A stretch of DNA of 62,915 nt, filler included, from Collodictyon triciliatum (Eukaryota), in the NCBI GenBank assembly GCA_043381765.1. It is 4 parts of 4 records of this genome, joined end to end, with 100 filler letters (N's around TTAATTAATTAA, not from the genome) between each part and the next. Parts side by side here need not be neighbours in the genome. Positions count along the whole stretch, not along the records: positions 1 to 23,957 come from JBHJMP010001217.1; 3 more parts are not named here. One strand, 5' to 3'. The translations under genes and the position numbers were made by a program. How positions within the stretch are numbered: the first letter of the stretch is position 1; the number at the start of each line of letters is the position of its first letter. Below, one piece after another: positions 1 through 62,915 of the stretch. The notes below the pieces were generated by a model. It had not been told where the DNA came from. It searched no databases and saw only the letters and a list, made by a program, of their open reading frames with translations.

Positions 1-93
<93 letters not shown>
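1..93. repeat. (ATT)n microsatellite
   Basis: Perfect ATT trinucleotide run at the window start, probably inside an intron of the minus-strand gene to its right. Confidence 0.98.
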
Positions 94-196
94 TTTTGAG
101 CTGGATGCAACAAAGTCCAAAATTGTCGAACCGGTTCCGATTTTTGGGCTTGGCTGAAGACGCCCTCTGCTTTTTTCCCATTTGTTGTATATTTAC

Positions 197-1468
197 TTTG
201 TTCGGAAGACACAACTGGTCGGACTTTTGGAGGAGTGTATTTTCTCCCTAACCGAGGCAAGTTCTCTAGAGAGTTTTGAAGCGGAAATGACAATGCTGGA
301 GCAAGTTTCAATAGGGTTGCTGCTGTTGACGAACACCGTGCAGGCTCCTTGTAATGAAATAATAAATTAACTTCAGCACTATATCATATTTGCGTATTCC
401 ACATATTTATTGATCGGGTAAAGAAGAAACTTCAAACCAAAGGACGAGTTTGATTTTGGGGTAGCTCTTGTGAATCTTTCCCAAACCTTTTTTTTTAATT
501 GAACAAGATTAAAATAATTCGACATTGTTCTTTATCCAAGTACCGTTGAAAATTGAAGTCAAATAATAAGTATTGTGTTAGGTGCATATCGTTACATAGG
601 ATATTATAAATGAATGAAGTCAGCGAAAATCAGGACTACTTGTATGAAGCGAGCCTATGAGTTTCCAGTAGCTTCAACTTGGGTTCAACAGCAGGTTCTT
701 CCACAATTTGGTGAGGTGTCGTCAATCCAGTGTTTTGTGGGCGAAGTATCTTGGCTGAAGTTGGGGTGTGGCATTCGATACGCTTTACTGAAAGCTCATG
801 AAGTGGATGTAGATCTAATACTGTGATGAGCTCCTTCTTTTCTTGGTCACTCAATATGGAGTGTTGCATCTGTGCGGGAAAAAAAATTAGAGAGTATGTG
901 CCCGATCAGCAGTGTATCCCAGGGACAATAGAAAAGAGGTTTCTTTTGTATGTCATGATGTTTAAGCCACAGAGATAACGAATGACACACATAGTCCATT
1001 TGGCTAGAAGGAGTCTGGAAAAGCCTCATCCCTGTCTGGGGATTCTCCTCAGAATCTTGAATCACTCTGCTTGAACCTGGCCTTACTTTACGCCTTTGGC
1101 CGCTTGCACTTATGCGCGCACTGATTTGAGGGAGAAACTTCCATTCCTCTGTCTTTGTGGGCGATCCTCTTTTGTCAGGAGTGTAGGCCTTACAATATGG
1201 TTCCATCGGATTAGTGACATACACACCGAATTTTTTAAAAAATGACTAATAAAGTGGATGAGAAGAGATGAAGTCGCGGTGTTTATACACCTACGCGATG
1301 GGATAGTGTTGCAGAGGACTTTGATGTTGAGTCCGAGTCAAGAGGGACAGAAGTGCAGCGTCTACTCGTGTGTCGGCTGCTGGGACTGTCAAGGACGATG
1401 GAGTCGGAGCCTCGACTATGGTTTCTGTCGCTGACAGGTGCACTGCTTCGAGCTGACCCAAGCCTCAT
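197..1468 (-). CDS. Multi-exon hypothetical protein, 5' part (Ser/Pro/Arg-rich, probably disordered); continues beyond the left edge
   Basis: Five minus-strand segments splice in phase through GT..AG introns: MRLGSARSS...LSHR|AYTPDKRG...QMDY|MQHSILSD...ASYK|FGKDSQE...RPL|EPARCSS...SSEQ. No recognisable domain. Confidence 0.6.
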
Positions 1469-2062
1469 CTCGCGCCTGCATGTGTGTCCGTGTATGTCAT
1501 GTCATATACAATAAGGTGGAATGCCAGAGGTAACGTCATTTCCGACCCTTTTGTTCTGTAAGGTCACAATACTCGAAGGGGAAGAATAAAATAGATATTT
1601 GTTTTAAATGCATATAGGCGTTAAATTAATATGAGAATCTTAAATCGATCATAATAAAAAATGGTGTTCTTTTCATATTGGGCTTTAGTAATCTTTTATT
1701 TCTTTTCTCTTTTCTTTTTCTTCTTTTCCTTTTTCTTCTTTTTCTTTTCCTTTTCCTTTTCTTTTCTCTGTTAGCTCGGCGTTTTAGGGGAAATTAAGAA
1801 ACAGAACGAAAGTTTATGCTCCGAATATGTTTTGTTAGTATCATAAAATCGAAGGAAATGAGAGTAAAGTCTTGCTGAGAATCATATATATTGGTGTGGG
1901 CTTTGCATACACGGGAAGGGTCTATTGTTTTGTGGGGAGAAAGGGATAACAGAACAGAAAAGAGCGAAAGAGAGGTGTTCCTTTGACATCCTGGATTGGC
2001 AGAGATTGTGCGTCTCAGAAATTAAATCAAACAATCTTTTGCTATTTAAGGAAAAATAAAGG

Positions 2063-3235
2063 TTTTTTTTCATCCTTTCAATTTTGTGGAGGATGGTGGA
2101 GATATATTTGCCTTGGTTCGCTAGACATCGTTTGCATGGACGCTACTTGTTGGCCGGCAGAGAAGTAGTCGGTAATCAGCAATTGCATCCTGCGGTTTGG
2201 CCTGTAGCCCGAGTCTTGTGCTTTCATGAGAGATACAAGGCGAGGTTTAATGTCCTCCTCAGCTTCTTTCCACATGTCTCTTCTCACAATATCTGAGTAG
2301 TAGAGAACGTGCAGGTGGCGAAGAAAGCTATTGAGGAAAGAGATTTGTATGATGTCATTCAGCCTATTATCAGGAATGGGTGGCTGGTTCTGAGTCTTGC
2401 TTTGCGTGAGTATATGCGCGCTATCCACATAGTCCATAGCAAATGGCCTCGCGTCACTGCCCAGAATGTTTTTGCCTCTGGACGCAGCTGTTGAAGAGGC
2501 CCAAATATCGCCTGGATTGGGCCAACAGCCGCAGCCGTTTTGAGTGCCAGTCGAAGAGTCTCACCGGCTGTTTCGCGCAGGTTTTGAGCGAAGGGACATT
2601 GCACAAATGTGTGCTCAATGGATTCATCACCGTTGCTGCAAAGTGTGCATTGTTGGGAGACTTTGCCAGCTTTTGCCGCGCGTGTGCCTATCCATAGCTC
2701 CCTATTGGTGATATTAAGCATTAGAGAGTGGTGATTTGGAAGGACTTGCGGGGTACGTGCTTGTCTCCAGCTCGCGGTGAGTGGGATGTGGGTGATGCCC
2801 AGTGTTTCTCCCCACCGTTGATGGTTTGACTTTTTGTAGGGTGTCGGCGGTGATTTTTTGTATCGAAAGAATTTGGAGTAGGCCATAGCCATCGAGAACA
2901 GCATAGACTGCGCACCGTTAGACGAGCGTTCGTTCTTGAGGCGGAAAAAAAAAAAGGCGACGGGATGTCGTATGAGAATGGTCTGCGTGAGCGCCACTTT
3001 CCTTTGTTATTCAGGACGGCTGTGGTTCGCTATGCATCTTGTGTGTGGAATGCAGTGGAGCCTGGCGTTGTAATGTATGAGCCGTCTTCTGTGAATGAGA
3101 TTTCTCTGATGGTGGCCGCGTTGCCTTCGTGAACCTGTTTGATGATGCAGAAGCCTTTCTGGTTGTCCCAGCATATTTGTCCTGCTGCTGATGGCTCGTT
3201 CAGGGGTATTGTCATTTTGCAGTGATTAAACAGAA
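2063..3235 (-). mobile_element. 5'-truncated, frameshifted non-LTR retrotransposon (L1/Tx1-like) 3' fragment with zf-RVT zinc finger
   Basis: ORF 2359-2997 has CTLCSNGDESIEHTFVQCPFA (CxxC...ExxxH...C) followed by LWTMWIAR, typical of the LINE ORF2 C-terminus. It continues by frameshift into ORF 2078-2437, with a stop at 2078 and an A-run at 2063-2070. Confidence 0.8.
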
Positions 3236-3240
3236 TTACG

Positions 3241-3460
3241 CATTTGAGATGTGCAGGAAAATCCTGAGAAAGAGATTCAACCTCGCCTTGTCTCTCTCAC
3301 GCAAGCACAAGACCCAGGCCACAGGCCAAACCGCAGGATGCAATAACTGATTACTGACTACTTCTCCGCCGCCCGGCCGCCAAGTAGCAACCATGCAAGC
3401 GAAAGTCAGCGAGCCAAATCCAAAACCTCCGCCACCTTTCGCAAATTGATTAAAAAAAAA
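3241..3460 (+). mobile_element. Second, diverged 3'-end copy of the same LINE family in opposite orientation, with poly(A)
   Basis: 3245-3450 is the reverse-complement homolog of ~2075-2280 (e.g. ggccaaaccgcaggatgcaa is shared) and ends TGA-TT-A9. Confidence 0.8.
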
Positions 3461-3463
3461 TTG

Positions 3464-3630
3464 AGATGCTGGCAAGGCATGCAGCACTAAATACCTTTAT
3501 TACAAGAAGGAATATACCAATCTTTTGATTGGTAAACTTGGTCAGCTAGTATCCAAGGTCTCACCACTTTTTTCACTATGGTCGTGCAGTGGCGAAGGCT
3601 GCCAGATGAGACCCGATAGCCTGTTTTTTA
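3464..3630 (-). ncRNA. Putative Fanzor omegaRNA scaffold
   Basis: Lies directly downstream of the Fanzor stop and is packed with stems: TGCTG/CAGCA (3467/3482), TACCAATC-tttt-GATTGGTA (3515-3534), CTTGG/CCAAG (3537/3553), and GGTCTCA/TGAGACC (3557/3607) enclosing CCACT/AGTGG. Confidence 0.6.
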
Positions 3631-5686
3631 GAGGAAAGTGTATGCATATTTTGAAGAATTAAAGGAACTTTCTTGTATGATATTTAAAGGCTTGTTAAAT
3701 TCCCATGTCAAGAATACAGTTTGTTTGCTTTCTGAGCGATTGCATTCTTTTCATACGAGACATATATATACTCTTTTTTTGAATCTCCTTTCAGTTTCAT
3801 ATAACCCAGTTCTTTTTCGCAGTTGCATCATATCTTGGAGGCTTTTAATTCATTCACGCTAATTGTTTCAAAAAGTTTGGATAGTATTTTTCGTAATCCT
3901 TTTCCGATTTTTGGCATAAAATGGTTCATCTGAGATTTTCTGCACCAGTCTCCATACGCCAGTACAACATCCTTGCCAAATGTCTTTTCGATTCGGTCCA
4001 TAAACAATTGTTTACTTTTTTTTATTAACATACTGTCTCCATCCCATCTTTCGAAAAGTTACTTGCTTCGTAAAATCTGAATAATTCTATCTGGTATCTT
4101 GATTTCATAGATACATATTTTGAAATTGTTCATAATCGACCGTGCATGAATTATATTTACTCAGTTTTGTCTCTAGATCGATTAAAGATACTTTTGATGT
4201 CTCAAACTGCTGATTCTCTTCAAAAGTCCTGGAACCAAAAGAAACAGCACTTTGTAAATCTGTTGCCACGGATACCTCTGAAGAATTGTACTTTTCTTTT
4301 CTCGTGCATGAGTATTTTTTGATTTTTAAGAGATTTGCTATCATGTCTTCTTTGGCGTGTCGTGGAAAGTAATTTCTTACCTGCCTCATCCACCATGTAA
4401 ACCAAATTAAACTTGCCTGCGTCCACTCCAACTGTTTTTTTTTTCCGCTAATAAAATCTTTCCATCTATTCGATTCAAAGTGCAGCGAGGTTTTTTTCGC
4501 TAATAAATATAACTACTCTTCGGAAAGCTCATCTATATATACATTTTCTTGGGTTTTTTTTCCTTAATTCGAATTTTCTTGGGTTTTTTGATTATATTTG
4601 AATTTTGAATTTGAATCACCTTTCTTTTCAAATAATAATGACACCACCAAGCCGTCTGTTTGTATCATGTATTTAATATTGTAGTCTGTTTGATGGAAGA
4701 CCCTCTTCTTCATTTCAAAGAACTTATCCAATAGTTTATCTTTGTATCCTGATATATTCTTTAGTAATGTTGTTTTTCTAGTTGAATCTAATATATCTCA
4801 AACATGCAGTAGCTAGAGTAATATGATATGGTATATTGTTAGTTCTTATAGAGATTGGTTGAAACTGTTTGGTTCAAATGTCCTCAAAAATGCGATTCAT
4901 GTAAATCAGACATAGAATGTACTTATTTGGATTGACTTTGGCGCCATATTCGATACCATTTACAATACCGCTGAGAATGTATGATTCAAATGCGTTATAG
5001 TCCATCCTTTGTATTGTTCCTATATGTCGAGTTTCTTGAAGATGGCTTTTTTTAACTTTCGTAACTCTGTCTTTTTAATAGCTTCCGTCATATTCTCATT
5101 CTAGGAACTGTTTGATTTATAAAGCACAATAACCTCTTTACAAAATGTTCTTTAATGTTATTATGATAAGCTGTTAACATTTGCTTCGCCAAGTACGGTA
5201 ATACATGAGACAATCCAACCAACGGAAAGCGTTCTTCTCGGGACAAAAAGGAATCGAAAATGATTGAGATAAAAGTTGTCATGTCTTTTCTCATATCTAG
5301 TTTTTTTTTTTTTTTTATTTTTTTGGTTTATCTTTTTAAAATAATCATATTTTTTTTAAAATTTTTAAAANNNNNNNNNNTTATCTTGCTGGTCTATCTT
5401 GTGAAACTACCCAGACTGTCTTTAAAGCGTACAAAAAAAAAAAAAATAAATCATCGATTGTTGGGTGTTGTTGTGATTTCAATATGTAACATCGTGCAAA
5501 CAGATAAGTGTCGGTAACCAAATTATGACATAATAAAACTGTATCGTTGAATTTGTAATAGTCATCCAGATTCTTTACAATCGATTTTGGAGATGTTTTC
5601 ACATTTCGATAGTCTGGTTTTACAGACTTTAGATTCTCAAACTCAAGACGATTTCTTTTCTTTATCTGAAAGTCTTTGTTTTACAT
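3628..5686 (-). pseudogene. Fanzor1 RNA-guided endonuclease (TnpB/Cas12-related), disrupted by stops and frameshifts
   Basis: Fragments occur in the expected order: N-terminal KTSPKSIV...NDTVLLCHNLVTDTYLFARCYIL; YLAKQMLTAYHNNIKEHFVKRL; RuvC-I VGVDAGKFNLVYMVD; FGKDVVLAYGDW; GKGLRKIL; RuvC-II VNELKASK; zinc finger CNC...CLV*KEC; degenerate RuvC-III FLTWEFNKPLNI (cf. RDxNxAxNI). Confidence 0.88.
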
Positions 5687-5711
5687 TTTCCTTTAGAAAA
5701 CTATAGAGTTT

Positions 5712-5719
5712 TCAATTTT
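5712..5719 (-). promoter_or_regulatory. AAAATTGA motif (Mimiviridae early-promoter consensus) upstream of the Fanzor ATG
   Basis: Exact AAAATTGA on the minus strand about 26 nt upstream of the ATG at 5686, with two further AAATTGAC variants at ~5740 and ~5776. Could be chance in AT-rich DNA. Confidence 0.3.
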
Positions 5720-6539
5720 AATAAAACTTTAGTCAAACAGTCAATTTCATAAAATAAAATAAAAAACTGCATTAAGTCAATTTAGGTAAAATTAAGCATC
5801 TACCGAGACTCTCAAAATATGTGCATTGTGGCAAACAAACACACAAAGTTTTTTTATAAGTGATTTGGAACAAACCACTGAGAGCCGATTCGGCGAGTTC
5901 GAAAGGACGGCCGTATAGTCATTGAGACTGAAAGTCAATATATCGGCTCCAAACAACATGATTACCGCTGCAAGTGTGGATAGTATGCTTTTTTGAAATG
6001 CATGTTTGGTGGCAGGTTTATAGGGTGGGCTCTGTCTGGGCAAACGCAAGGGCTTCTTTGTAATTTTTGAATTTTAATGCCAATACAAAAATGAAAAATT
6101 AAATATAAATAGATTATAGGAATAGAATGATTATTAAGTATTTTTAACCTTAGTATATATGTATATACTAATCATATTATTCTAATATTCAGGTTCTTTC
6201 TTGGGTTCACCAAAGCTCCTGCTTTCGTCAATCTAGATTTAATTCGATGATTGTCTGTGTAATAAATTGCTATATGTATGGGTACACTTTCGTTGTATAA
6301 AAAGTGCTGTGCCTTGGAAGCGATAAAACCAAGTTTGTCACAACCTTTGCGATGAAGTTTATCCATTCACAGGCTAAATGATATCGAAAAAAAAAAGGAA
6401 AGGAAAGGAAAGGAAATAGGAAAAAGAAAAAAGAAAAAGAGAAAAATTGAAAAGGATGAATGAATAAGGACAATAATACTGACCGCTATATTCATACTTA
6501 TCTTGCTGCCGGGAGTCGATGGCTAGAACCCGATCCGTC

Positions 6540-6541
<2 letters not shown>

Positions 6542-6591
<50 letters not shown>

Positions 6592-6601
6592 NNNNNNNNN
6601 N

Positions 6602-6642
<41 letters not shown>
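6542..6642. repeat. (TTA)n microsatellite with internal gap
   Basis: Direct observation. Confidence 0.95.
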
Positions 6643-6644
<2 letters not shown>

Positions 6645-8239
6645 GATTCAAAGAGCTCGCTGCGTCTTATTAGTAGTTTGTTGTACTCACGGGTCGCTGG
6701 TAGCTGGCGTCCTGATCGTCGGTGAGTCTCTCTGCATAACTTGTGTTGTAAAGGGATGTGGTCAAGTGACCTTTTCGCTCTCTGCATCGGCTGCGTCGGC
6801 CTTCCTTATTTTGCGTTCAGTCAGTAGGCATTCCACAGGGCAGGGCTGTGGCACCGGTCTCCTGGTTGGCAGACTTGTCCTTCCCAGGATTTCCTTTCCG
6901 ATCGCTTGCGTGTTCTTTTGTTTTTTTCCGGCTTTAGAATGTGGCGAATTAGAAGAAGGAAAGAACCCCAGTGTAATAATATTATTTTCTGGAGAGTGCG
7001 TCCTTTGTCTCTGCCAGTGTGATGATTGTTTCTCAGCAAAAGAGACTTTTTCTTATTTATTATGTTATATTTTTATTGTTCCTCTCAACTGTCTCTCAGT
7101 GCGATCGCCACATTCTTATGCATTGTTAGGAATAGAATAGATCAATCATTGAGATTTTTTTCCAACAAACAGACAAAGCTTGAAAGTTTCTGTGCATTGA
7201 TTCGCGTTTATTGCAGGGTCGTATATTTATCTTAAATAACTCAGGTAAGTATACTGTATCATTTTGGATGTGTGTAATGAAGTATGCAGGTCTATGAAGG
7301 TTATATCTATGAGAATACTATATTTTCCGCTAATAGACTAAGATTGTGGCCGAGCGGTCAATTTTCCATCGAGTATCTTTTTGAATGTGACAGATGTCAA
7401 GGGCTGGGAAAATCTCCAGTTCCCAAGCCCAAAACAGAAAATCTCAACACAGCGCCTGGGCGTTTATATGGTGCACCACATCTGACATGAAATTCATATA
7501 AATATTCCATAAATAGGCATTTATTCGCACATTACTTCAGATTTCAGAAATCCGGATTAATCATTTAGTGTAATTGGGTGTTATAAATCCGGATTCCAAA
7601 AGCCCTACTTCCAAACTAGGCCTGCACATCAATTCAAACCGTTACAACGGACATTTCTATGAATGTTCCTGGGCCATGAGAAGACTTTGTGAGGGATACG
7701 CGGTAATTTTTGTCCAGATTCTGCCCGCCCGAAAGGAAAAGAGAATAGCAAACGAGTTTTGTTCATCACTCTCCCTCTCTTTCAGCTAAATGTTTTTCAA
7801 TCTTTCCTCTCTCTCTCCCTTTTTTTTTTTTTCCATTGCCAAACCCCATTTTTCTCCCCAAGCAAAACATAAAACGCCAGAAGTATAAAGAGCAATACGC
7901 GTATTTAAAGCCAAGTGCGCGGCGCCCTGCGTGGCCTGAAGCCAAGGCCGAGAACCACCAAGGGGCCAGGCAATCAGGACAGAGGAGACGACAGAAGAGC
8001 GGACCGCGAAAAGCAGGGAGCAGATGAAAGAGACTGACCCGAGGGATGGGGTGGCTGGACAGGAGATGACGTGAGGGAGGGGATGAGACGGGAGGGGATG
8101 AGACGGGAGGGGCAAGACAGAGTCCGCCATCCACCCAGGGGAGGGAGACCGACTCACCCGCGCTCTGTTTACCGTAGCCTTTGTCTCCACCCTTGTCCGC
8201 CAACGTCTGCCGTTCTCTGCTCTGCTTATCTGCCGATCG

Positions 8240-11200
8240 ATGGCCCGTCCTGCCCAGCACCGGACTTTCTTTCTCGCCCTCGCGTGCGCCCTGGCCTTTG
8301 CCTTTGCTGCCCTTCCGGCTGGTCTGCTTATCCTTCCATTCCCCATATTCATCTCACATCCTTCCCGTGCATCCGACTCGCCTTGCTTGCGCACAGTACT
8401 TAAGCTACACGGGCCTTCCTTTAGCTGCCCAGATCAACACGTGGGGGTCCTTCAATAGCTACAGCCCGGGCTTTTCCGATCCAGGAGTCTTTGTCTACAA
8501 TGGGGCGCTTCATCGCCTGCGTGATGGGTACAAGACCATGATTTTTTTCTTTTGTCCCTCTTCTTGGTTAGTTTGCTCCACCCTTGCCATGAGGGAATGA
8601 ACTTTATTATTAGGGCTGACTAATTACATACTAGCCAACTCAAAATATATTTGAACTTGTTTGTTTTTTTTAGCAGCAAAATGAAACTGTTTTCTCTCCT
8701 TCCTTCCAGCAGTTATTGTATCTGTTCATAAATCTATACACCTTGTTAAATTCCGTGGCCCCAGTTTATATGAGTCATAAATACTCCGCACCTAGGAAAT
8801 ACCTCGATTTTGAGCAAGACCGCCCAAAGATTGATACCATCTATCGTATGACAAACCTGGGTATGGAGAAAGATTTCACCATGTGTTTCGCATCACCAGT
8901 ACTACATATGCTTTATACAGTCGCTTTGCAACAAATTATTGCTTCTATTTAATTTTGATTATTTTTTTTTTAAAAAAAAGGAAGGGGTTGGATGTATTTT
9001 CTTATTACTTTGCCTATGGTTACTGGACTAAAAAGACTAACGTCGATTCAGAAACATTCGACTGGGAGGTGATCCACTTGAGCGGAGAGGCTCCCTCTCT
9101 ACGAACGATTTATTGTGGATATCTCATCGGTGACCAGGTAAACTTTTGCCGAATCCCTCTTAGGTTTCCCCCTTAGTTAAAATTTCCTTATTATTATTTT
9201 ACATTCTTTCATGTTATTATTGTCGTCATTCTTATGAATATTATCCCCCGTCAGGGTATCTACTGCACTGATATTCCCCATTTGAAATATATCATCCACA
9301 ATTATGTGTCCTTGAATATGATTAGATATGTACTAACGAGTCATTTTATTCACATGATTTTTGGGATGCCTATTCCTTTTTTAATTCAGTACTTCATGTT
9401 TGGGGGCTTCAACAATGGATATTCCAACGACCTTTACATCCTCAATGTCAAGACATGGACATGGACGTTTGCCAGGCCTTTTGGAGATCTTCCACCACCG
9501 AGAACCCTCCCTGCGTGCTTTGGTTACAAAGGAAATTTTTACATCCAAGGCGGATCTGCCCCAGTCACATTTATCATCGATAGCTGGATGTATAACCAAG
9601 GTATATGAAATTAAAACACCTCCATCCTCATACCTACTTTATATCGAACAATTGGGGGGGGGGGGGGGGGGGGAACACCTACTACACCCAATTTCTATTT
9701 CATGATGCATAAATAAAACTATTTCATCATATTTGAAAGAGTGTCCAACTTGAACAAATATCAAAATATCCTTCAAAATCATGGTTCCTTCACTAAACAC
9801 ATTTTGCCTGGTATATCTTCATGGGATATGCCTCCTACTATTTTTAAACAGGCAAGAATCAATGGTCTCGTGTTGCATACGACTCAGGTGTCCCCTTGTC
9901 TGTCTTTATGAGCGCCAACACATTTGCGGATGACACATTGTACAAGTGCGGAGGATATCGAGAAACTGGCCTGCCTATCAATACATGCGACATTTTCAAC
10001 CTAAGTAATCTCTTGAATATTGAATCACCAAAACGAAATCCTTGAAAAAAAGTTTATGTAAAAAAAAAAAACATAACAAAGAGCTTAAAGAACTGAAATA
10101 TATCACCTCAGAGTGGTGGAGTACACCCTGATCAGATTTTTAATATGTGTTTAGCTTCAAGCACATGGACATATGTTCGCTATGAAGACGAGCAACAAAA
10201 TCGTATGGTCTCCCTGTATGGTCAGGCTACAGCTATTTACGACAATAAGCTCTACATATTGAATGGTGCCAACGCACAAAATCAACTGAGCTACTATCAA
10301 TATATTATTGACTTACGTAAGTATACAACTTTAACTTTCAAACTATTGAAAAGCACTTTGAATCGAATAAAGGGGGAAAAAAAATCAAACTATTGAGAAA
10401 AAAAACGTTGTCTTAAAGCACCCACTCACACAAATAGAAGTAAGATTTTCTTAAAAATGACTGAATTTATGTACACAGGAAAGCCTTACACATCTGCTAT
10501 TGTTGCAACTCTGAACCAACAGACTGCCCTTTCGACGTATCCATACAACGCCACTGTCCCGCAACACCGTTATTCGGCATCTTTAACATTGTTTAAGGGC
10601 AAGCTCGTCTTGACTGGCGGTTCAAGCAGTTGTGGAGACGACACAATCTGGGTTTTGGACCCGGGTAACATAAAACGGAGAATATTATACAAATGTTGCC
10701 TTCTATTTCATTTTAGTTTGAGTATGAATTAAAAAAGCCCAATATATAGTTATATATGGAGATGATATCACAATGCATATTATAATGATCATATATTGCC
10801 AATTACTTTCACAGGTACCATGAAGTGGTCGAATTCGTTCAAGGCTTATCCGATGGGGAGAACCAAAACATCAGTCGCCAAGATATCGGAGACTTCATTT
10901 GCTATGTACGGAGGAGTCCCGAGCTGCTCCTCCTCACTGTATCTGAATGACCTATGGAGATTTGATATAGGTTTCTTTTTATCACATATCTCATATAATG
11001 TGGGAATAATCTATATAATTTTCATAAATTCATACCTAAAATATGTCGAATTCATACATGCCCACATAAAAAACATTAGTCAAGAAAACATGGGCATTGC
11101 TATCTCCTTTGTCGAGCACTACACGGAACGGGTTGGATGCCAAGGGATTGATATCCAAGCAACCAGTAATTTATTCTCATGCGTAATCACACCTTGAATC

Positions 11201-14200
11201 GAATAAAGGGAAAAAAATATTCATGCATTATCATTAAGATTATCTTAATGTGAACCTTAATCAATCTATTCTCTATTTACTAAAATAGGCGTTCGGCCAT
11301 TTCAATTACACCCTATATCTAATTGGCGGTGAAGCAAATAACGGTGCGGCTAGTGTGTCGTATACATTCTCGCTATGTAAGTAATAACCCCCGTTAAGTG
11401 TTGTAGCAACAGCAACGAAAGAAAACCAACAGCATGCAAATAACAAAACATAAATTATAATTATAATCATGGATAAATTGAATGTTATGATTCAAATATT
11501 ATTTACATAGGTATCTTATTTATTAATGTAAGACTCAACTCCAAATGATTAACTAAAATTCATTTATCACCATCGTTGTTTCATAAACCCAAAGCAACGA
11601 AGACCTGGTCGATACTGACCTTGCCTAATGAGATAAGTTTTGCCGCTCAGTACATGAGAGCTGCCAGTCTTTTCAGTGGAGAACTGTTTTACTTCTGGGG
11701 AGGAGTACTGAGCCCTACAGCAACGATTACGCCCACAAATACATATCTTGCTATTTGGAATATTACCTCAGACAACGTGGTGATTTACAATGACACCGAG
11801 GCGCTTAGCCCTCGTGTTGACTCTACTTTATTTTTGAGAGGAAGAAATTTGCATGTCTTTGGAGGAGTTGGGATCGACGATGAATATCCATACAATGACA
11901 TACACATTTTCAACAGAAGTGATGATTTCTTTATATAGTTTCAGTCTCATGCCTTTATCCAAATCTTTCATCAAAGTGTTTCCCTTAATTCAACATCTAA
12001 AATGCAAATAAAGAGAATAATCTACGTATAATATATGCATGATTAACTCGTATAAATTTGGAAAGATCGATTGATGGCCAAATCACTAATTCTTTGAACA
12101 TACCAACATTCAGATACGAAGGCATGGGCATCTCTCAGTGACGGTGATAGTTCGTTAGCCCCCTCTGGAGCCTCTTTCTCGTTCGCTGGCTTGGGAATCT
12201 ACCTTGGAGGAACCGATTATTACCAAAATCCCTACGGTGATATGTCCTTGTTTGATTTCGGTGAGGCAATTAATATCATCTTTCAATCTATTTTCTTTTC
12301 TCTCTTTTTGATATTTACTTGTCTATATGATTGTTCCTTTTCTTTTCGGTGTGACGAATGATTAATACCAAAAGAAGAAAAAGAAAGGGGGCTCATTCGA
12401 TACTTTTACCATTATAAAACTCTGCTGATAGAAACGGGTCGCTGGAACATTCAGTCTCCACCTGCTTCGCGCCCTCCCCCACTCAATAACCAAAGGACAC
12501 TTCGAATGGGAAATTACTTGGTGATGGTTGGAGCGGCCTATTCTGGTTTCAACGAAAATAGAGTTCTGTATTATGATTTTTGTGAGTTATTTATCATAAT
12601 ACAAAAAAAAAAATAGACTGACTTACTAATATAGTTATAATGTAACACGATTTCTTTCTAAAAATTTAATTTATAGCAAAGGCATTTTGCATGCAAGGTC
12701 AAGCTCTACAGACAAGAGGGCAGTCTGGGCTTCTTAATGACGGAAGTCATTCATCTGGTTACTTTCCATTCTCAAAGTGTTCATGGTCAGTTACGGGCGC
12801 GAATAACATAGTGGTATGCTGCATAATATATTCATCTTCTTTAATCGTTAGCTTTTACTGATGACAGCACAATTCATCCAATTTCTTAAACCATATGGAA
12901 TTCCTACTTATCCATGAAATATTTAGGTAAAATCAGTGTCCCTTGATCCATATGCTACAGTGACTATTACGACACAGAATTCGTGTGGAGATAATCAAAT
13001 ATACAGAGAGAATGAAGCTTCGTCTTCTTCTGTAAGAATAGTGGAAATTAATTTGTCACACAGTATTGAATCATTTTTTCCCTTCTTTATTTTCTACTAT
13101 ATTCCTTTTGTGCACGCAGATTGTTCTTTCGCAGCTTAACAATGGTGTCTGGTATCGCATTCCTGGTGGAGATTGGAAGATATCATTTACGACATCCGGA
13201 AACCTTGTGACATCAGCTGGATTTGATATTATGTATCTCAGTAAGATTTAAGCTAGAGTAGCCTTATTAAAATCGAAAAAAGTCTTTCAAAGTATGACCA
13301 TATTATCATACCTGCTCATAACCTTACGAAGAGAAAGATAACTCCTTCTATTACGCAAGGCTGTCCGACTGGGTTCCTTGTTGTGGATGGCAAATGCCAA
13401 TGTCCGAAAAATAACTACATTACACTCAGCGGGGAATGTTATCCATGTCCTGGTGGGACTACTCAACCGAATGCAAACATGGTGATACATTAGTTATGAG
13501 ATGTGCCATCTTCCATCACTTCTGCTAATTTTTATTTCACGGGACTAATAATACTTTAATTTTACATAAAAGAATTACTGTATCGCACCTGACAGTCAGG
13601 AATCAACCTTCGAAGGTATCAAACAGACCATCGTTTATGAAAATGGCTATATAAAAGACTACAGCAGTAGCTTGTTACGATAATCCTAATTTTTATGTAT
13701 CCTTTGGAAATGTCTTTGATTAGTCTTTATTTTTAGTTAAGCGCGACGCCGCAGTCGTGGAGAATCTCTCCAGCCCTCTTCCATCCTGTCAGCAATCGCG
13801 ATTGATTGAATACAACAGCACCATATATCTTTTCTGTGTGTTCCCAGATCAAGAACCGACTACTCGTAATAGTCCAGTTTTAATTTATCGAGTTATTGTC
13901 AGTGGTAAGTCCTTTGTCTTTGAAGCTGAGTCATACATCATATTTGGTCATGAAACTTCCTATCATGTGTGTTTTAAACTAAGAATAAATGGATAGTATC
14001 TTTGATTATCATCAAATTACACCAGAGGTTAAAAAAAATCCTGCTTTCCGTCATTACCAGATAAAATATCTTGGACACTCCTCACTACCGAAGGTGATAT
14101 CCCCTATGGGCGCATTGGAGCTTGCATCATAGAGCACCAGAGCTCAGTTTACTATGTTGGAGGGTATGGGGTGGATGGAGACAAGCGAGGATTTGCTTAT

Positions 14201-17200
14201 TCCTTTTTAGATAGGACATGGACGACACTAGGGAACAGTCCTATCAATTACGGTGGCCATTCATGTGCCGCATCCGACGGAAAGCTTTTCCTTCATGGAG
14301 GTGAATCGGTACGTATTTTGGTCTCTACATAAAGCGGTATGCATACATACTTCACGGAATTATATTAAATTACCGATAATCCATGATTTTTTTTACTAAC
14401 ATCGTACATACTTTGTTAAAAATCAAGCTTGATGGGGAAACTTTATCTGATATTCACATATATGATATTGGTAAAGAAAACTTTATAGGATATTTGAAAT
14501 GATATAACAATTTGTGTGTAAAAGATACTATCCATATCTCTCTCCTTACATCTCCTTAACCTGAAAGGAATATATATCCTAAATATCATGATATTTTCTT
14601 ACCAAAAAAAATTATTTTTTTTAAAAAAAAGGAAAAAACGCGTGGACAACATCAACGCAGAACTCTTGGTCGGATAGTCCGTTTCTAACAAATCACATAT
14701 CATGGGTGTCGGGCAACAAACTTTACTTATTTGGAGGATTCAACGGCGTTCAAGAAAGCTCAGAGATTCATTATGCCACCATTGGTTAGTTCAAATATTC
14801 TTCACTAGGATATTATAAACTTAACATACATTATTTTCTTGATATTGACGAAATTTTGATGCGTGCATATATTTTTTTCTTTTCCTAGGAGCCACAACGA
14901 TGTTTGAGTCGAAAGATATCCCTCTTGATAGTTGCCTTCCTTGCGTCGTGAACCCAACCATACCGTGCAACATTCTTCGCCAAAACATGGGATATTACCA
15001 GACGGCCACCATGATTTATATTTATGGAGGATTATCATCACATCTTACCCTTCGAGACGTCATTGGCATTGACCTAGGTATTCAAACTATATGAATTATC
15101 AATATTTAACATATACTTGGTAAATATTCACTATTTTTCTCCATATCGATCGTCAAAAAAAAAAAAAAGCATCCATGACTGTCGAAGTTCAATCTGTTTT
15201 CGAGTCGGCACCACTTCCTATAAAGGCCCCACCAGCACTCTATGGTTCCTCCATAATAATCTCTTCAGAGAAGCTTATTCTTTATGGAGGTGTTGGAGTG
15301 GAAGACGGAGACCCGGGCCACAACATTTACGTATACGACCTAGGTAATATAAACCATATATTATCGGTTGAATGTGTGGGATGGGGTCAATGCATTTGAG
15401 TTAGTTTAGTTAATCTTGGAGCTAGCTTTGCCTAAGCATACATAGATTCCTGACTACTACCCACTGTTGGAGTGTAGGAATGGAATCATGGATATCATCG
15501 ACCGTTACCCAAGAGCCCTTGCCAAGGGAGGACTTTTCCATGGCTAAAATCAGCGACGAGACGTTTGCAATATTTGGTGGTAACGTGATTGTCGGGACAC
15601 AATATTACTCTAATGACGTCTGGGTATACTTTGGAGGTTTTTCTTCTTCTTTTTTTTTTTTTTTTGTTGCCTATATTATCATTCCTTTACCAAAAACAGA
15701 AAAGATTAAAAAAATAGTTACGTAACATCTTTGTGCTCGAATTGGTGGGAATTTCAACCTGATAGGTTTTCGTCAGTTGGTTAAATTGACTACTTTCTCA
15801 AACAGAATATCAGAAATGGGTTCAAGTCTCTTCATATAGCAGCAATACATTAGTTATATCACCACGTAGCAAAAGTTCCCTTTCATACCATGAGGGCTTC
15901 CTGTATGCCTTTGGAGGTATCACTATAAACCCCACTACAGGAGAGAAACTATGGAAGCTGAATATCTCTGATGTAACCAAGGACTTTGAAGGTGAGGAAT
16001 ATACTTATACTGTAACTGTCGTCAGTTATATATGTAGATTATTTTTAATGATATCTTGCACACAAATGTACCAACAGTATACGTGAACGAGTCTGTAACC
16101 CCCCCCCCCCCTCTAGGTGAGAAGAAATGGGAGGCTGTTGCTGTTAAGAAGTTTACAGACTCTTCCCTTCATCATGTTTTTGAGAGAGTTTCTCCTTCCT
16201 CGGTTCTGATTGACGACGAGATTTGGATTTGGGGTGGCCAGGTAAGAGATGAATTATTTCGTTAAAGCCTATTCGATTACAAAATTGAATATTTTCTTCA
16301 CTTTGGACGACCGAGTCCTTTCAAAAGATAGATATAACAATAACATGCGGTATAATTTTAACTTCGAAGGTCCTTGCGGACACCGGAACTGTAGAGGATT
16401 ATCGCTCTGTATTCACACTAAATTTAAGGAACTATGAGCTCAGACCAATAATATCGACATCCGGTCCTGTAAGTTGTTGTTTGTGGCTGTTCCTTGACTG
16501 CTTAAATACGTAATTTTAACCTTTGAATGGATAGATTCCTCGAGCACACCATTCCACGTTCGTCTGCCCTGAGGGATTCTGTATTCTCGGAGGAAACGAC
16601 TTCAGAAATCGTATCATGTCGGATATATGGTCCTTTTCCACAGGTCATATTCATAATTAGTCATTATAACTTTGTATTTACTAAAATATAAAAAAAAACC
16701 AAAATATTACAAAAATGAATAATTTCATTTTGTGGATTGAATTTCTTTAATTCGCATTTTCTTTCCTTCATGAATTTATATTATAGATAGCAAGAGTTGG
16801 ACGCGTCTGGATGGAGCAGGAGCACCCTTGTATTTAACAAAAGCCTTCGTTTCATCATTCGGTAGTCATATTATAGCAGTGGGCGGAATGAACCAGGCAT
16901 CTGAAAGATTAAGCTCTGTCAATGTTTTTCAACTCGGTAAGTCCATAGTAAATGTCGCATCTTCCGACCTATATAGAAAGTATTATCATTTTTATCTGAT
17001 ATAACCAAAGCCAACATCTTCACCATCCTGCACAAAATTGAAAGGAAGAATAAAAAAAAATCATTTTTATCTGATATCAACCTTCATTCGCTTTAGTAGA
17101 TATACATATTCAAAATTAAACCAGGAGCAACAAAGGGAACTAAATTTTCAACTACTCTTAGCTTCACTCCAACAGAATTATTACTGATTGGCTTTTTTTT

Positions 17201-18514
17201 TTTTCATTCCATGTCTAAAAATTACAGAAACTCAGAATTGGAGGACTCTAGAATATACTAACACTGAAAAGCCGATGATACCTCTGAGTGGCCTTTCTGG
17301 TGTAAAAGTTGCCGATGGAATCACGTTCTATGGAGGCTCATCGATTAGATCTCTTTCCAACACCGTCTTCTCATATAAACCAAGTACACCTTTCGTTATT
17401 ATTGTTTGTTTTTGTTTTTGTTTTTGTTTTTATTTTTATTTTTATTTTTATTTTTATTTTTATTTTTATTTTTATTTTTATTTTTATTTTTATTTTTATT
17501 TTTATTTTTATTTTTATTACTTCGTCTACAATCGAAATTATTGACACTGTACTTTATCATGGAATAATGTGCTCTACTGGACTGTATCCGTAATGTACTT
17601 AATCTTTTCCAAAAAAAAATAATAAATCATAATACAATGACTGATACAAATTCAATCAAAGGTTTATGTGATCCGACTATGATGCAAAGTTTCCTTAGTG
17701 GCCGCTATGTCCAACTTTTTAAGGACCCAAGTGGACCAATTAACATACCTAGGGGAACCAAATGTGCGTGGTACTTTTCAAATGCCACAGACATTATCGT
17801 CAGAAAGAACTTGGAGCCGACAGACAGGTTTTGATTATCTTGATGGCCTCCTTTTTTTTCTTTTTATTCTCGTCTGTTACACACTCTATCTGTAGCTTGA
17901 AGGCTTAGAATTCCAAAATGATGAAGTTCCTATATTTTCATCATTTGATTTGCCTACTGCAAATTTAAAAAAAGAAAGGACATAATGACCATGCTTCATT
18001 GAAACTAGTTTGACGTTTTACGATGGGATGGGAAATGAAGGAGCGCCTCTGACCCCGATACAGCTCGCAAACGCTATGAAAGTCACGTCTTCCGATGGTG
18101 TTGGTATAACGGTGGTTCTTGACGTTCCCGGGCGTTTCGAAGAACCGCCAAGTGGACAAGGATTCTCCATTTCATATATTCGTAAGATTCATAATGGGAA
18201 AAAAAAATATGCAAATTTGTAAGAATCTGTCCATATATGTATATATTAAATCGCAAAGTTCGTTATGCCAGTAGTAATGTTTCTTATTTATCAAATACTT
18301 TGATTCATTTATTCAATAATCAGGGTGTCCAAAAGGAGCAACTTTTTCTGAAACAGAAGACTGCATTTGCCCCCCAAAATACTACGAGGATGTAGACGTA
18401 AACGAATGCTTATCATGTGCTGGAATCGATGGACTGGTACTTGCTATTCTATATTGTATAATTAATGTCGTCACCGATATATACTACAGTAATTTTTACC
18501 AATAGACATAAAAC

Positions 18515-18567
<53 letters not shown>

Positions 18568-21500
18568 ACACACATTTTTCTTTTTTATCTGTATCAAAAA
18601 ACTCATATTTAATTCATCACAATAAAGCATGGGTGCCCTAGTTTGCCTCAAGGTGTGTAGAAAAGGAGATGAGAAATATTTGATTTTAGCTTGATCCATT
18701 TTTTTTTTAAAAGAAACATTTGTGTTCAATTCATTTGAATTTATAGACTCTGATATAACAACCATTGCGGTCGCGGTTGGATGTGGTGTTGGGGGATTCT
18801 TAATGATTGTGATTGGTATATCGTACAAGCGGTATAGAGACCATCTAAAAGAACTGTCTGAGAAAGAGAATGCCCTGTTCATGCACGTGAGATACGATGA
18901 ACTTGATTTCGGAAAGCTGCTAGGTGTCGGTAGTTTTGGAGAGGTTTATAATTTTGTAGACCATACTTGGATTACACGTGGTTTTTTTATTTTTATTATG
19001 AAAAATTTAGACATTATGGAAAAAAAAACAACGTAATTTTATTCAAAAGAAGATTTTGATACTAATGCTATTTTTCAAAATAGGTATATATCGGAAAATG
19101 GAGAGAAACAGACGTTGCAATCAAGCGACTGAACGCCAAGGTGGTCACAAAGGAAGTCATCAAGGCATTTGAAGATGAAGTATCAGTCATGGTGTACGGT
19201 TAATCATGTTTTTCAGTGGAAAATATGTGATTTTTTTTTATAACTGTCAGGGTAGAGGAAAATGAGTATTTAAAATTCTTCATAAAATTACAGCCAGCTC
19301 AGACATCCCAATGTTGTACTTTACATGGCCGCTTGTGTTGAGCCAGGAAAGCTTTGCATCATTTCGGAGCTGATGTCTCGAGGCAGTTTGCATGGTGTAA
19401 GTTTCTATTCGTCATATATCAGGGTATTTAATTAATAATTTGACTTTAATTAGGAAAAAAAAAGTATATTAACTAAATTCCATTAAGATTTTACACAACG
19501 AATCGCTCGAGTTAGAGTATAATACAAGATTAAGATTCCTTTTAGATGCGGCTAAGGGTATGCTTTCTCTGTTTAACTAAACCTTTCAAAAGGATATATA
19601 TCTACTCCATGAAAATTAAAAAAACATCTTTGTAATTGTCCTTTTTTTCCCCTTTTCGGTTGTACATAGGCCTACAATATCTACATATGTCCAGTCCTCC
19701 AATCCTTCATCGAGATTTAAAGAGCCCTAATCTGCTGGTTAGACCAATATAATTTTAATATTGACCACCAATGTATTCATCTAGTCAGATAGGGGTTACC
19801 CTTCATTAAATTATGCGTGTTGTAATGAATTGATGAATCGATAGCATGTTGTGAAGAATCTAACTAACAAAATCACACTCTTACACATACCCAGTTGGAC
19901 GAAAAATGGAATTGCAAAATTAGGTATAATGCTTGAATTGTTCTTTTTCTTTTTCTTTTCTTTTTCTTTTTCTTTTTCTTTTTCTTTTTCTTTTTCTTTT
20001 TCTTTTTCTTTTTCTTTTCTTTTCTTTTTCTATGTATATACATATATATATATAAACACATAGTATTATCCGAATTGTTCGGCATAATTCTACAAGTATC
20101 CTGGGAAATTATATGAATAGAAAAACAAATCAAATAGTGACTTCGGACTGACGGGTGTTCGTGGAAAGACCTCTGCTACAAATGAACCGCCAGGAACTCT
20201 TTTATGGATGGCACCAGAGGTTGTTGATGGGAAAGAATATACGGAAAAGTCTGATATTTTCAGCTTCGCTGTTATCATGTGGGAAGTATTTTCAAGAGCT
20301 GAGCCCTATGAGGTATATACACTTCCCTTATAAAACAATTAACCAGATAAAGTCTAGTGAAAATATTAAATGATAGATAAGAGCAATATGCATCAAAGCA
20401 AAATTAAAATGAACATTAAATGAAAGGGTGAGATTGCCGAGTCCGTTGCCCTCAGAGTACTAAACGAAGGACTGCGACCTCGTGAGCTCCCATCGGACCA
20501 GATGCCCTCAGAGATACAGTACCTGATGAACGAAGCCTGGACACAAGACCCTGCCACACGGCCAACGTTCTCCAACATAGTCAAACAGCTTTCCACGTTT
20601 ATCGAAGAAAAGGCGTCGGCGAACTCCTTCTCGATGTCAATGACCACTGCATCCAAGAACGATGGTAAGGAGCAGGCGCCCACGGGTAAGGTTGTACTCG
20701 TGTTCACAGGTGTTGAGGAGGCAACGGCCATTTGGGAACAGCATGCAGACGCCATGAATACTGCCTTGGTCACACACAACGACCTTATGCGAGGCCTCCT
20801 CAAGCGAAATCATGTATGTATCCTCGTTTGATCTGCTAGATATTTGTAATATCTGACGGTACGTGATTCTGAAAAATAAGGACGACGACAACGATGGATT
20901 AATTCACTCTTTATTACATTATGCATCAGGGATACGAAGTGAAGACTGAAGGAGATTCATTCATGATTGCGTTTCCCTCCACTGCAAATGCAATTATGTT
21001 CTGTCACCAAGCACAGGAGATGCTTTTGGCTGCCGACTGGCCTCCAGAGATTCTTACACATCCTTCGGCTTCTGTGGTGATGCTAGAAGGCAGAGAAATA
21101 TTCAACGGCCTTCGTGTCCACATGGTTCGTTCATTTGGTCAATCCTCACCCGCCGTAATATCGTTCAATATGCATTTTTGTGAAGCCTATAGTATCAATT
21201 GTTAAACTGAGACACAATATTCCCATTGAATCTAAAGGGTATACATGTTGGCGAGCCTCTGTGTAAGGAAGACCCTGTCAGCGGGCGCATGGATTACTTC
21301 GGCCCCGTGGTGAATCGGTCAGCTCGTGTTGCTAGTGTTCCAGTTGGTGGTCAGGTGGCGCTTAGTTCCGCTGCGTATGAGGTTTGTGTTCCTTTGTTCT
21401 TTTGCAAACATATCATTTTTTTTTATTATTTTTATTATTATAATAATAAAGGACATGTTGACTTTTGGAAAGGAAGAAGAAAAAAGAAAAGAAAACGAAT

Positions 21501-23414
21501 ATATGTAAACCAGATGTTTGTTATTGTAGGACATTTCATCAGAACTAGCAGCCATAGGAAACCCCATTATTCGAGACCTTGGGGACTTCGAATTGAAAGG
21601 GCTGGCTTCCGCTGAAAGAATTTATGAGGTTCAATATATCCTACGAAGCAACTACATGCTATGCTATTACCCTTCATCACTTTTATCGTATTCTCAATTA
21701 TTTTCGTTTTTGTGCAAGGAGAAAGAAGCTCCTTTAAATCTTTCTACATGGATTCACAATTTAATCATGTGTGTTTACAAGTACAGATCCTTCCACAATC
21801 TCTATCTGGTCGTGCTTCATACTTTAGTAACGGAGTCTCTGATTCTGTTGGTGGGCTCAACGTTCCCAAAGGCGGCGAAGGAAAGTCTGAATCCAAGGTA
21901 TAATGATCTTTGTCTCTTATTTTAAAAAAACCAGAATAATTCATTTCTAACCTTAGACATTTTTGATACGCAGGGATTCTCATGGCAAATATCTGTTGAA
22001 AACATTGACGTCACAACAACCGAATTGGGTGCAGGGTCCTTCGGTACAGTTTTCCTGGGTACTTATCAAGGAAAAGAAGTTGCCGTGAAAAAGTTTATGA
22101 AGCAGAAGATGGCCGAGAAGCAGTATTTTGGTCTGCTGTCTGAAATCATGCTCATAAGGTACGGTTAGCATTAATGGGCATTCTTATTGGTATCGTCGTT
22201 CCTCTCCTTCTCTATGTGTATTTATATACACGCACCGCGAATACCGCATCCAACACAAAGAAAGGAAAGTAAATGCAAGGATTAATTCGCCAAAAAAAAA
22301 TAATCGTTTAGAGAACTAGACCACCCTTACATTCTGAAGTTTGTTGGTGCATCAGTCAAGCAACCTAATATATTCTTTGTGATGGAATATGCACGCTATG
22401 GGAGCATAAGAACGCTGCTGGCAAATCCCCAGGTTTCACAATCTACCTTTCCTCTAATCTCTGGCAATATGTGCATTTCTGTGAACAGTAACCCATTAAT
22501 AAAGAAAAATCATTTCTAGACAAATATTTCGGACGAAATGAAGCGTAATATGCTGTGGCAAGTTGCAGAGGCCATGAAATACTTGCACATGCGCAAGCCG
22601 CCAGTCATTCATCGCGATTTGAAGAGCCCCAACGTACTCGTGAGTACTATACTTCCATACGAAAAAACTATTAGTTTTTTCTACTTTATTTATTTTCTAT
22701 GTCAATTTAAGCGCAGACAGCTTTCTCTTATTTTACTGCGTGCTAAATAGAGGAAGAGAGAGAGGGAAAAACTTTTATTTATTTATCTATGTATCTTCAA
22801 GGGCAAAGATACAGCAATGTGCCTGTATATAGTCACATAATAGTGCATTTTACTCATCAAGAAGTACCATATCCATAGGTGATTTCAATGGACCCAATAA
22901 TTGTCAAGATTTGTGACTTTGGTCTCGCTCGTGTAAAGTCTGATAACCAAACTATGACGAAATGTGGTACTCGGGCCTGGCTCGCCCCAGAGGTAATCTT
23001 TAGAACTATTTTGATAAGCACAAACACGCGCTCACAACATGTGTGTGTCTCCCATCTGTGCCTTGCATCTGCACGTGTACAGGCTCTGTGTGGGTTGCGT
23101 GGTTTTCTGACGCAAACATCTGCTTATGCTTTGCTGGTGAACAACAGGTTCTCAAGGGTCTAAAGTACAGCGAGAAAGCAGATCTGTACAGCTACGCCAT
23201 CATGATATGGGAGATCCTCACACGTGACCGCCCGTACGAAGGCATGGACCCATTGAAGCTCAGCATGGAGGTCGTGAATGGACTCCGTCCCACAGTCCCA
23301 AAGACCGGGGACAAGGTCCTCGTCAGCATCATGAAGCGTTGCTGGGTCTCTGACGACACGAAGCGCCCGTCGTTCGCCGAGGTTGCTGATGAGATTCAGC
23401 AAGCTGGCTTTTAA
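8240..23414 (+). CDS. Giant multi-exon receptor kinase: signal peptide - [Kelch repeats, CUB, Cys-rich] x2 - TM - TKL Ser/Thr kinase - class III nucleotide cyclase - TKL Ser/Thr kinase
   Basis: N-terminal hydrophobic signal FFLALACALAFAFAA. Many Kelch motifs (YFMFGGFNNGYSNDLYILNVKTWTW, FAMYGG...NDLWRFD, LHVFGG...NDIHIFN). CUB-like segments DGSHSSGYFPFSKCSW and DPSGPINIPRGTKCAW. Cys-rich CPTGF...CQCPKNNY...CYPC. TM IAVAVGCGVGGFLMIVIGISY (~18760-18825). Kinase 1 has GVGSFGEV/VAIK/HRDLKSPN/DFG/APE; cyclase has GYEVKTEGDSFMIAF and MDYFGPVVNRSARV; kinase 2 has GAGSFGTV/VAVK/HRDLKSPN/DFG/APE. Stop at 23414. Confidence 0.92.
17406..17516. repeat. (TTTTTG)/(TTTTTA)n hexamer microsatellite, intronic
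   Basis: Direct observation. Confidence 0.9.
19944..20030. repeat. (TTTTTC)n microsatellite, intronic
   Basis: Direct observation. Confidence 0.9.
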
Positions 23415-23957
23415 GCATGGAACCCAGCCTTAAAGGCGATGATGAGACACCTGGTTATGATGCACCAGCGTAAGGTCTCCGTTTGAAGTCTGCTCAGCCT
23501 CTTCTCTTCTCTTTTCTGATTTCATCACTGGCGTTGGTGTTTCTTCTGCACCTGTCAATGAACGAACGCCTATTCACAAAACCGAAAGGCACCCCAAAGA
23601 GAGGCCCACCAATAAAAAAAAAAAAAAAAAAAAGGGCGTGGTAATCAATTCCGTTCAATGGCTCTTCGGGTGACCTCAGGTGCCTGTCTTAGCAGCCTTT
23701 TCGAAGGAGAGCAGACCAGGAGGTGGTGGCTGTGATGGCTGCCTCACAAGACCTGGTAAATATGGAGGAAAAAATAAATAACTTTTTCTCGTAGAGTGGC
23801 CACCACCACCCTCAAAATTACGTATAGATATTTTCCTTAAATACAAAGACTGTTTTCCTTTTTATTTGATGGAGGAGTAAAAAAAAAAAAAAAAGCAAAA
23901 ATCATCACGCACAATCGGAGCAAAAACAAAAAAAGCAAACCTCCATTTAAAATATTT

Positions 23958-24057
23958 NNNNNNNNNNNNNNNNNNNNNNNNNNNNNNNNNNNNNNNNNNN
24001 NTTAATTAATTAANNNNNNNNNNNNNNNNNNNNNNNNNNNNNNNNNNNNNNNNNNNN
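23958..24057. other. Artificial contig-joining linker (N44-TTAATTAATTAA-N44)
   Basis: An identical 100-bp construct with a six-frame-stop 12-mer occurs three times in the window. Confidence 0.95.
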
Positions 24058-24248
24058 AAAAAGAAAAAAAGAAAAAGAAAAAGAAAAAGAAAAAGAAAAA
24101 GAAAAAGAAAAAGAAAAAGAAAAAGAAAAAGAAAAAGAAAAAGAAAAAGAAAAAGAAGGGAAAAATGGAGCAATCAAATAAAGCAAATTGTTTGGCTTAA
24201 AATCGGATAGACATACGTTTTTATTCATCACTAAAAGCATGCAAATAC

Positions 24249-26553
24249 CTTTCTGGCGAGCATATCTTCGCGAGCAAGATTCGCAATAAGCTCTAATGTC
24301 TCCTTATCAATTTCCTCCTCTTTTTTCGATTCTTTTATTAATAGAGTTAGTGTTATGGAGACTATTTAGCTTTCGCACTCTCTAATGTATATGGTATCCC
24401 AGAGGCTAAGACTAGGATATTCGAAATCAAAAAGTAAAACAATACAATCAAAATGAAACAATAAATCAAATACCCTGACTAGGATTTGAGGAAGCTTCCA
24501 TTGACATTTTCATGGCTTCAGCAAGCATAAGCTGTTCAAGGTCGGCCGCATAGTTATCACTAGCCTCAGACTGGATTTGAGATAAAGATTTGTGGGCAGT
24601 TAATTGATATTAAGAGACTATGTTGAATAAGGAGAAGTTGTATCGAAATATCGCTTTCATTTGATCACGAGCAATTAAACCGGATAGTAAAAATAACAGC
24701 AAAAGACACAAACAACACAGATAATAAACTGCATATGAAACCCATATACGACACATAAATAAAAGATAGAATAGATATCGAAGTGGGAGTTATACTGGTA
24801 TAGTGGTGGGGTCAAATCCAGCTGGGAGGTAATCAGCGATGTTATATGAAATGTAGGCAACATCCTCGGGCGGGGCAATATGGGAGGGAACAAACAATGG
24901 TGTTCTTTGGGGTGAAGAACGAGACAGCTCCTGAGATTGTCGCTGAGGGTTTCTTTGCGATGTCTGTCTGCTGGGAGAACTTGAAACATATTGGCTGCGG
25001 GATTCTAGTTGCACAGAGGAACTCGTCGATGAACTTCTACCTAAAGCTATTGTGAGTTCAGAACTGAAAGTCGATGCAAAGGGCTTAGGAAAAAACAAAT
25101 GAATGATTACGCTCCATAGGCACCTATTTTTTTCTTTTTAAAAAAGTATCAAAACAAAGTAGTCCATGCGAGGAATAGAACAGGAAATAATCCAAAAATA
25201 AAATAAAAATAAAATAGAGCTTTTTGAGCAAAACCTTTTCACGTAAAAATTCATGTAGAATATTGAGTGGATTATAAGTATTATACTATTTTCTTGTTCC
25301 AAGGATGTACCGAAAGGAGGCTGCGTGGTTGATATAGGAGACGTGGGTTGTGAAGCAGAACCTAATACAAACGGACGAGTGATTAGGTACAAAAGTGGTA
25401 AAATAATTGGGTAGGCCGCCGTACTAATTACCATATATGAGCTCGCCAAAATGAATACCGACCTTGGTTTCGAGGCGTTGACTCTGTAAGACTTCGATAT
25501 CTCGATTCCTCCCTCTCCCGGTCACGTTTAATCTCTTCGTTTCGTATGCTAAGTTGGAGCTCAATCACTTTTTGCTCCTCCTTTGGAATTGGAATACATA
25601 ATAAAATTGATATAGAAAGAAAAGAGATTAAGTGTGAATATAAGTTATCCATTGAACAAGGAATTATAACGAAAAGAATCCATGAAGCTTCTCACAAGTT
25701 CTATTTGTTTCTTCTCTTGTTCTGTCATTGGTCCGCTAAATACAACAGCATAGCCTGATTTCATGCAAAACGGACATTGCGACGATTCTTTGTTGGGATT
25801 CTTTACTTGAAGGAAGCATTCTGTCGTACAATTTGTCATTTGATAATGTTTCTAACATAAATATCTATATAATGAGAAATGGGACAAAAAAGTAAATAAT
25901 AATAATAATAAAAATAATCATCATTCCCCGCGAGTCGTTCGCAACATACGAACCTGTGCATATTGGCTTCCGACAACATTTGGACCTGTTCAGTCCGCCT
26001 GGATAGTGCTTATCAAAAATAAAAACAAATGAGTTGATGAAATCTTCCTACTATATCCTCGATTAAGGTATGTAGATCTAAGGCATATACATAAGCAAAT
26101 TAGTACCAGCAGACAGATGGGGCACTCTTCTAGATCAGACTGTGGCGAATCTGCCCCAGGATAGCGAGGCGCAATCTTCCTGTCGGTAATAAGCTTTCTT
26201 ACCACCTGTTTTTTTCGGGAAAAAATCAATACGATATGTAACGTGGGATATGAACAAATTCTTTGTGATAATTATCATGTGTAAACGACTCTTTGATTAA
26301 TATGCACAATCGGTTCACGATGAGTCTTGGCAGTTAGTGTATATCTCCATGAATATGTACGAGCGAGAAAGTAGAAGATAGACCAAACATTGAATATATA
26401 GCATTAAATAGCCATATTCATTAAGAAAAAGGGAGTACAGGCATGAGAAGGATAAAAAAAGAAGACCTTATCGTCCCACGAGCAACTCTTGTACAATCCG
26501 CTTGGCTCCAAATACCGAGGATCGATTTCCTCTCTCCGGAAAGTATTACCCAT
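24249..26553 (-). CDS. Sip5/GW2/DA2-like RING-type E3 ubiquitin ligase (multi-exon; last exon probably lost at the gap)
   Basis: Spliced translation reads MGNTFRREEIDPRYLEPSGLYKSCSWDDK|VVRKLITDRKIAPRYPG...[33 protein letters not shown]...CPFC...EEQKVIE, with a C-terminal UIM-like DLEQLMLAEAMKMSME. These are hallmarks of this family. Confidence 0.88.
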
Positions 26554-26810
26554 TCAAACAAAATCTGCTCCAGAAACAAGTTGCCCTTTCAGTGTATTTG
26601 TTCCCTTGAGAAGTTGAGTAGGCTTCTGTGGCACACTTTATATATTGTGTGTATTTAAAAAAAAAGAAGCAAAGAAAAAAAAAAGGAAAAAAGATTATAT
26701 ATTAGCATCTACAATAAAATAGTTTACGAAATGTAACATCAACACTGCAACTATTATTCTGCTAGTATTTTTGCTTGGTAAGAAAGTCATAAGATGTTCT
26801 TTTATTAATC

Positions 26811-26811
26811 A

Positions 26812-26906
<95 letters not shown>
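26811..26906. repeat. (ATT)n microsatellite
   Basis: Direct observation. Confidence 0.95.
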
Positions 26907-26907
<1 letters not shown>

Positions 26908-28680
26908 TCGGTTTAAGGTTTATGTTTCTTTTTACGGTCAAATCCAAAGCCACGGCCAAAACACGCACCCGCTACCCCAAAATATAAAAAGTAGTCAACG
27001 ATGAAAACATAGAAAGTATTTATGAAAAGGTTTTAATGCAGAGAGAAAACACCCTAAGATGATTACAGAGAGTCGTAATATAACGTTGCCACATAGTTGG
27101 ACGATAGTGCATCTCTTGTGATTAAATACATTTCAACAGAGAACGGGTCAGAATACCGAGCCTTTGCAGGCTAAAGTTTAGATCGCAACAAAAGCCTCTT
27201 TTCTTTTCCTTTTTTTTCTTGAGAAGTTCCTTGCTTTTTTTTTTCTTTGGTCGGGTTACGTGTGGTGCACAAGTTTGGATGCACCCAAGCGCGGGCTTTA
27301 TGGAGTTGATTTCGCTTCCACCAAGCGATGCTGAATGCGACTCTGTTTGACGCTGGTTTCAATGTCTTTATCTTTTTTTTATTTTATTTTTTTTGGAACT
27401 TAGATCAGAAGGCACGCATCCCATTCACGCATACCTTTTCAGTCATGACCAACCAGGAACAAACGCTGCGGGGTTCTGCGGGGCTGCCAACAGAAGAACC
27501 CAATGCTTTGCAGATGCCTTCTGGTAATATCGAGGAGGATGAGAGGGAAGGAATGAGCCATTTGAACTGTGGCTTAGAAGAAGACCAATCATAACCAAAT
27601 ACCATGGACAACTAAGATGGATTAGGAAGAAGGGACATGTGCACGAATAAAATAATTAGCTGAATAATAAGATTATTTTTTTTTAAAAAAGAAAAGAAAA
27701 AAGAAAAAAGAAAAAAAGTGGCTGTGTGCTTCTAAAATTGACAACATGATACCTTCCGGTTAATAATCGAGTATTCCATATGCGTAAGATAGTCCCGTAA
27801 ATCCTTCACTGTGTAGTTATCTTCTCCTTTAGTCCCTCACCACCTTTCACTCTATGAGAAGATGCACGCAGAAAGGGTCTAAGAAACATATTAAACCTTG
27901 CCATGCCTCATACAAACACAAGAAACCATGCCAGAAGACAAAGAGAAGGAGGCAATTAAAGACGAGCACACCCAACCGAACGGCCAGACCGCCTAAGAGC
28001 GTCTAAAAAAGCGAAAACCAACCAAACAGTGCACTATCAACCAAACCTCGACACGCAACTTGAGAAAGGGACTAAAGGAGGCGCTGTATTCACTTAGTGC
28101 ATATGATATACACACGGATTATGTTATGTAAACCGGGATTCAGCCCGATTAAATGGAAAATAGGTGCCTATATTATATTTTCCAGAATCAATATTTCCAG
28201 ATATGATAATTTCTACTGAATGATTGGCGAAGATTAATCTGTAACCACAAACATCAGCAAAGCGCAACCATCGAGGTAGGTCGCGTTCAACAATCAAACC
28301 ACGAATAATAGTCGCAAGAGATTCGTACGAAGCTGATGTGAACAGTTCGCTTCCAACTGCTTTTTTTTTTTCTCTCTCTCTCTATAATGCCTTCGCATTG
28401 CTGATGATCAAAAAGGTAAAACGTGTGCAGTAGATTTCGTACCTGTGAATCGGCACAGATTCTTTTGGAGTTGGCCAAAAAAAAAAAAAGAAGAAAAGAA
28501 AAGCAACGCCATTATTCTTCCATAAGAAGTCATTTTAACTTGGCCATTATATGTGGTTTATGCGCTTTTCTTTAACTTTGTAATTAGAAAGAGTCATTAT
28601 CTTCGTAAGAGTTTTTTTATTCTCCAAACTCTTTTTTTCGTCTTGTAGAATCAACCGCACTGACGGCTGCAGAAATATAG

Positions 28681-31600
28681 ATGGACGCAAATGCCATTTT
28701 TCGGACTTTGCGTGCTGGTTGCGGGTTCAGACAGGCCAAAGAAAAGAAGGAAACAGCAGTTTTCGAGGTATTGAAGTATTTTCCTGTTTTCTTGTTTTCT
28801 TGTTTTTTCTTGTTTTTTCTTTTTTTCTTTTTCTGTTTTTGTTTCTGTTTCAGTTTCTTTTGTTATTGTTTCTGGTTCTTTTTCAGTTTTTGTTTCCGTT
28901 TCTTTTTCTTTTTCTTTTTCTTTTTCTGTTTTGTTTTGAAGAAAGACTCCTCGGTTAGAGAAACACAACTATTCTGGCTCCTCATATTTGAACAGTTTGC
29001 CCGACAAGAACAACTACCACCAACCCTATGTTTATTAACCCCACCTTGGTATCCAAAGAAAACTCCTATAAACTTGGAAAGAATCAAGGCATCTCAACTA
29101 CCTACAAATTCCACGGATTTTTTCGGCACTCAAAATACATCCAAGTAATAGAGCATTAGACATATGCCTCTCGCTTGACATATGGACGAGTTAAATTTCA
29201 TTATCATTAAGACATCTGCAAACATAGAGTTTATAAAAGAATATAGTCTAATTGTCATCATGAAATATTTTATCTAAATTTACAAGACCCCGGAAAACCC
29301 CGAACGTATCGTTTTCGTTGAAGCGGCCTTTAGAGATCAGCAAAGTATTAAAAGGAGAAGACAGTTCGAATGAAGAACCCGAAAAGAAAATCAAGACTGA
29401 TAAAGGTGAGTATTTTTCTGGGCCATCAAACTCTTACAGTGCGCTGCTTTTTTTTTGGGAGAATTTTTCCATAAATAAATCCAACAATAATATTTTACAG
29501 GAAAATCTGAAGTGCTGGGGAGTGATGAAAGCGACAGTTCTGACTCAGAGTTGATTGATGTGGGCGAAGACGATAATATTCCAAATGCGAAGCTAATATT
29601 CGGAAAGGAGCTTGCAGTTGAAGGTTTGGGATATTCCAAAGTTATTATTGGTTTACATTCGATTGAAGTACGATTTGGGGTCTATTTTTAAATCGTCAGT
29701 CCAATCAGAGAGCATAAATACTTAATTTTAATATTTTTTCTTCAGAAAATGAAGGAAATTCTGAGCGCATCGCTGAAATTCAAGAAAAGGAAGCTGTAAG
29801 TCTTCCTCTTCAATTAAATTATGCACATACGCGTTAAAAACCATACGGAACTGAACATTGAAGACTTTTTTTAAAACAATAATGGCATGTAGATTGGCCG
29901 GTTTCGAAATTTGAATAGGATTCGTGTGGAAGGATCGGACGTCCCTAATCCCATCGACGATTTTGGGTTGTTAAAAGAAAAGTATGCCATCATATATTAA
30001 GGATACATGAATTTCGATATACCTCTATGAAAAGAGGTCCAATCTAACTGGTGGCTCATGAAATCCAAAACACAGTGTTCATATTTGTTCTACATACGAT
30101 TCACAGAAGATACTAAACTGATAAGTAACACACATGTCCTGAACAAAACAAACAAGGTATTCTATCAAGACCTTTCTCTTAAAAAACATCGAGCTCTGTA
30201 AATATACCTCACCAACTCCGATTCAAAGCCAGTCTCTCCCAATTTTAATAAAGGTATCTCTTTAAAAGAAGATTTCCTCATCCACTCTTTAAAACACAAA
30301 CGGCTATATCCCTTATGAGAGCGTATTAATTGTAAAATCGTTCATGAATTTGTTGTAATGCGACATAACTTCATGCTATTATAGGGAAGGGATATGATAG
30401 GCATAGCCCCGACAGGCTCTGGTAAAACCCTAGCCTTTCTCATTCCTATGCTTGCCCGACTAGATGTAATAGTTTATTCCGAAACCAGCTCTGCATTCGC
30501 TTGTCATGATTTATTTTATCAGACCTATCACAAATCGGTGAATACATTGCCTGATCTACCCACACCATTAGAAACCATCGAAAGAATCTGTGCGCGGAAT
30601 GATTCTTTCTCCAACTCGCGAGCTTGCGCAACAAATCTACAGACAGGCATGTATGCTCAGTTCCGGGTCATCATTCAATATATCTATATTGACAAAGGCG
30701 AATTCAAAATCATTCGACACGCTAAGGACAAAGAAATGCGGTATATTTACGTATATAATTCGTATTACTCATTCCAGAAAACTAATAGCAAATTAAAGAA
30801 CTATAACCTTCTGTAATTGATTTCGTATATGATTTTTACAAGAAGATTTGGTATTTTCGACATACGACTTTGGCATACCTTTTCATATAAACGGGTCACA
30901 TTCATAAACCTAACCTCCCTAACAGATATTCTAATAACGACCCCGCTGCGATTGGTTTCTCTCATACAAGAGCAGGCAATTGACCTCAGCAAGTATGGAT
31001 TCTATGCAAGACCGATTTGCCAATCAATTAAAAAGCCATCTTACCCATCGAAATATAATTGCTTATTTGGAAATTGACATATATAGCTCTTTCTCTACAA
31101 GTAAATTGCGTTTATATTTTTATATTTATATGCTTTTTAACGTCGAATAATTAGTGTTCAATATATCACCCTTGATGAAGCCGACAAGTTGTTAGAAATG
31201 GGGTTTCTTGAGCAGGTAGGAATGTTGGCAGAATGCCACTGATTTATCAAATAATTTCATCCTCTTTTATTTGCTGCGCTACAGACTGGAATAAATATAT
31301 TCGTCAATACTTTGTCCTTGCTTTATCGTTCATAGGTCGATGAAATCATGGCAGCTTGCTCGCATTCTGTTATTCAACGGTGTATGTTCAGTGCTACTAT
31401 GCCTTCTCAAGTAAATTATTGATATGAGACCATCTACTTTTCTTTCTTCATCCGGTCACGGTTTTATTTTATTTTTACCTTATCTTACTTTTGGGTCAAT
31501 GATCAAAACATAAATAATAGATGGAGCAGTTGGCAAAAACAATATTGAGAGATCCAATCAGGCTCACAATAGGTATAAGGTAAGCCGAGCCCATTCTGTT

Positions 31601-33196
31601 CAAGTTGAACATTGATTCGTAATCGAGTGGGTATCAATAAACCTCCATGGCACCTTGGACGACTTATTATATGTTCAGATTTGGTTCCATTCCGTGATTT
31701 TCCATTTTTGCTATCAAATAGGAACACCACCGCAGAGACTATTAAGCAAAAGCTTATATACGTCGGTCAGGAGGAAGGCAAGATTGTCGCAATACGACAA
31801 TTAATTCAAGAGGTGGCTCTGATTTCTGCACTTCTAAAATATCATCATTTCTTTGTGAAGAAAAGGGAGGGAGAGAGAGAGAGAAAAAGAAGAGGAGCGT
31901 TCAACATCCATTAAGTCAGTCAAATTAACATTCATTTTAATTAGGGTATGAAGCCTCCCGTTCTTATATTCGTTCAATCCAAAGAGCGCGGGCAAGATTT
32001 ATTCCATGAGCTTATTTATGAAAATGTCAACGTTGATGTGATACATTCAGACAGAGCCCAGGCGCAAGTATTCTATTTGATTTAATTTATAATCATCATC
32101 ATCACCTATATACCTTCTGTATATGAGGAAACTATTCCAAGTATTCAGAAATAGATTCTTTAAGGAAACTCAATGCTCTGTAATAAAGAATGGATTTATT
32201 CCCTAAAAAAATGTTATAAAATTACAGAGAGAAACAGTCATAAAAAACTTTCGAATGGGCAAAATATGGGTGCTTATTGCCACAGAGCTTGTTGCCCGTG
32301 GTATCGATTTCAAAGGAATCAATCTTGTAATCAACTACGACTTCCCGCAATCGGCAGTGAGCTACATCCATCGAATCGGACGTACGGGACGTGCAGGTCG
32401 GTCAGGAGAGGCCGTTACCCTCTTTACAGACGATGACGTACCTTACTTGCGCATGATTGCTGGTCTGATGCGAGAGTCAGGGTGTGATGTAGCTGATTGG
32501 ATGCTTACTCTGAAGAAGCCTCAGTCAGTTTTATTCTTACTTTACGGCGGTCAATTTTTACTTTTATTATTATGAACACATACCACCATCTTTCACCCTG
32601 TCTTGTCAACATTTAATGAGGGGGTTCTTTTTTTTTTTTTTTTTCCAGCGGTTGACCATTTTCTCTTATCTCTGTTCATTACTAATATTCCAACCACTCA
32701 AAACTATCATAGGAAGAAGGAATCCAAGAAACTCAAGACCAACCCAATCCAGAGAAAGCCGGTATATGAAATACCAAAGTTTGATGTGCGTCAAGCCTGG
32801 AAGGAGGCCAAGAAGGCCAAAAAGGAAAGAAAGGCTTTGCAACGGGCACAATTGGAAGCCTCACAAGTGCAGCAAAAGGAACCTCAGATGCAACAGCCAC
32901 AGCCCAAACTGCAGGCTGGCACGAAAAGTACTCAAGCACAGGTTGTGAAGCACAAAGCCAATACCACGGCCAACTTGAATCATGCAAATAAGCAACCACG
33001 AACGAGTGGAGAACAAAAAGCGAGTGTACTGCAGACACAAGGGCCGAAATCGATAACAAACAAAGCAAAAGACAAGCTCGACAGTAGGGCTGTTGCGTCG
33101 ACTCAGCGAACAAATGCACCACCACACCTGAAAACCAAACTCAAGCCCAGTAGTTACACAAACCAAAACGGAGCGGCCCACTCGAAGCCGAAGTAA
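28681..33196 (+). CDS. DDX52: DEAD-box RNA helicase DDX52/ROK1 (multi-exon)
   Basis: N-terminus [17 protein letters not shown] motif [85 protein letters not shown]...[11 protein letters not shown], which is the DDX52-type signature. Confidence 0.93.
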
Positions 33197-34209
33197 TTTT
33201 TACAGCAATAAAAATAATGTTTTCGGTTTTATAAGATGTTTGACAGGGTATGTTTCTTCTGTCTTTTTGCAAGTGATCTCATTTTTCATTCCCCTTATCT
33301 TATTTTTTTTGGCCCCATTTTCTAGTAGAGTCGAACAAGGCGGGAGTCCAAAGCAAAGGAAAAAGAAAGTTCAACCGAAAGTAGATGACAAAGGACACGG
33401 CGAGGAAATATCAGTGGATTAGAATACTTTCATTCAAGTAAACCACTTTCGTTTTTCTCCTTTTGCCAAACTTGCATATCCTTGTTACTTCCTTTTCTTC
33501 GTGCTATTTAACTTACATGCTCTTTTTTTTCCCCATCTAAAGTGCCTATCACAAAAATACTTTGGTTATTCAATTAAATGCGCATCCGGTAATATGATGT
33601 CATTCCTCACCCCTTATCCACACCTTTCAATAAACTTTAGGGCGCAATGACGTGGAAAATAGTAAACAGAACAGAAAAGAAGACGCATACTTTTTTTTTC
33701 ATTACCCATACATTCGCACCCACCACAATTCCTACACTATTCCCTTTTTTTTCCTTCCTCTTTTTCTGTATCGATGACCGGAACAATAAAGGAAACAAAC
33801 CAACAAAAGCAAAACACGGCAGCGACACGCGACATAATGGTTGTTTTACTCGCAGGGCTGAACTGTGCGCGCCGAACCAAACCCCGTTGATAAATACCCA
33901 AACCCGCATAAATGTATCCCAATTATGATGACAAATATACGAAATACTCTTCTCGCTCATGCAGTGATTTTCCAACGTCTTTTTTTATTTCCCCCTCACT
34001 CTGTCTTATATAGCTGGCGGGTTTGTATGATTGGGATGCACGATTATTTCTTTGTATGATTTATTATTTTGTGATGTATTGTTTTCTACATATTACATTT
34101 CCTTTTTCTTAAGCTATTTAGTTGTCGCTAACTAGTCGCTCTAATCTTGAGTTTTTTTTTCGAGTAGGAGAAGCTAGAGCACTTGACCCATGACACACAC
34201 AATACCCAC

Positions 34210-34383
34210 CAAACCAAAAACCAAAAACCAAAAACCAAAAACCAAAAACCAAAAAACCAAAAAACCAAAAAACCAAAAAACCAAAAAAAAAAAAACCAAA
34301 AAACCAAAAAACCAAAAAACCAAAAAACCAAAAAACCAAAAAACCAAAAAAAAACCAAAAAAATCAAAAAACCAAAAAAACCA
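34210..34383. repeat. (ACCAAAAA/ACCAAAA)n low-complexity tandem repeat
   Basis: Direct observation. Confidence 0.92.
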
Positions 34384-34496
34384 TAAAGAGGTAATTAGAG
34401 TTGAATTTACTCTCGAAGTAGAGCTATCTATCGGGATATAGCTCGTAATATCATAAGTGTTTATACAGGGACTAATTGAGACGGGATATAGTGAGT

Positions 34497-36167
34497 CTAC
34501 TCGAGGCGGAGGTGCAGGTCAAGCAAAGAGCTGAGCCCCGCATGCATACCCAGCGAACTGAAGATGGTCATGGCCAATGTGAGCGCAAACGTCTCTCTGA
34601 GTTCCGCGTAAGACACGTCCAAGGGCATTTTATAGACATATATCTCCACGTAAAAGGACAACAGGTCACTGACAAACTCAAAGAGAACCTGGACCCCAAC
34701 CAAGTAGACACAATCAGAGAAGTTTGCTGGAGTAAATACCACGGAAGCGGGAAACACGGGATGAATCAAGTACAACATGACCGCAACAACAATCGATACG
34801 CGGATTTCAGAGGCCACATTGTCGATGATTTGCTTCATCCTCATCGCTCGAAAGGTTGTCGGCAGGGCGTAGGGAACGCGCTCATCATCGTTATCGTAGA
34901 CATAATTCCCGTACTCGTCTCGATGAATCTCATGCTCTGCATCTGGGTTGGCGGGAGCTGTGCCAGAAACCACCACGATAGTCTGATGATTCTTTTTCAA
35001 TCTCGATGCCGTGGACGAAGTCATTGTGGATTCAGGGGAGATAATCTGCCCAGATGGCTGCGATTGTGGCCGGTTTGCTTGGGTGCCTTCGACTGCACGG
35101 CCATGGTCTCTATTTTCATCGTATGCGCGCTCTTCCGAACCAGATATACATATCCTGAAAGGCAAGACACATCTTCTGCTGCAGAAACAAAGCCTCTTTG
35201 GGAATCTCCAGTGCTGCCACCAAAGCCAAGCGTCTGCAAGCAGGTGGAAGCGGATGTTGTAGGTAACGCGGTTGAGAAAGTCGAGGCAGGCAACTGCGAA
35301 GCACATCCAAAAGAAATGGTGGTCCATCACGTCTCGCTGGCATAGACATAACAGCATTCTTCCCGTGTAGCGCATATGCGCGTTGACAAGCGAGACAACT
35401 TCCATGCGGCGGGTCATGTGCAGCGGCGGGAGGCTGATTAACGAGACCAGCTGATAAAAGTCGGCCACGAAAAAAATCCCGGTCACCACAATGAGCCGAA
35501 CTGCAAGCTGGAAAAGAAACGAGCCTTGGATGTATCGTGGATTCAGCATGTGCGATAGAATCACAGCTATGATGGAGAAGACTACACCTTGTCCAATCGC
35601 CCGAAGTGTCCCGTCAATCAAGAGAGGATGGATTAGAACAGAGCCAGGCTCAGAATCGCTCTGGTTCGGATGAATGTCTTGGTTCTGTTCCAGTCCCAGT
35701 TGTTGCTGGCTTTGAATCCGAGCCCAGGCAGCACGGGCCTTCTTTGAGACGTAAATCAGGACAAACATGTAGCATAGCATCAGAAAGCGCTGCAGCCAGC
35801 GGCAGAGACGAATGGGGAGTCCAAAAGGAAAGGACAGCGTCACAATTGCAGCGTATATCGGGACATAATAGCGAAGTGCGATGCGCCGCGCATTTTGGTG
35901 GCCAATCAGATGGCGGATGGTCAGAATCGCGACAGCAAAGAAGGCCGAATGGAACAAAGCCGATTCTGTGTGGATGTAAAGCAGATTCAGAATCGGCCGC
36001 ATTGTGTCCTTGGGCAGCCAGCGGAGAAGGCCGAAGTAGAGTCCCAACGGCACAAGTGCAAGGCCGGCCACCAAGGAGCTGTGAACAAATAGCACAGACC
36101 ATAAGGACAGCAGATGCGCTCCGCTTTCAGAGAAGAGCGATATTTCAAGCTGGGCCAAGGGCGGCAT
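34497..36167 (-). CDS. Intronless multi-pass membrane protein, unknown family, paralog 1 (556 aa)
   Basis: Long ORF with roughly 9-11 hydrophobic segments and a polar loop. Shares ISLFSESGAHLLSLWSVL, NIRFHLL, LYLIHP and VGVQVLFEFVSD...YVEIY motifs with its neighbours. Confidence 0.85.
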   Translation of the reverse strand: MPPLAQLEISLFSESGAHLLSLWSVLFVHSSLVAGLALVPLGLYFGLLRWLPKDTMRPILNLLYIHTESALFHSAFFAVAILTIRHLIGHQNARRIALRYYVPIYAAIVTLSFPFGLPIRLCRWLQRFLMLCYMFVLIYVSKKARAAWARIQSQQQLGLEQNQDIHPNQSDSEPGSVLIHPLLIDGTLRAIGQGVVFSIIAVILSHMLNPRYIQGSFLFQLAVRLIVVTGIFFVADFYQLVSLISLPPLHMTRRMEVVSLVNAHMRYTGRMLLCLCQRDVMDHHFFWMCFAVACLDFLNRVTYNIRFHLLADAWLWWQHWRFPKRLCFCSRRCVLPFRICISGSEERAYDENRDHGRAVEGTQANRPQSQPSGQIISPESTMTSSTASRLKKNHQTIVVVSGTAPANPDAEHEIHRDEYGNYVYDNDDERVPYALPTTFRAMRMKQIIDNVASEIRVSIVVAVMLYLIHPVFPASVVFTPANFSDCVYLVGVQVLFEFVSDLLSFYVEIYVYKMPLDVSYAELRETFALTLAMTIFSSLGMHAGLSSLLDLHLRLE

Positions 36168-36213
36168 GTCCTTGGCTGGTGCGTCCTGTATTCCGCTGGT
36201 GAGGCTTTGCTAG

Positions 36214-36214
36214 T

Positions 36215-36257
<43 letters not shown>

Positions 36258-36940
36258 TTTGTTTGTTTGTTTGTTTGTTTGTTTGTTTGTTTGTTTGTTT
36301 GTTTGTTTGTTTGTTTGTTTGTTTGTTTGTTTGTTTGTTTGTTTGTTTGTTTGTTNNNNNNNNNNNNNNNNNNNNNNNNNNNNNNNNNNNNNNNNNNNNN
36401 NNNNNNNNNNNNNNNNNNNNNNNNNNNNNNNNNNNNNNNNNNNNNNNNNNNNNNNNNNNNNNNNNNNNNNNNNNNNNNNNNNNNNNNNNNNNNNNNNNNN
36501 NNNNNNNNNNNNNNNNNNNNNNNNNNNNNNNNNNNNNNNNNNNNNNNNNNNNNNNNNNNNNNNNNNNNNNNNNNNNNNNNNNNNNNNNNNNNNNNNNNNN
36601 NNNNNNNNNNNNNNNNNNNNNNNNNNNNNNNNNNNNNNNNNNNNNNNNNNNNNNNNNNNNNNNNNNNNNNNNNNNNNNNNNNNNNNNNNNNNNNNNNNNN
36701 NNNNNNNNNNNNNNNNNNNNNNNNNNNNNNNNNNNNNNNNNNNNNNNNNNNNNNNNNNNNNNNNNNNNNNNNNNNNNNNNNNNNNNNNNNNNNNNNNNNN
36801 NNNNNNNNNNNNNNNNNNNNNNNNNNNNNNATAAGACAAAAGACAAAAGACAAAAGACAAAAGACAAAAGACAAAAGACAAAAGACAAAAGACAAAAGAC
36901 AAAAGACAAAAGACAAAAGACAAAAGACAAAAGACAAAAG
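36214..36940. repeat. (TTTA)n/(TTTG)n and (AAGACAA)n microsatellites flanking an assembly gap
   Basis: Direct observation. Confidence 0.92.
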
Positions 36941-37056
36941 AGCGTGGCGGAGAGATGGTTTAATGAGATTTCGTTGGTTTATACAGCATAATATGATGCA
37001 AAGGCATATCAATTTCCGGTTTTTATTAATCGCTTTTTTCATATTATACGTGAAAA

Positions 37057-38706
37057 TTAGATAGAGTATTGGTAGTTGACAAGGTAAGTAAAAAGAGTCA
37101 ATGTGATGGACATGCTTAAGGCGGACATGGCAATCGCAACGGGTGCGAATCTTTGCAATTCATCGTAGGATACGTCCAACGGGAACTTGAAGCAATAGAT
37201 TTCGACATATAGAGAGGTATAGTCAGTAACAAACTCAAATAGAATTTGAATCCCTATTTGGACAAACACTTCGTAGATGTCAGCACTGGTCTTGAAATCG
37301 ATACTACAAAACAGTGGGTGAATGTAGTACAGCAAAAAACTGACCAAAATAATAACTCTCGTATTGATGGACATGTCTTCTAATATAAGCTTCATTCTCA
37401 TTTTCTTCAATATGGGTGGTAATGAGTACAGTTCCTCATCGTTATATTCTACATGTCGTTCTTGGTCTCTTGTGCTACCATGAGGTGCTTCCAAATCATT
37501 ACATGCCGCGCAATTTGGAATGATGCTGTTTGCTTCCTCGGAATCTTTTTCATATTCATCAGATATATCACGAACCCTTGTCGATGACGAGTCTACTGGG
37601 CGAACGCTCACAGGGCTGATATTTGCTTTCTTTCCTTTCTTGAAAGAGGTTGAGTTCTCACTAATACTTGGTTCCTTATCTTCACCGTAGGATGTTCGGT
37701 TCCCCCTTCGATGGAAAAGGCGGTCTGTGCATCTACGCAAGCAAGGCGACATGAATTGCCCAGCTGTCTTCACATTTGAAAATATTTTTGACAATAAATG
37801 ATATCTTATATTGAACGTAGTTCTGCAAAATATATCCACCATCGAAAGCCCAGTACACATGATTATTAGATTTCTTTCATAATTTGCATCATTTACTGTG
37901 GCAACCATAAGTCGTGCAACGAAGCGACCATGTCCGTTAATGACAGAAGTCACCTCGAGGCACCGATACGCAAATTCAGAAGGTAGTGTATTAAGTATAG
38001 TAACTTGTATAGTCTCCATAATTAAAAAACCACAAGTCATGATACAAAGTCGAATGCATAGCTGGTCTTTGAAATCCCCGTGAATGTAAAAAGGATAAAT
38101 AAACATAGCTGAGTAGAATCCCATGCAAGTTAAAAACATTATCTGCATGACGGCAACGGCTGCATCTCTCAAGCAAAGTCCCTCGAGAGGATTGGTCTCA
38201 ACTTGGCCTTCCTCTTTCTCTTTTCTCTTGATTTCCCACAGTATATATGGAATGGAAATGAAATAACAAAGATCAAGAACAATTTGATAGACCAGTTTTG
38301 CCTGGTGCGTTAAACCCCATGCCAGAGAAAGAAAGCAGCTGGCTAAAAAGATCGGGATGATTATTCGCACGATGGCACGCCAGGCATAGCGTTTTCCAAA
38401 CATACGACTCAGGATCAGAAAAGCCACCGCACAATAAAGTCCTTGGGTGATAACATTCCCAATATCCGTGTATATTAAAAGCCCATAATCGTGCAAAACT
38501 GACTGAGGAAGCCAGCGTAGAAGGCCGAAATACAGGCCGAACGGTACAATCGCCACCAGAGACGTCACAGAACCATGAACTACAAGCACCGACCAAAGCG
38601 AGAGGATATTGGCTCCGCTTTCTGACCAAAGAGAGATGTGCAGTGGGTGCTCCGTCAAGCGGTCGTGTCTGGTGTCTGTGACGCGCTGAATCCACTGTAT
38701 ATCCAT
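37057..38706 (-). CDS. Intronless multi-pass membrane protein, paralog 2 (549 aa)
   Basis: ISLWSESGANILSLWSVLVV, FGLLRWLP, NIRYHLL, FLLYYIHPLF and GIQILFEFVTD...YVEIY; colinear with paralogs 1 and 3. Confidence 0.88.
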   Translation of the reverse strand: MDIQWIQRVTDTRHDRLTEHPLHISLWSESGANILSLWSVLVVHGSVTSLVAIVPFGLYFGLLRWLPQSVLHDYGLLIYTDIGNVITQGLYCAVAFLILSRMFGKRYAWRAIVRIIIPIFLASCFLSLAWGLTHQAKLVYQIVLDLCYFISIPYILWEIKRKEKEEGQVETNPLEGLCLRDAAVAVMQIMFLTCMGFYSAMFIYPFYIHGDFKDQLCIRLCIMTCGFLIMETIQVTILNTLPSEFAYRCLEVTSVINGHGRFVARLMVATVNDANYERNLIIMCTGLSMVDIFCRTTFNIRYHLLSKIFSNVKTAGQFMSPCLRRCTDRLFHRRGNRTSYGEDKEPSISENSTSFKKGKKANISPVSVRPVDSSSTRVRDISDEYEKDSEEANSIIPNCAACNDLEAPHGSTRDQERHVEYNDEELYSLPPILKKMRMKLILEDMSINTRVIILVSFLLYYIHPLFCSIDFKTSADIYEVFVQIGIQILFEFVTDYTSLYVEIYCFKFPLDVSYDELQRFAPVAIAMSALSMSITLTLFTYLVNYQYSI

Positions 38707-39183
38707 TGTGCCTATCCTATTATCTGGGAGGTTGCTTTTCCAAAGGCAGTTGTGTGACAGCTCTTGATGCCGCTACGCTGCCGTAAGATAGCTTTTTGTT
38801 AGGATGTAGTGTGGGGGCGAGTCTTGTCAGGCCGTCGCAAAAGACATGAAAAGGAAGAAAAAAAAAAGAAAAGGTCGAGGCAGAAATGACATACAGATGC
38901 AAGTTTCGCGCTGATGCAACTTCTGTGCTGAAATGGCTTTGAGCTGTACGATTAATAATGAAGCGGAAAGAACCAAAAAAGCAGGGGAAAACATAGGCAT
39001 CCGAGTAAACATGCCATTATAGGAATTTTCTAGTTGGTCTGCATTTCTGTCTCATACTTCAATAGTAAAGTGGTCATTAGAGCGAAAAGTTCTAATTTTG
39101 GATATTAAATGTGGAAAATAAAAATAAAAGACACGTGCTGATTAGTTTATGAGGCATTTAGTGAAATCCTTCGTCGTGGTTAT

Positions 39184-40813
39184 TTAGTGGGTTTTGGTAA
39201 AAGTGAAGTCTACAAAGGAGGAAAAGATGTTGAGTGCAACCAGAGTACTGAAGGCAGATAGCGTTGAGGTTATCAGAAAGTTTTTTCGAAGGTCATCATA
39301 GCATATGTCCATGTTCATGTTGTACCAGTATATTTCAGCGTACAAGCAAACCATATCCGCAGTGAACTCGAGAAGGACTTGAATCCCAACTTGGTAGAAA
39401 ACTTGATATAAATCCGAGTTTGTGTGGAACAAAGGGCTTTTGAAGAGCGGGTGAATAAAATAGAGAAGAAACGAGACCAGTATCGTGACCCGTATATCAG
39501 TGGATATATCATCTAGAATTTGTTTTATCCTTACTTCTTTGAGAGGTGAAGGCAAATCATAAGCACCACCTTCACCACCAGAGAATTTAATCTGGGGTGC
39601 TTGCGCAACCAAAGTATCGTAATCACCATCTTTTACTTCGATGGTATGATTTGGTTCTGGTAGAGTAAAATCAGTTGGTGGTCCTTCTAGGTTTTCTTCT
39701 CGACTAATATCCACTCGATTTGATACTGGGCTAACCTGAATAAGTTTTATCCTTTTTTGAGAGCGAGACTGAAAGTTTCTACTGGCTACACCAGCGTCAG
39801 AGTATGACCTGTTGGTGCGTACATTGCACAAGCCTGTCTGGATTATCTCTGCAAGATGTCGATTGTTAAATGGACATGGCCGTGTGAACCACCGAAGAAA
39901 ATGCAATAGTAAATGATATCGGATATTATATGTCATGCGAATCATGACTTCGACCAAAGAATTCCCCATGCACATCCAGAGCCAATATTTATCGTATGAT
40001 TCCATATTTACTGTGCAAATCATAATTCTGCCGATGAATTGAGCGTGTCCATTCACAGCCGAAACGACATCCATGCACAATAAGGCATGACTCAATGGAA
40101 GTCTTATCAGCACGTACATTTGATAGGCCTCAATTATAAAAAATATGATATTTACAAGAACCAGACGAATAAAGAGCTGTTTCTCTATACTCGCCCTGAT
40201 ATACTCGTCATAAATCCATAATGTTGTATAAAATCCAACCAAGCACATAACAACTCCTTTGCAAACAGAAAGCAGAGTTGATTTTTACCAGCAAAGGGTT
40301 TTGACGTTGAGAATGAGACATCACACTCACGTGTCTATTCCGATTATAAATGTAAATCAATGGGATACCATATCCTATCATCAGAACCCTTTGGATTATC
40401 AATCTTATTTCCTTCGAAAGACCCAACGGAATAGAGAATGCAATTATGGCCAAGTAAACTGGTAAATAGACTCGAATCAACACACCATGAAGCTCATCTC
40501 CATTAAATAACTTGTTTGCCATCATCCACGCAGCTGCGCAAAACAGTGTGTGTATGATGATGTTATTCAAATCGATGTACAAAAAGTCTACCCAAACATC
40601 CAGGACACTATGTGGCAACCAATGCAGAAACCCAAAATATATGGACAATGGAATAATGACGCCTACAGACACAAAGAACCCATTCACCACCAGCACGGAC
40701 CACAGTGAGATGATATTTGCGCCACTTTCTGACCAGAGGGGAATCTGAAGGCGATAATCCACTTGGTATATGTTATTTGAATAGGCCACCCGGCTGAAAA
40801 GATGGTCGTCCAT
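39184..40813 (-). pseudogene. Multi-pass membrane protein paralog 3, split by a single +1 frameshift near 40258 (pseudogene or sequencing error)
   Basis: ORFs 40208-40813 and 39184-40248 together align over the full length of paralog 2. One extra A in ...TTG CAA A GGA GTT GTT ATG... shifts the frame. Confidence 0.8.
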
Positions 40814-40883
40814 ATCTTCCTACGTATTAGTTTACATAAATTCAGGCAACAAATATAATATACAAATCAATGAAAATGAATGG

Positions 40884-40990
40884 AAAAAAAGAAAAAGAAA
40901 AAGAAAAAGAAAAAGAAAAAGAAAAAGAAAAAGAAAAAGAAAAAGAAAAAGAAAAAGAAAAAGAAAAAGAAAAAGAAAAAGAAAAAAGAA
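40884..40990. repeat. (GAAAAA)n microsatellite
   Basis: Direct observation. Confidence 0.93.
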
Positions 40991-41439
40991 AATCTTGATT
41001 CATGAACACTCCATCGAACCAACGCCAACATATCGATGAAAGCTTCGCAGAGTATTTTCATGGGAGTGGCAGCCGCAGAGAGATAATTTTTTTTTCTCAT
41101 CCAAGTAGCGAGCAAATGGATTTCCCTCGCTCACACCTACACCTGCTCCATCGGCACGTTGCTCAATCAGCCGACGAACACTCACCCCGCACTGAGCGTC
41201 AGAAATACCTTGTTTCAAAGCACTCATCGCGAAAACATTGCTTATTATGGCATTCTTCACCCAGAATGTTTTGCGATGCATTAAGTTCGCAGTGAAAAAA
41301 ATTCCTTCCTTTCCGATGAGAATCAAAAAGACTTCCAATAAAGGCGACAGCAGCAGATGAGCCGAGGCCAAAGAGCCACCTGGAAAGTCACGAGCAGAGA
41401 TATTAGCATTCGATTTATTAGATGGGAGAGGACAGTGAA

Positions 41440-43542
41440 TCACCGCCGCGTGTGGCTGGGCAGGTCGTGAAAATTAATCTCTATTTCTTCAAACTCCGAG
41501 CCCTCCGAGTCGCCCTCTTGTGCAATGAGACCCTGCCGCTGCTCTGTATCTGGTGAATCAGGTTTCTCTCCGTGCCTTTTTGTCAATCGATTGACAATCG
41601 ACTGAACACCTCTTCCGGGCGAGTCTTGTCCTCTTTCTTCCGACAACTCTTTCATTTCGATGGAATAAGGGCTCGCTTGTCGCATGCTGTCTCTCATTTT
41701 CCTGTATCGCATTACCTGGGTTCGAGTGTTTTTCTTTTTTTATTTTCCTTTTAAAAAAAGTGTGCTGTAAAGTTATACAATCTTTTTTTTTTTTTCATAC
41801 ATTCATATTTTAAAAGCTCAATGAGTTCGCTGAGACGAGAGTAAAAAATCGAGTAAAAATAAACAAAACACTCATTCAATCACTTCAAATATTGAAAAAT
41901 AACAAGAGCAGATACACCCAGAGTAAACTTCAATACCTTAGGGGAAATTTAGGCAAGGAAGGAAATCATCATGAAAGACCCATACCTTATAGCTTATTAT
42001 GCCTATCATACAAATAGAAAATCCTGTGGCGTTGAGGGCAGTGACTTCATCATGGAAAATAAGGACAGATATGATAATGGTTATCATCTCCTTTAAAGTT
42101 CCGACGATACTCATCGTTAGAGTTGATGTTCGATGAATCAGCAGAAATTCGAAAAGGTTAAGCCCAAAAGCCATCAAGAGCGCGGCGAGCATAAGTCCGA
42201 GAACTTGTATATTGTGATCAGAAATCTTTCGAGAGAATGCATTTCAGTAAGCATTATTTGATACTGTCTTGTTCAATAGGAAATCAAATGTAATTGTGCA
42301 TGTACTTCGTTGAAAGATTTCTTACGTGAAAAAATCCGGATTCCTTGATATGGGAAAATTCAAGGAGGAAAAATATGGGGATAAGACAGGACCCCTATGC
42401 GGACCACGCGACATCATAAAAATATTTATCGTTTAAGGAAAAGTCTCATTTAACTTCGGTAAATATAATATGATAGTATTAATAATAGTAACAATAATAG
42501 TAACAATAATAGTAACAATAATAGTAACAATAATAGTAACAATAATAGTAACAATAATAGTAACAATAATAGTAACAATAATAGTAACAATAATAGTAAA
42601 GATAAGTAAACGCAATATATGCTAAACACCTGAATTGGGGCCACAAAATACATAGTTGTTTTGGCGTCCAGCTGGAACTGCTCATGCTATATACATGACA
42701 GGTTTTCTTTTAAATTAGAATATTTTCTCAAAAAATCAATCGAACAAACGAACACATATAATCTTTGGACAAATATCAACATAATAAGGGAGATTGCAAG
42801 TGAGAACGGAGAAGTGAAAATATTTTTTTATTTTGATTTGTTGCTTACTTGCATAAGAAACTGACAGGAGGTCCATCTTGCACCAGCTAAAATCGATGCA
42901 ACAAATATCAAAAGAAATCCGAACGGGTCAAACTTTGTGTCTCCGTATGATGCCAGCAAAATCCCTGATGCGACCAACACAATCACCATGACGAGTTTTC
43001 TACTCGGTTTCTCCAGACCGAAAATGAAAGAAAACATCAAAACCCACACAACAACACCTATAAATAAATCGGGTAGAAAACGAGAAAAATTAGTCCGTAG
43101 TTACAACAGAATCAAGCAAAAACAGGCTGCCCTTCAATGAAGCGGCAACTGCTTCATAAAACTTACTAGCCTTAACCATCGTGTAAAGCGTCACCGTGAT
43201 GAAGAGCAGACTAAGGTTGGAAAGCGCAATGTCGAGCCCAGCAAAGATCCCCACGGGTACGACATAGCGCAAGTAGACGCCCCACGGGATGGCCTGGGCT
43301 GGCTGCACTCTGAAAAGCAGTCTCGATACCAACGCAATGCCAAACGAATGGAAGCAGGTTGTAAAGACAGGATAGTGGAAGCCGTATGTTGTAAAGAACC
43401 ATTTGTTGAAGATAGTCAGACCGATGCTGCACACGTACCAGCCGAAAGAATAGACTGTGGGGAAGAATATGCGCGAAAACATCGATCCCGCATTATGAGC
43501 GTGTGTGTTCTGACTGTCTTGGCCTTCTTTTCCATTCCTCAT
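41440..43542 (-). CDS. SLC35C2: Nucleotide-sugar/triose-phosphate transporter family protein, SLC35C2-like (multi-exon; start codon uncertain)
   Basis: WYVCSIGLTIFNKWFF...YPVFTTCFH; GLDIALSNLSLLFITVTLYTMVKAS; FSFIFGLEKPS; GARWTSCQFLMQ; EFLLIHRTSTLTMSIVGTLKE. Confidence 0.85.
42481..42598. repeat. 12-bp tandem repeat (AATAATAGTAAC)n, intronic
   Basis: About 10 perfect copies. Confidence 0.92.
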
Positions 43543-44730
43543 CGAATCTGCGGCTGGGTTCTGCGTCTGCAAAGGCTGTCGATCAAGGCTGGCGCGGATC
43601 TGATCACGGGTATGTGCGGGTTCAGAAGGGTGGGAGGCAAAGAGGGACGTTATGCGACCTTTGGGTGGCGGGTCAGTTTCTTTTCTTTTTTTCTTTTTGT
43701 TTTGGCCAGGAAGAACATAGGGCGCCGAATCGTAGAGGAGCAAGTGCAATGTCTTTGCGTCTGTTGCGGTTGGTTTGATCGCTACAGAATCTCATCTTTT
43801 GCTTGTGAAAGCGCAAGGATTCGTTTCTGATTGATTTCTTCGCATCAAGGATCATCTGTGGAACACCTTGCTGTGCACAATTCTGGAAAATATATAATTA
43901 TTCATATTTTTGATTTGTAGGGACTTGAATAGCGATATCACTTGGTATTTAATTAATTTTGTCTTAATGTTGATCACATGGTCAAAACACCTACCTTGGG
44001 GTCTGCTGCAGCCACGTAATCTGGATGCATCGTGATTCGCAAGGGTTTATTTATGTACACGCATGTCACATTAATGATGAATTCGGATGGCGGCATTGCT
44101 TCATTTCTTTCGCATCTGTAGCGATTCGTTTCCCGGCAGATAGCGAGTGCAACCTGGCTCCATATCTCAAGTGACTCAGAAGTCGCCATCAAATTTGGAG
44201 AGACCAGAGGCCAAGGTTTTAACGATTGGTTGGGCTGAAAGGTTTGAAGACCCTTTATGACAATGGCCTGCTTTTTTGATTTCATCATAGATTTCTCAAA
44301 CAGTGTCATAGCCAGCATAAGAAATAGAGGACTTTGAGTTGCGATTTTTTTTTTTTTTGTGCAAGGTTATTGATCAGAAGCCAATTAAACATGCTGAATC
44401 TGTCCTGTTCTTCCAACAAAGTGCTTTGCTTAAAACCTTGACTACAAGGATTAAAACATCGCCGTAAGGCGAAAAGACAAACAAGCCCGTATCTTTTCCA
44501 CCCTCGGGTGATTACTCCATTTGTCGCATGGAAAGTTAAACGAACAAGCGCCTTTCAAAATACTGTCTCTGACAAAAAAGGATATACATTGTAATTATGC
44601 GATATAATCACTTAGACTAAATTCCACCGTTTCAGCGAAAAGTCACATTTGTTCTCGTTTTTTTTTTGGCAACACCGTCACTTTGACAAAAATAATGAAT
44701 TATTCAAATACTGGGTGCCGTGAATACAAT

Positions 44731-44834
44731 GACGCAAAAGACACAAAAGACACAAAAGACACAAAAGACACAAAAGACACAAAAGACACAAAAGACACAA
44801 AAGACACAAAAGACACAAAAGACACAAAAGACAC
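44731..44834. repeat. 9-bp tandem repeat (AAAAGACAC)n at a contig end
   Basis: Direct observation. Confidence 0.92.
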
Positions 44835-44934
44835 NNNNNNNNNNNNNNNNNNNNNNNNNNNNNNNNNNNNNNNNNNNNTTAATTAATTAANNNNNNNNNN
44901 NNNNNNNNNNNNNNNNNNNNNNNNNNNNNNNNNN
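44835..44934. other. Artificial contig-joining linker
   Basis: N44-TTAATTAATTAA-N44. Confidence 0.95.
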
Positions 44935-44998
44935 CCCTTTCCCTTTCCTTTTCCTTTTCGTTTTTTCTTTTTCCTTTTCCTTTTCTTTTTCTTTTTCC

Positions 44999-45031
<33 letters not shown>

Positions 45032-45121
45032 CCATTTCCTTTTCGTTTCCTTTTCTTTTTCTTCTTCCTTTTCCTTTTCCTTTTCGTTTCCTTTTCTTTT
45101 TCGTTTTCTTTTTCGTTTTCT

Positions 45122-45173
<52 letters not shown>

Positions 45174-45373
45174 TTCTTTTTCCTTTTCCTTTTCCTTTTT
45201 GTTTTCGTTTTCGTTTTCGTTTTCCCTTTCCCTTTCCCTTTCCTTTTCCTTTTCGTTTTTCTTTTCCTTTTCCTTTTCCTTTTCCTTTTCGTTTTCCTTT
45301 TCGTTTTCCTTTTCGTTTTCGTTTTTCTTTTCCTTTTCCTTTTTCTTTTTTACTTTTTCTTTTCGTTTTTCCT

Positions 45374-45407
<34 letters not shown>

Positions 45408-45430
45408 TGTTTTTTTCGTTTTCCTTTTCC

Positions 45431-45469
<39 letters not shown>

Positions 45470-45718
45470 CCCTTTTCCTTTTCCTTTTCCTTTTCCTTTC
45501 CCTTTCCTTTTCCTTTCCCTTTCCTTTTCCTTTTCCTTTTCCTTTTCCTTTTCCTTTTCCTTTTCCTTTTCCTTTTCCTTTTCCTTTTCCATTTCGTTTT
45601 CCTTTACCTTTACCTTTACCTTTACCTTTCCCTTTCCCTTTCCCTTTCCTTTTCCTTTTTTTCTTTTTTTCGTTTTCTTTTTCTTTTCGTTTTCGTTTTC
45701 GTTTTCTTTTTCGTTTCT

Positions 45719-45765
<47 letters not shown>

Positions 45766-45975
45766 CTTTTTTTTCCTTTTCTGTTTTTCCTTTTCCTTTT
45801 TCTTTTTCTTTTCGTTTTCGTTTTCGTTTTCTTTCCCTTTTCCTTTTCCTTTTCCTTTTCCTTTTTCTTTTCGTTTTCGTTTTCGTTTTCTTATATTTTT
45901 TCTTGTTCGTTTTCGTTTTCCTTTTTTTTCCTTTTCTGTTTTTCCTTTTCCTTTTTCTTTTACTTTTTCGTTTTT

Positions 45976-46006
<31 letters not shown>

Positions 46007-46080
46007 CTTTCTCTTTTTCTATTCCTCTTTCTTTCGTTTTCGTTTTCGTTTTTCGGTTTCGGTTTCGGTTTCGTTTTCTT
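44935..46080. repeat. 1.1-kb degenerate pyrimidine-rich hexamer satellite (CCTTTT/CGTTTT/CTTTTT)
   Basis: Mosaic of related hexamers; the ORFs here are low-complexity artefacts. Confidence 0.93.
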
Positions 46081-46199
46081 CATTTTTTTTGTGTTTGAAC
46101 TCAAATTCCAGGTTGCTTAACTGCACATTTTTCTTTTTAAAGATTGAAAAACTGCAGTGGATAAAAAGAAAACAAAAAAACATCTCAGAATGCACCAGG

Positions 46200-47530
46200 G
46201 GAGGGAAAACATGAGAAATACCTCACATCACCGCCTCCCGTATCACAGCACGTCCATGATGACGAGCCAGACACATAGCTCATAACCTTTATTGGTTTCA
46301 TCCACAATCTAAAAAGGTTACAAACACTTTCAAATCCTATTTTTCTCAAATGATAAATAATAATGTAAAATGGAGGAGCGATCCTTTTCTCATATTCGCG
46401 CTTGGACTGCACATCGCAGGCAGCTTTGTGAGAGCATCGAGGCCAATCAAAAAACACATATGACATCGTCTCGCAAGGTAAAAGACCGTTGATAGGGACG
46501 TAGCGAGTTTCTGGTATTCATTACTTACAAATGTGTTTGATATCAGGCATGCGCCCACCACTTCCTTCATCTTGTGCCAGACCTGCTGATTTCCCCGTAT
46601 AAGGCTGCGAGTGCGCTCACGCTTCCGCTAAGCGTGCCGGCCGAGCAGCGAGACTGGGATTCCACATAAATGCATTTGCCGATACGAATCTTGAGTTCAC
46701 TCATTGTCCACGGTCGCTTCCTTTATGAAATAGTGTTGATGTTTGAGAACTTAATTAGACGCCGAGGCTTTGGCTGAAGCTTACACATCCCGTAAGGGTC
46801 TCAGTATTTCTGCGTCCACTGTTGCACCGCTAACCCAATTATTAAGGATGGCAGGTAATCTTTGGGATACCACCTTTCGAGCGTTGAATAATAATGATGA
46901 AGCCGCGTTTGGCTGTATTTATTGAAGCTTTCGTTTGTGGCACCTCATAATGGAATGGTGGGTTCTTTTTCCAATTTTTTTGGAATATATTATATTTATT
47001 ATACAATTCAGAAATCAATACATTTTAACTTTGCTTTAAGTGATATATTAACGATTAAATCAATTATCTACCATATTAATCAGTTATTAGTGTCTATGAA
47101 TTGTTCTCTGATTGCCTTTGTGGATGGAAAACGATAACGCCCACAACCTGGCAAGGTAAACCAGACGCGGATTGCAATAGACTTCCATGGCACAGACAAA
47201 GCGAATGACCACCGCAGCAGCAACCACAATGCAAACCAACACAGAGCACGAATTCTGCCGACCGCCGGCTGCAGACACCAACCCTCGCCCTGAGATGGAG
47301 TCCGTTAGCGCCATCGCAACGGCACCACACACCAACTAGCTCCACGCCTCCCAAAGTCCCGAGGATAGCGCGGAGTCCGAGTCCCCACTTGAGGTCGTTT
47401 TCGAGCATTAGCGACAAGCCTGGTTCTTCTGCGGGTTCGGTACCTTCTAGAAGGTCCCCATATGTTTTCCACTCACCCATTGTGGGCATCTCGCCCTTAT
47501 ACCTCTGCCTCACCCTCACTCGCCCATTCA
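46200..47530 (-). mobile_element. Possible decayed DIRS-type (tyrosine-recombinase) retrotransposon remnant: RNase H-like then YR-like segments
   Basis: Across frames, ENDLKWGLGLRAILG...LVGVW, SISGRGLVSAA and NPRLVYLARLW resemble DIRS RNase H (DAS..GWGA / HI..REL.A / ..L..LA..LW). Downstream GTLSGSVSALAALY and LATSLSTVFYLARRCH resemble YR N-terminal and catalytic-Arg regions. Heavily eroded. Confidence 0.4.
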
Positions 47531-48738
47531 CTCCTCTTCTCTATTTTTTCTCCTCTCTCTGTAGATGTTTATACACATCACTACCTCACTGTTTTTCAAT
47601 TTTTCGGGTAATCTATCTCTAATTCATATATATTATTTTTTTTTTTTATGAATTTATTCTTCCTTTCAATTTTGTGCAAGACGGTGGGAACGTTGTTGAG
47701 ATATCTATAAATTTATTGAAGGAATTTTCGTATAATAACGCAGAAGCATCAAACGAATGACCAAAGTTTTTAGCTACTTAAATCCGGTGAGGTTTCTGAT
47801 ATTTGTTGCTTGCAGATTCAGAGAAAGAATCATGGCCGGTCCTTTGGTCTCTGTGACATTCCTGTGTCTTTGCATAATTGAGGAATACCAAAAGGAGCAT
47901 TCTAAAGTATATCCCTGACTCAAGTTTTTAATGATGTTATAGTATGAGCGTATCAACACTCACGTCACATCATCTATAGTCATGATCGATAATCACAGAC
48001 GAGTCTATAAAAATGAAAACTCTTTAATACGAATAATATTCAATCCGTCTTTTTGAATCATCTCAGCTCCAGTGCCGGAGCTATCGAAATATGGCCGGCT
48101 GGTGCTGACGACCAAAAGGGATTTACCCACAGAGAAGACGTCACTAGGAGTCTGCCATCTTCCATAGTCCGCCGAAGCCCCCAACCAAGACTCCTGCTGG
48201 ATCTTGAGGCTTTTGTAGAGCAGGAACTAAAAGTGCTGCGCTGCCTAGAGTAAATTTCATTCAAATATGCATATAAAAAGAAAACAACAATAATCCATAG
48301 ACACCTAAATATCGGGTTGTGATGATGCCAATTATTAACATTATTATTTAAAAGAAAAAGTACCAGATCTCTCCCGCTTGCCTGTATTTGGGGCTTGCTT
48401 TGGTAAGTTTGCTTCTATACACCATAGTCGACATCTGAATGCCTATGGGCCTATATATTTAGGAAACTTGTCTGATTGTCAATTTTTGTCCACATAAAAT
48501 CTTGTGTTCATCGCAATTTTTCAAAAAATATAGAAAAGCATTATTTGTGTCGAATTTGTAACTCCATAATATATAGTTAAAGATTCGACAGCGAACCTCT
48601 CAACCTACATTACTCAGTCCTATATATACTGTCTTCAGCTCTTGACCACAGAATTTTACCCTCTTAACTAACGCTTACCTTCTATATATCCATCTTCCGC
48701 CCTCGCTACAATTTGGTATGTAATAATATATTGTAACA

Positions 48739-48882
48739 TTACACGTCACCAACCCCCTTCTCAAATACTATCTCGCTCCCGCAACACTTGCTGCGCTCTA
48801 CATGTTTCAGTGTGTACTTGCAAAGCCGCTCAACAACCAACACTACAGTAAACAATAATCTGATCAAAGTCACAGGCTCCAT
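48739..48882 (-). CDS. 47-aa small membrane protein directly downstream of the viral capsid gene
   Basis: MEPVTLIRLLFTVVLVVERLCKYTLKHVERSKCCGSEIVFEKGVGDV has one hydrophobic helix and an RSKCC motif. It starts 16 nt after the capsid stop on the same strand, which is virus-like packing. Confidence 0.5.
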   Translation of the reverse strand: MEPVTLIRLLFTVVLVVERLCKYTLKHVERSKCCGSEIVFEKGVGDV

Positions 48883-48898
48883 ATGCTCACATAGGTTT

Positions 48899-50490
48899 TT
48901 ATTCGACGCGGTAGGTTTGCTGATTGCTCTGGATTTCGAGCACAGCATCATAAAAACTAGCAACCACCATTGTGTATGCAACATTATCCGGACCCTGGCC
49001 CTCCCATCTCAGCCGCAATATCATCAACCATGAGCCAGAACTCTGGACATCCACGCCCACAATTTCGCTCTCGACTGCATCCAATACCTTGCAAAGATTA
49101 AATCCGATCACAAATTCTGTGCAGGGCGACCCCCAGCCTCTGCGGCAAACCTGACAGCGTTTGCTACACCTGCATTTTCTAAATTTGCTGCCCCGTCTTG
49201 CTTTCTAACAGCAGCATAATTCTCACCATATGAAACTCCGTCTGTACAAGTGTAAGTCGTTGATACTAATATACCATTTTCATTACGTAATGCGACTGGA
49301 GTATTATTCGCAAAACCACCACCACCACCTTCTCCTAACAAATTCTGTGATGTTTGTATGTGAGGGGTGTGATACCTAGCCCCATTAAACCCGTAAGGTC
49401 CAGTGTATTCCGAACGAATAAAAGTCAACCCTAAAGCCTTTTGTAGCTCTAGGAAAGCCTGGCTAGCATTTCCCTTGGTCGACATGCTTTGAAGTGGATA
49501 GTAGAAGAGCCGAGCTGAAGCTGAGCGCTGACCTGATTTGCCGGCTTGTGCTTTCTGCCTTTCGCAGATATTGTGACTTTATTCTGTTTGTCCTGGCGAA
49601 AGAAAGTAACGTAAACAGCGTTCAAAGATTTCACTGTGTCATTGGTATTAAATGTATGCATTGTGATCGGTGTTCCAGGAATCGAGAATAAGGACGTGCG
49701 CCAAGTTTTGTATGGAATCTAAAGCGGAACACTTCGTGAAATACTAGACTACAATTGAGCGTGATATTCAGGAGCCATCCGAACCAAGTCATAGCTTAAG
49801 AGACAATTGGTTAATTTGTAACTCACGTTATTCGGAGCTTGGCCCACAGTCGCTGCCCCAGTTGTTCGGTTTACCTGAATACACTCAGAACTTGGTGCTA
49901 GCTCGATTTGAAATTGGAAAGCTGAGACACTATCAATCAGCGACATACTGACCAAACCTGAGTAATTTGATATACCTGAAAGTCTAAACGGTATACAATT
50001 TTTCGCAGAAGTACTAATAACACCACTGACTGGGGCAGTCACTAGTTGAACTCTGTTATAATAGTTGTCAATCCCCATCATCGCAGCACCCACACACTTG
50101 TTGTAGTCGTCAGAAATATAGTTCATAAAGATCGAGTCCAAGAAATGATACCGCTGTATATATTCGAGAAGGAAAGGTGTTCCTTTTCTAATCTACAGTG
50201 TTTGAATAATTGATTCTATCGAATTCAGAAACTTTACATTATACGTAGCGCCGTTAGCATCATCTAAAAGAGTAATTTCTGCGTCAAAGTGTAACATCAA
50301 TGTGTCCATGTCAATCTCCATTCCAGTCTCCGATGAGATATTAAACATGACTCGATCCACATTTCGAGGACCAAATTCTGCTCTGTTAAAAGGGTGATAT
50401 TCTTGTGGTGTGACGGGCCAGAACTTTGTCATTATAGTTCCGAATATTCATATACTTTGCCTCGCTAGGATACTCTATACATATGCCAGA
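48899..50490 (-). pseudogene. Polinton-like virus (PLV)/virophage-related double-jelly-roll major capsid protein, endogenised and disrupted
   Basis: ORFs 50193-50432, 49749-50141 and 49449-49661 share one frame (three TAG stops), then 49108-49485 and 48899-49111 follow via two frameshifts, giving a ~520-aa intronless beta-rich protein. Motifs in PLV MCP order: FGPRN..VMFNI..IDMDTLMLHF; NSIESII..LLEYIQRY; IPFRLSG; QIEL; YKLTNCLLSYDLV..EY..IPYKTW; KSLNAVYVTF; QLQLGS.YYP; AFLELQKAL; FVIGFNL; GVD..S..LRL; YDAVLEI. Confidence 0.8.
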
Positions 50491-50520
50491 GAAATAAATT
50501 TCAGATTAAACGAGCTGCTT

Positions 50521-50752
50521 GATATGCTAGATATGCTAGATGTTTTTTCGGCTCTTTTATAGAATAGGTCCTTAGAATCTTTTCTGCTTTACCCTGCTAT
50601 AACTGAATTAATATCTAGCGAATCTAGCACTTCTATCACTTTTTTTTTGAAGAAATAATATAATACATATAAAAGAGTAAGGAGGAAGGCAAGAGAGGAA
50701 TAAATTCTAAGCTACAAGGCCATGCTAGATGTGCTAGAATTGCTAGATATGC
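50521..50752. repeat. Iterated GCTAGA motifs in alternating orientation forming inverted repeats upstream of the capsid gene
   Basis: ATATCTAGCGAATCTAGCAC (50611-50630) is the near-perfect reverse complement of GTGCTAGAATTGCTAGATAT (50731-50750). A further forward pair lies at 50521-50542. Confidence 0.75.
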
Positions 50753-51160
50753 ATGAAAAAGAATTTTACCTGAAGCGCAGCTCACGCCCATGAGTCGCCA
50801 GCGCATAAACCTGTCCCAAGTCATGAATACCAGAGCCGAGTGATTTTGTATTCATCTTCTTGATGTCCATGTCCCAAGAGTAGAGAACCCCATTCCAAGG
50901 TAGTTAGCCGCCTTGATAGTGCTGACCAGGGTATTGGTAATAGTCTGAATGGACGGCTTCACCCCGCTCGAGGTTAGTAGGTTGTCAACCAGTCCCATAC
51001 TAGCATCATCGAGTTTCACATAAGCGTTGTTGAGTCCCTCTAGTCGTCTTATAGCTCTATCAGTTGATGTGGTAAGAAACCGCCTACCTTCGTGCTTCAT
51101 GTTGTGCGTAATTAACAATAATACTTGGGCAGAGATAAAAATCTATGGTATAGCATGCAA
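50750..51160 (-). pseudogene. Probable additional viral ORF remnant upstream of the capsid gene, function unknown
   Basis: ORFs 50852-51118 and 50636-50824 are in the same frame separated by one TGA, intronless and co-oriented with the capsid gene. Confidence 0.35.
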
Positions 51161-51545
51161 CATAACCCTCTCCACAATAAAGGAAAACTAGAATAAAGAA
51201 GGAAAAGAATTATTGAGTATGTTAATTCCTTCTATTGACCGAGTGGTAAAGCTAAACACGAAAAGCTATCCTCTAGTCTTACAAATTATGTATTGGGTTT
51301 AGGAACAAAAACATATAACTATAAATCAGACAATAAAAGTTTAACCTATTGATGCTTTTTTTTATTAACGTATTATAAATAAAAAAAAGCATCAGGTTTT
51401 ACCTGAACGCGAAAACTCAACCCCTTATATACTGTCCTACCCCTTCCTAATGTGGAATTCCAGACTAAGAACTCCTCTTTCTCATACCATATTAGGAAGT
51501 CCGCCGGATAATTTTCGCCGAACCTTCGCTTTAGAATGTACCGTA

Positions 51546-51566
51546 CCTAACCCTAACCCTAACCCT
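51546..51566. repeat. Short interstitial telomere-type repeat (CCCTAA)~3.5
   Basis: CCTAA-CCCTAA-CCCTAA-CCCT. Confidence 0.7.
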
Positions 51567-51684
51567 CGCCTCTAAAAATAAAGGGGGGGTGGGGATGAAG
51601 ACCGACAAAAGAAATTATTCCACTTACTTTTTTATCAACCACAGCATAAACACAAACCTCTATTATTTTAAATTTTATAAAAAA

Positions 51685-51829
51685 TAATAACCCCAATGCC
51701 CCAATGCCCCCTATATTTTATTTCTCTATCTCTATTCTTATTCTTTATCTTATTATATCTTTATATAACAACTATATAATATCTTTATATAACAATTATA
51801 GAAAGGGGTATTGGGGTATTGGGGTATTA
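51685..51829. repeat. Inverted repeat of iterated CCCCAAT(G/A) units around an AT-rich spacer containing a direct repeat
   Basis: CCCCAATGCCCCAATGCCCC (51691-51710) pairs with GGGGTATTGGGGTATTGGGG (51805-51824). The spacer holds two copies of ATATCTTTATATAACAA. Confidence 0.75.
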
Positions 51830-51839
51830 CTTTTTACTT

Positions 51840-51939
51840 NNNNNNNNNNNNNNNNNNNNNNNNNNNNNNNNNNNNNNNNNNNNTTAATTAATTAANNNNN
51901 NNNNNNNNNNNNNNNNNNNNNNNNNNNNNNNNNNNNNNN
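51840..51939. other. Artificial contig-joining linker
   Basis: N44-TTAATTAATTAA-N44. Confidence 0.95.
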
Positions 51940-52037
51940 CTTTTTATTTCTTTTTATTTCTTTTTATTTCTTTTTATTTCTTTTTATTTCTTTTTATTTC
52001 TTTTTATTTCTTTTTATTTCTTTTTATTTCTTTTTAT
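51940..52037. repeat. 10-bp tandem repeat (CTTTTTATTT)n
   Basis: Direct observation. Confidence 0.92.
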
Positions 52038-53160
52038 TCTTCCTTTCAATTTGTGTCGATGATGGGGATTTTTTTCTTTTTCTTTTATTTCTAACTCGTG
52101 AGACTGTGGTACCTGGATGGTTCAACCAATTGCAGCACTGGCGCGACCGTAGCCGTCCAGAACGTAAAACCATATGGATGCACCTGGCAAGTCCAGGATG
52201 GCATCAGCAAACAAGAAAGCCGAACTTTGTTTATTTACCGCCCACAATACGCTCTATGAACAGCAGAGGAATCCAGGATAAGAGAATCTGAAGTCAGGGA
52301 GGGCGCCAAAGAAATCCTTTGTATGAGGCTGTATTAAGGGGGATACGAGCGTGGTTGTGTTTTCTTCAGGCTTAACTCTGCTGTATTCCATGTTGTGATG
52401 TTAGTGTCTGGGCACTGAACATTTCTTGTACTTGACTAAGATTATCCCAATGCATATCGGATAAGAACTCAAGTTCCCAAACCTCCACATCTTGTGAAAA
52501 ATGGTAAGGGAGTTTTAAATGAATAAGGATCGATGTTGTAGCATCAATAGAAAATGAAAATAATATGATAGAAGTCATGAGAAATAGTGTTGTGTTTATG
52601 AAACTGTAGCACGGAAGTGGTGGCTACATAACAGAATAGTTGGGTATAGGGATGATGAAATGTAGGGAAAGGTTGAGGGAAAGGTAACAAAGCGAGGAGT
52701 GTCACAACTCATTATAGATGAAAGTTGAATGGAGAGAGTCTTTTGCCTTCTGTGTCATATTTTCTGCAGATTTTTAAAAGAAAAACGAAATGAAGGGGAA
52801 AAAAGCCAGTGAGGGGCAGAATTCTGATGATATTATCCTCCTTTGTCAAAGTATACACCATCAACGATTTCGGCTAGTTCCCCATCCACTGTTTCAATCT
52901 TTCCATTTTCTATATCTTCCTTGTCACTTTGGTCATCTCCCTTGTATTGGCTAATGTTTCGCATAGATATTTTTAAGCAAATTTTATTTTGTAAAACATA
53001 TATATGCGATAGTGTAAGCAATTCTGGTTTCATGCAAACACGTCATGTGCAAATGAGGATGAAATTTTAAAGTCTCTTTTAAAGGGTTTGTTTGTAGCTA
53101 GGTATATAATATGTTATTATCATTCAACAAATAAATCAGCAGATGAATTGAACAGAAATA

Positions 53161-53973
53161 TTACACTGGTGACATCATAGGCTCCTCCAAAGGCAATTTC
53201 TTTGGCTTTGATGGCTTTGTGATGACGCACTGGTTCAGCACGGTCATAAAGAATGCATAAGAAAACGAAATGATTAGCGCGATGCTATTTTGAGATGTCG
53301 TGAAGGATTCCTTGCGCTTGAAAGAGCCCGGGAAGTCGCAGTAGCTAAGGTAATCCTCTGCATTCTTCTCTCCAGTCTCCAGCCAAATCAGCCAGACAAT
53401 CAGGCTTAGCAATCCGGCCAGTGCCCAGAAAACCCCCCGGACAGGAAAGAATATATCTTTAAGATGGATCAAGCGCACTCTGGTGATTGTCATGAGTAGA
53501 GAAATAAGTCCAAAGAGCAGAACCAAAAAGGCTGTGATAACCGTGAAGATGCCCAACCGACCCAAGTCATTACATGCCTCGAAGTAGCTTGTAGAGTAGT
53601 TCACTTCTGCCTCGCAGTCTTTGTAGCACTGCTCTCTACTTCCGCTCAGATTGGCGCAGCAGCCTTCCACTCGGTACCGATACAAGTCAAAATGGTATGT
53701 CATTGTGGTGTTGCTAACCACACGCGGCTTGTCAGGTTTGCTTCCGCCGCCTCCGCCTGCCTTCAGCTCGTATTGCGCAGGGCCAATATCACTCTCAAGG
53801 CGGCCCTGTGTGTAGGCCTGTGTGCTGTTTCCTGGTGCGATGCAGCTGGCTTCATAGACTATCCAGTCTTCGGTGGAGAAGCGCAAGACCAGGGTCAGCA
53901 AGAAAATGATTCCAGCGCCAGAGCTGCAGAAGAGCATGTATTTAAACTTTTTGAGGTCCACAGGCATTCTCAT
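53161..53973 (-). CDS. Four-TM claudin/PMP22/Sur7-like membrane protein (270 aa)
   Basis: TM1 is followed by STEDW, then a large Cys-rich first extracellular loop (YHFDLYRYRVEGCC resembling the GLW..C motif), then three further TM helices. The C-terminus is ...MSPV. Confidence 0.72.
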   Translation of the reverse strand: MRMPVDLKKFKYMLFCSSGAGIIFLLTLVLRFSTEDWIVYEASCIAPGNSTQAYTQGRLESDIGPAQYELKAGGGGGSKPDKPRVVSNTTMTYHFDLYRYRVEGCCANLSGSREQCYKDCEAEVNYSTSYFEACNDLGRLGIFTVITAFLVLLFGLISLLMTITRVRLIHLKDIFFPVRGVFWALAGLLSLIVWLIWLETGEKNAEDYLSYCDFPGSFKRKESFTTSQNSIALIISFSYAFFMTVLNQCVITKPSKPKKLPLEEPMMSPV

Positions 53974-54681
53974 GGTGACTATCCCTGTGTAGAAAAGAGA
54001 GGTTGAGTTGTGATCAGTGCCTTTGCGGGGCCAGTTGAGTGTGGCACATTACTCAGGATTATAGAGAAGGCTTGGGGAAGGATGTTTGTGCTGAGAGGGG
54101 TGGTTTCTGTCTGTGATTCAATGGTCAAGTTGAGCGTCTTTGGTGGCTGTTAAGTGAATAAGATGTACGGGGTGGGCGAAAGGGGAGGGGAGATCGTAGT
54201 AGTAGCGTTTGAAAAAAGGGGAAAAAAAAAAACACAGCAATAAATAATGACAATAATGATCGAAGCAGAAGAAAATGAAAAGGTCAATTCCCAACAACAT
54301 GGTGTTGCCTGATTTGATCAGCTCTTTTGTATTTTTTTTCCCGCTATGTTTGTATATTTTTCTTTGCATTTTTTTTATTTTTACTTTTTGTTTCTTTGTT
54401 TCTATGTTACTGATCCCACTTTTACGGGAGTTCAAAGATATCCAGTGAAAAAAAAAAAAAAAAAGACAACACGAGCTTCTATCGCAAGAAAAGAAGTACA
54501 GAAATGATCTCTATTGTAAGCGTTCCGTCGATCAGGATAATGCGAGCACGAGCGAACTCGCGCACGCTCTATGACGGCTCTCCAAGCAACACCGCCAGAA
54601 TTCTTTTGATTGGCATCTTTTTCTCATCTGCTATTCTTAAGAAATATTATAATTATTTTTAATTTATTCCATTGAATTAGG

Positions 54682-54743
<62 letters not shown>

Positions 54744-55384
54744 CACTTTCTGACTGTCTCTTCGCCCGCAGCAGCTTCCCGGGACGTTCTGAGGCATTTC
54801 CTTCAGCGACGCTAATCCAGCAAACAGGAGAATTCCACCCTGCCGAATTGCAGGCTGCGTTCAGTAAGTTCACTTGCTAAAGTTTGTTGCAGGTCATATA
54901 AAAACATAATATATAGACAAGCCTTCGGCTGTGCACGTGACTTCACGGTATATATATAATGGTACTGTTTGATTTGACCTCTTCTTAGTATATTTCTGGA
55001 ATATATATGCATTCTTTTTTTTGAGTTGTAATTGTGAGTCCAGACTTTGCATAATTATTATTCATATAACATTATATCAATGATGTTACTGCGAATGACT
55101 CACTTGTCTTCTGCTCTGTACTTGTCATGCCATCTAAGAACTAATGGGGCAACAGATTGCCCACCCAAGGCCGCTTTATTGATCACAACCCCGTCCAGAC
55201 TCACCCAATCAATCCATCAACGAGCAAACAACAAAGTGCTACTTGGCTCCACGAACAGGCCGGGACCCAACCAGTTGATCACCTTGAGTTGTCGCACTAC
55301 TGATTACTTTCTCTAGTCCTTCTATTTGTTCTTTTTATGTTTTTTTTTATTTTTTTTATTTTTTTTATTTTTTTTTTTGCTTTA

Positions 55385-56841
55385 TCAATTTGCCGAGATC
55401 TTATAATTAAGACCACGCAGGCGATCCGAAACCGTCGCACACCAGCGCATTGAATGGGCTTTAGTCTCAACACCATCGCCTTTGCCATCGGGGCTTTGTC
55501 TGGAGTCTTTGTCGCCCAAAACTACGAGATCCCCGACATTGCGAAGCTCTTTGAACAAAACTTGCAGACTGCCCAAAAGATCGAGTCGGAGCACCGCAAG
55601 GAGAAAGGAAGCGGCAAGTAAAGCTGGGTAGGAGGCGCGGCCAAAAGAGAAGAAAAAGGGAGGAGAAATAAAAACAGCCAACAGTAGACCCGAAAACACA
55701 AATACGGAGTGGGCTGAGTTCTTCTCCCAAGACCTCACGCATGAAACCATCGACAGAAAAATAAAGACATCGCAACCCTGAGGCAAGAAACAGCCCGCGC
55801 TGCATTCACTCACCCACCCACTCACACTTCATCCCTTCTGCTATTCTTTAATGTCATAACAGTCCTAACCCTTTATACCATCTTGACTCTCGAAAAGGAC
55901 TTGACACAAAGAGCCCAGACCACCAGAGCATGGGCTCCGTCCCCTGCCAAGGACTTTGCTGGAGGGGAGGGGAGAGAAGGAAAAGAAAAAAGAAAGCCCT
56001 TTCCCTTCTGTGAGCCCAAGTAACCGTATCTGATCACAAAGCCTAAACCTCTATCACCCTGCACAGATTGAAAGAAAGAATACATATAAACCATATCTGA
56101 TGATCAGTGATTTGTGTATGACGATGGTGGTACGTTTAATGTGATTTGAGGGTGCGAGGCATATCGTGTGAGGTGCACTGGGCTTTACTGAGTCCCTCCT
56201 GGAGTTGCTCCGCGCTTGTAATAGACATGCCCCACATAGCGAACGACAGCGCCTGGTGTTGCAGAAGGGAGCGAAGAGATGAGCACAGGGCAAATGTGAG
56301 TCATTAATCAATGAACCATACTCAATGTAAAAACAAAAATATGTGTCGCGAAAGGAGGATGCGGGTCTGTTTGCCAGTGCAGGGCAGACGAGTGTGCGCT
56401 GGTCTGGAGCGCATTGGGTGGCGCAAGGGTAATGTGGGAATGTGTACCGTATGGCAGCATGAAGGAGGAGATAGCGACACAAGTGCCCCATTCGTTTGCA
56501 TTCAAAGGAACTGTGCCGGAAAACGCGCCTCCGAACTGCACGACAATGACCTGGATTCACGCGGGGTTTTGTTTTTAGGAACCGAGCCCTCTTGGGATTG
56601 ATGACAAATATTTCAAGACTTTTTTTTTTTTTTAAAAAAAAAAAGGCTATATACGAGAAAAGTGAGAGATTATGCTCCTCTTTGTTGCCCTCAATAATTT
56701 TACATGGATCTCTCCTCTTTTTTTCTTTTTCTATTAGATTACATGCCTTCAATGAATTAAGACTAACCTGAATAATTCCGATAAAGATTAAGATAATGAC
56801 GAACATAAAGTTGCGTGTGAATCCGGCCATGACGTTAACAA

Positions 56842-56881
<40 letters not shown>

Positions 56882-58950
56882 TATTTACAAAAAAAAAATT
56901 TAAAAAAAAAAAAAGAAAACAACGATATTTACCACCAACTGATTTTAAGAAAAAGAAAAAAAAAAGGATGAAAGGCAAATTCATTCCGTTTATATATAAG
57001 GCTATTTTACCATTATTGATATTGTGTGCGAGGACTTCGTTGAATAGTTGGAGTATAATAAACGTAGTGAAAACAAGGGTATGTATAACATCAATGTCGT
57101 CTTTTCGGTTCAAAACATTTTCGTCTTCATGGGCACTGGGATTAAAGTCAAGCCACTTTGGAACTTGATACCTCATGAGAACAAGGACGGTCACCTGAGA
57201 TATTATGAATTAGCTTTGGTTAAGATTGCACCAGACGAACAATCGTTCGAATGGGTGCCATCATAGGCTGCCACTCGTAAATAAGTCTATTGTGAAGCTA
57301 CAGATGTACTTGTATTCAGAACACACTTGGAAAAAGAATTGGGAAATCATGTATCGCATCATGGATGGAGTAATCAGGTGGTCGCTCCTCTTGTTCCTGG
57401 TGGGTATAAGCAAAAGATTGATGTTAGGCGAGAGGTTATTTCTCCTGGCGAATTTTCACAAATGTATTTGGAACACAAATTTTCAATGGGCCGCCTTCTC
57501 AGGAAAACGTACGGCTTTCTCTCCATGATGGCCGCGTCTGGGGGGTCTGTGGCAAGGGCAAGTGCCCCAAGGGTGTCCATGATCAGATTTACCCACAGCA
57601 GCTGCACTGGGGTCAAAGGGGATTCACCGTCTACAATTGACCCCAGGATGACGATAAAGACGGCGACCTTTGTGTACGAAGTGTTATTCGAACGTATTGA
57701 TATTCGTTTTGGGGAGAGTATCGAAACGAAGAGAGGAAGAAATTGTTCTGGGCGGGGAAAAAGAGAGAGAAGATGGGTGAAACACAAGCGGTGGTGTATT
57801 TTTTTTTTCATCATGCTTTTGTTTTTACCATGTTGACGGAAAGTTGGAATTGGATAAACTTCTGAATACAGTCGTATACATTGCGGCCCCAGCGAATGGC
57901 ATTCACAATGGACCCGAAGTTATCGTCCATAAGGACAATATCTGGCATTTGTTTACGTTTCTTAAATAAGTTATGGGTATTGTACATGAGGGGAATTCGG
58001 AGTGGTGCGAGTATTCCTATGTACCAAGAAAAAAAATGGGACTAACCCGATGCATTCATGGCAATTTGTGTCCCGGCTATTCCCATGGCAAATCCCACAT
58101 CAGCTTCTTTCAACGCAGGTGCATCGTTCGTTCCATCTCCGGTAACTAAAGAGAACCAGAGTAAACTGAGTGACACAATCATGGGGAATTATTGGTAAAC
58201 TCAGGCAGCGTCTTTTGTCTTTTCGTTTAGTTTACATTCTTGAGGGAGTAGAATAAATTGATATGAAATAAAAACCAGCGACGACTTCTCCCATGGCTTT
58301 CAGTCTTGAGACTAACTCGAACTTGTCTGCCGGTGATGAACGGGCAAGAACTCGAATTTTCTTAATCACCTCATCCTTTTGTCTATGAAGCAAATCAGGT
58401 GAGAAATTTGTGAATAATCACTTTAGAATAAAGATATATATATCAAGCTTCGTAGTAAATAAATAGAAAGTTCTTGTTTTTTTTTTTCCATTATAATGTA
58501 CTTTATCAAAATACTGGGCGTGTCTACTTACGAATCGGATAGCTCTCTGAACTTAGGTCCTTCCATCGCTAGGTCATTATCACTGAGGATTCCACATTCT
58601 CGGGCGATTGTGGTGGCTGTCAAGATATTATCGCCAGTGACCATGCGGACAGTTACACCCGCACTCTTTTTTATAAGAAAAAATTGATTCAGCATGGTAA
58701 AACTGGCAATTAATAATTTTTTATTATTATCAATATATGCAAGCTACTATTGCAAAAAAGAAAAAGAAAAAGAAAAAGAAAAAGAAAAAGAAAAAGAAAA
58801 AGAAAAAGAAAAAAGAAATGTGGTCTTCTTACCTGGCAAGCCCTCACTGCTTCTGGCACATTTTTGCGCAGGGGGTCCTTCAGATTTCAAAAAAAAAAAA
58901 AAAATGTTAAGGTTATATTGACACATAAAAACAACTAAAAATTTTGGAAT

Positions 58951-59028
<78 letters not shown>

Positions 59029-62000
59029 ATTCACCATTGTCTTATTTTACCTTGATTCCCACAAGCCCGACAAAAACAAGGCCATTCTCGGGGTCGTCAT
59101 CTTCTCCAGGAATGACTGTCATCTCCTTATAAGCAATGACGATTGTTCTCAATCCTGCGAGTATAATATTTGAATGGACATATGAGCTACAATGAATAAA
59201 ACATTATTTAGAATATTGTATAAAAACGAGAGCATATAAAATGTGAACTCATAAAGGACCCATTTTTGCCATTCTGATGATATTGGAATTGATAGTCTCT
59301 TTGACTCCGTCTATGGGAAGGATTTCTCCGGCTCCGTTCAGATAGTTAACGCACAATCCCAGAACGATTTCAGACGCTCCCTTTAGATTATTTTTTTAAG
59401 TACATCTAAAATATGATCTGAATGACGAGACAGCTCGGGATTTATATAAAAAAATTTTTAAAAAAAAACTTACTTATGCCACTAATTCATATTTCAACAT
59501 ACCTTTAGATTCAGTAATAAAGAAATGGAATCGGTTTTACCTTGGTGTGGAGGCGGTAGGGTGTGGTCCCGTTAGGTAGTGTGACTAGAGTACTCATTCT
59601 TTTGCGAGCAGAAGTGAATGCGTATCTAAAAAATGTCAAGGATATACTAATATTTCTCTTGTATGAAACAGCCTAGATAAATTGAAATAAAAATCGATCT
59701 TAAAAAATCTTAAGGATACTCGACAGATGTCACTTTGGGTGTATCTTTTCGGAGTTGCTCATAATCAGCCCCAAGCTTTCCTGTCATAACCAACATAGCT
59801 CCCTCTGTAGAGCTCCCCACAAAGGTCTATATATTTGAATGAGAATCGAATCAACCCGTCAGGATACAAATAAAGCAAATGTTTGACTTTACCACATGAT
59901 TTATTGGCAAAAGTTGTAATGTATCTTACAGGGAAGCCGTTGGCAGATTCCCATTTAACGAAGCAAGTTGAATTGACACTCACACTCTATTTGTATATAA
60001 TTTTAGTGTTCCGGTATCTCATGTAAATGAAGTAAACATTAATGATGAGCAAATGAAGGCCTACTTAAACAAATCTCATTAACCAGACAACTCATGAATA
60101 CTTGAATGTGAATATCAAAACCTGTACAACCATAGCCTTAATGCGGTCAGGCATCGAAGTCGCAGTAAAATCGGTAATCTCAGTTTCTCCGGGAGTAAAA
60201 AAATTAGTGACAGTCATTCGATTTTCGGTCAAGGTTCCAGTTTTATCGGAACATATCTGGGTTGCACTTCCCATCGTTTCACTAGCATCGAGATGGCGAA
60301 CGAAATTTTTCTCTTCAATCATCTTCACCATAGAGTAAGCCAGAGAAATGGTGACTGCAAGAGGGAGACCTTCGGGGACACAAACGACAATGATTGTTAT
60401 AGAGACTACGAAGAAATCGAGAAGGTCCTCAAGTTTTGATGTTTTGAAATCGTCAGCCTCTCCAACCGCCCAGTTAATGGTCAGAGCAACAAACGTAACA
60501 AAGCCGGCTGCAAACCCAACGTATCCAATTTGGTTGGCGAGTGTATTCAGCTTGTCTTGGAGGGGTGTCTCCTCGGATTGTTGGTCATTGAGGAGCTTTT
60601 GGATTTGCCCGCCAGTGGAGAGAGGGCCCACCGTGGTCACCAACATCGTACAAGAGCCTTCGTTGACCTGGACATGATTTATTAGATTTTGTAAGTATTC
60701 CTCGTTTTTCTTTGGTATGCTCCCTCGCAGTTTTAGATTATGGATAAAGCACATCATTTTGATATTCATCAGGGTGGTGTTGCATTTCATTTGATTATAT
60801 CTTGGTATGTTATATTGTGCTGAGTTGAGTTTATAAAAATATTATCACGTTACGAAACCTGGCAGCCAGAAAACATAAAGGGCGATTCAGCGGACTTTTT
60901 TACGGGTAGTGATTCACCAGTAAGGGGAGACTCATCGATAGTGACATCTAGATTAGGTATTAGAAAGAAAAAAATTAGTCACATGGCCATACAGGCCGTG
61001 ATAAGTCATGATGGTTCAAAATTATGTGATAAATGAGTGCTCAAATCAAGAAATTACGAATTCCCTCGATGAACAATCCATCAGCAGGAACTTCGTCTCC
61101 TTGCTGCAATTCAATAACATCCCCGGCTAGAAGATCCCAACTCGATCTCTGGATAGTGATTGATATTGGATGATAGTAAGCTTTCATATATACCTTGATG
61201 AGCTCGCAGGGACAGTGCCCCAATCGTGTTATTATTATTATTGAATTTAGTAACCAAATTCTTTGATATGAAAACAAAGGAAAGTGATTTTTCGAACGCC
61301 CACGCACCTGATCTTTTATGCCAGCCCGAATAACTTTAACCTTCTTATCGCTTTGAAGAAGCAGAAGGGCTTTGAATTTTTTCTCCTTGGAGTAATCGTT
61401 ACCAGCAACCACCGTCACCACAATCACTACAGCCACTAATATCGCAACACCATCCATCCAGTCTCCTCCTCCATGTACAATACCAATGATTAAGGTAACC
61501 ATTGCACCAACAATGAGGATCTGAAGGATGCGATCTTCAAAGGCCTCTAATATGAGACCGAATATACTCTTTGATTCTGGGGGTGGAACTACGTTGACGC
61601 CGAATCTACGAGGATGAAAAAAAAATTAAAGAAACTTTGAGAACTTATTGACAAACATGATGGACCAATCAGTCATTTCGGGCACTTAGTTTATAAATGA
61701 AAGAGAACTAAATTGGTGAGAAACAACAACAAATAAATAAAATAAAATAAAATAAAATAAAAGGCGTAGAATTCGAGGTCTTGCGCTAGATCAAGACATA
61801 ACAAGCTCGATTTGTTTTCCCCGCTGTAGACATGGATGAAGGGAAAGGGAAAGGGAAAAGGGAAAAGGGAAAAGAGAAAAGAGAAAAGAGAAAAGAGAAA
61901 AGAGAAAAAAGAGAAAAAAGAGAAAGAGAAAAGAGGAAACAAAGAGAAAGAGAAAGAGAAAGAGAAAAAAGAAAGAGAAAGTAAGGGGCAGACTGTACTT

Positions 62001-62268
62001 ACTTATTCGCCCTGTTTACAATGTCATCCTCTGCTGAGAGGCCGTTTTTCAAACTAGTAATCAACTTCGAGGCCACGCCCTCAAGACCGCCGGCGTCTTC
62101 TAGAACGCGAACCTGGTCCTTCTCGTCACGCTTGTCAAAGTTTACGATCTGCAAAATCTCGTCCGGCGTGATGCCAAAGTCGATGGGGTTTGGCGCAACC
62201 TTTGAGGATACGGTGATTGCCACGTGCCCTTTGGAGGCTGTCTTTGTGGGCTCGCTGCTTCCTTGCAT
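55385..62268 (-). CDS. ATP2B: P-type IIB plasma-membrane/vacuolar Ca2+-ATPase (PMCA-like), multi-exon; C-terminal exons uncertain
   Basis: [64 protein letters not shown] (phosphorylated Asp); [70 protein letters not shown]. Confidence 0.95.
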
Positions 62269-62915
62269 GTCGCTAAGAGTGGTGACTCGGGTTGGAGGGA
62301 GAAAAGTGGGCGAGTTGCTGGGCGACTTTGTCTCAACACAAACACGGTCGAACGGGACAAGAACAAGGTCTCCGGCCTGCGACAACGGCGGTGGGAATAA
62401 AGCGGGAATGGGCGACTCCGTCCTTCACACGTGGTTGGCCAGAAGCTGATTCAGAGCAGGCTGCGAAGGACTACAGGTGCGGCTTCGATGTGGTGCGAGT
62501 TTCTTTGCTTGTGAAAGACCGAGGCGCTGTTGAACGGGAGAGAAACACACATATACAAATAAATAAATAAATAAATAAACATACACGAAAAGACGAAAAA
62601 AAGAATAGGCCGTGGTTAGATAAAGAAGGCCTTTGGTTCTCTGGTCCCTTCTTTTTTTTTTTTTTCTATATTCCTTTGAAGCAGGGGGGTATGTGTTAAG
62701 TTGCGTTCAAAGAGATCGTTCTATCCTTGAAAAGAAAAATAATCAAAAGTTCTGGATTCCAGTCACTCAGAGAAAGGAGTTTGAAAGACATCTTGCCCTA
62801 TGGGACAGATGAAGGCGGCGAAAATTCAACCATAAACACTGCTAATAAGAAGGAGGAGAAGGAGTGGTTAAGTATAAAAAAAAAAAAAAAAGAAAAAGGG
62901 CGGGGAAAGGAGGGG

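What the first reader, a model, noticed from the sequence alone, without database searches (positions are those of the whole stretch)
3464..5801. Fanzor1 RNA-guided nuclease element (decayed) in a protist nuclear genome
Seen in sequence: ordered fragments with RuvC-I (VGVDAG), GDW, the shifted RuvC-II Glu (VNELKASK), a zinc finger and an eroded RuvC-III, with no transposase in the 2.3-kb unit. Established knowledge: Fanzors are eukaryotic TnpB-derived OMEGA nucleases carried by transposons and giant viruses. Inference: this dead copy suggests a Fanzor family in this organism, possibly with intact members that would be new programmable nucleases.
Basis: partly seen in the sequence, partly recalled or inferred. 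Interest (0 to 1): 0.8.

Follow-up and report, generated by a model that had tools for sequence, protein, structure and literature searches.

The report
Dead Fanzor1 nuclease gene copy
This stretch is a badly broken, transposase-less copy of a Fanzor1 gene (a eukaryotic RNA-guided DNA cutter), a known kind of mobile-element relic whose intact relatives occur in environmental assemblies and giant viruses.

Summary
On the minus strand, 5665..3588 is a collinear, heavily decayed Fanzor1 coding remnant.

- **Match to intact relatives.** A frameshift-aware alignment to an intact 648-aa relative, P0003, gives 382 of 631 identical codons, with 14 frameshifts and 13 in-path stops. A profile of 48 intact relatives hits 9 collinear stop-to-stop pieces (E 1e-3 to 5e-23) and nothing else in the window.
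- **Family.** P0003 matches all three solved Fanzor1s (E 2e-28 to 4e-23). Its model superposes on SpuFz1 at TM 0.74-0.79.
- **State of the window copy.** It keeps the RuvC-I Asp, GDW and the shifted Glu. It has lost the start codon, two zinc-finger Cys (TGA stops) and the RuvC-III Arg-Asp.
- **Transposase and ends.** No transposase or significant terminal inverted repeat is present.
- **Lesions.** Six were checked, and identical short contigs in other public runs reproduce them. Diverged copies there lack several of the window's lesions.
- **3' end.** Only the 3'-terminal 240 nt fold unusually well, and only on the sense strand (z -3.4). This may be a relic guide-RNA scaffold.
- **Viral relatives.** 449 giant-virus stretches encode relatives. 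In 26 of the 80 kept loci an IS630/Tc1-type transposase match lies nearby.

Verdict: an ordinary new member of a known kind, of low to moderate interest.

The parts
3588..5665 (-). Fanzor1 pseudogene: coding remnant collinear with residues 1-642 of the intact 648-aa relative P0003
   Evidence: Frameshift-aware DP alignment gives 631 codons aligned, 382 identical (60.5%), 14 frameshifts and 13 in-path stops. tblastn E is 2e-48 to 4e-50. The profile HMM hits 9 collinear pieces.
5384..5665 (-). N-terminal part. The start codon is lost (Ile where P0003 has Met1), a basic KKRNR stretch stands where P0003 has MKKRKRQ (NLS-like, recalled interpretation), and the first helices follow.
   Evidence: Piece 5384-5680 matches HMM positions 6-78 at E 3.4e-12; alignment.
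5275..5383 (-). T-rich low-complexity stretch with a 10-N scaffold gap (5371-5380). It holds 7 of the 13 in-path stops. In other copies this stretch is replaced by 39 nt.
   Evidence: One X1 contig and one X2 contig skip 5275-5384; the X1 contig has 39 other letters in their place (tables 5 and 5c).
4567..5327 (-). REC/WED-equivalent region in four frame-shifted pieces, including the conserved LTAYHNNIKEHF motif
   Evidence: Piece 5088-5327 hits GtFz1 (9cer) at E 9.6e-5 and PpFz1 at E 0.33. HMM E values are 3.1e-16, 1.2e-5, 6e-6 and 1.6e-17.
4415..4432 (-). RuvC-I motif VGVDAG: the catalytic Asp is kept and the family-invariant Pro is replaced by Ala
   Evidence: D364 and P365 are invariant in 48 of 48 relatives. 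Pfam OrfB_IS605 scores E 0.0072 on this piece.
3945..3959 (-). AYGDW: the position of the canonical RuvC-II Glu of TnpB, occupied by Gly-Asp-Trp as in Fanzor1
   Evidence: G521 is invariant. Piece 3828-4058 hits PpFz1 (9cf0) at E 0.0097 and the HMM at E 5.4e-23.
3834..3857 (-). VNELKASK: the alternative (shifted) RuvC-II Glu, six residues before the first zinc-finger Cys position
   Evidence: E555 and S559 are invariant. The Ealt definition comes from passages of PMC10711439.
3742..3830 (-). Broken C4 zinc finger. TGA stops at 3830..3828 and 3753..3751 replace two Cys, and there is one frameshift near 3773.
   Evidence: C562, C565, C587 and C590 are invariant in 8 of 8 close relatives.
3676..3708 (-). 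Eroded RuvC-III: TWEFNKPLNII where relatives have (T)RDFNSANNI, so the catalytic Asp and the preceding Arg are both lost
   Evidence: R603, D604 and N610 are invariant in 48 of 48. The HMM scores only E 0.33 on this piece.
3460..3699 (-). 3'-terminal 240 nt (end of ORF plus downstream tail): candidate relic of the omega-RNA scaffold and right end (inferred)
   Evidence: It is the only one of 17 sliding 240-nt windows with a strong sense-strand folding excess: z -3.38 and z -3.10 with 1 of 200 shuffles as good. The antisense strand gives z -0.99 and the other sense windows range from -1.31 to +1.82. No covariation test was possible. Rfam gives no match.
5666..5801 (-). AT-rich upstream non-coding stretch (putative 5' end of the element); its limit is not defined
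   Evidence: Diverged copies in run X4 cover up to the 5652-5730 bin, and none cover 5731-5800 (table 2). No significant terminal inverted repeat was found.

Best explanation
Window 3588-5665 (minus strand), with short non-coding tails out to about 3464 and 5801, is a dead copy of a Fanzor1-only mobile element in a eukaryotic nuclear scaffold.

Its ancestor encoded a protein of about 648 aa of the Fanzor1 clade of the TnpB superfamily. In its intact relatives this protein is an omega-RNA-guided double-strand DNA endonuclease. The guide RNA scaffold is transcribed from the 3' end of the gene and the element's right end. The sequence just outside the element serves as guide, and cleavage needs a target-adjacent motif.

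The window copy cannot make this protein. It has lost the start codon, carries 14 frameshifts and at least 6 firmly placed in-frame stops, and has lost two zinc-finger cysteines and the RuvC-III Arg-Asp.

It carries no transposase, so any past movement depended on a transposase supplied in trans. In the closest viral relatives the neighbouring gene is an IS630/Tc1-mariner-type DDE_3 transposase, which is only a lead for the partner here.

Shown: homology, collinearity, the lesions, and the absence of a transposase. Inferred: RNA-guided nuclease activity of the ancestor, the omega-RNA relic at 3460-3699, and mobilisation in trans.
For: - Two window fragments hit solved Fanzor1 proteins directly: GtFz1 9cer at E 9.6e-5 and PpFz1 9cf0 at E 0.0097. 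Pfam OrfB_IS605 scores E 0.0072 on the VGVDAG piece.
- The intact relative P0003 (648 aa) was found with the 79-aa fragment. It aligns to 5665..3588 with 382 of 631 codons identical.
- P0003 matches GtFz1, PpFz1 and SpuFz1 at E 2.1e-28, 2.7e-24 and 3.7e-23, and no Fanzor2 or TnpB chain at E <= 1.
- The P0003 model (pLDDT 85.8, pTM 0.84) matches SpuFz1 at TMq 0.74 / TMt 0.79 and GtFz1 at 0.65 / 0.69. The best Fanzor2 gives TMq 0.20 and the best TnpB chain 0.20.
- The HMM of 48 relatives hits 9 collinear pieces at E 1.3e-3 to 5.4e-23 and nothing else among 1968 pieces.
- The family invariants D364, G521, E555, D604 and the four Cys are identified. In the window D, G and E are kept, while R603/D604 and 2 Cys are lost.
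- The lesions checked are real. 151-nt contigs with 0 differences in two DNA runs (X1, X2) cover the frameshifts at 4798, 4983 and 3663 and the stops at 4876, 5022 and 3753 (table 8).
- Other copies lack some lesions. Indels sit at or next to my frameshift sites 4066, 4119 (+T after 4117), 5102 (+C after 5099) and 3773, and substitutions sit in the stop codons at 5022/5021 and 4876 (tables 3 and 4). P0001 is 81% identical (110 of 136) and open across 2 stops and 3 frameshifts.
- No transposase is present: no other ORF lies in the unit, and tblastn with two DDE_3 transposases gives best E 6.3.
Against: - No other copy lies in the 62.9-kb window and the genome is not held. Copy number, ends, TSD and TAM in this organism are therefore unknown.
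- No significant terminal inverted repeat was found: 52 of 300 shuffles score as well as the best candidate, 3438-3460 with 5849-5870.
- The strict published DPG...Ealt regular expression is not met even by intact P0003, because the spacings are longer. Only 1 of 128 long relatives meets it. The looser Bao & Jurka pattern is met by P0003 but by only 59 of 128.
- The omega-RNA relic rests on a folding z-score of a single sequence, with no covariation and no Rfam model.
- The metagenome pieces cannot be assigned to the same organism.
Confidence: 0.9

Rival explanations
1. The stretch is a fragment of an endogenised giant-virus insertion. On this reading a viral Fanzor1 gene was left behind by a Nucleocytoviricota integration, rather than a copy of a cellular transposon family.
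For: The nearest ESM-Atlas clusters of P0003 are 92-100% viral, with Nucleocytoviricota the commonest phylum. In the viral contig collection 449 stretches encode relatives, and the best 80 are 38-47% identical over the full length.
Against: No viral gene lies next to it. The flanks are a zf-RVT retroelement remnant and host-type genes. The closest proteins (60-81% identical: P0001-P0004, P0006) are much closer than any viral locus (at most 47%). Run X4 holds 87 laid pieces, mostly 80-95% alike, which looks like a multi-copy repeat family.
Confidence: 0.06
2. The gene is intact in the organism and only looks broken, through assembly or sequencing errors such as homopolymer indels and the 10-N gap.
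For: Several frameshifts lie beside homopolymer runs (4023, 3773, 4449, 4552). The scaffold has a gap inside the element.
Against: Contigs from independent short-read runs match the window letter for letter across three frameshifts and three stops (table 8). In-frame stops of all three kinds lie inside well-aligned blocks, and conserved catalytic residues are substituted.
Confidence: 0.02
3. It is a live gene read by an unusual genetic code, programmed frameshifting or many short introns.
For: Two stops are TGA exactly at conserved Cys codons, which would read as Cys in the Euplotes code.
Against: TAA, TAG and TGA all occur in frame, and one TGA aligns to Asp. 14 frame changes lie inside continuous alignment without extra sequence. 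Neighbouring host ORFs of 570 aa are open in the standard code. TGY to TGA is a single substitution.
Confidence: 0.01
4. The protein gene is dead, but the 3' end (3460-3699) survives as a guide-RNA-only module. It would be transcribed and used by intact Fanzor1 proteins made elsewhere in the genome.
For: The folding excess is strand-specific and limited to the 3' end: z -3.38 against -1.31 to +1.82 for the other 16 windows. A freshwater metatranscriptome run holds a 198-nt contig with no other letters and one gap against 4969-5165, though that lies in the coding part and DNA carry-over is not excluded.
Against: There is no covariation, no RNA evidence over 3460-3699 (X3 depth is 0 there, table 2), no known intact partner in this genome, and no Rfam model.
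Confidence: 0.08

Closest known systems
Guillardia theta Fanzor1 (GtFz1; PDB 9cer/9ces/9cet)
   Same: It is the best solved match to both the window fragment (E 9.6e-5) and the intact relative P0003 (E 2.1e-28). It shares the domain order, the LTAY.NNI..HF motif, DPG, G(D/N)W, E..TS..C..C, and the fold (TMq 0.65).
   Different: Identity is only about 20% over the structural alignment. The window copy is a pseudogene. The omega RNA and TAM of this lineage are unknown; the GtFz1 TAM is 5'-TTAAN (passage of PMC10432273).
Spizellomyces punctatus Fanzor1 (SpuFz1; PDB 8gkh, 9ceu-9cez)
   Same: It is the best structural match of the P0003 model (TMq 0.74, TMt 0.79, E 4e-26), with sequence E 3.7e-23. 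The catalytic D/E/D of SpuFz1 (D383, E541, D606, passage) corresponds to the invariant D364/E555/D604 of this family.
   Different: Identity is 19-20%. It is a fungal element, and the window copy lacks the third catalytic residue and two zinc ligands.
[quoted passage not shown]
   Same: In two of the closest viral loci (L002, L005; 44-47% identical) the Fanzor1 gene lies next to a divergent 343-346-aa HTH + DDE_3 transposase. 26 of the 80 kept viral loci have such a match within the flanks.
   Different: The window element has no transposase remnant, no detectable TIR and no viral neighbours. It is at most 47% identical to any viral locus listed.
Fanzor1-only 'non-autonomous' families such as PUl-4 and the old CMe-1A family (Bao & Jurka 2013, passages)
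   Same: The unit encodes Fanzor1 only, and the copies are old and diverged while some relatives keep an intact ORF.
   Different: Those families have defined termini or TSDs and a named host. Here the ends, TSD and host are undefined.

Membership tests
Fanzor1 (as a pseudogene derived from a Fanzor1 gene) | Significant, collinear, full-length sequence similarity to experimentally characterised Fanzor1 proteins | tested here: met
   Window fragments hit GtFz1 at E 9.6e-5 and PpFz1 at E 0.0097. The window aligns to P0003 at 60.5% over 631 codons. P0003 hits GtFz1, PpFz1 and SpuFz1 at E 2e-28 to 4e-23.
Fanzor1 | RuvC-I Asp within a DPG motif (Fanzor fingerprint, PMC10711439 passages) | tested here: not met
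   The window has D-A-G: the Asp is kept and Pro is replaced by Ala. DPG is invariant in 48 of 48 intact relatives including P0003. This counts as one of the decay lesions of a dead copy.
Fanzor1 | Alternative RuvC-II Glu six residues upstream of the first CxxC, with the canonical Glu position not Glu (G-D/N-W) | tested here: met
   The window reads AYGDW and VNE-LKASKI-[TGA at the Cys position]-CNC. G521 and E555 are invariant.
Fanzor1 / TnpB superfamily | C4 zinc finger between RuvC-II and RuvC-III | tested here: not met
   Two of the four Cys codons are TGA stops (3830..3828 and 3753..3751) and there is a frameshift near 3773. The finger is intact in P0003 and in 8 of 8 close relatives.
Fanzor1 / TnpB superfamily | RuvC-III 'RD' catalytic Asp (the Bao & Jurka 2013 pattern ends in RD) | tested here: not met
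   The window has W-E at that position. R603 and D604 are invariant in 48 of 48 relatives. P0003 fits the whole pattern.
Fanzor1 | Fanzor1 three-dimensional architecture (REC/WED/RuvC/NUC as in SpuFz1) | tested here: met
   This was tested on the intact relative P0003, not on the window copy. The model has pLDDT 85.8 and matches SpuFz1 at TMq 0.74 / TMt 0.79, PpFz1 at 0.67-0.69 and GtFz1 at 0.65.
Fanzor1 | Omega RNA encoded at or after the 3' end of the gene, with the guide outside the element's right end | tested here: inconclusive
   A sense-strand folding excess is seen only at 3460-3699: z -3.38 and -3.10. There is no covariation data, no Rfam match and no RNA cover there.
Fanzor1-bearing DNA transposon (Tc1/mariner, Helitron, etc.) | Defined termini (TIRs or hairpins) and target-site duplication | tested here: inconclusive
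   The best inverted match of the two ends is 3438-3460 with 5849-5870. It scores 19, and 52 of 300 shuffles do as well. It is a single decayed copy and other copies' flanks could not be read.
Fanzor1 | Host is a eukaryote or a virus of eukaryotes | tested here: met
   The window holds a P-type Ca-ATPase gene split into separate collinear ORFs, a TPT transporter and a zf-RVT retroelement remnant, and the scaffold is rich in microsatellites. The taxon is not identified.
Fanzor2 / prokaryotic TnpB | Closer similarity to Fanzor2 or TnpB than to Fanzor1 | tested here: not met
   P0003 hits no Fanzor2 or TnpB chain at E <= 1 by sequence. Fold TMq is 0.20 for ApmFz2 (9b0l), 0.20 for ISFba1 TnpB (8iaz) and 0.19 for TnpB 8h1j.

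The most novel reading that the evidence does not exclude
The dead copy marks a still-living, undescribed Fanzor1 lineage of a freshwater eukaryote.

- Intact 648-aa members (P0003/P0006 type) have a full D-E-D triad, a C4 finger and a basic N-terminus.
- This lineage is much closer to the window copy (60-81% identical) than any of the 80 giant-virus loci listed (at most 47%).
- Its own guide-RNA scaffold may lie in the last 240 nt or so of the element.

Such members would be new compact programmable nucleases. The relic's 3' end might still supply a guide RNA to them.
Probability: 0.3. Interest if true: 0.4.

Novelty: new member of a known kind. Interest (0 to 1): 0.25.

Why it matters
By itself it matters little. 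A dead, transposase-less Fanzor1 copy is the usual fate of such elements, and Fanzor findings are already very common in this scan (1462 notes in at least 236 genomes).

Its modest value is as a pointer. Through it I reached intact 648-aa relatives and a large Fanzor1 clade: 3147 clusters at E <= 1e-3 and 449 giant-virus stretches. It also suggests where the guide-RNA scaffold of this lineage should be sought. If the host genome holds intact copies, they would be candidates for a compact eukaryotic genome editor. They would also be a case for studying how Fanzor-only elements persist.

Tried and rejected
1. **Own genome.** A search of the whole genome for other copies was not possible because no genome is held.
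2. **Other copies in the window.** blastn found none. It gave only poly-T matches and a 116-nt flank repeat.
3. **Read-through by reference.** I used stop-to-stop pieces and my own HMM instead.
4. **Word-indexed protein search.** The 76-aa GDW fragment found nothing. The 79-aa fragment found P0001-P0004.
5. **Contig collections with P0003.**
   - The viral collection gave no relative with P0003 alone.
   - The 48-row alignment was too diverse to search with.
   - The 8-row alignment A2 worked.
   - The metagenome collection gave one distant locus, L001 (21% identity), which I did not study further.
6. **Sequencing runs.** Only small shares were found (0.05-0.14 of 195 words). No run holds the whole stretch, and I draw no habitat or strain claim from shares alone. 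Parts without cover are not evidence of absence.
7. **Alternative genetic code (TGA = Cys).** Rejected, because all three stop codons occur in frame along with 14 frameshifts.
8. **Terminal inverted repeat.** The candidate 3438-3460 with 5849-5870 is not better than shuffles.
9. **Rfam.** No match at gathering score for the whole window, and none at E <= 1 for 3300-6000.
10. **Strict published regular expression.** DPG x(120,160) E x6 CxxC x(12,18) CxxC x(4,8) D fails on intact P0003 and on 127 of 128 long relatives. It is unsuitable as a Fanzor1 test.
11. **Earlier notes of this scan.** There are none on this genome, and none by sequence.
12. **Host taxon.** The Atlas gave only a weak lead for one host ORF: eukaryotic clusters with Oomycota the commonest, score 0.93, recognition below the usual level. 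I do not use it as a finding.
Full report
**What is in the sequence**

Stop-to-stop translation shows, in descending coordinates:
- an N-terminal piece (5680-5384);
- a piece with LTAYHNNIKEHF (5327-5091);
- further pieces at 5074-4877, 4873-4781 and 4797-4567;
- VGVDAG (4432..4415);
- AYGDW (3959..3945);
- VNELKASK (3857..3834);
- a Cys-rich stretch (3830-3742);
- TWEFNKPLNII (3708..3676).

The region is AT-rich (GC 0.31-0.32 for 4001-6000). It contains a 10-N scaffold gap at 5371-5380.

**Is it more than chance, and what is it**

Two separate fragments match solved Fanzor1 proteins on their own. Fragment 5088-5327 hits Guillardia theta Fanzor1 at E 9.6e-5 and Parasitella Fanzor1 at E 0.33. 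Fragment 3828-4058 hits Parasitella Fanzor1 at E 0.0097. The positions in the targets are collinear. The VGVDAG piece gives Pfam OrfB_IS605 at E 0.0072, below the curated cut-off. Three other fragments gave no Fanzor hit in the PDB.

A word-indexed search with the 79-aa fragment returned four proteins, among them P0003. This is an intact 648-aa protein from a 2610-bp contig. A second 648-aa member, P0006, sits in the same 90% cluster.

My frameshift-aware alignment places P0003 residues 1-642 on 5665..3588:
- 631 codons aligned, 382 identical (60.5%);
- 14 frameshifts and 13 in-path stops;
- 11 residues deleted and 55 codons inserted.

Seven of the stops lie in the T-rich junk around the N gap. 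The firmly placed ones are at 5022 (TAG), 4876 (TGA), 4594 (TAA), 4515 (TAG), 3830 (TGA) and 3753 (TGA).

An HMM of 48 intact relatives (alignment A1) was scored on all 1968 stop-to-stop pieces of the window. It hits nine collinear minus-strand pieces with E from 1.3e-3 to 5.4e-23. It also gives a weak hit on the RuvC-III piece (E 0.33). Everything outside the element has E >= 0.13.

**Family assignment**

P0003 hits GtFz1 (E 2.1e-28), PpFz1 (2.7e-24) and SpuFz1 (3.7e-23), and nothing else of the TnpB/Cas12 kind at E <= 1.

The AlphaFold model of P0003, built with A1, has mean pLDDT 85.8 and pTM 0.84. Its fold matches are:
- SpuFz1: TMq 0.74, TMt 0.79, E 4e-26;
- PpFz1: TMq 0.67-0.69;
- GtFz1: TMq 0.65;
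- Cas12 proteins, Fanzor2 (9b0l, TMq 0.20) and TnpB (8iaz 0.20, 8h1j 0.19) far behind.

The exhaustive profile-free search finds 3147 representative clusters at E <= 1e-3, 1703 at <= 1e-10 and 537 at <= 1e-30. This is a large family.

Invariant columns in A1 (48 of 48) include D364-P365 (RuvC-I DPG), G521 (GDW), E555 and S559 (E..TS), and R603-D604 and N610 (RuvC-III). The four zinc-finger Cys are invariant in the eight closest sequences.

According to passages of PMC10711439, DPG plus a Glu six residues before the first CxxC (Ealt) is the Fanzor fingerprint. According to passages of PMC3627910, the superfamily pattern is D...[TS][TS]xx[C4]...RD, with an extra conserved G and E in Fanzor1.

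P0003 fits the Bao & Jurka pattern, and fits the DPG...E-x6-CxxC pattern if the spacings are loosened. It does not fit the strict published regular expression, which only 1 of 128 long relatives meets.

**State of the window copy**

- Kept: the RuvC-I Asp, GDW, the alternative Glu, TS to AS, and N610.
- Lost: Met1 (now Ile), Pro of DPG (now Ala), E391 (now Asp), two of the four zinc ligands (TGA stops exactly at the Cys codons), and R603-D604 (now W-E).

With 14 frameshifts this cannot encode a nuclease.

The lesions checked are not artefacts of this assembly. Contigs from other public runs are identical to the window across several of them (table 8):
- X1, 4778-4928 and 4915-5065;
- X2, 3619-3769 and 3833-3983 (the latter covers none of the lesions).

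All have 0 differences over 151 nt. Together they cover the frameshifts at 4798, 4983 and 3663 and the stops at 4876, 5022 and 3753.

An unusual genetic code is excluded, because all three stop codons occur in frame.

**Other copies**

None occurs in the window and the genome is not held. In run X4, 87 pieces were laid: 2 at 99% or more, 16 at 95-99%, 43 at 90-95% and 26 below 90%. They cover roughly 3519-5730.

Some pieces carry indels at or beside my frameshift sites: one base left out at 4066, T added after 4117, C added after 5099, and T added after 3773. Some carry substitutions inside the stop codons at 5022/5021 and 4876 (tables 3 and 4). One X1 contig and one X2 contig skip the junk stretch 5275-5384; the X1 contig has 39 other letters in its place (tables 5 and 5c).

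P0001 is 81% identical (110 of 136) and open across two of the window's stops and three frameshifts.

Less decayed and intact relatives therefore exist in public data. They cannot be assigned to this organism.

**Element structure**

The unit has no second ORF. The best inverted match between the two ends is no better than 52 of 300 shuffles, so the termini are undefined.

At the 3' side the element abuts a repeat (3303-3417) whose inverted partner lies at 2223-2113, around a zf-RVT ORF.

The sense strand of the last 240 nt (3460-3699) folds markedly better than dinucleotide shuffles: z -3.10 with 1 of 200 shuffles as good, and z -3.38. The other 16 sliding windows of the element range from -1.31 to +1.82, and the antisense strand of the same stretch gives -0.99.

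[quoted passage not shown] I read it as a possible relic scaffold. This is an inference from one sequence, with no covariation and no Rfam model.

**Relatives in giant viruses and a lead for the partner transposase**

The Atlas places P0003 next to clusters carrying PF26935 (DUF8286) that are 92-100% viral, mostly Nucleocytoviricota.

With the 8-row alignment A2, 449 stretches of the viral contig collection encode relatives. The best 80 are 38-47% identical over nearly the full length.

In L002 and L005 the Fanzor1 gene is preceded by a divergent 343-346-aa HTH + DDE_3 transposase and flanked by viral genes (mRNA capping enzyme, ribonucleotide reductase small chain). 26 of the 80 loci have a match to these transposases within the 4-kb flanks. 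This is the Tc1/mariner-type arrangement described for PGv-1 and relatives (passages of PMC3627910).

The window has no trace of such a transposase (best tblastn E 6.3).

**Context and host**

The window carries a P-type Ca-ATPase gene split over separate collinear ORFs (57.4-61.6 kb, minus strand), a TPT-family ORF and a zf-RVT remnant, and long microsatellites. It is eukaryotic and nuclear in style. 'Protist' could not be tested.

**Verdict**

This is a dead, Fanzor1-only element copy, and a new member of a well-described kind.

Limits on the novelty claim:
- I saw only search listings and passages of the papers.
- The supplementary Fanzor catalogues were not visible and may already list this lineage.
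- Earlier notes of this scan show that Fanzor relics are common.

Noticed in passing
window 2113-2223 and 3303-3417: A 116-nt inverted repeat pair (83% identical) brackets a 215-aa open frame at 2359-3006 (minus) with a zf-RVT domain (E 2.3e-8). This is a retroelement remnant, and it directly abuts the 3' side of the Fanzor element.
   Followed up: partly
window 34497-36209, 37057-38772, 39184-40819 (minus): Three tandem paralogous ORFs encode a multi-pass membrane protein of about 570 aa with no Pfam family. The third is split into two frames. The Atlas gives only a weak lead to unnamed eukaryotic clusters, with Oomycota the commonest.
   Followed up: partly
window 57374-61625 (minus): A P-type Ca-ATPase gene lies in separate collinear ORFs (Cation_ATPase_N, E1-E2_ATPase, Cation_ATPase_C). 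This is consistent with spliceosomal introns.
   Followed up: partly
window 44879-46214: About 1.3 kb of purine/pyrimidine-skewed simple repeat is open in several frames (K/R/E/G-rich on one strand, F/S/L on the other). AT skew is -0.97 and it has paired 44-N gaps.
   Followed up: no
window 6530-6660 and 36214-36990: Further microsatellites interrupted by N gaps: an (AAT/ATT)-type run around 6592-6601, and a TTTA/TTTG-type run around the 475-N gap at 36356-36830.
   Followed up: no
L002 2641-3678 and L005 2648-3676 (minus), next to Fanzor1 at 4001-5902: In giant-virus contigs the closest viral Fanzor1 genes sit beside a divergent HTH + DDE_3 transposase. They lie between viral core genes: mRNA capping enzyme in L005 and ribonucleotide reductase small chain in L002. 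26 of 80 loci have such a transposase match within 4 kb.
   Followed up: partly
window 4969-5165: A freshwater metatranscriptome run (X3) holds a 198-nt contig with no substitutions against the dead copy. It differs only by one extra T after 5046. This may be read-through transcription or DNA carry-over.
   Followed up: no
window 43090-43791 (minus): An ORF has a weak Triose-phosphate Transporter family match (E 1.5e-6, just under the curated cut-off).
   Followed up: no
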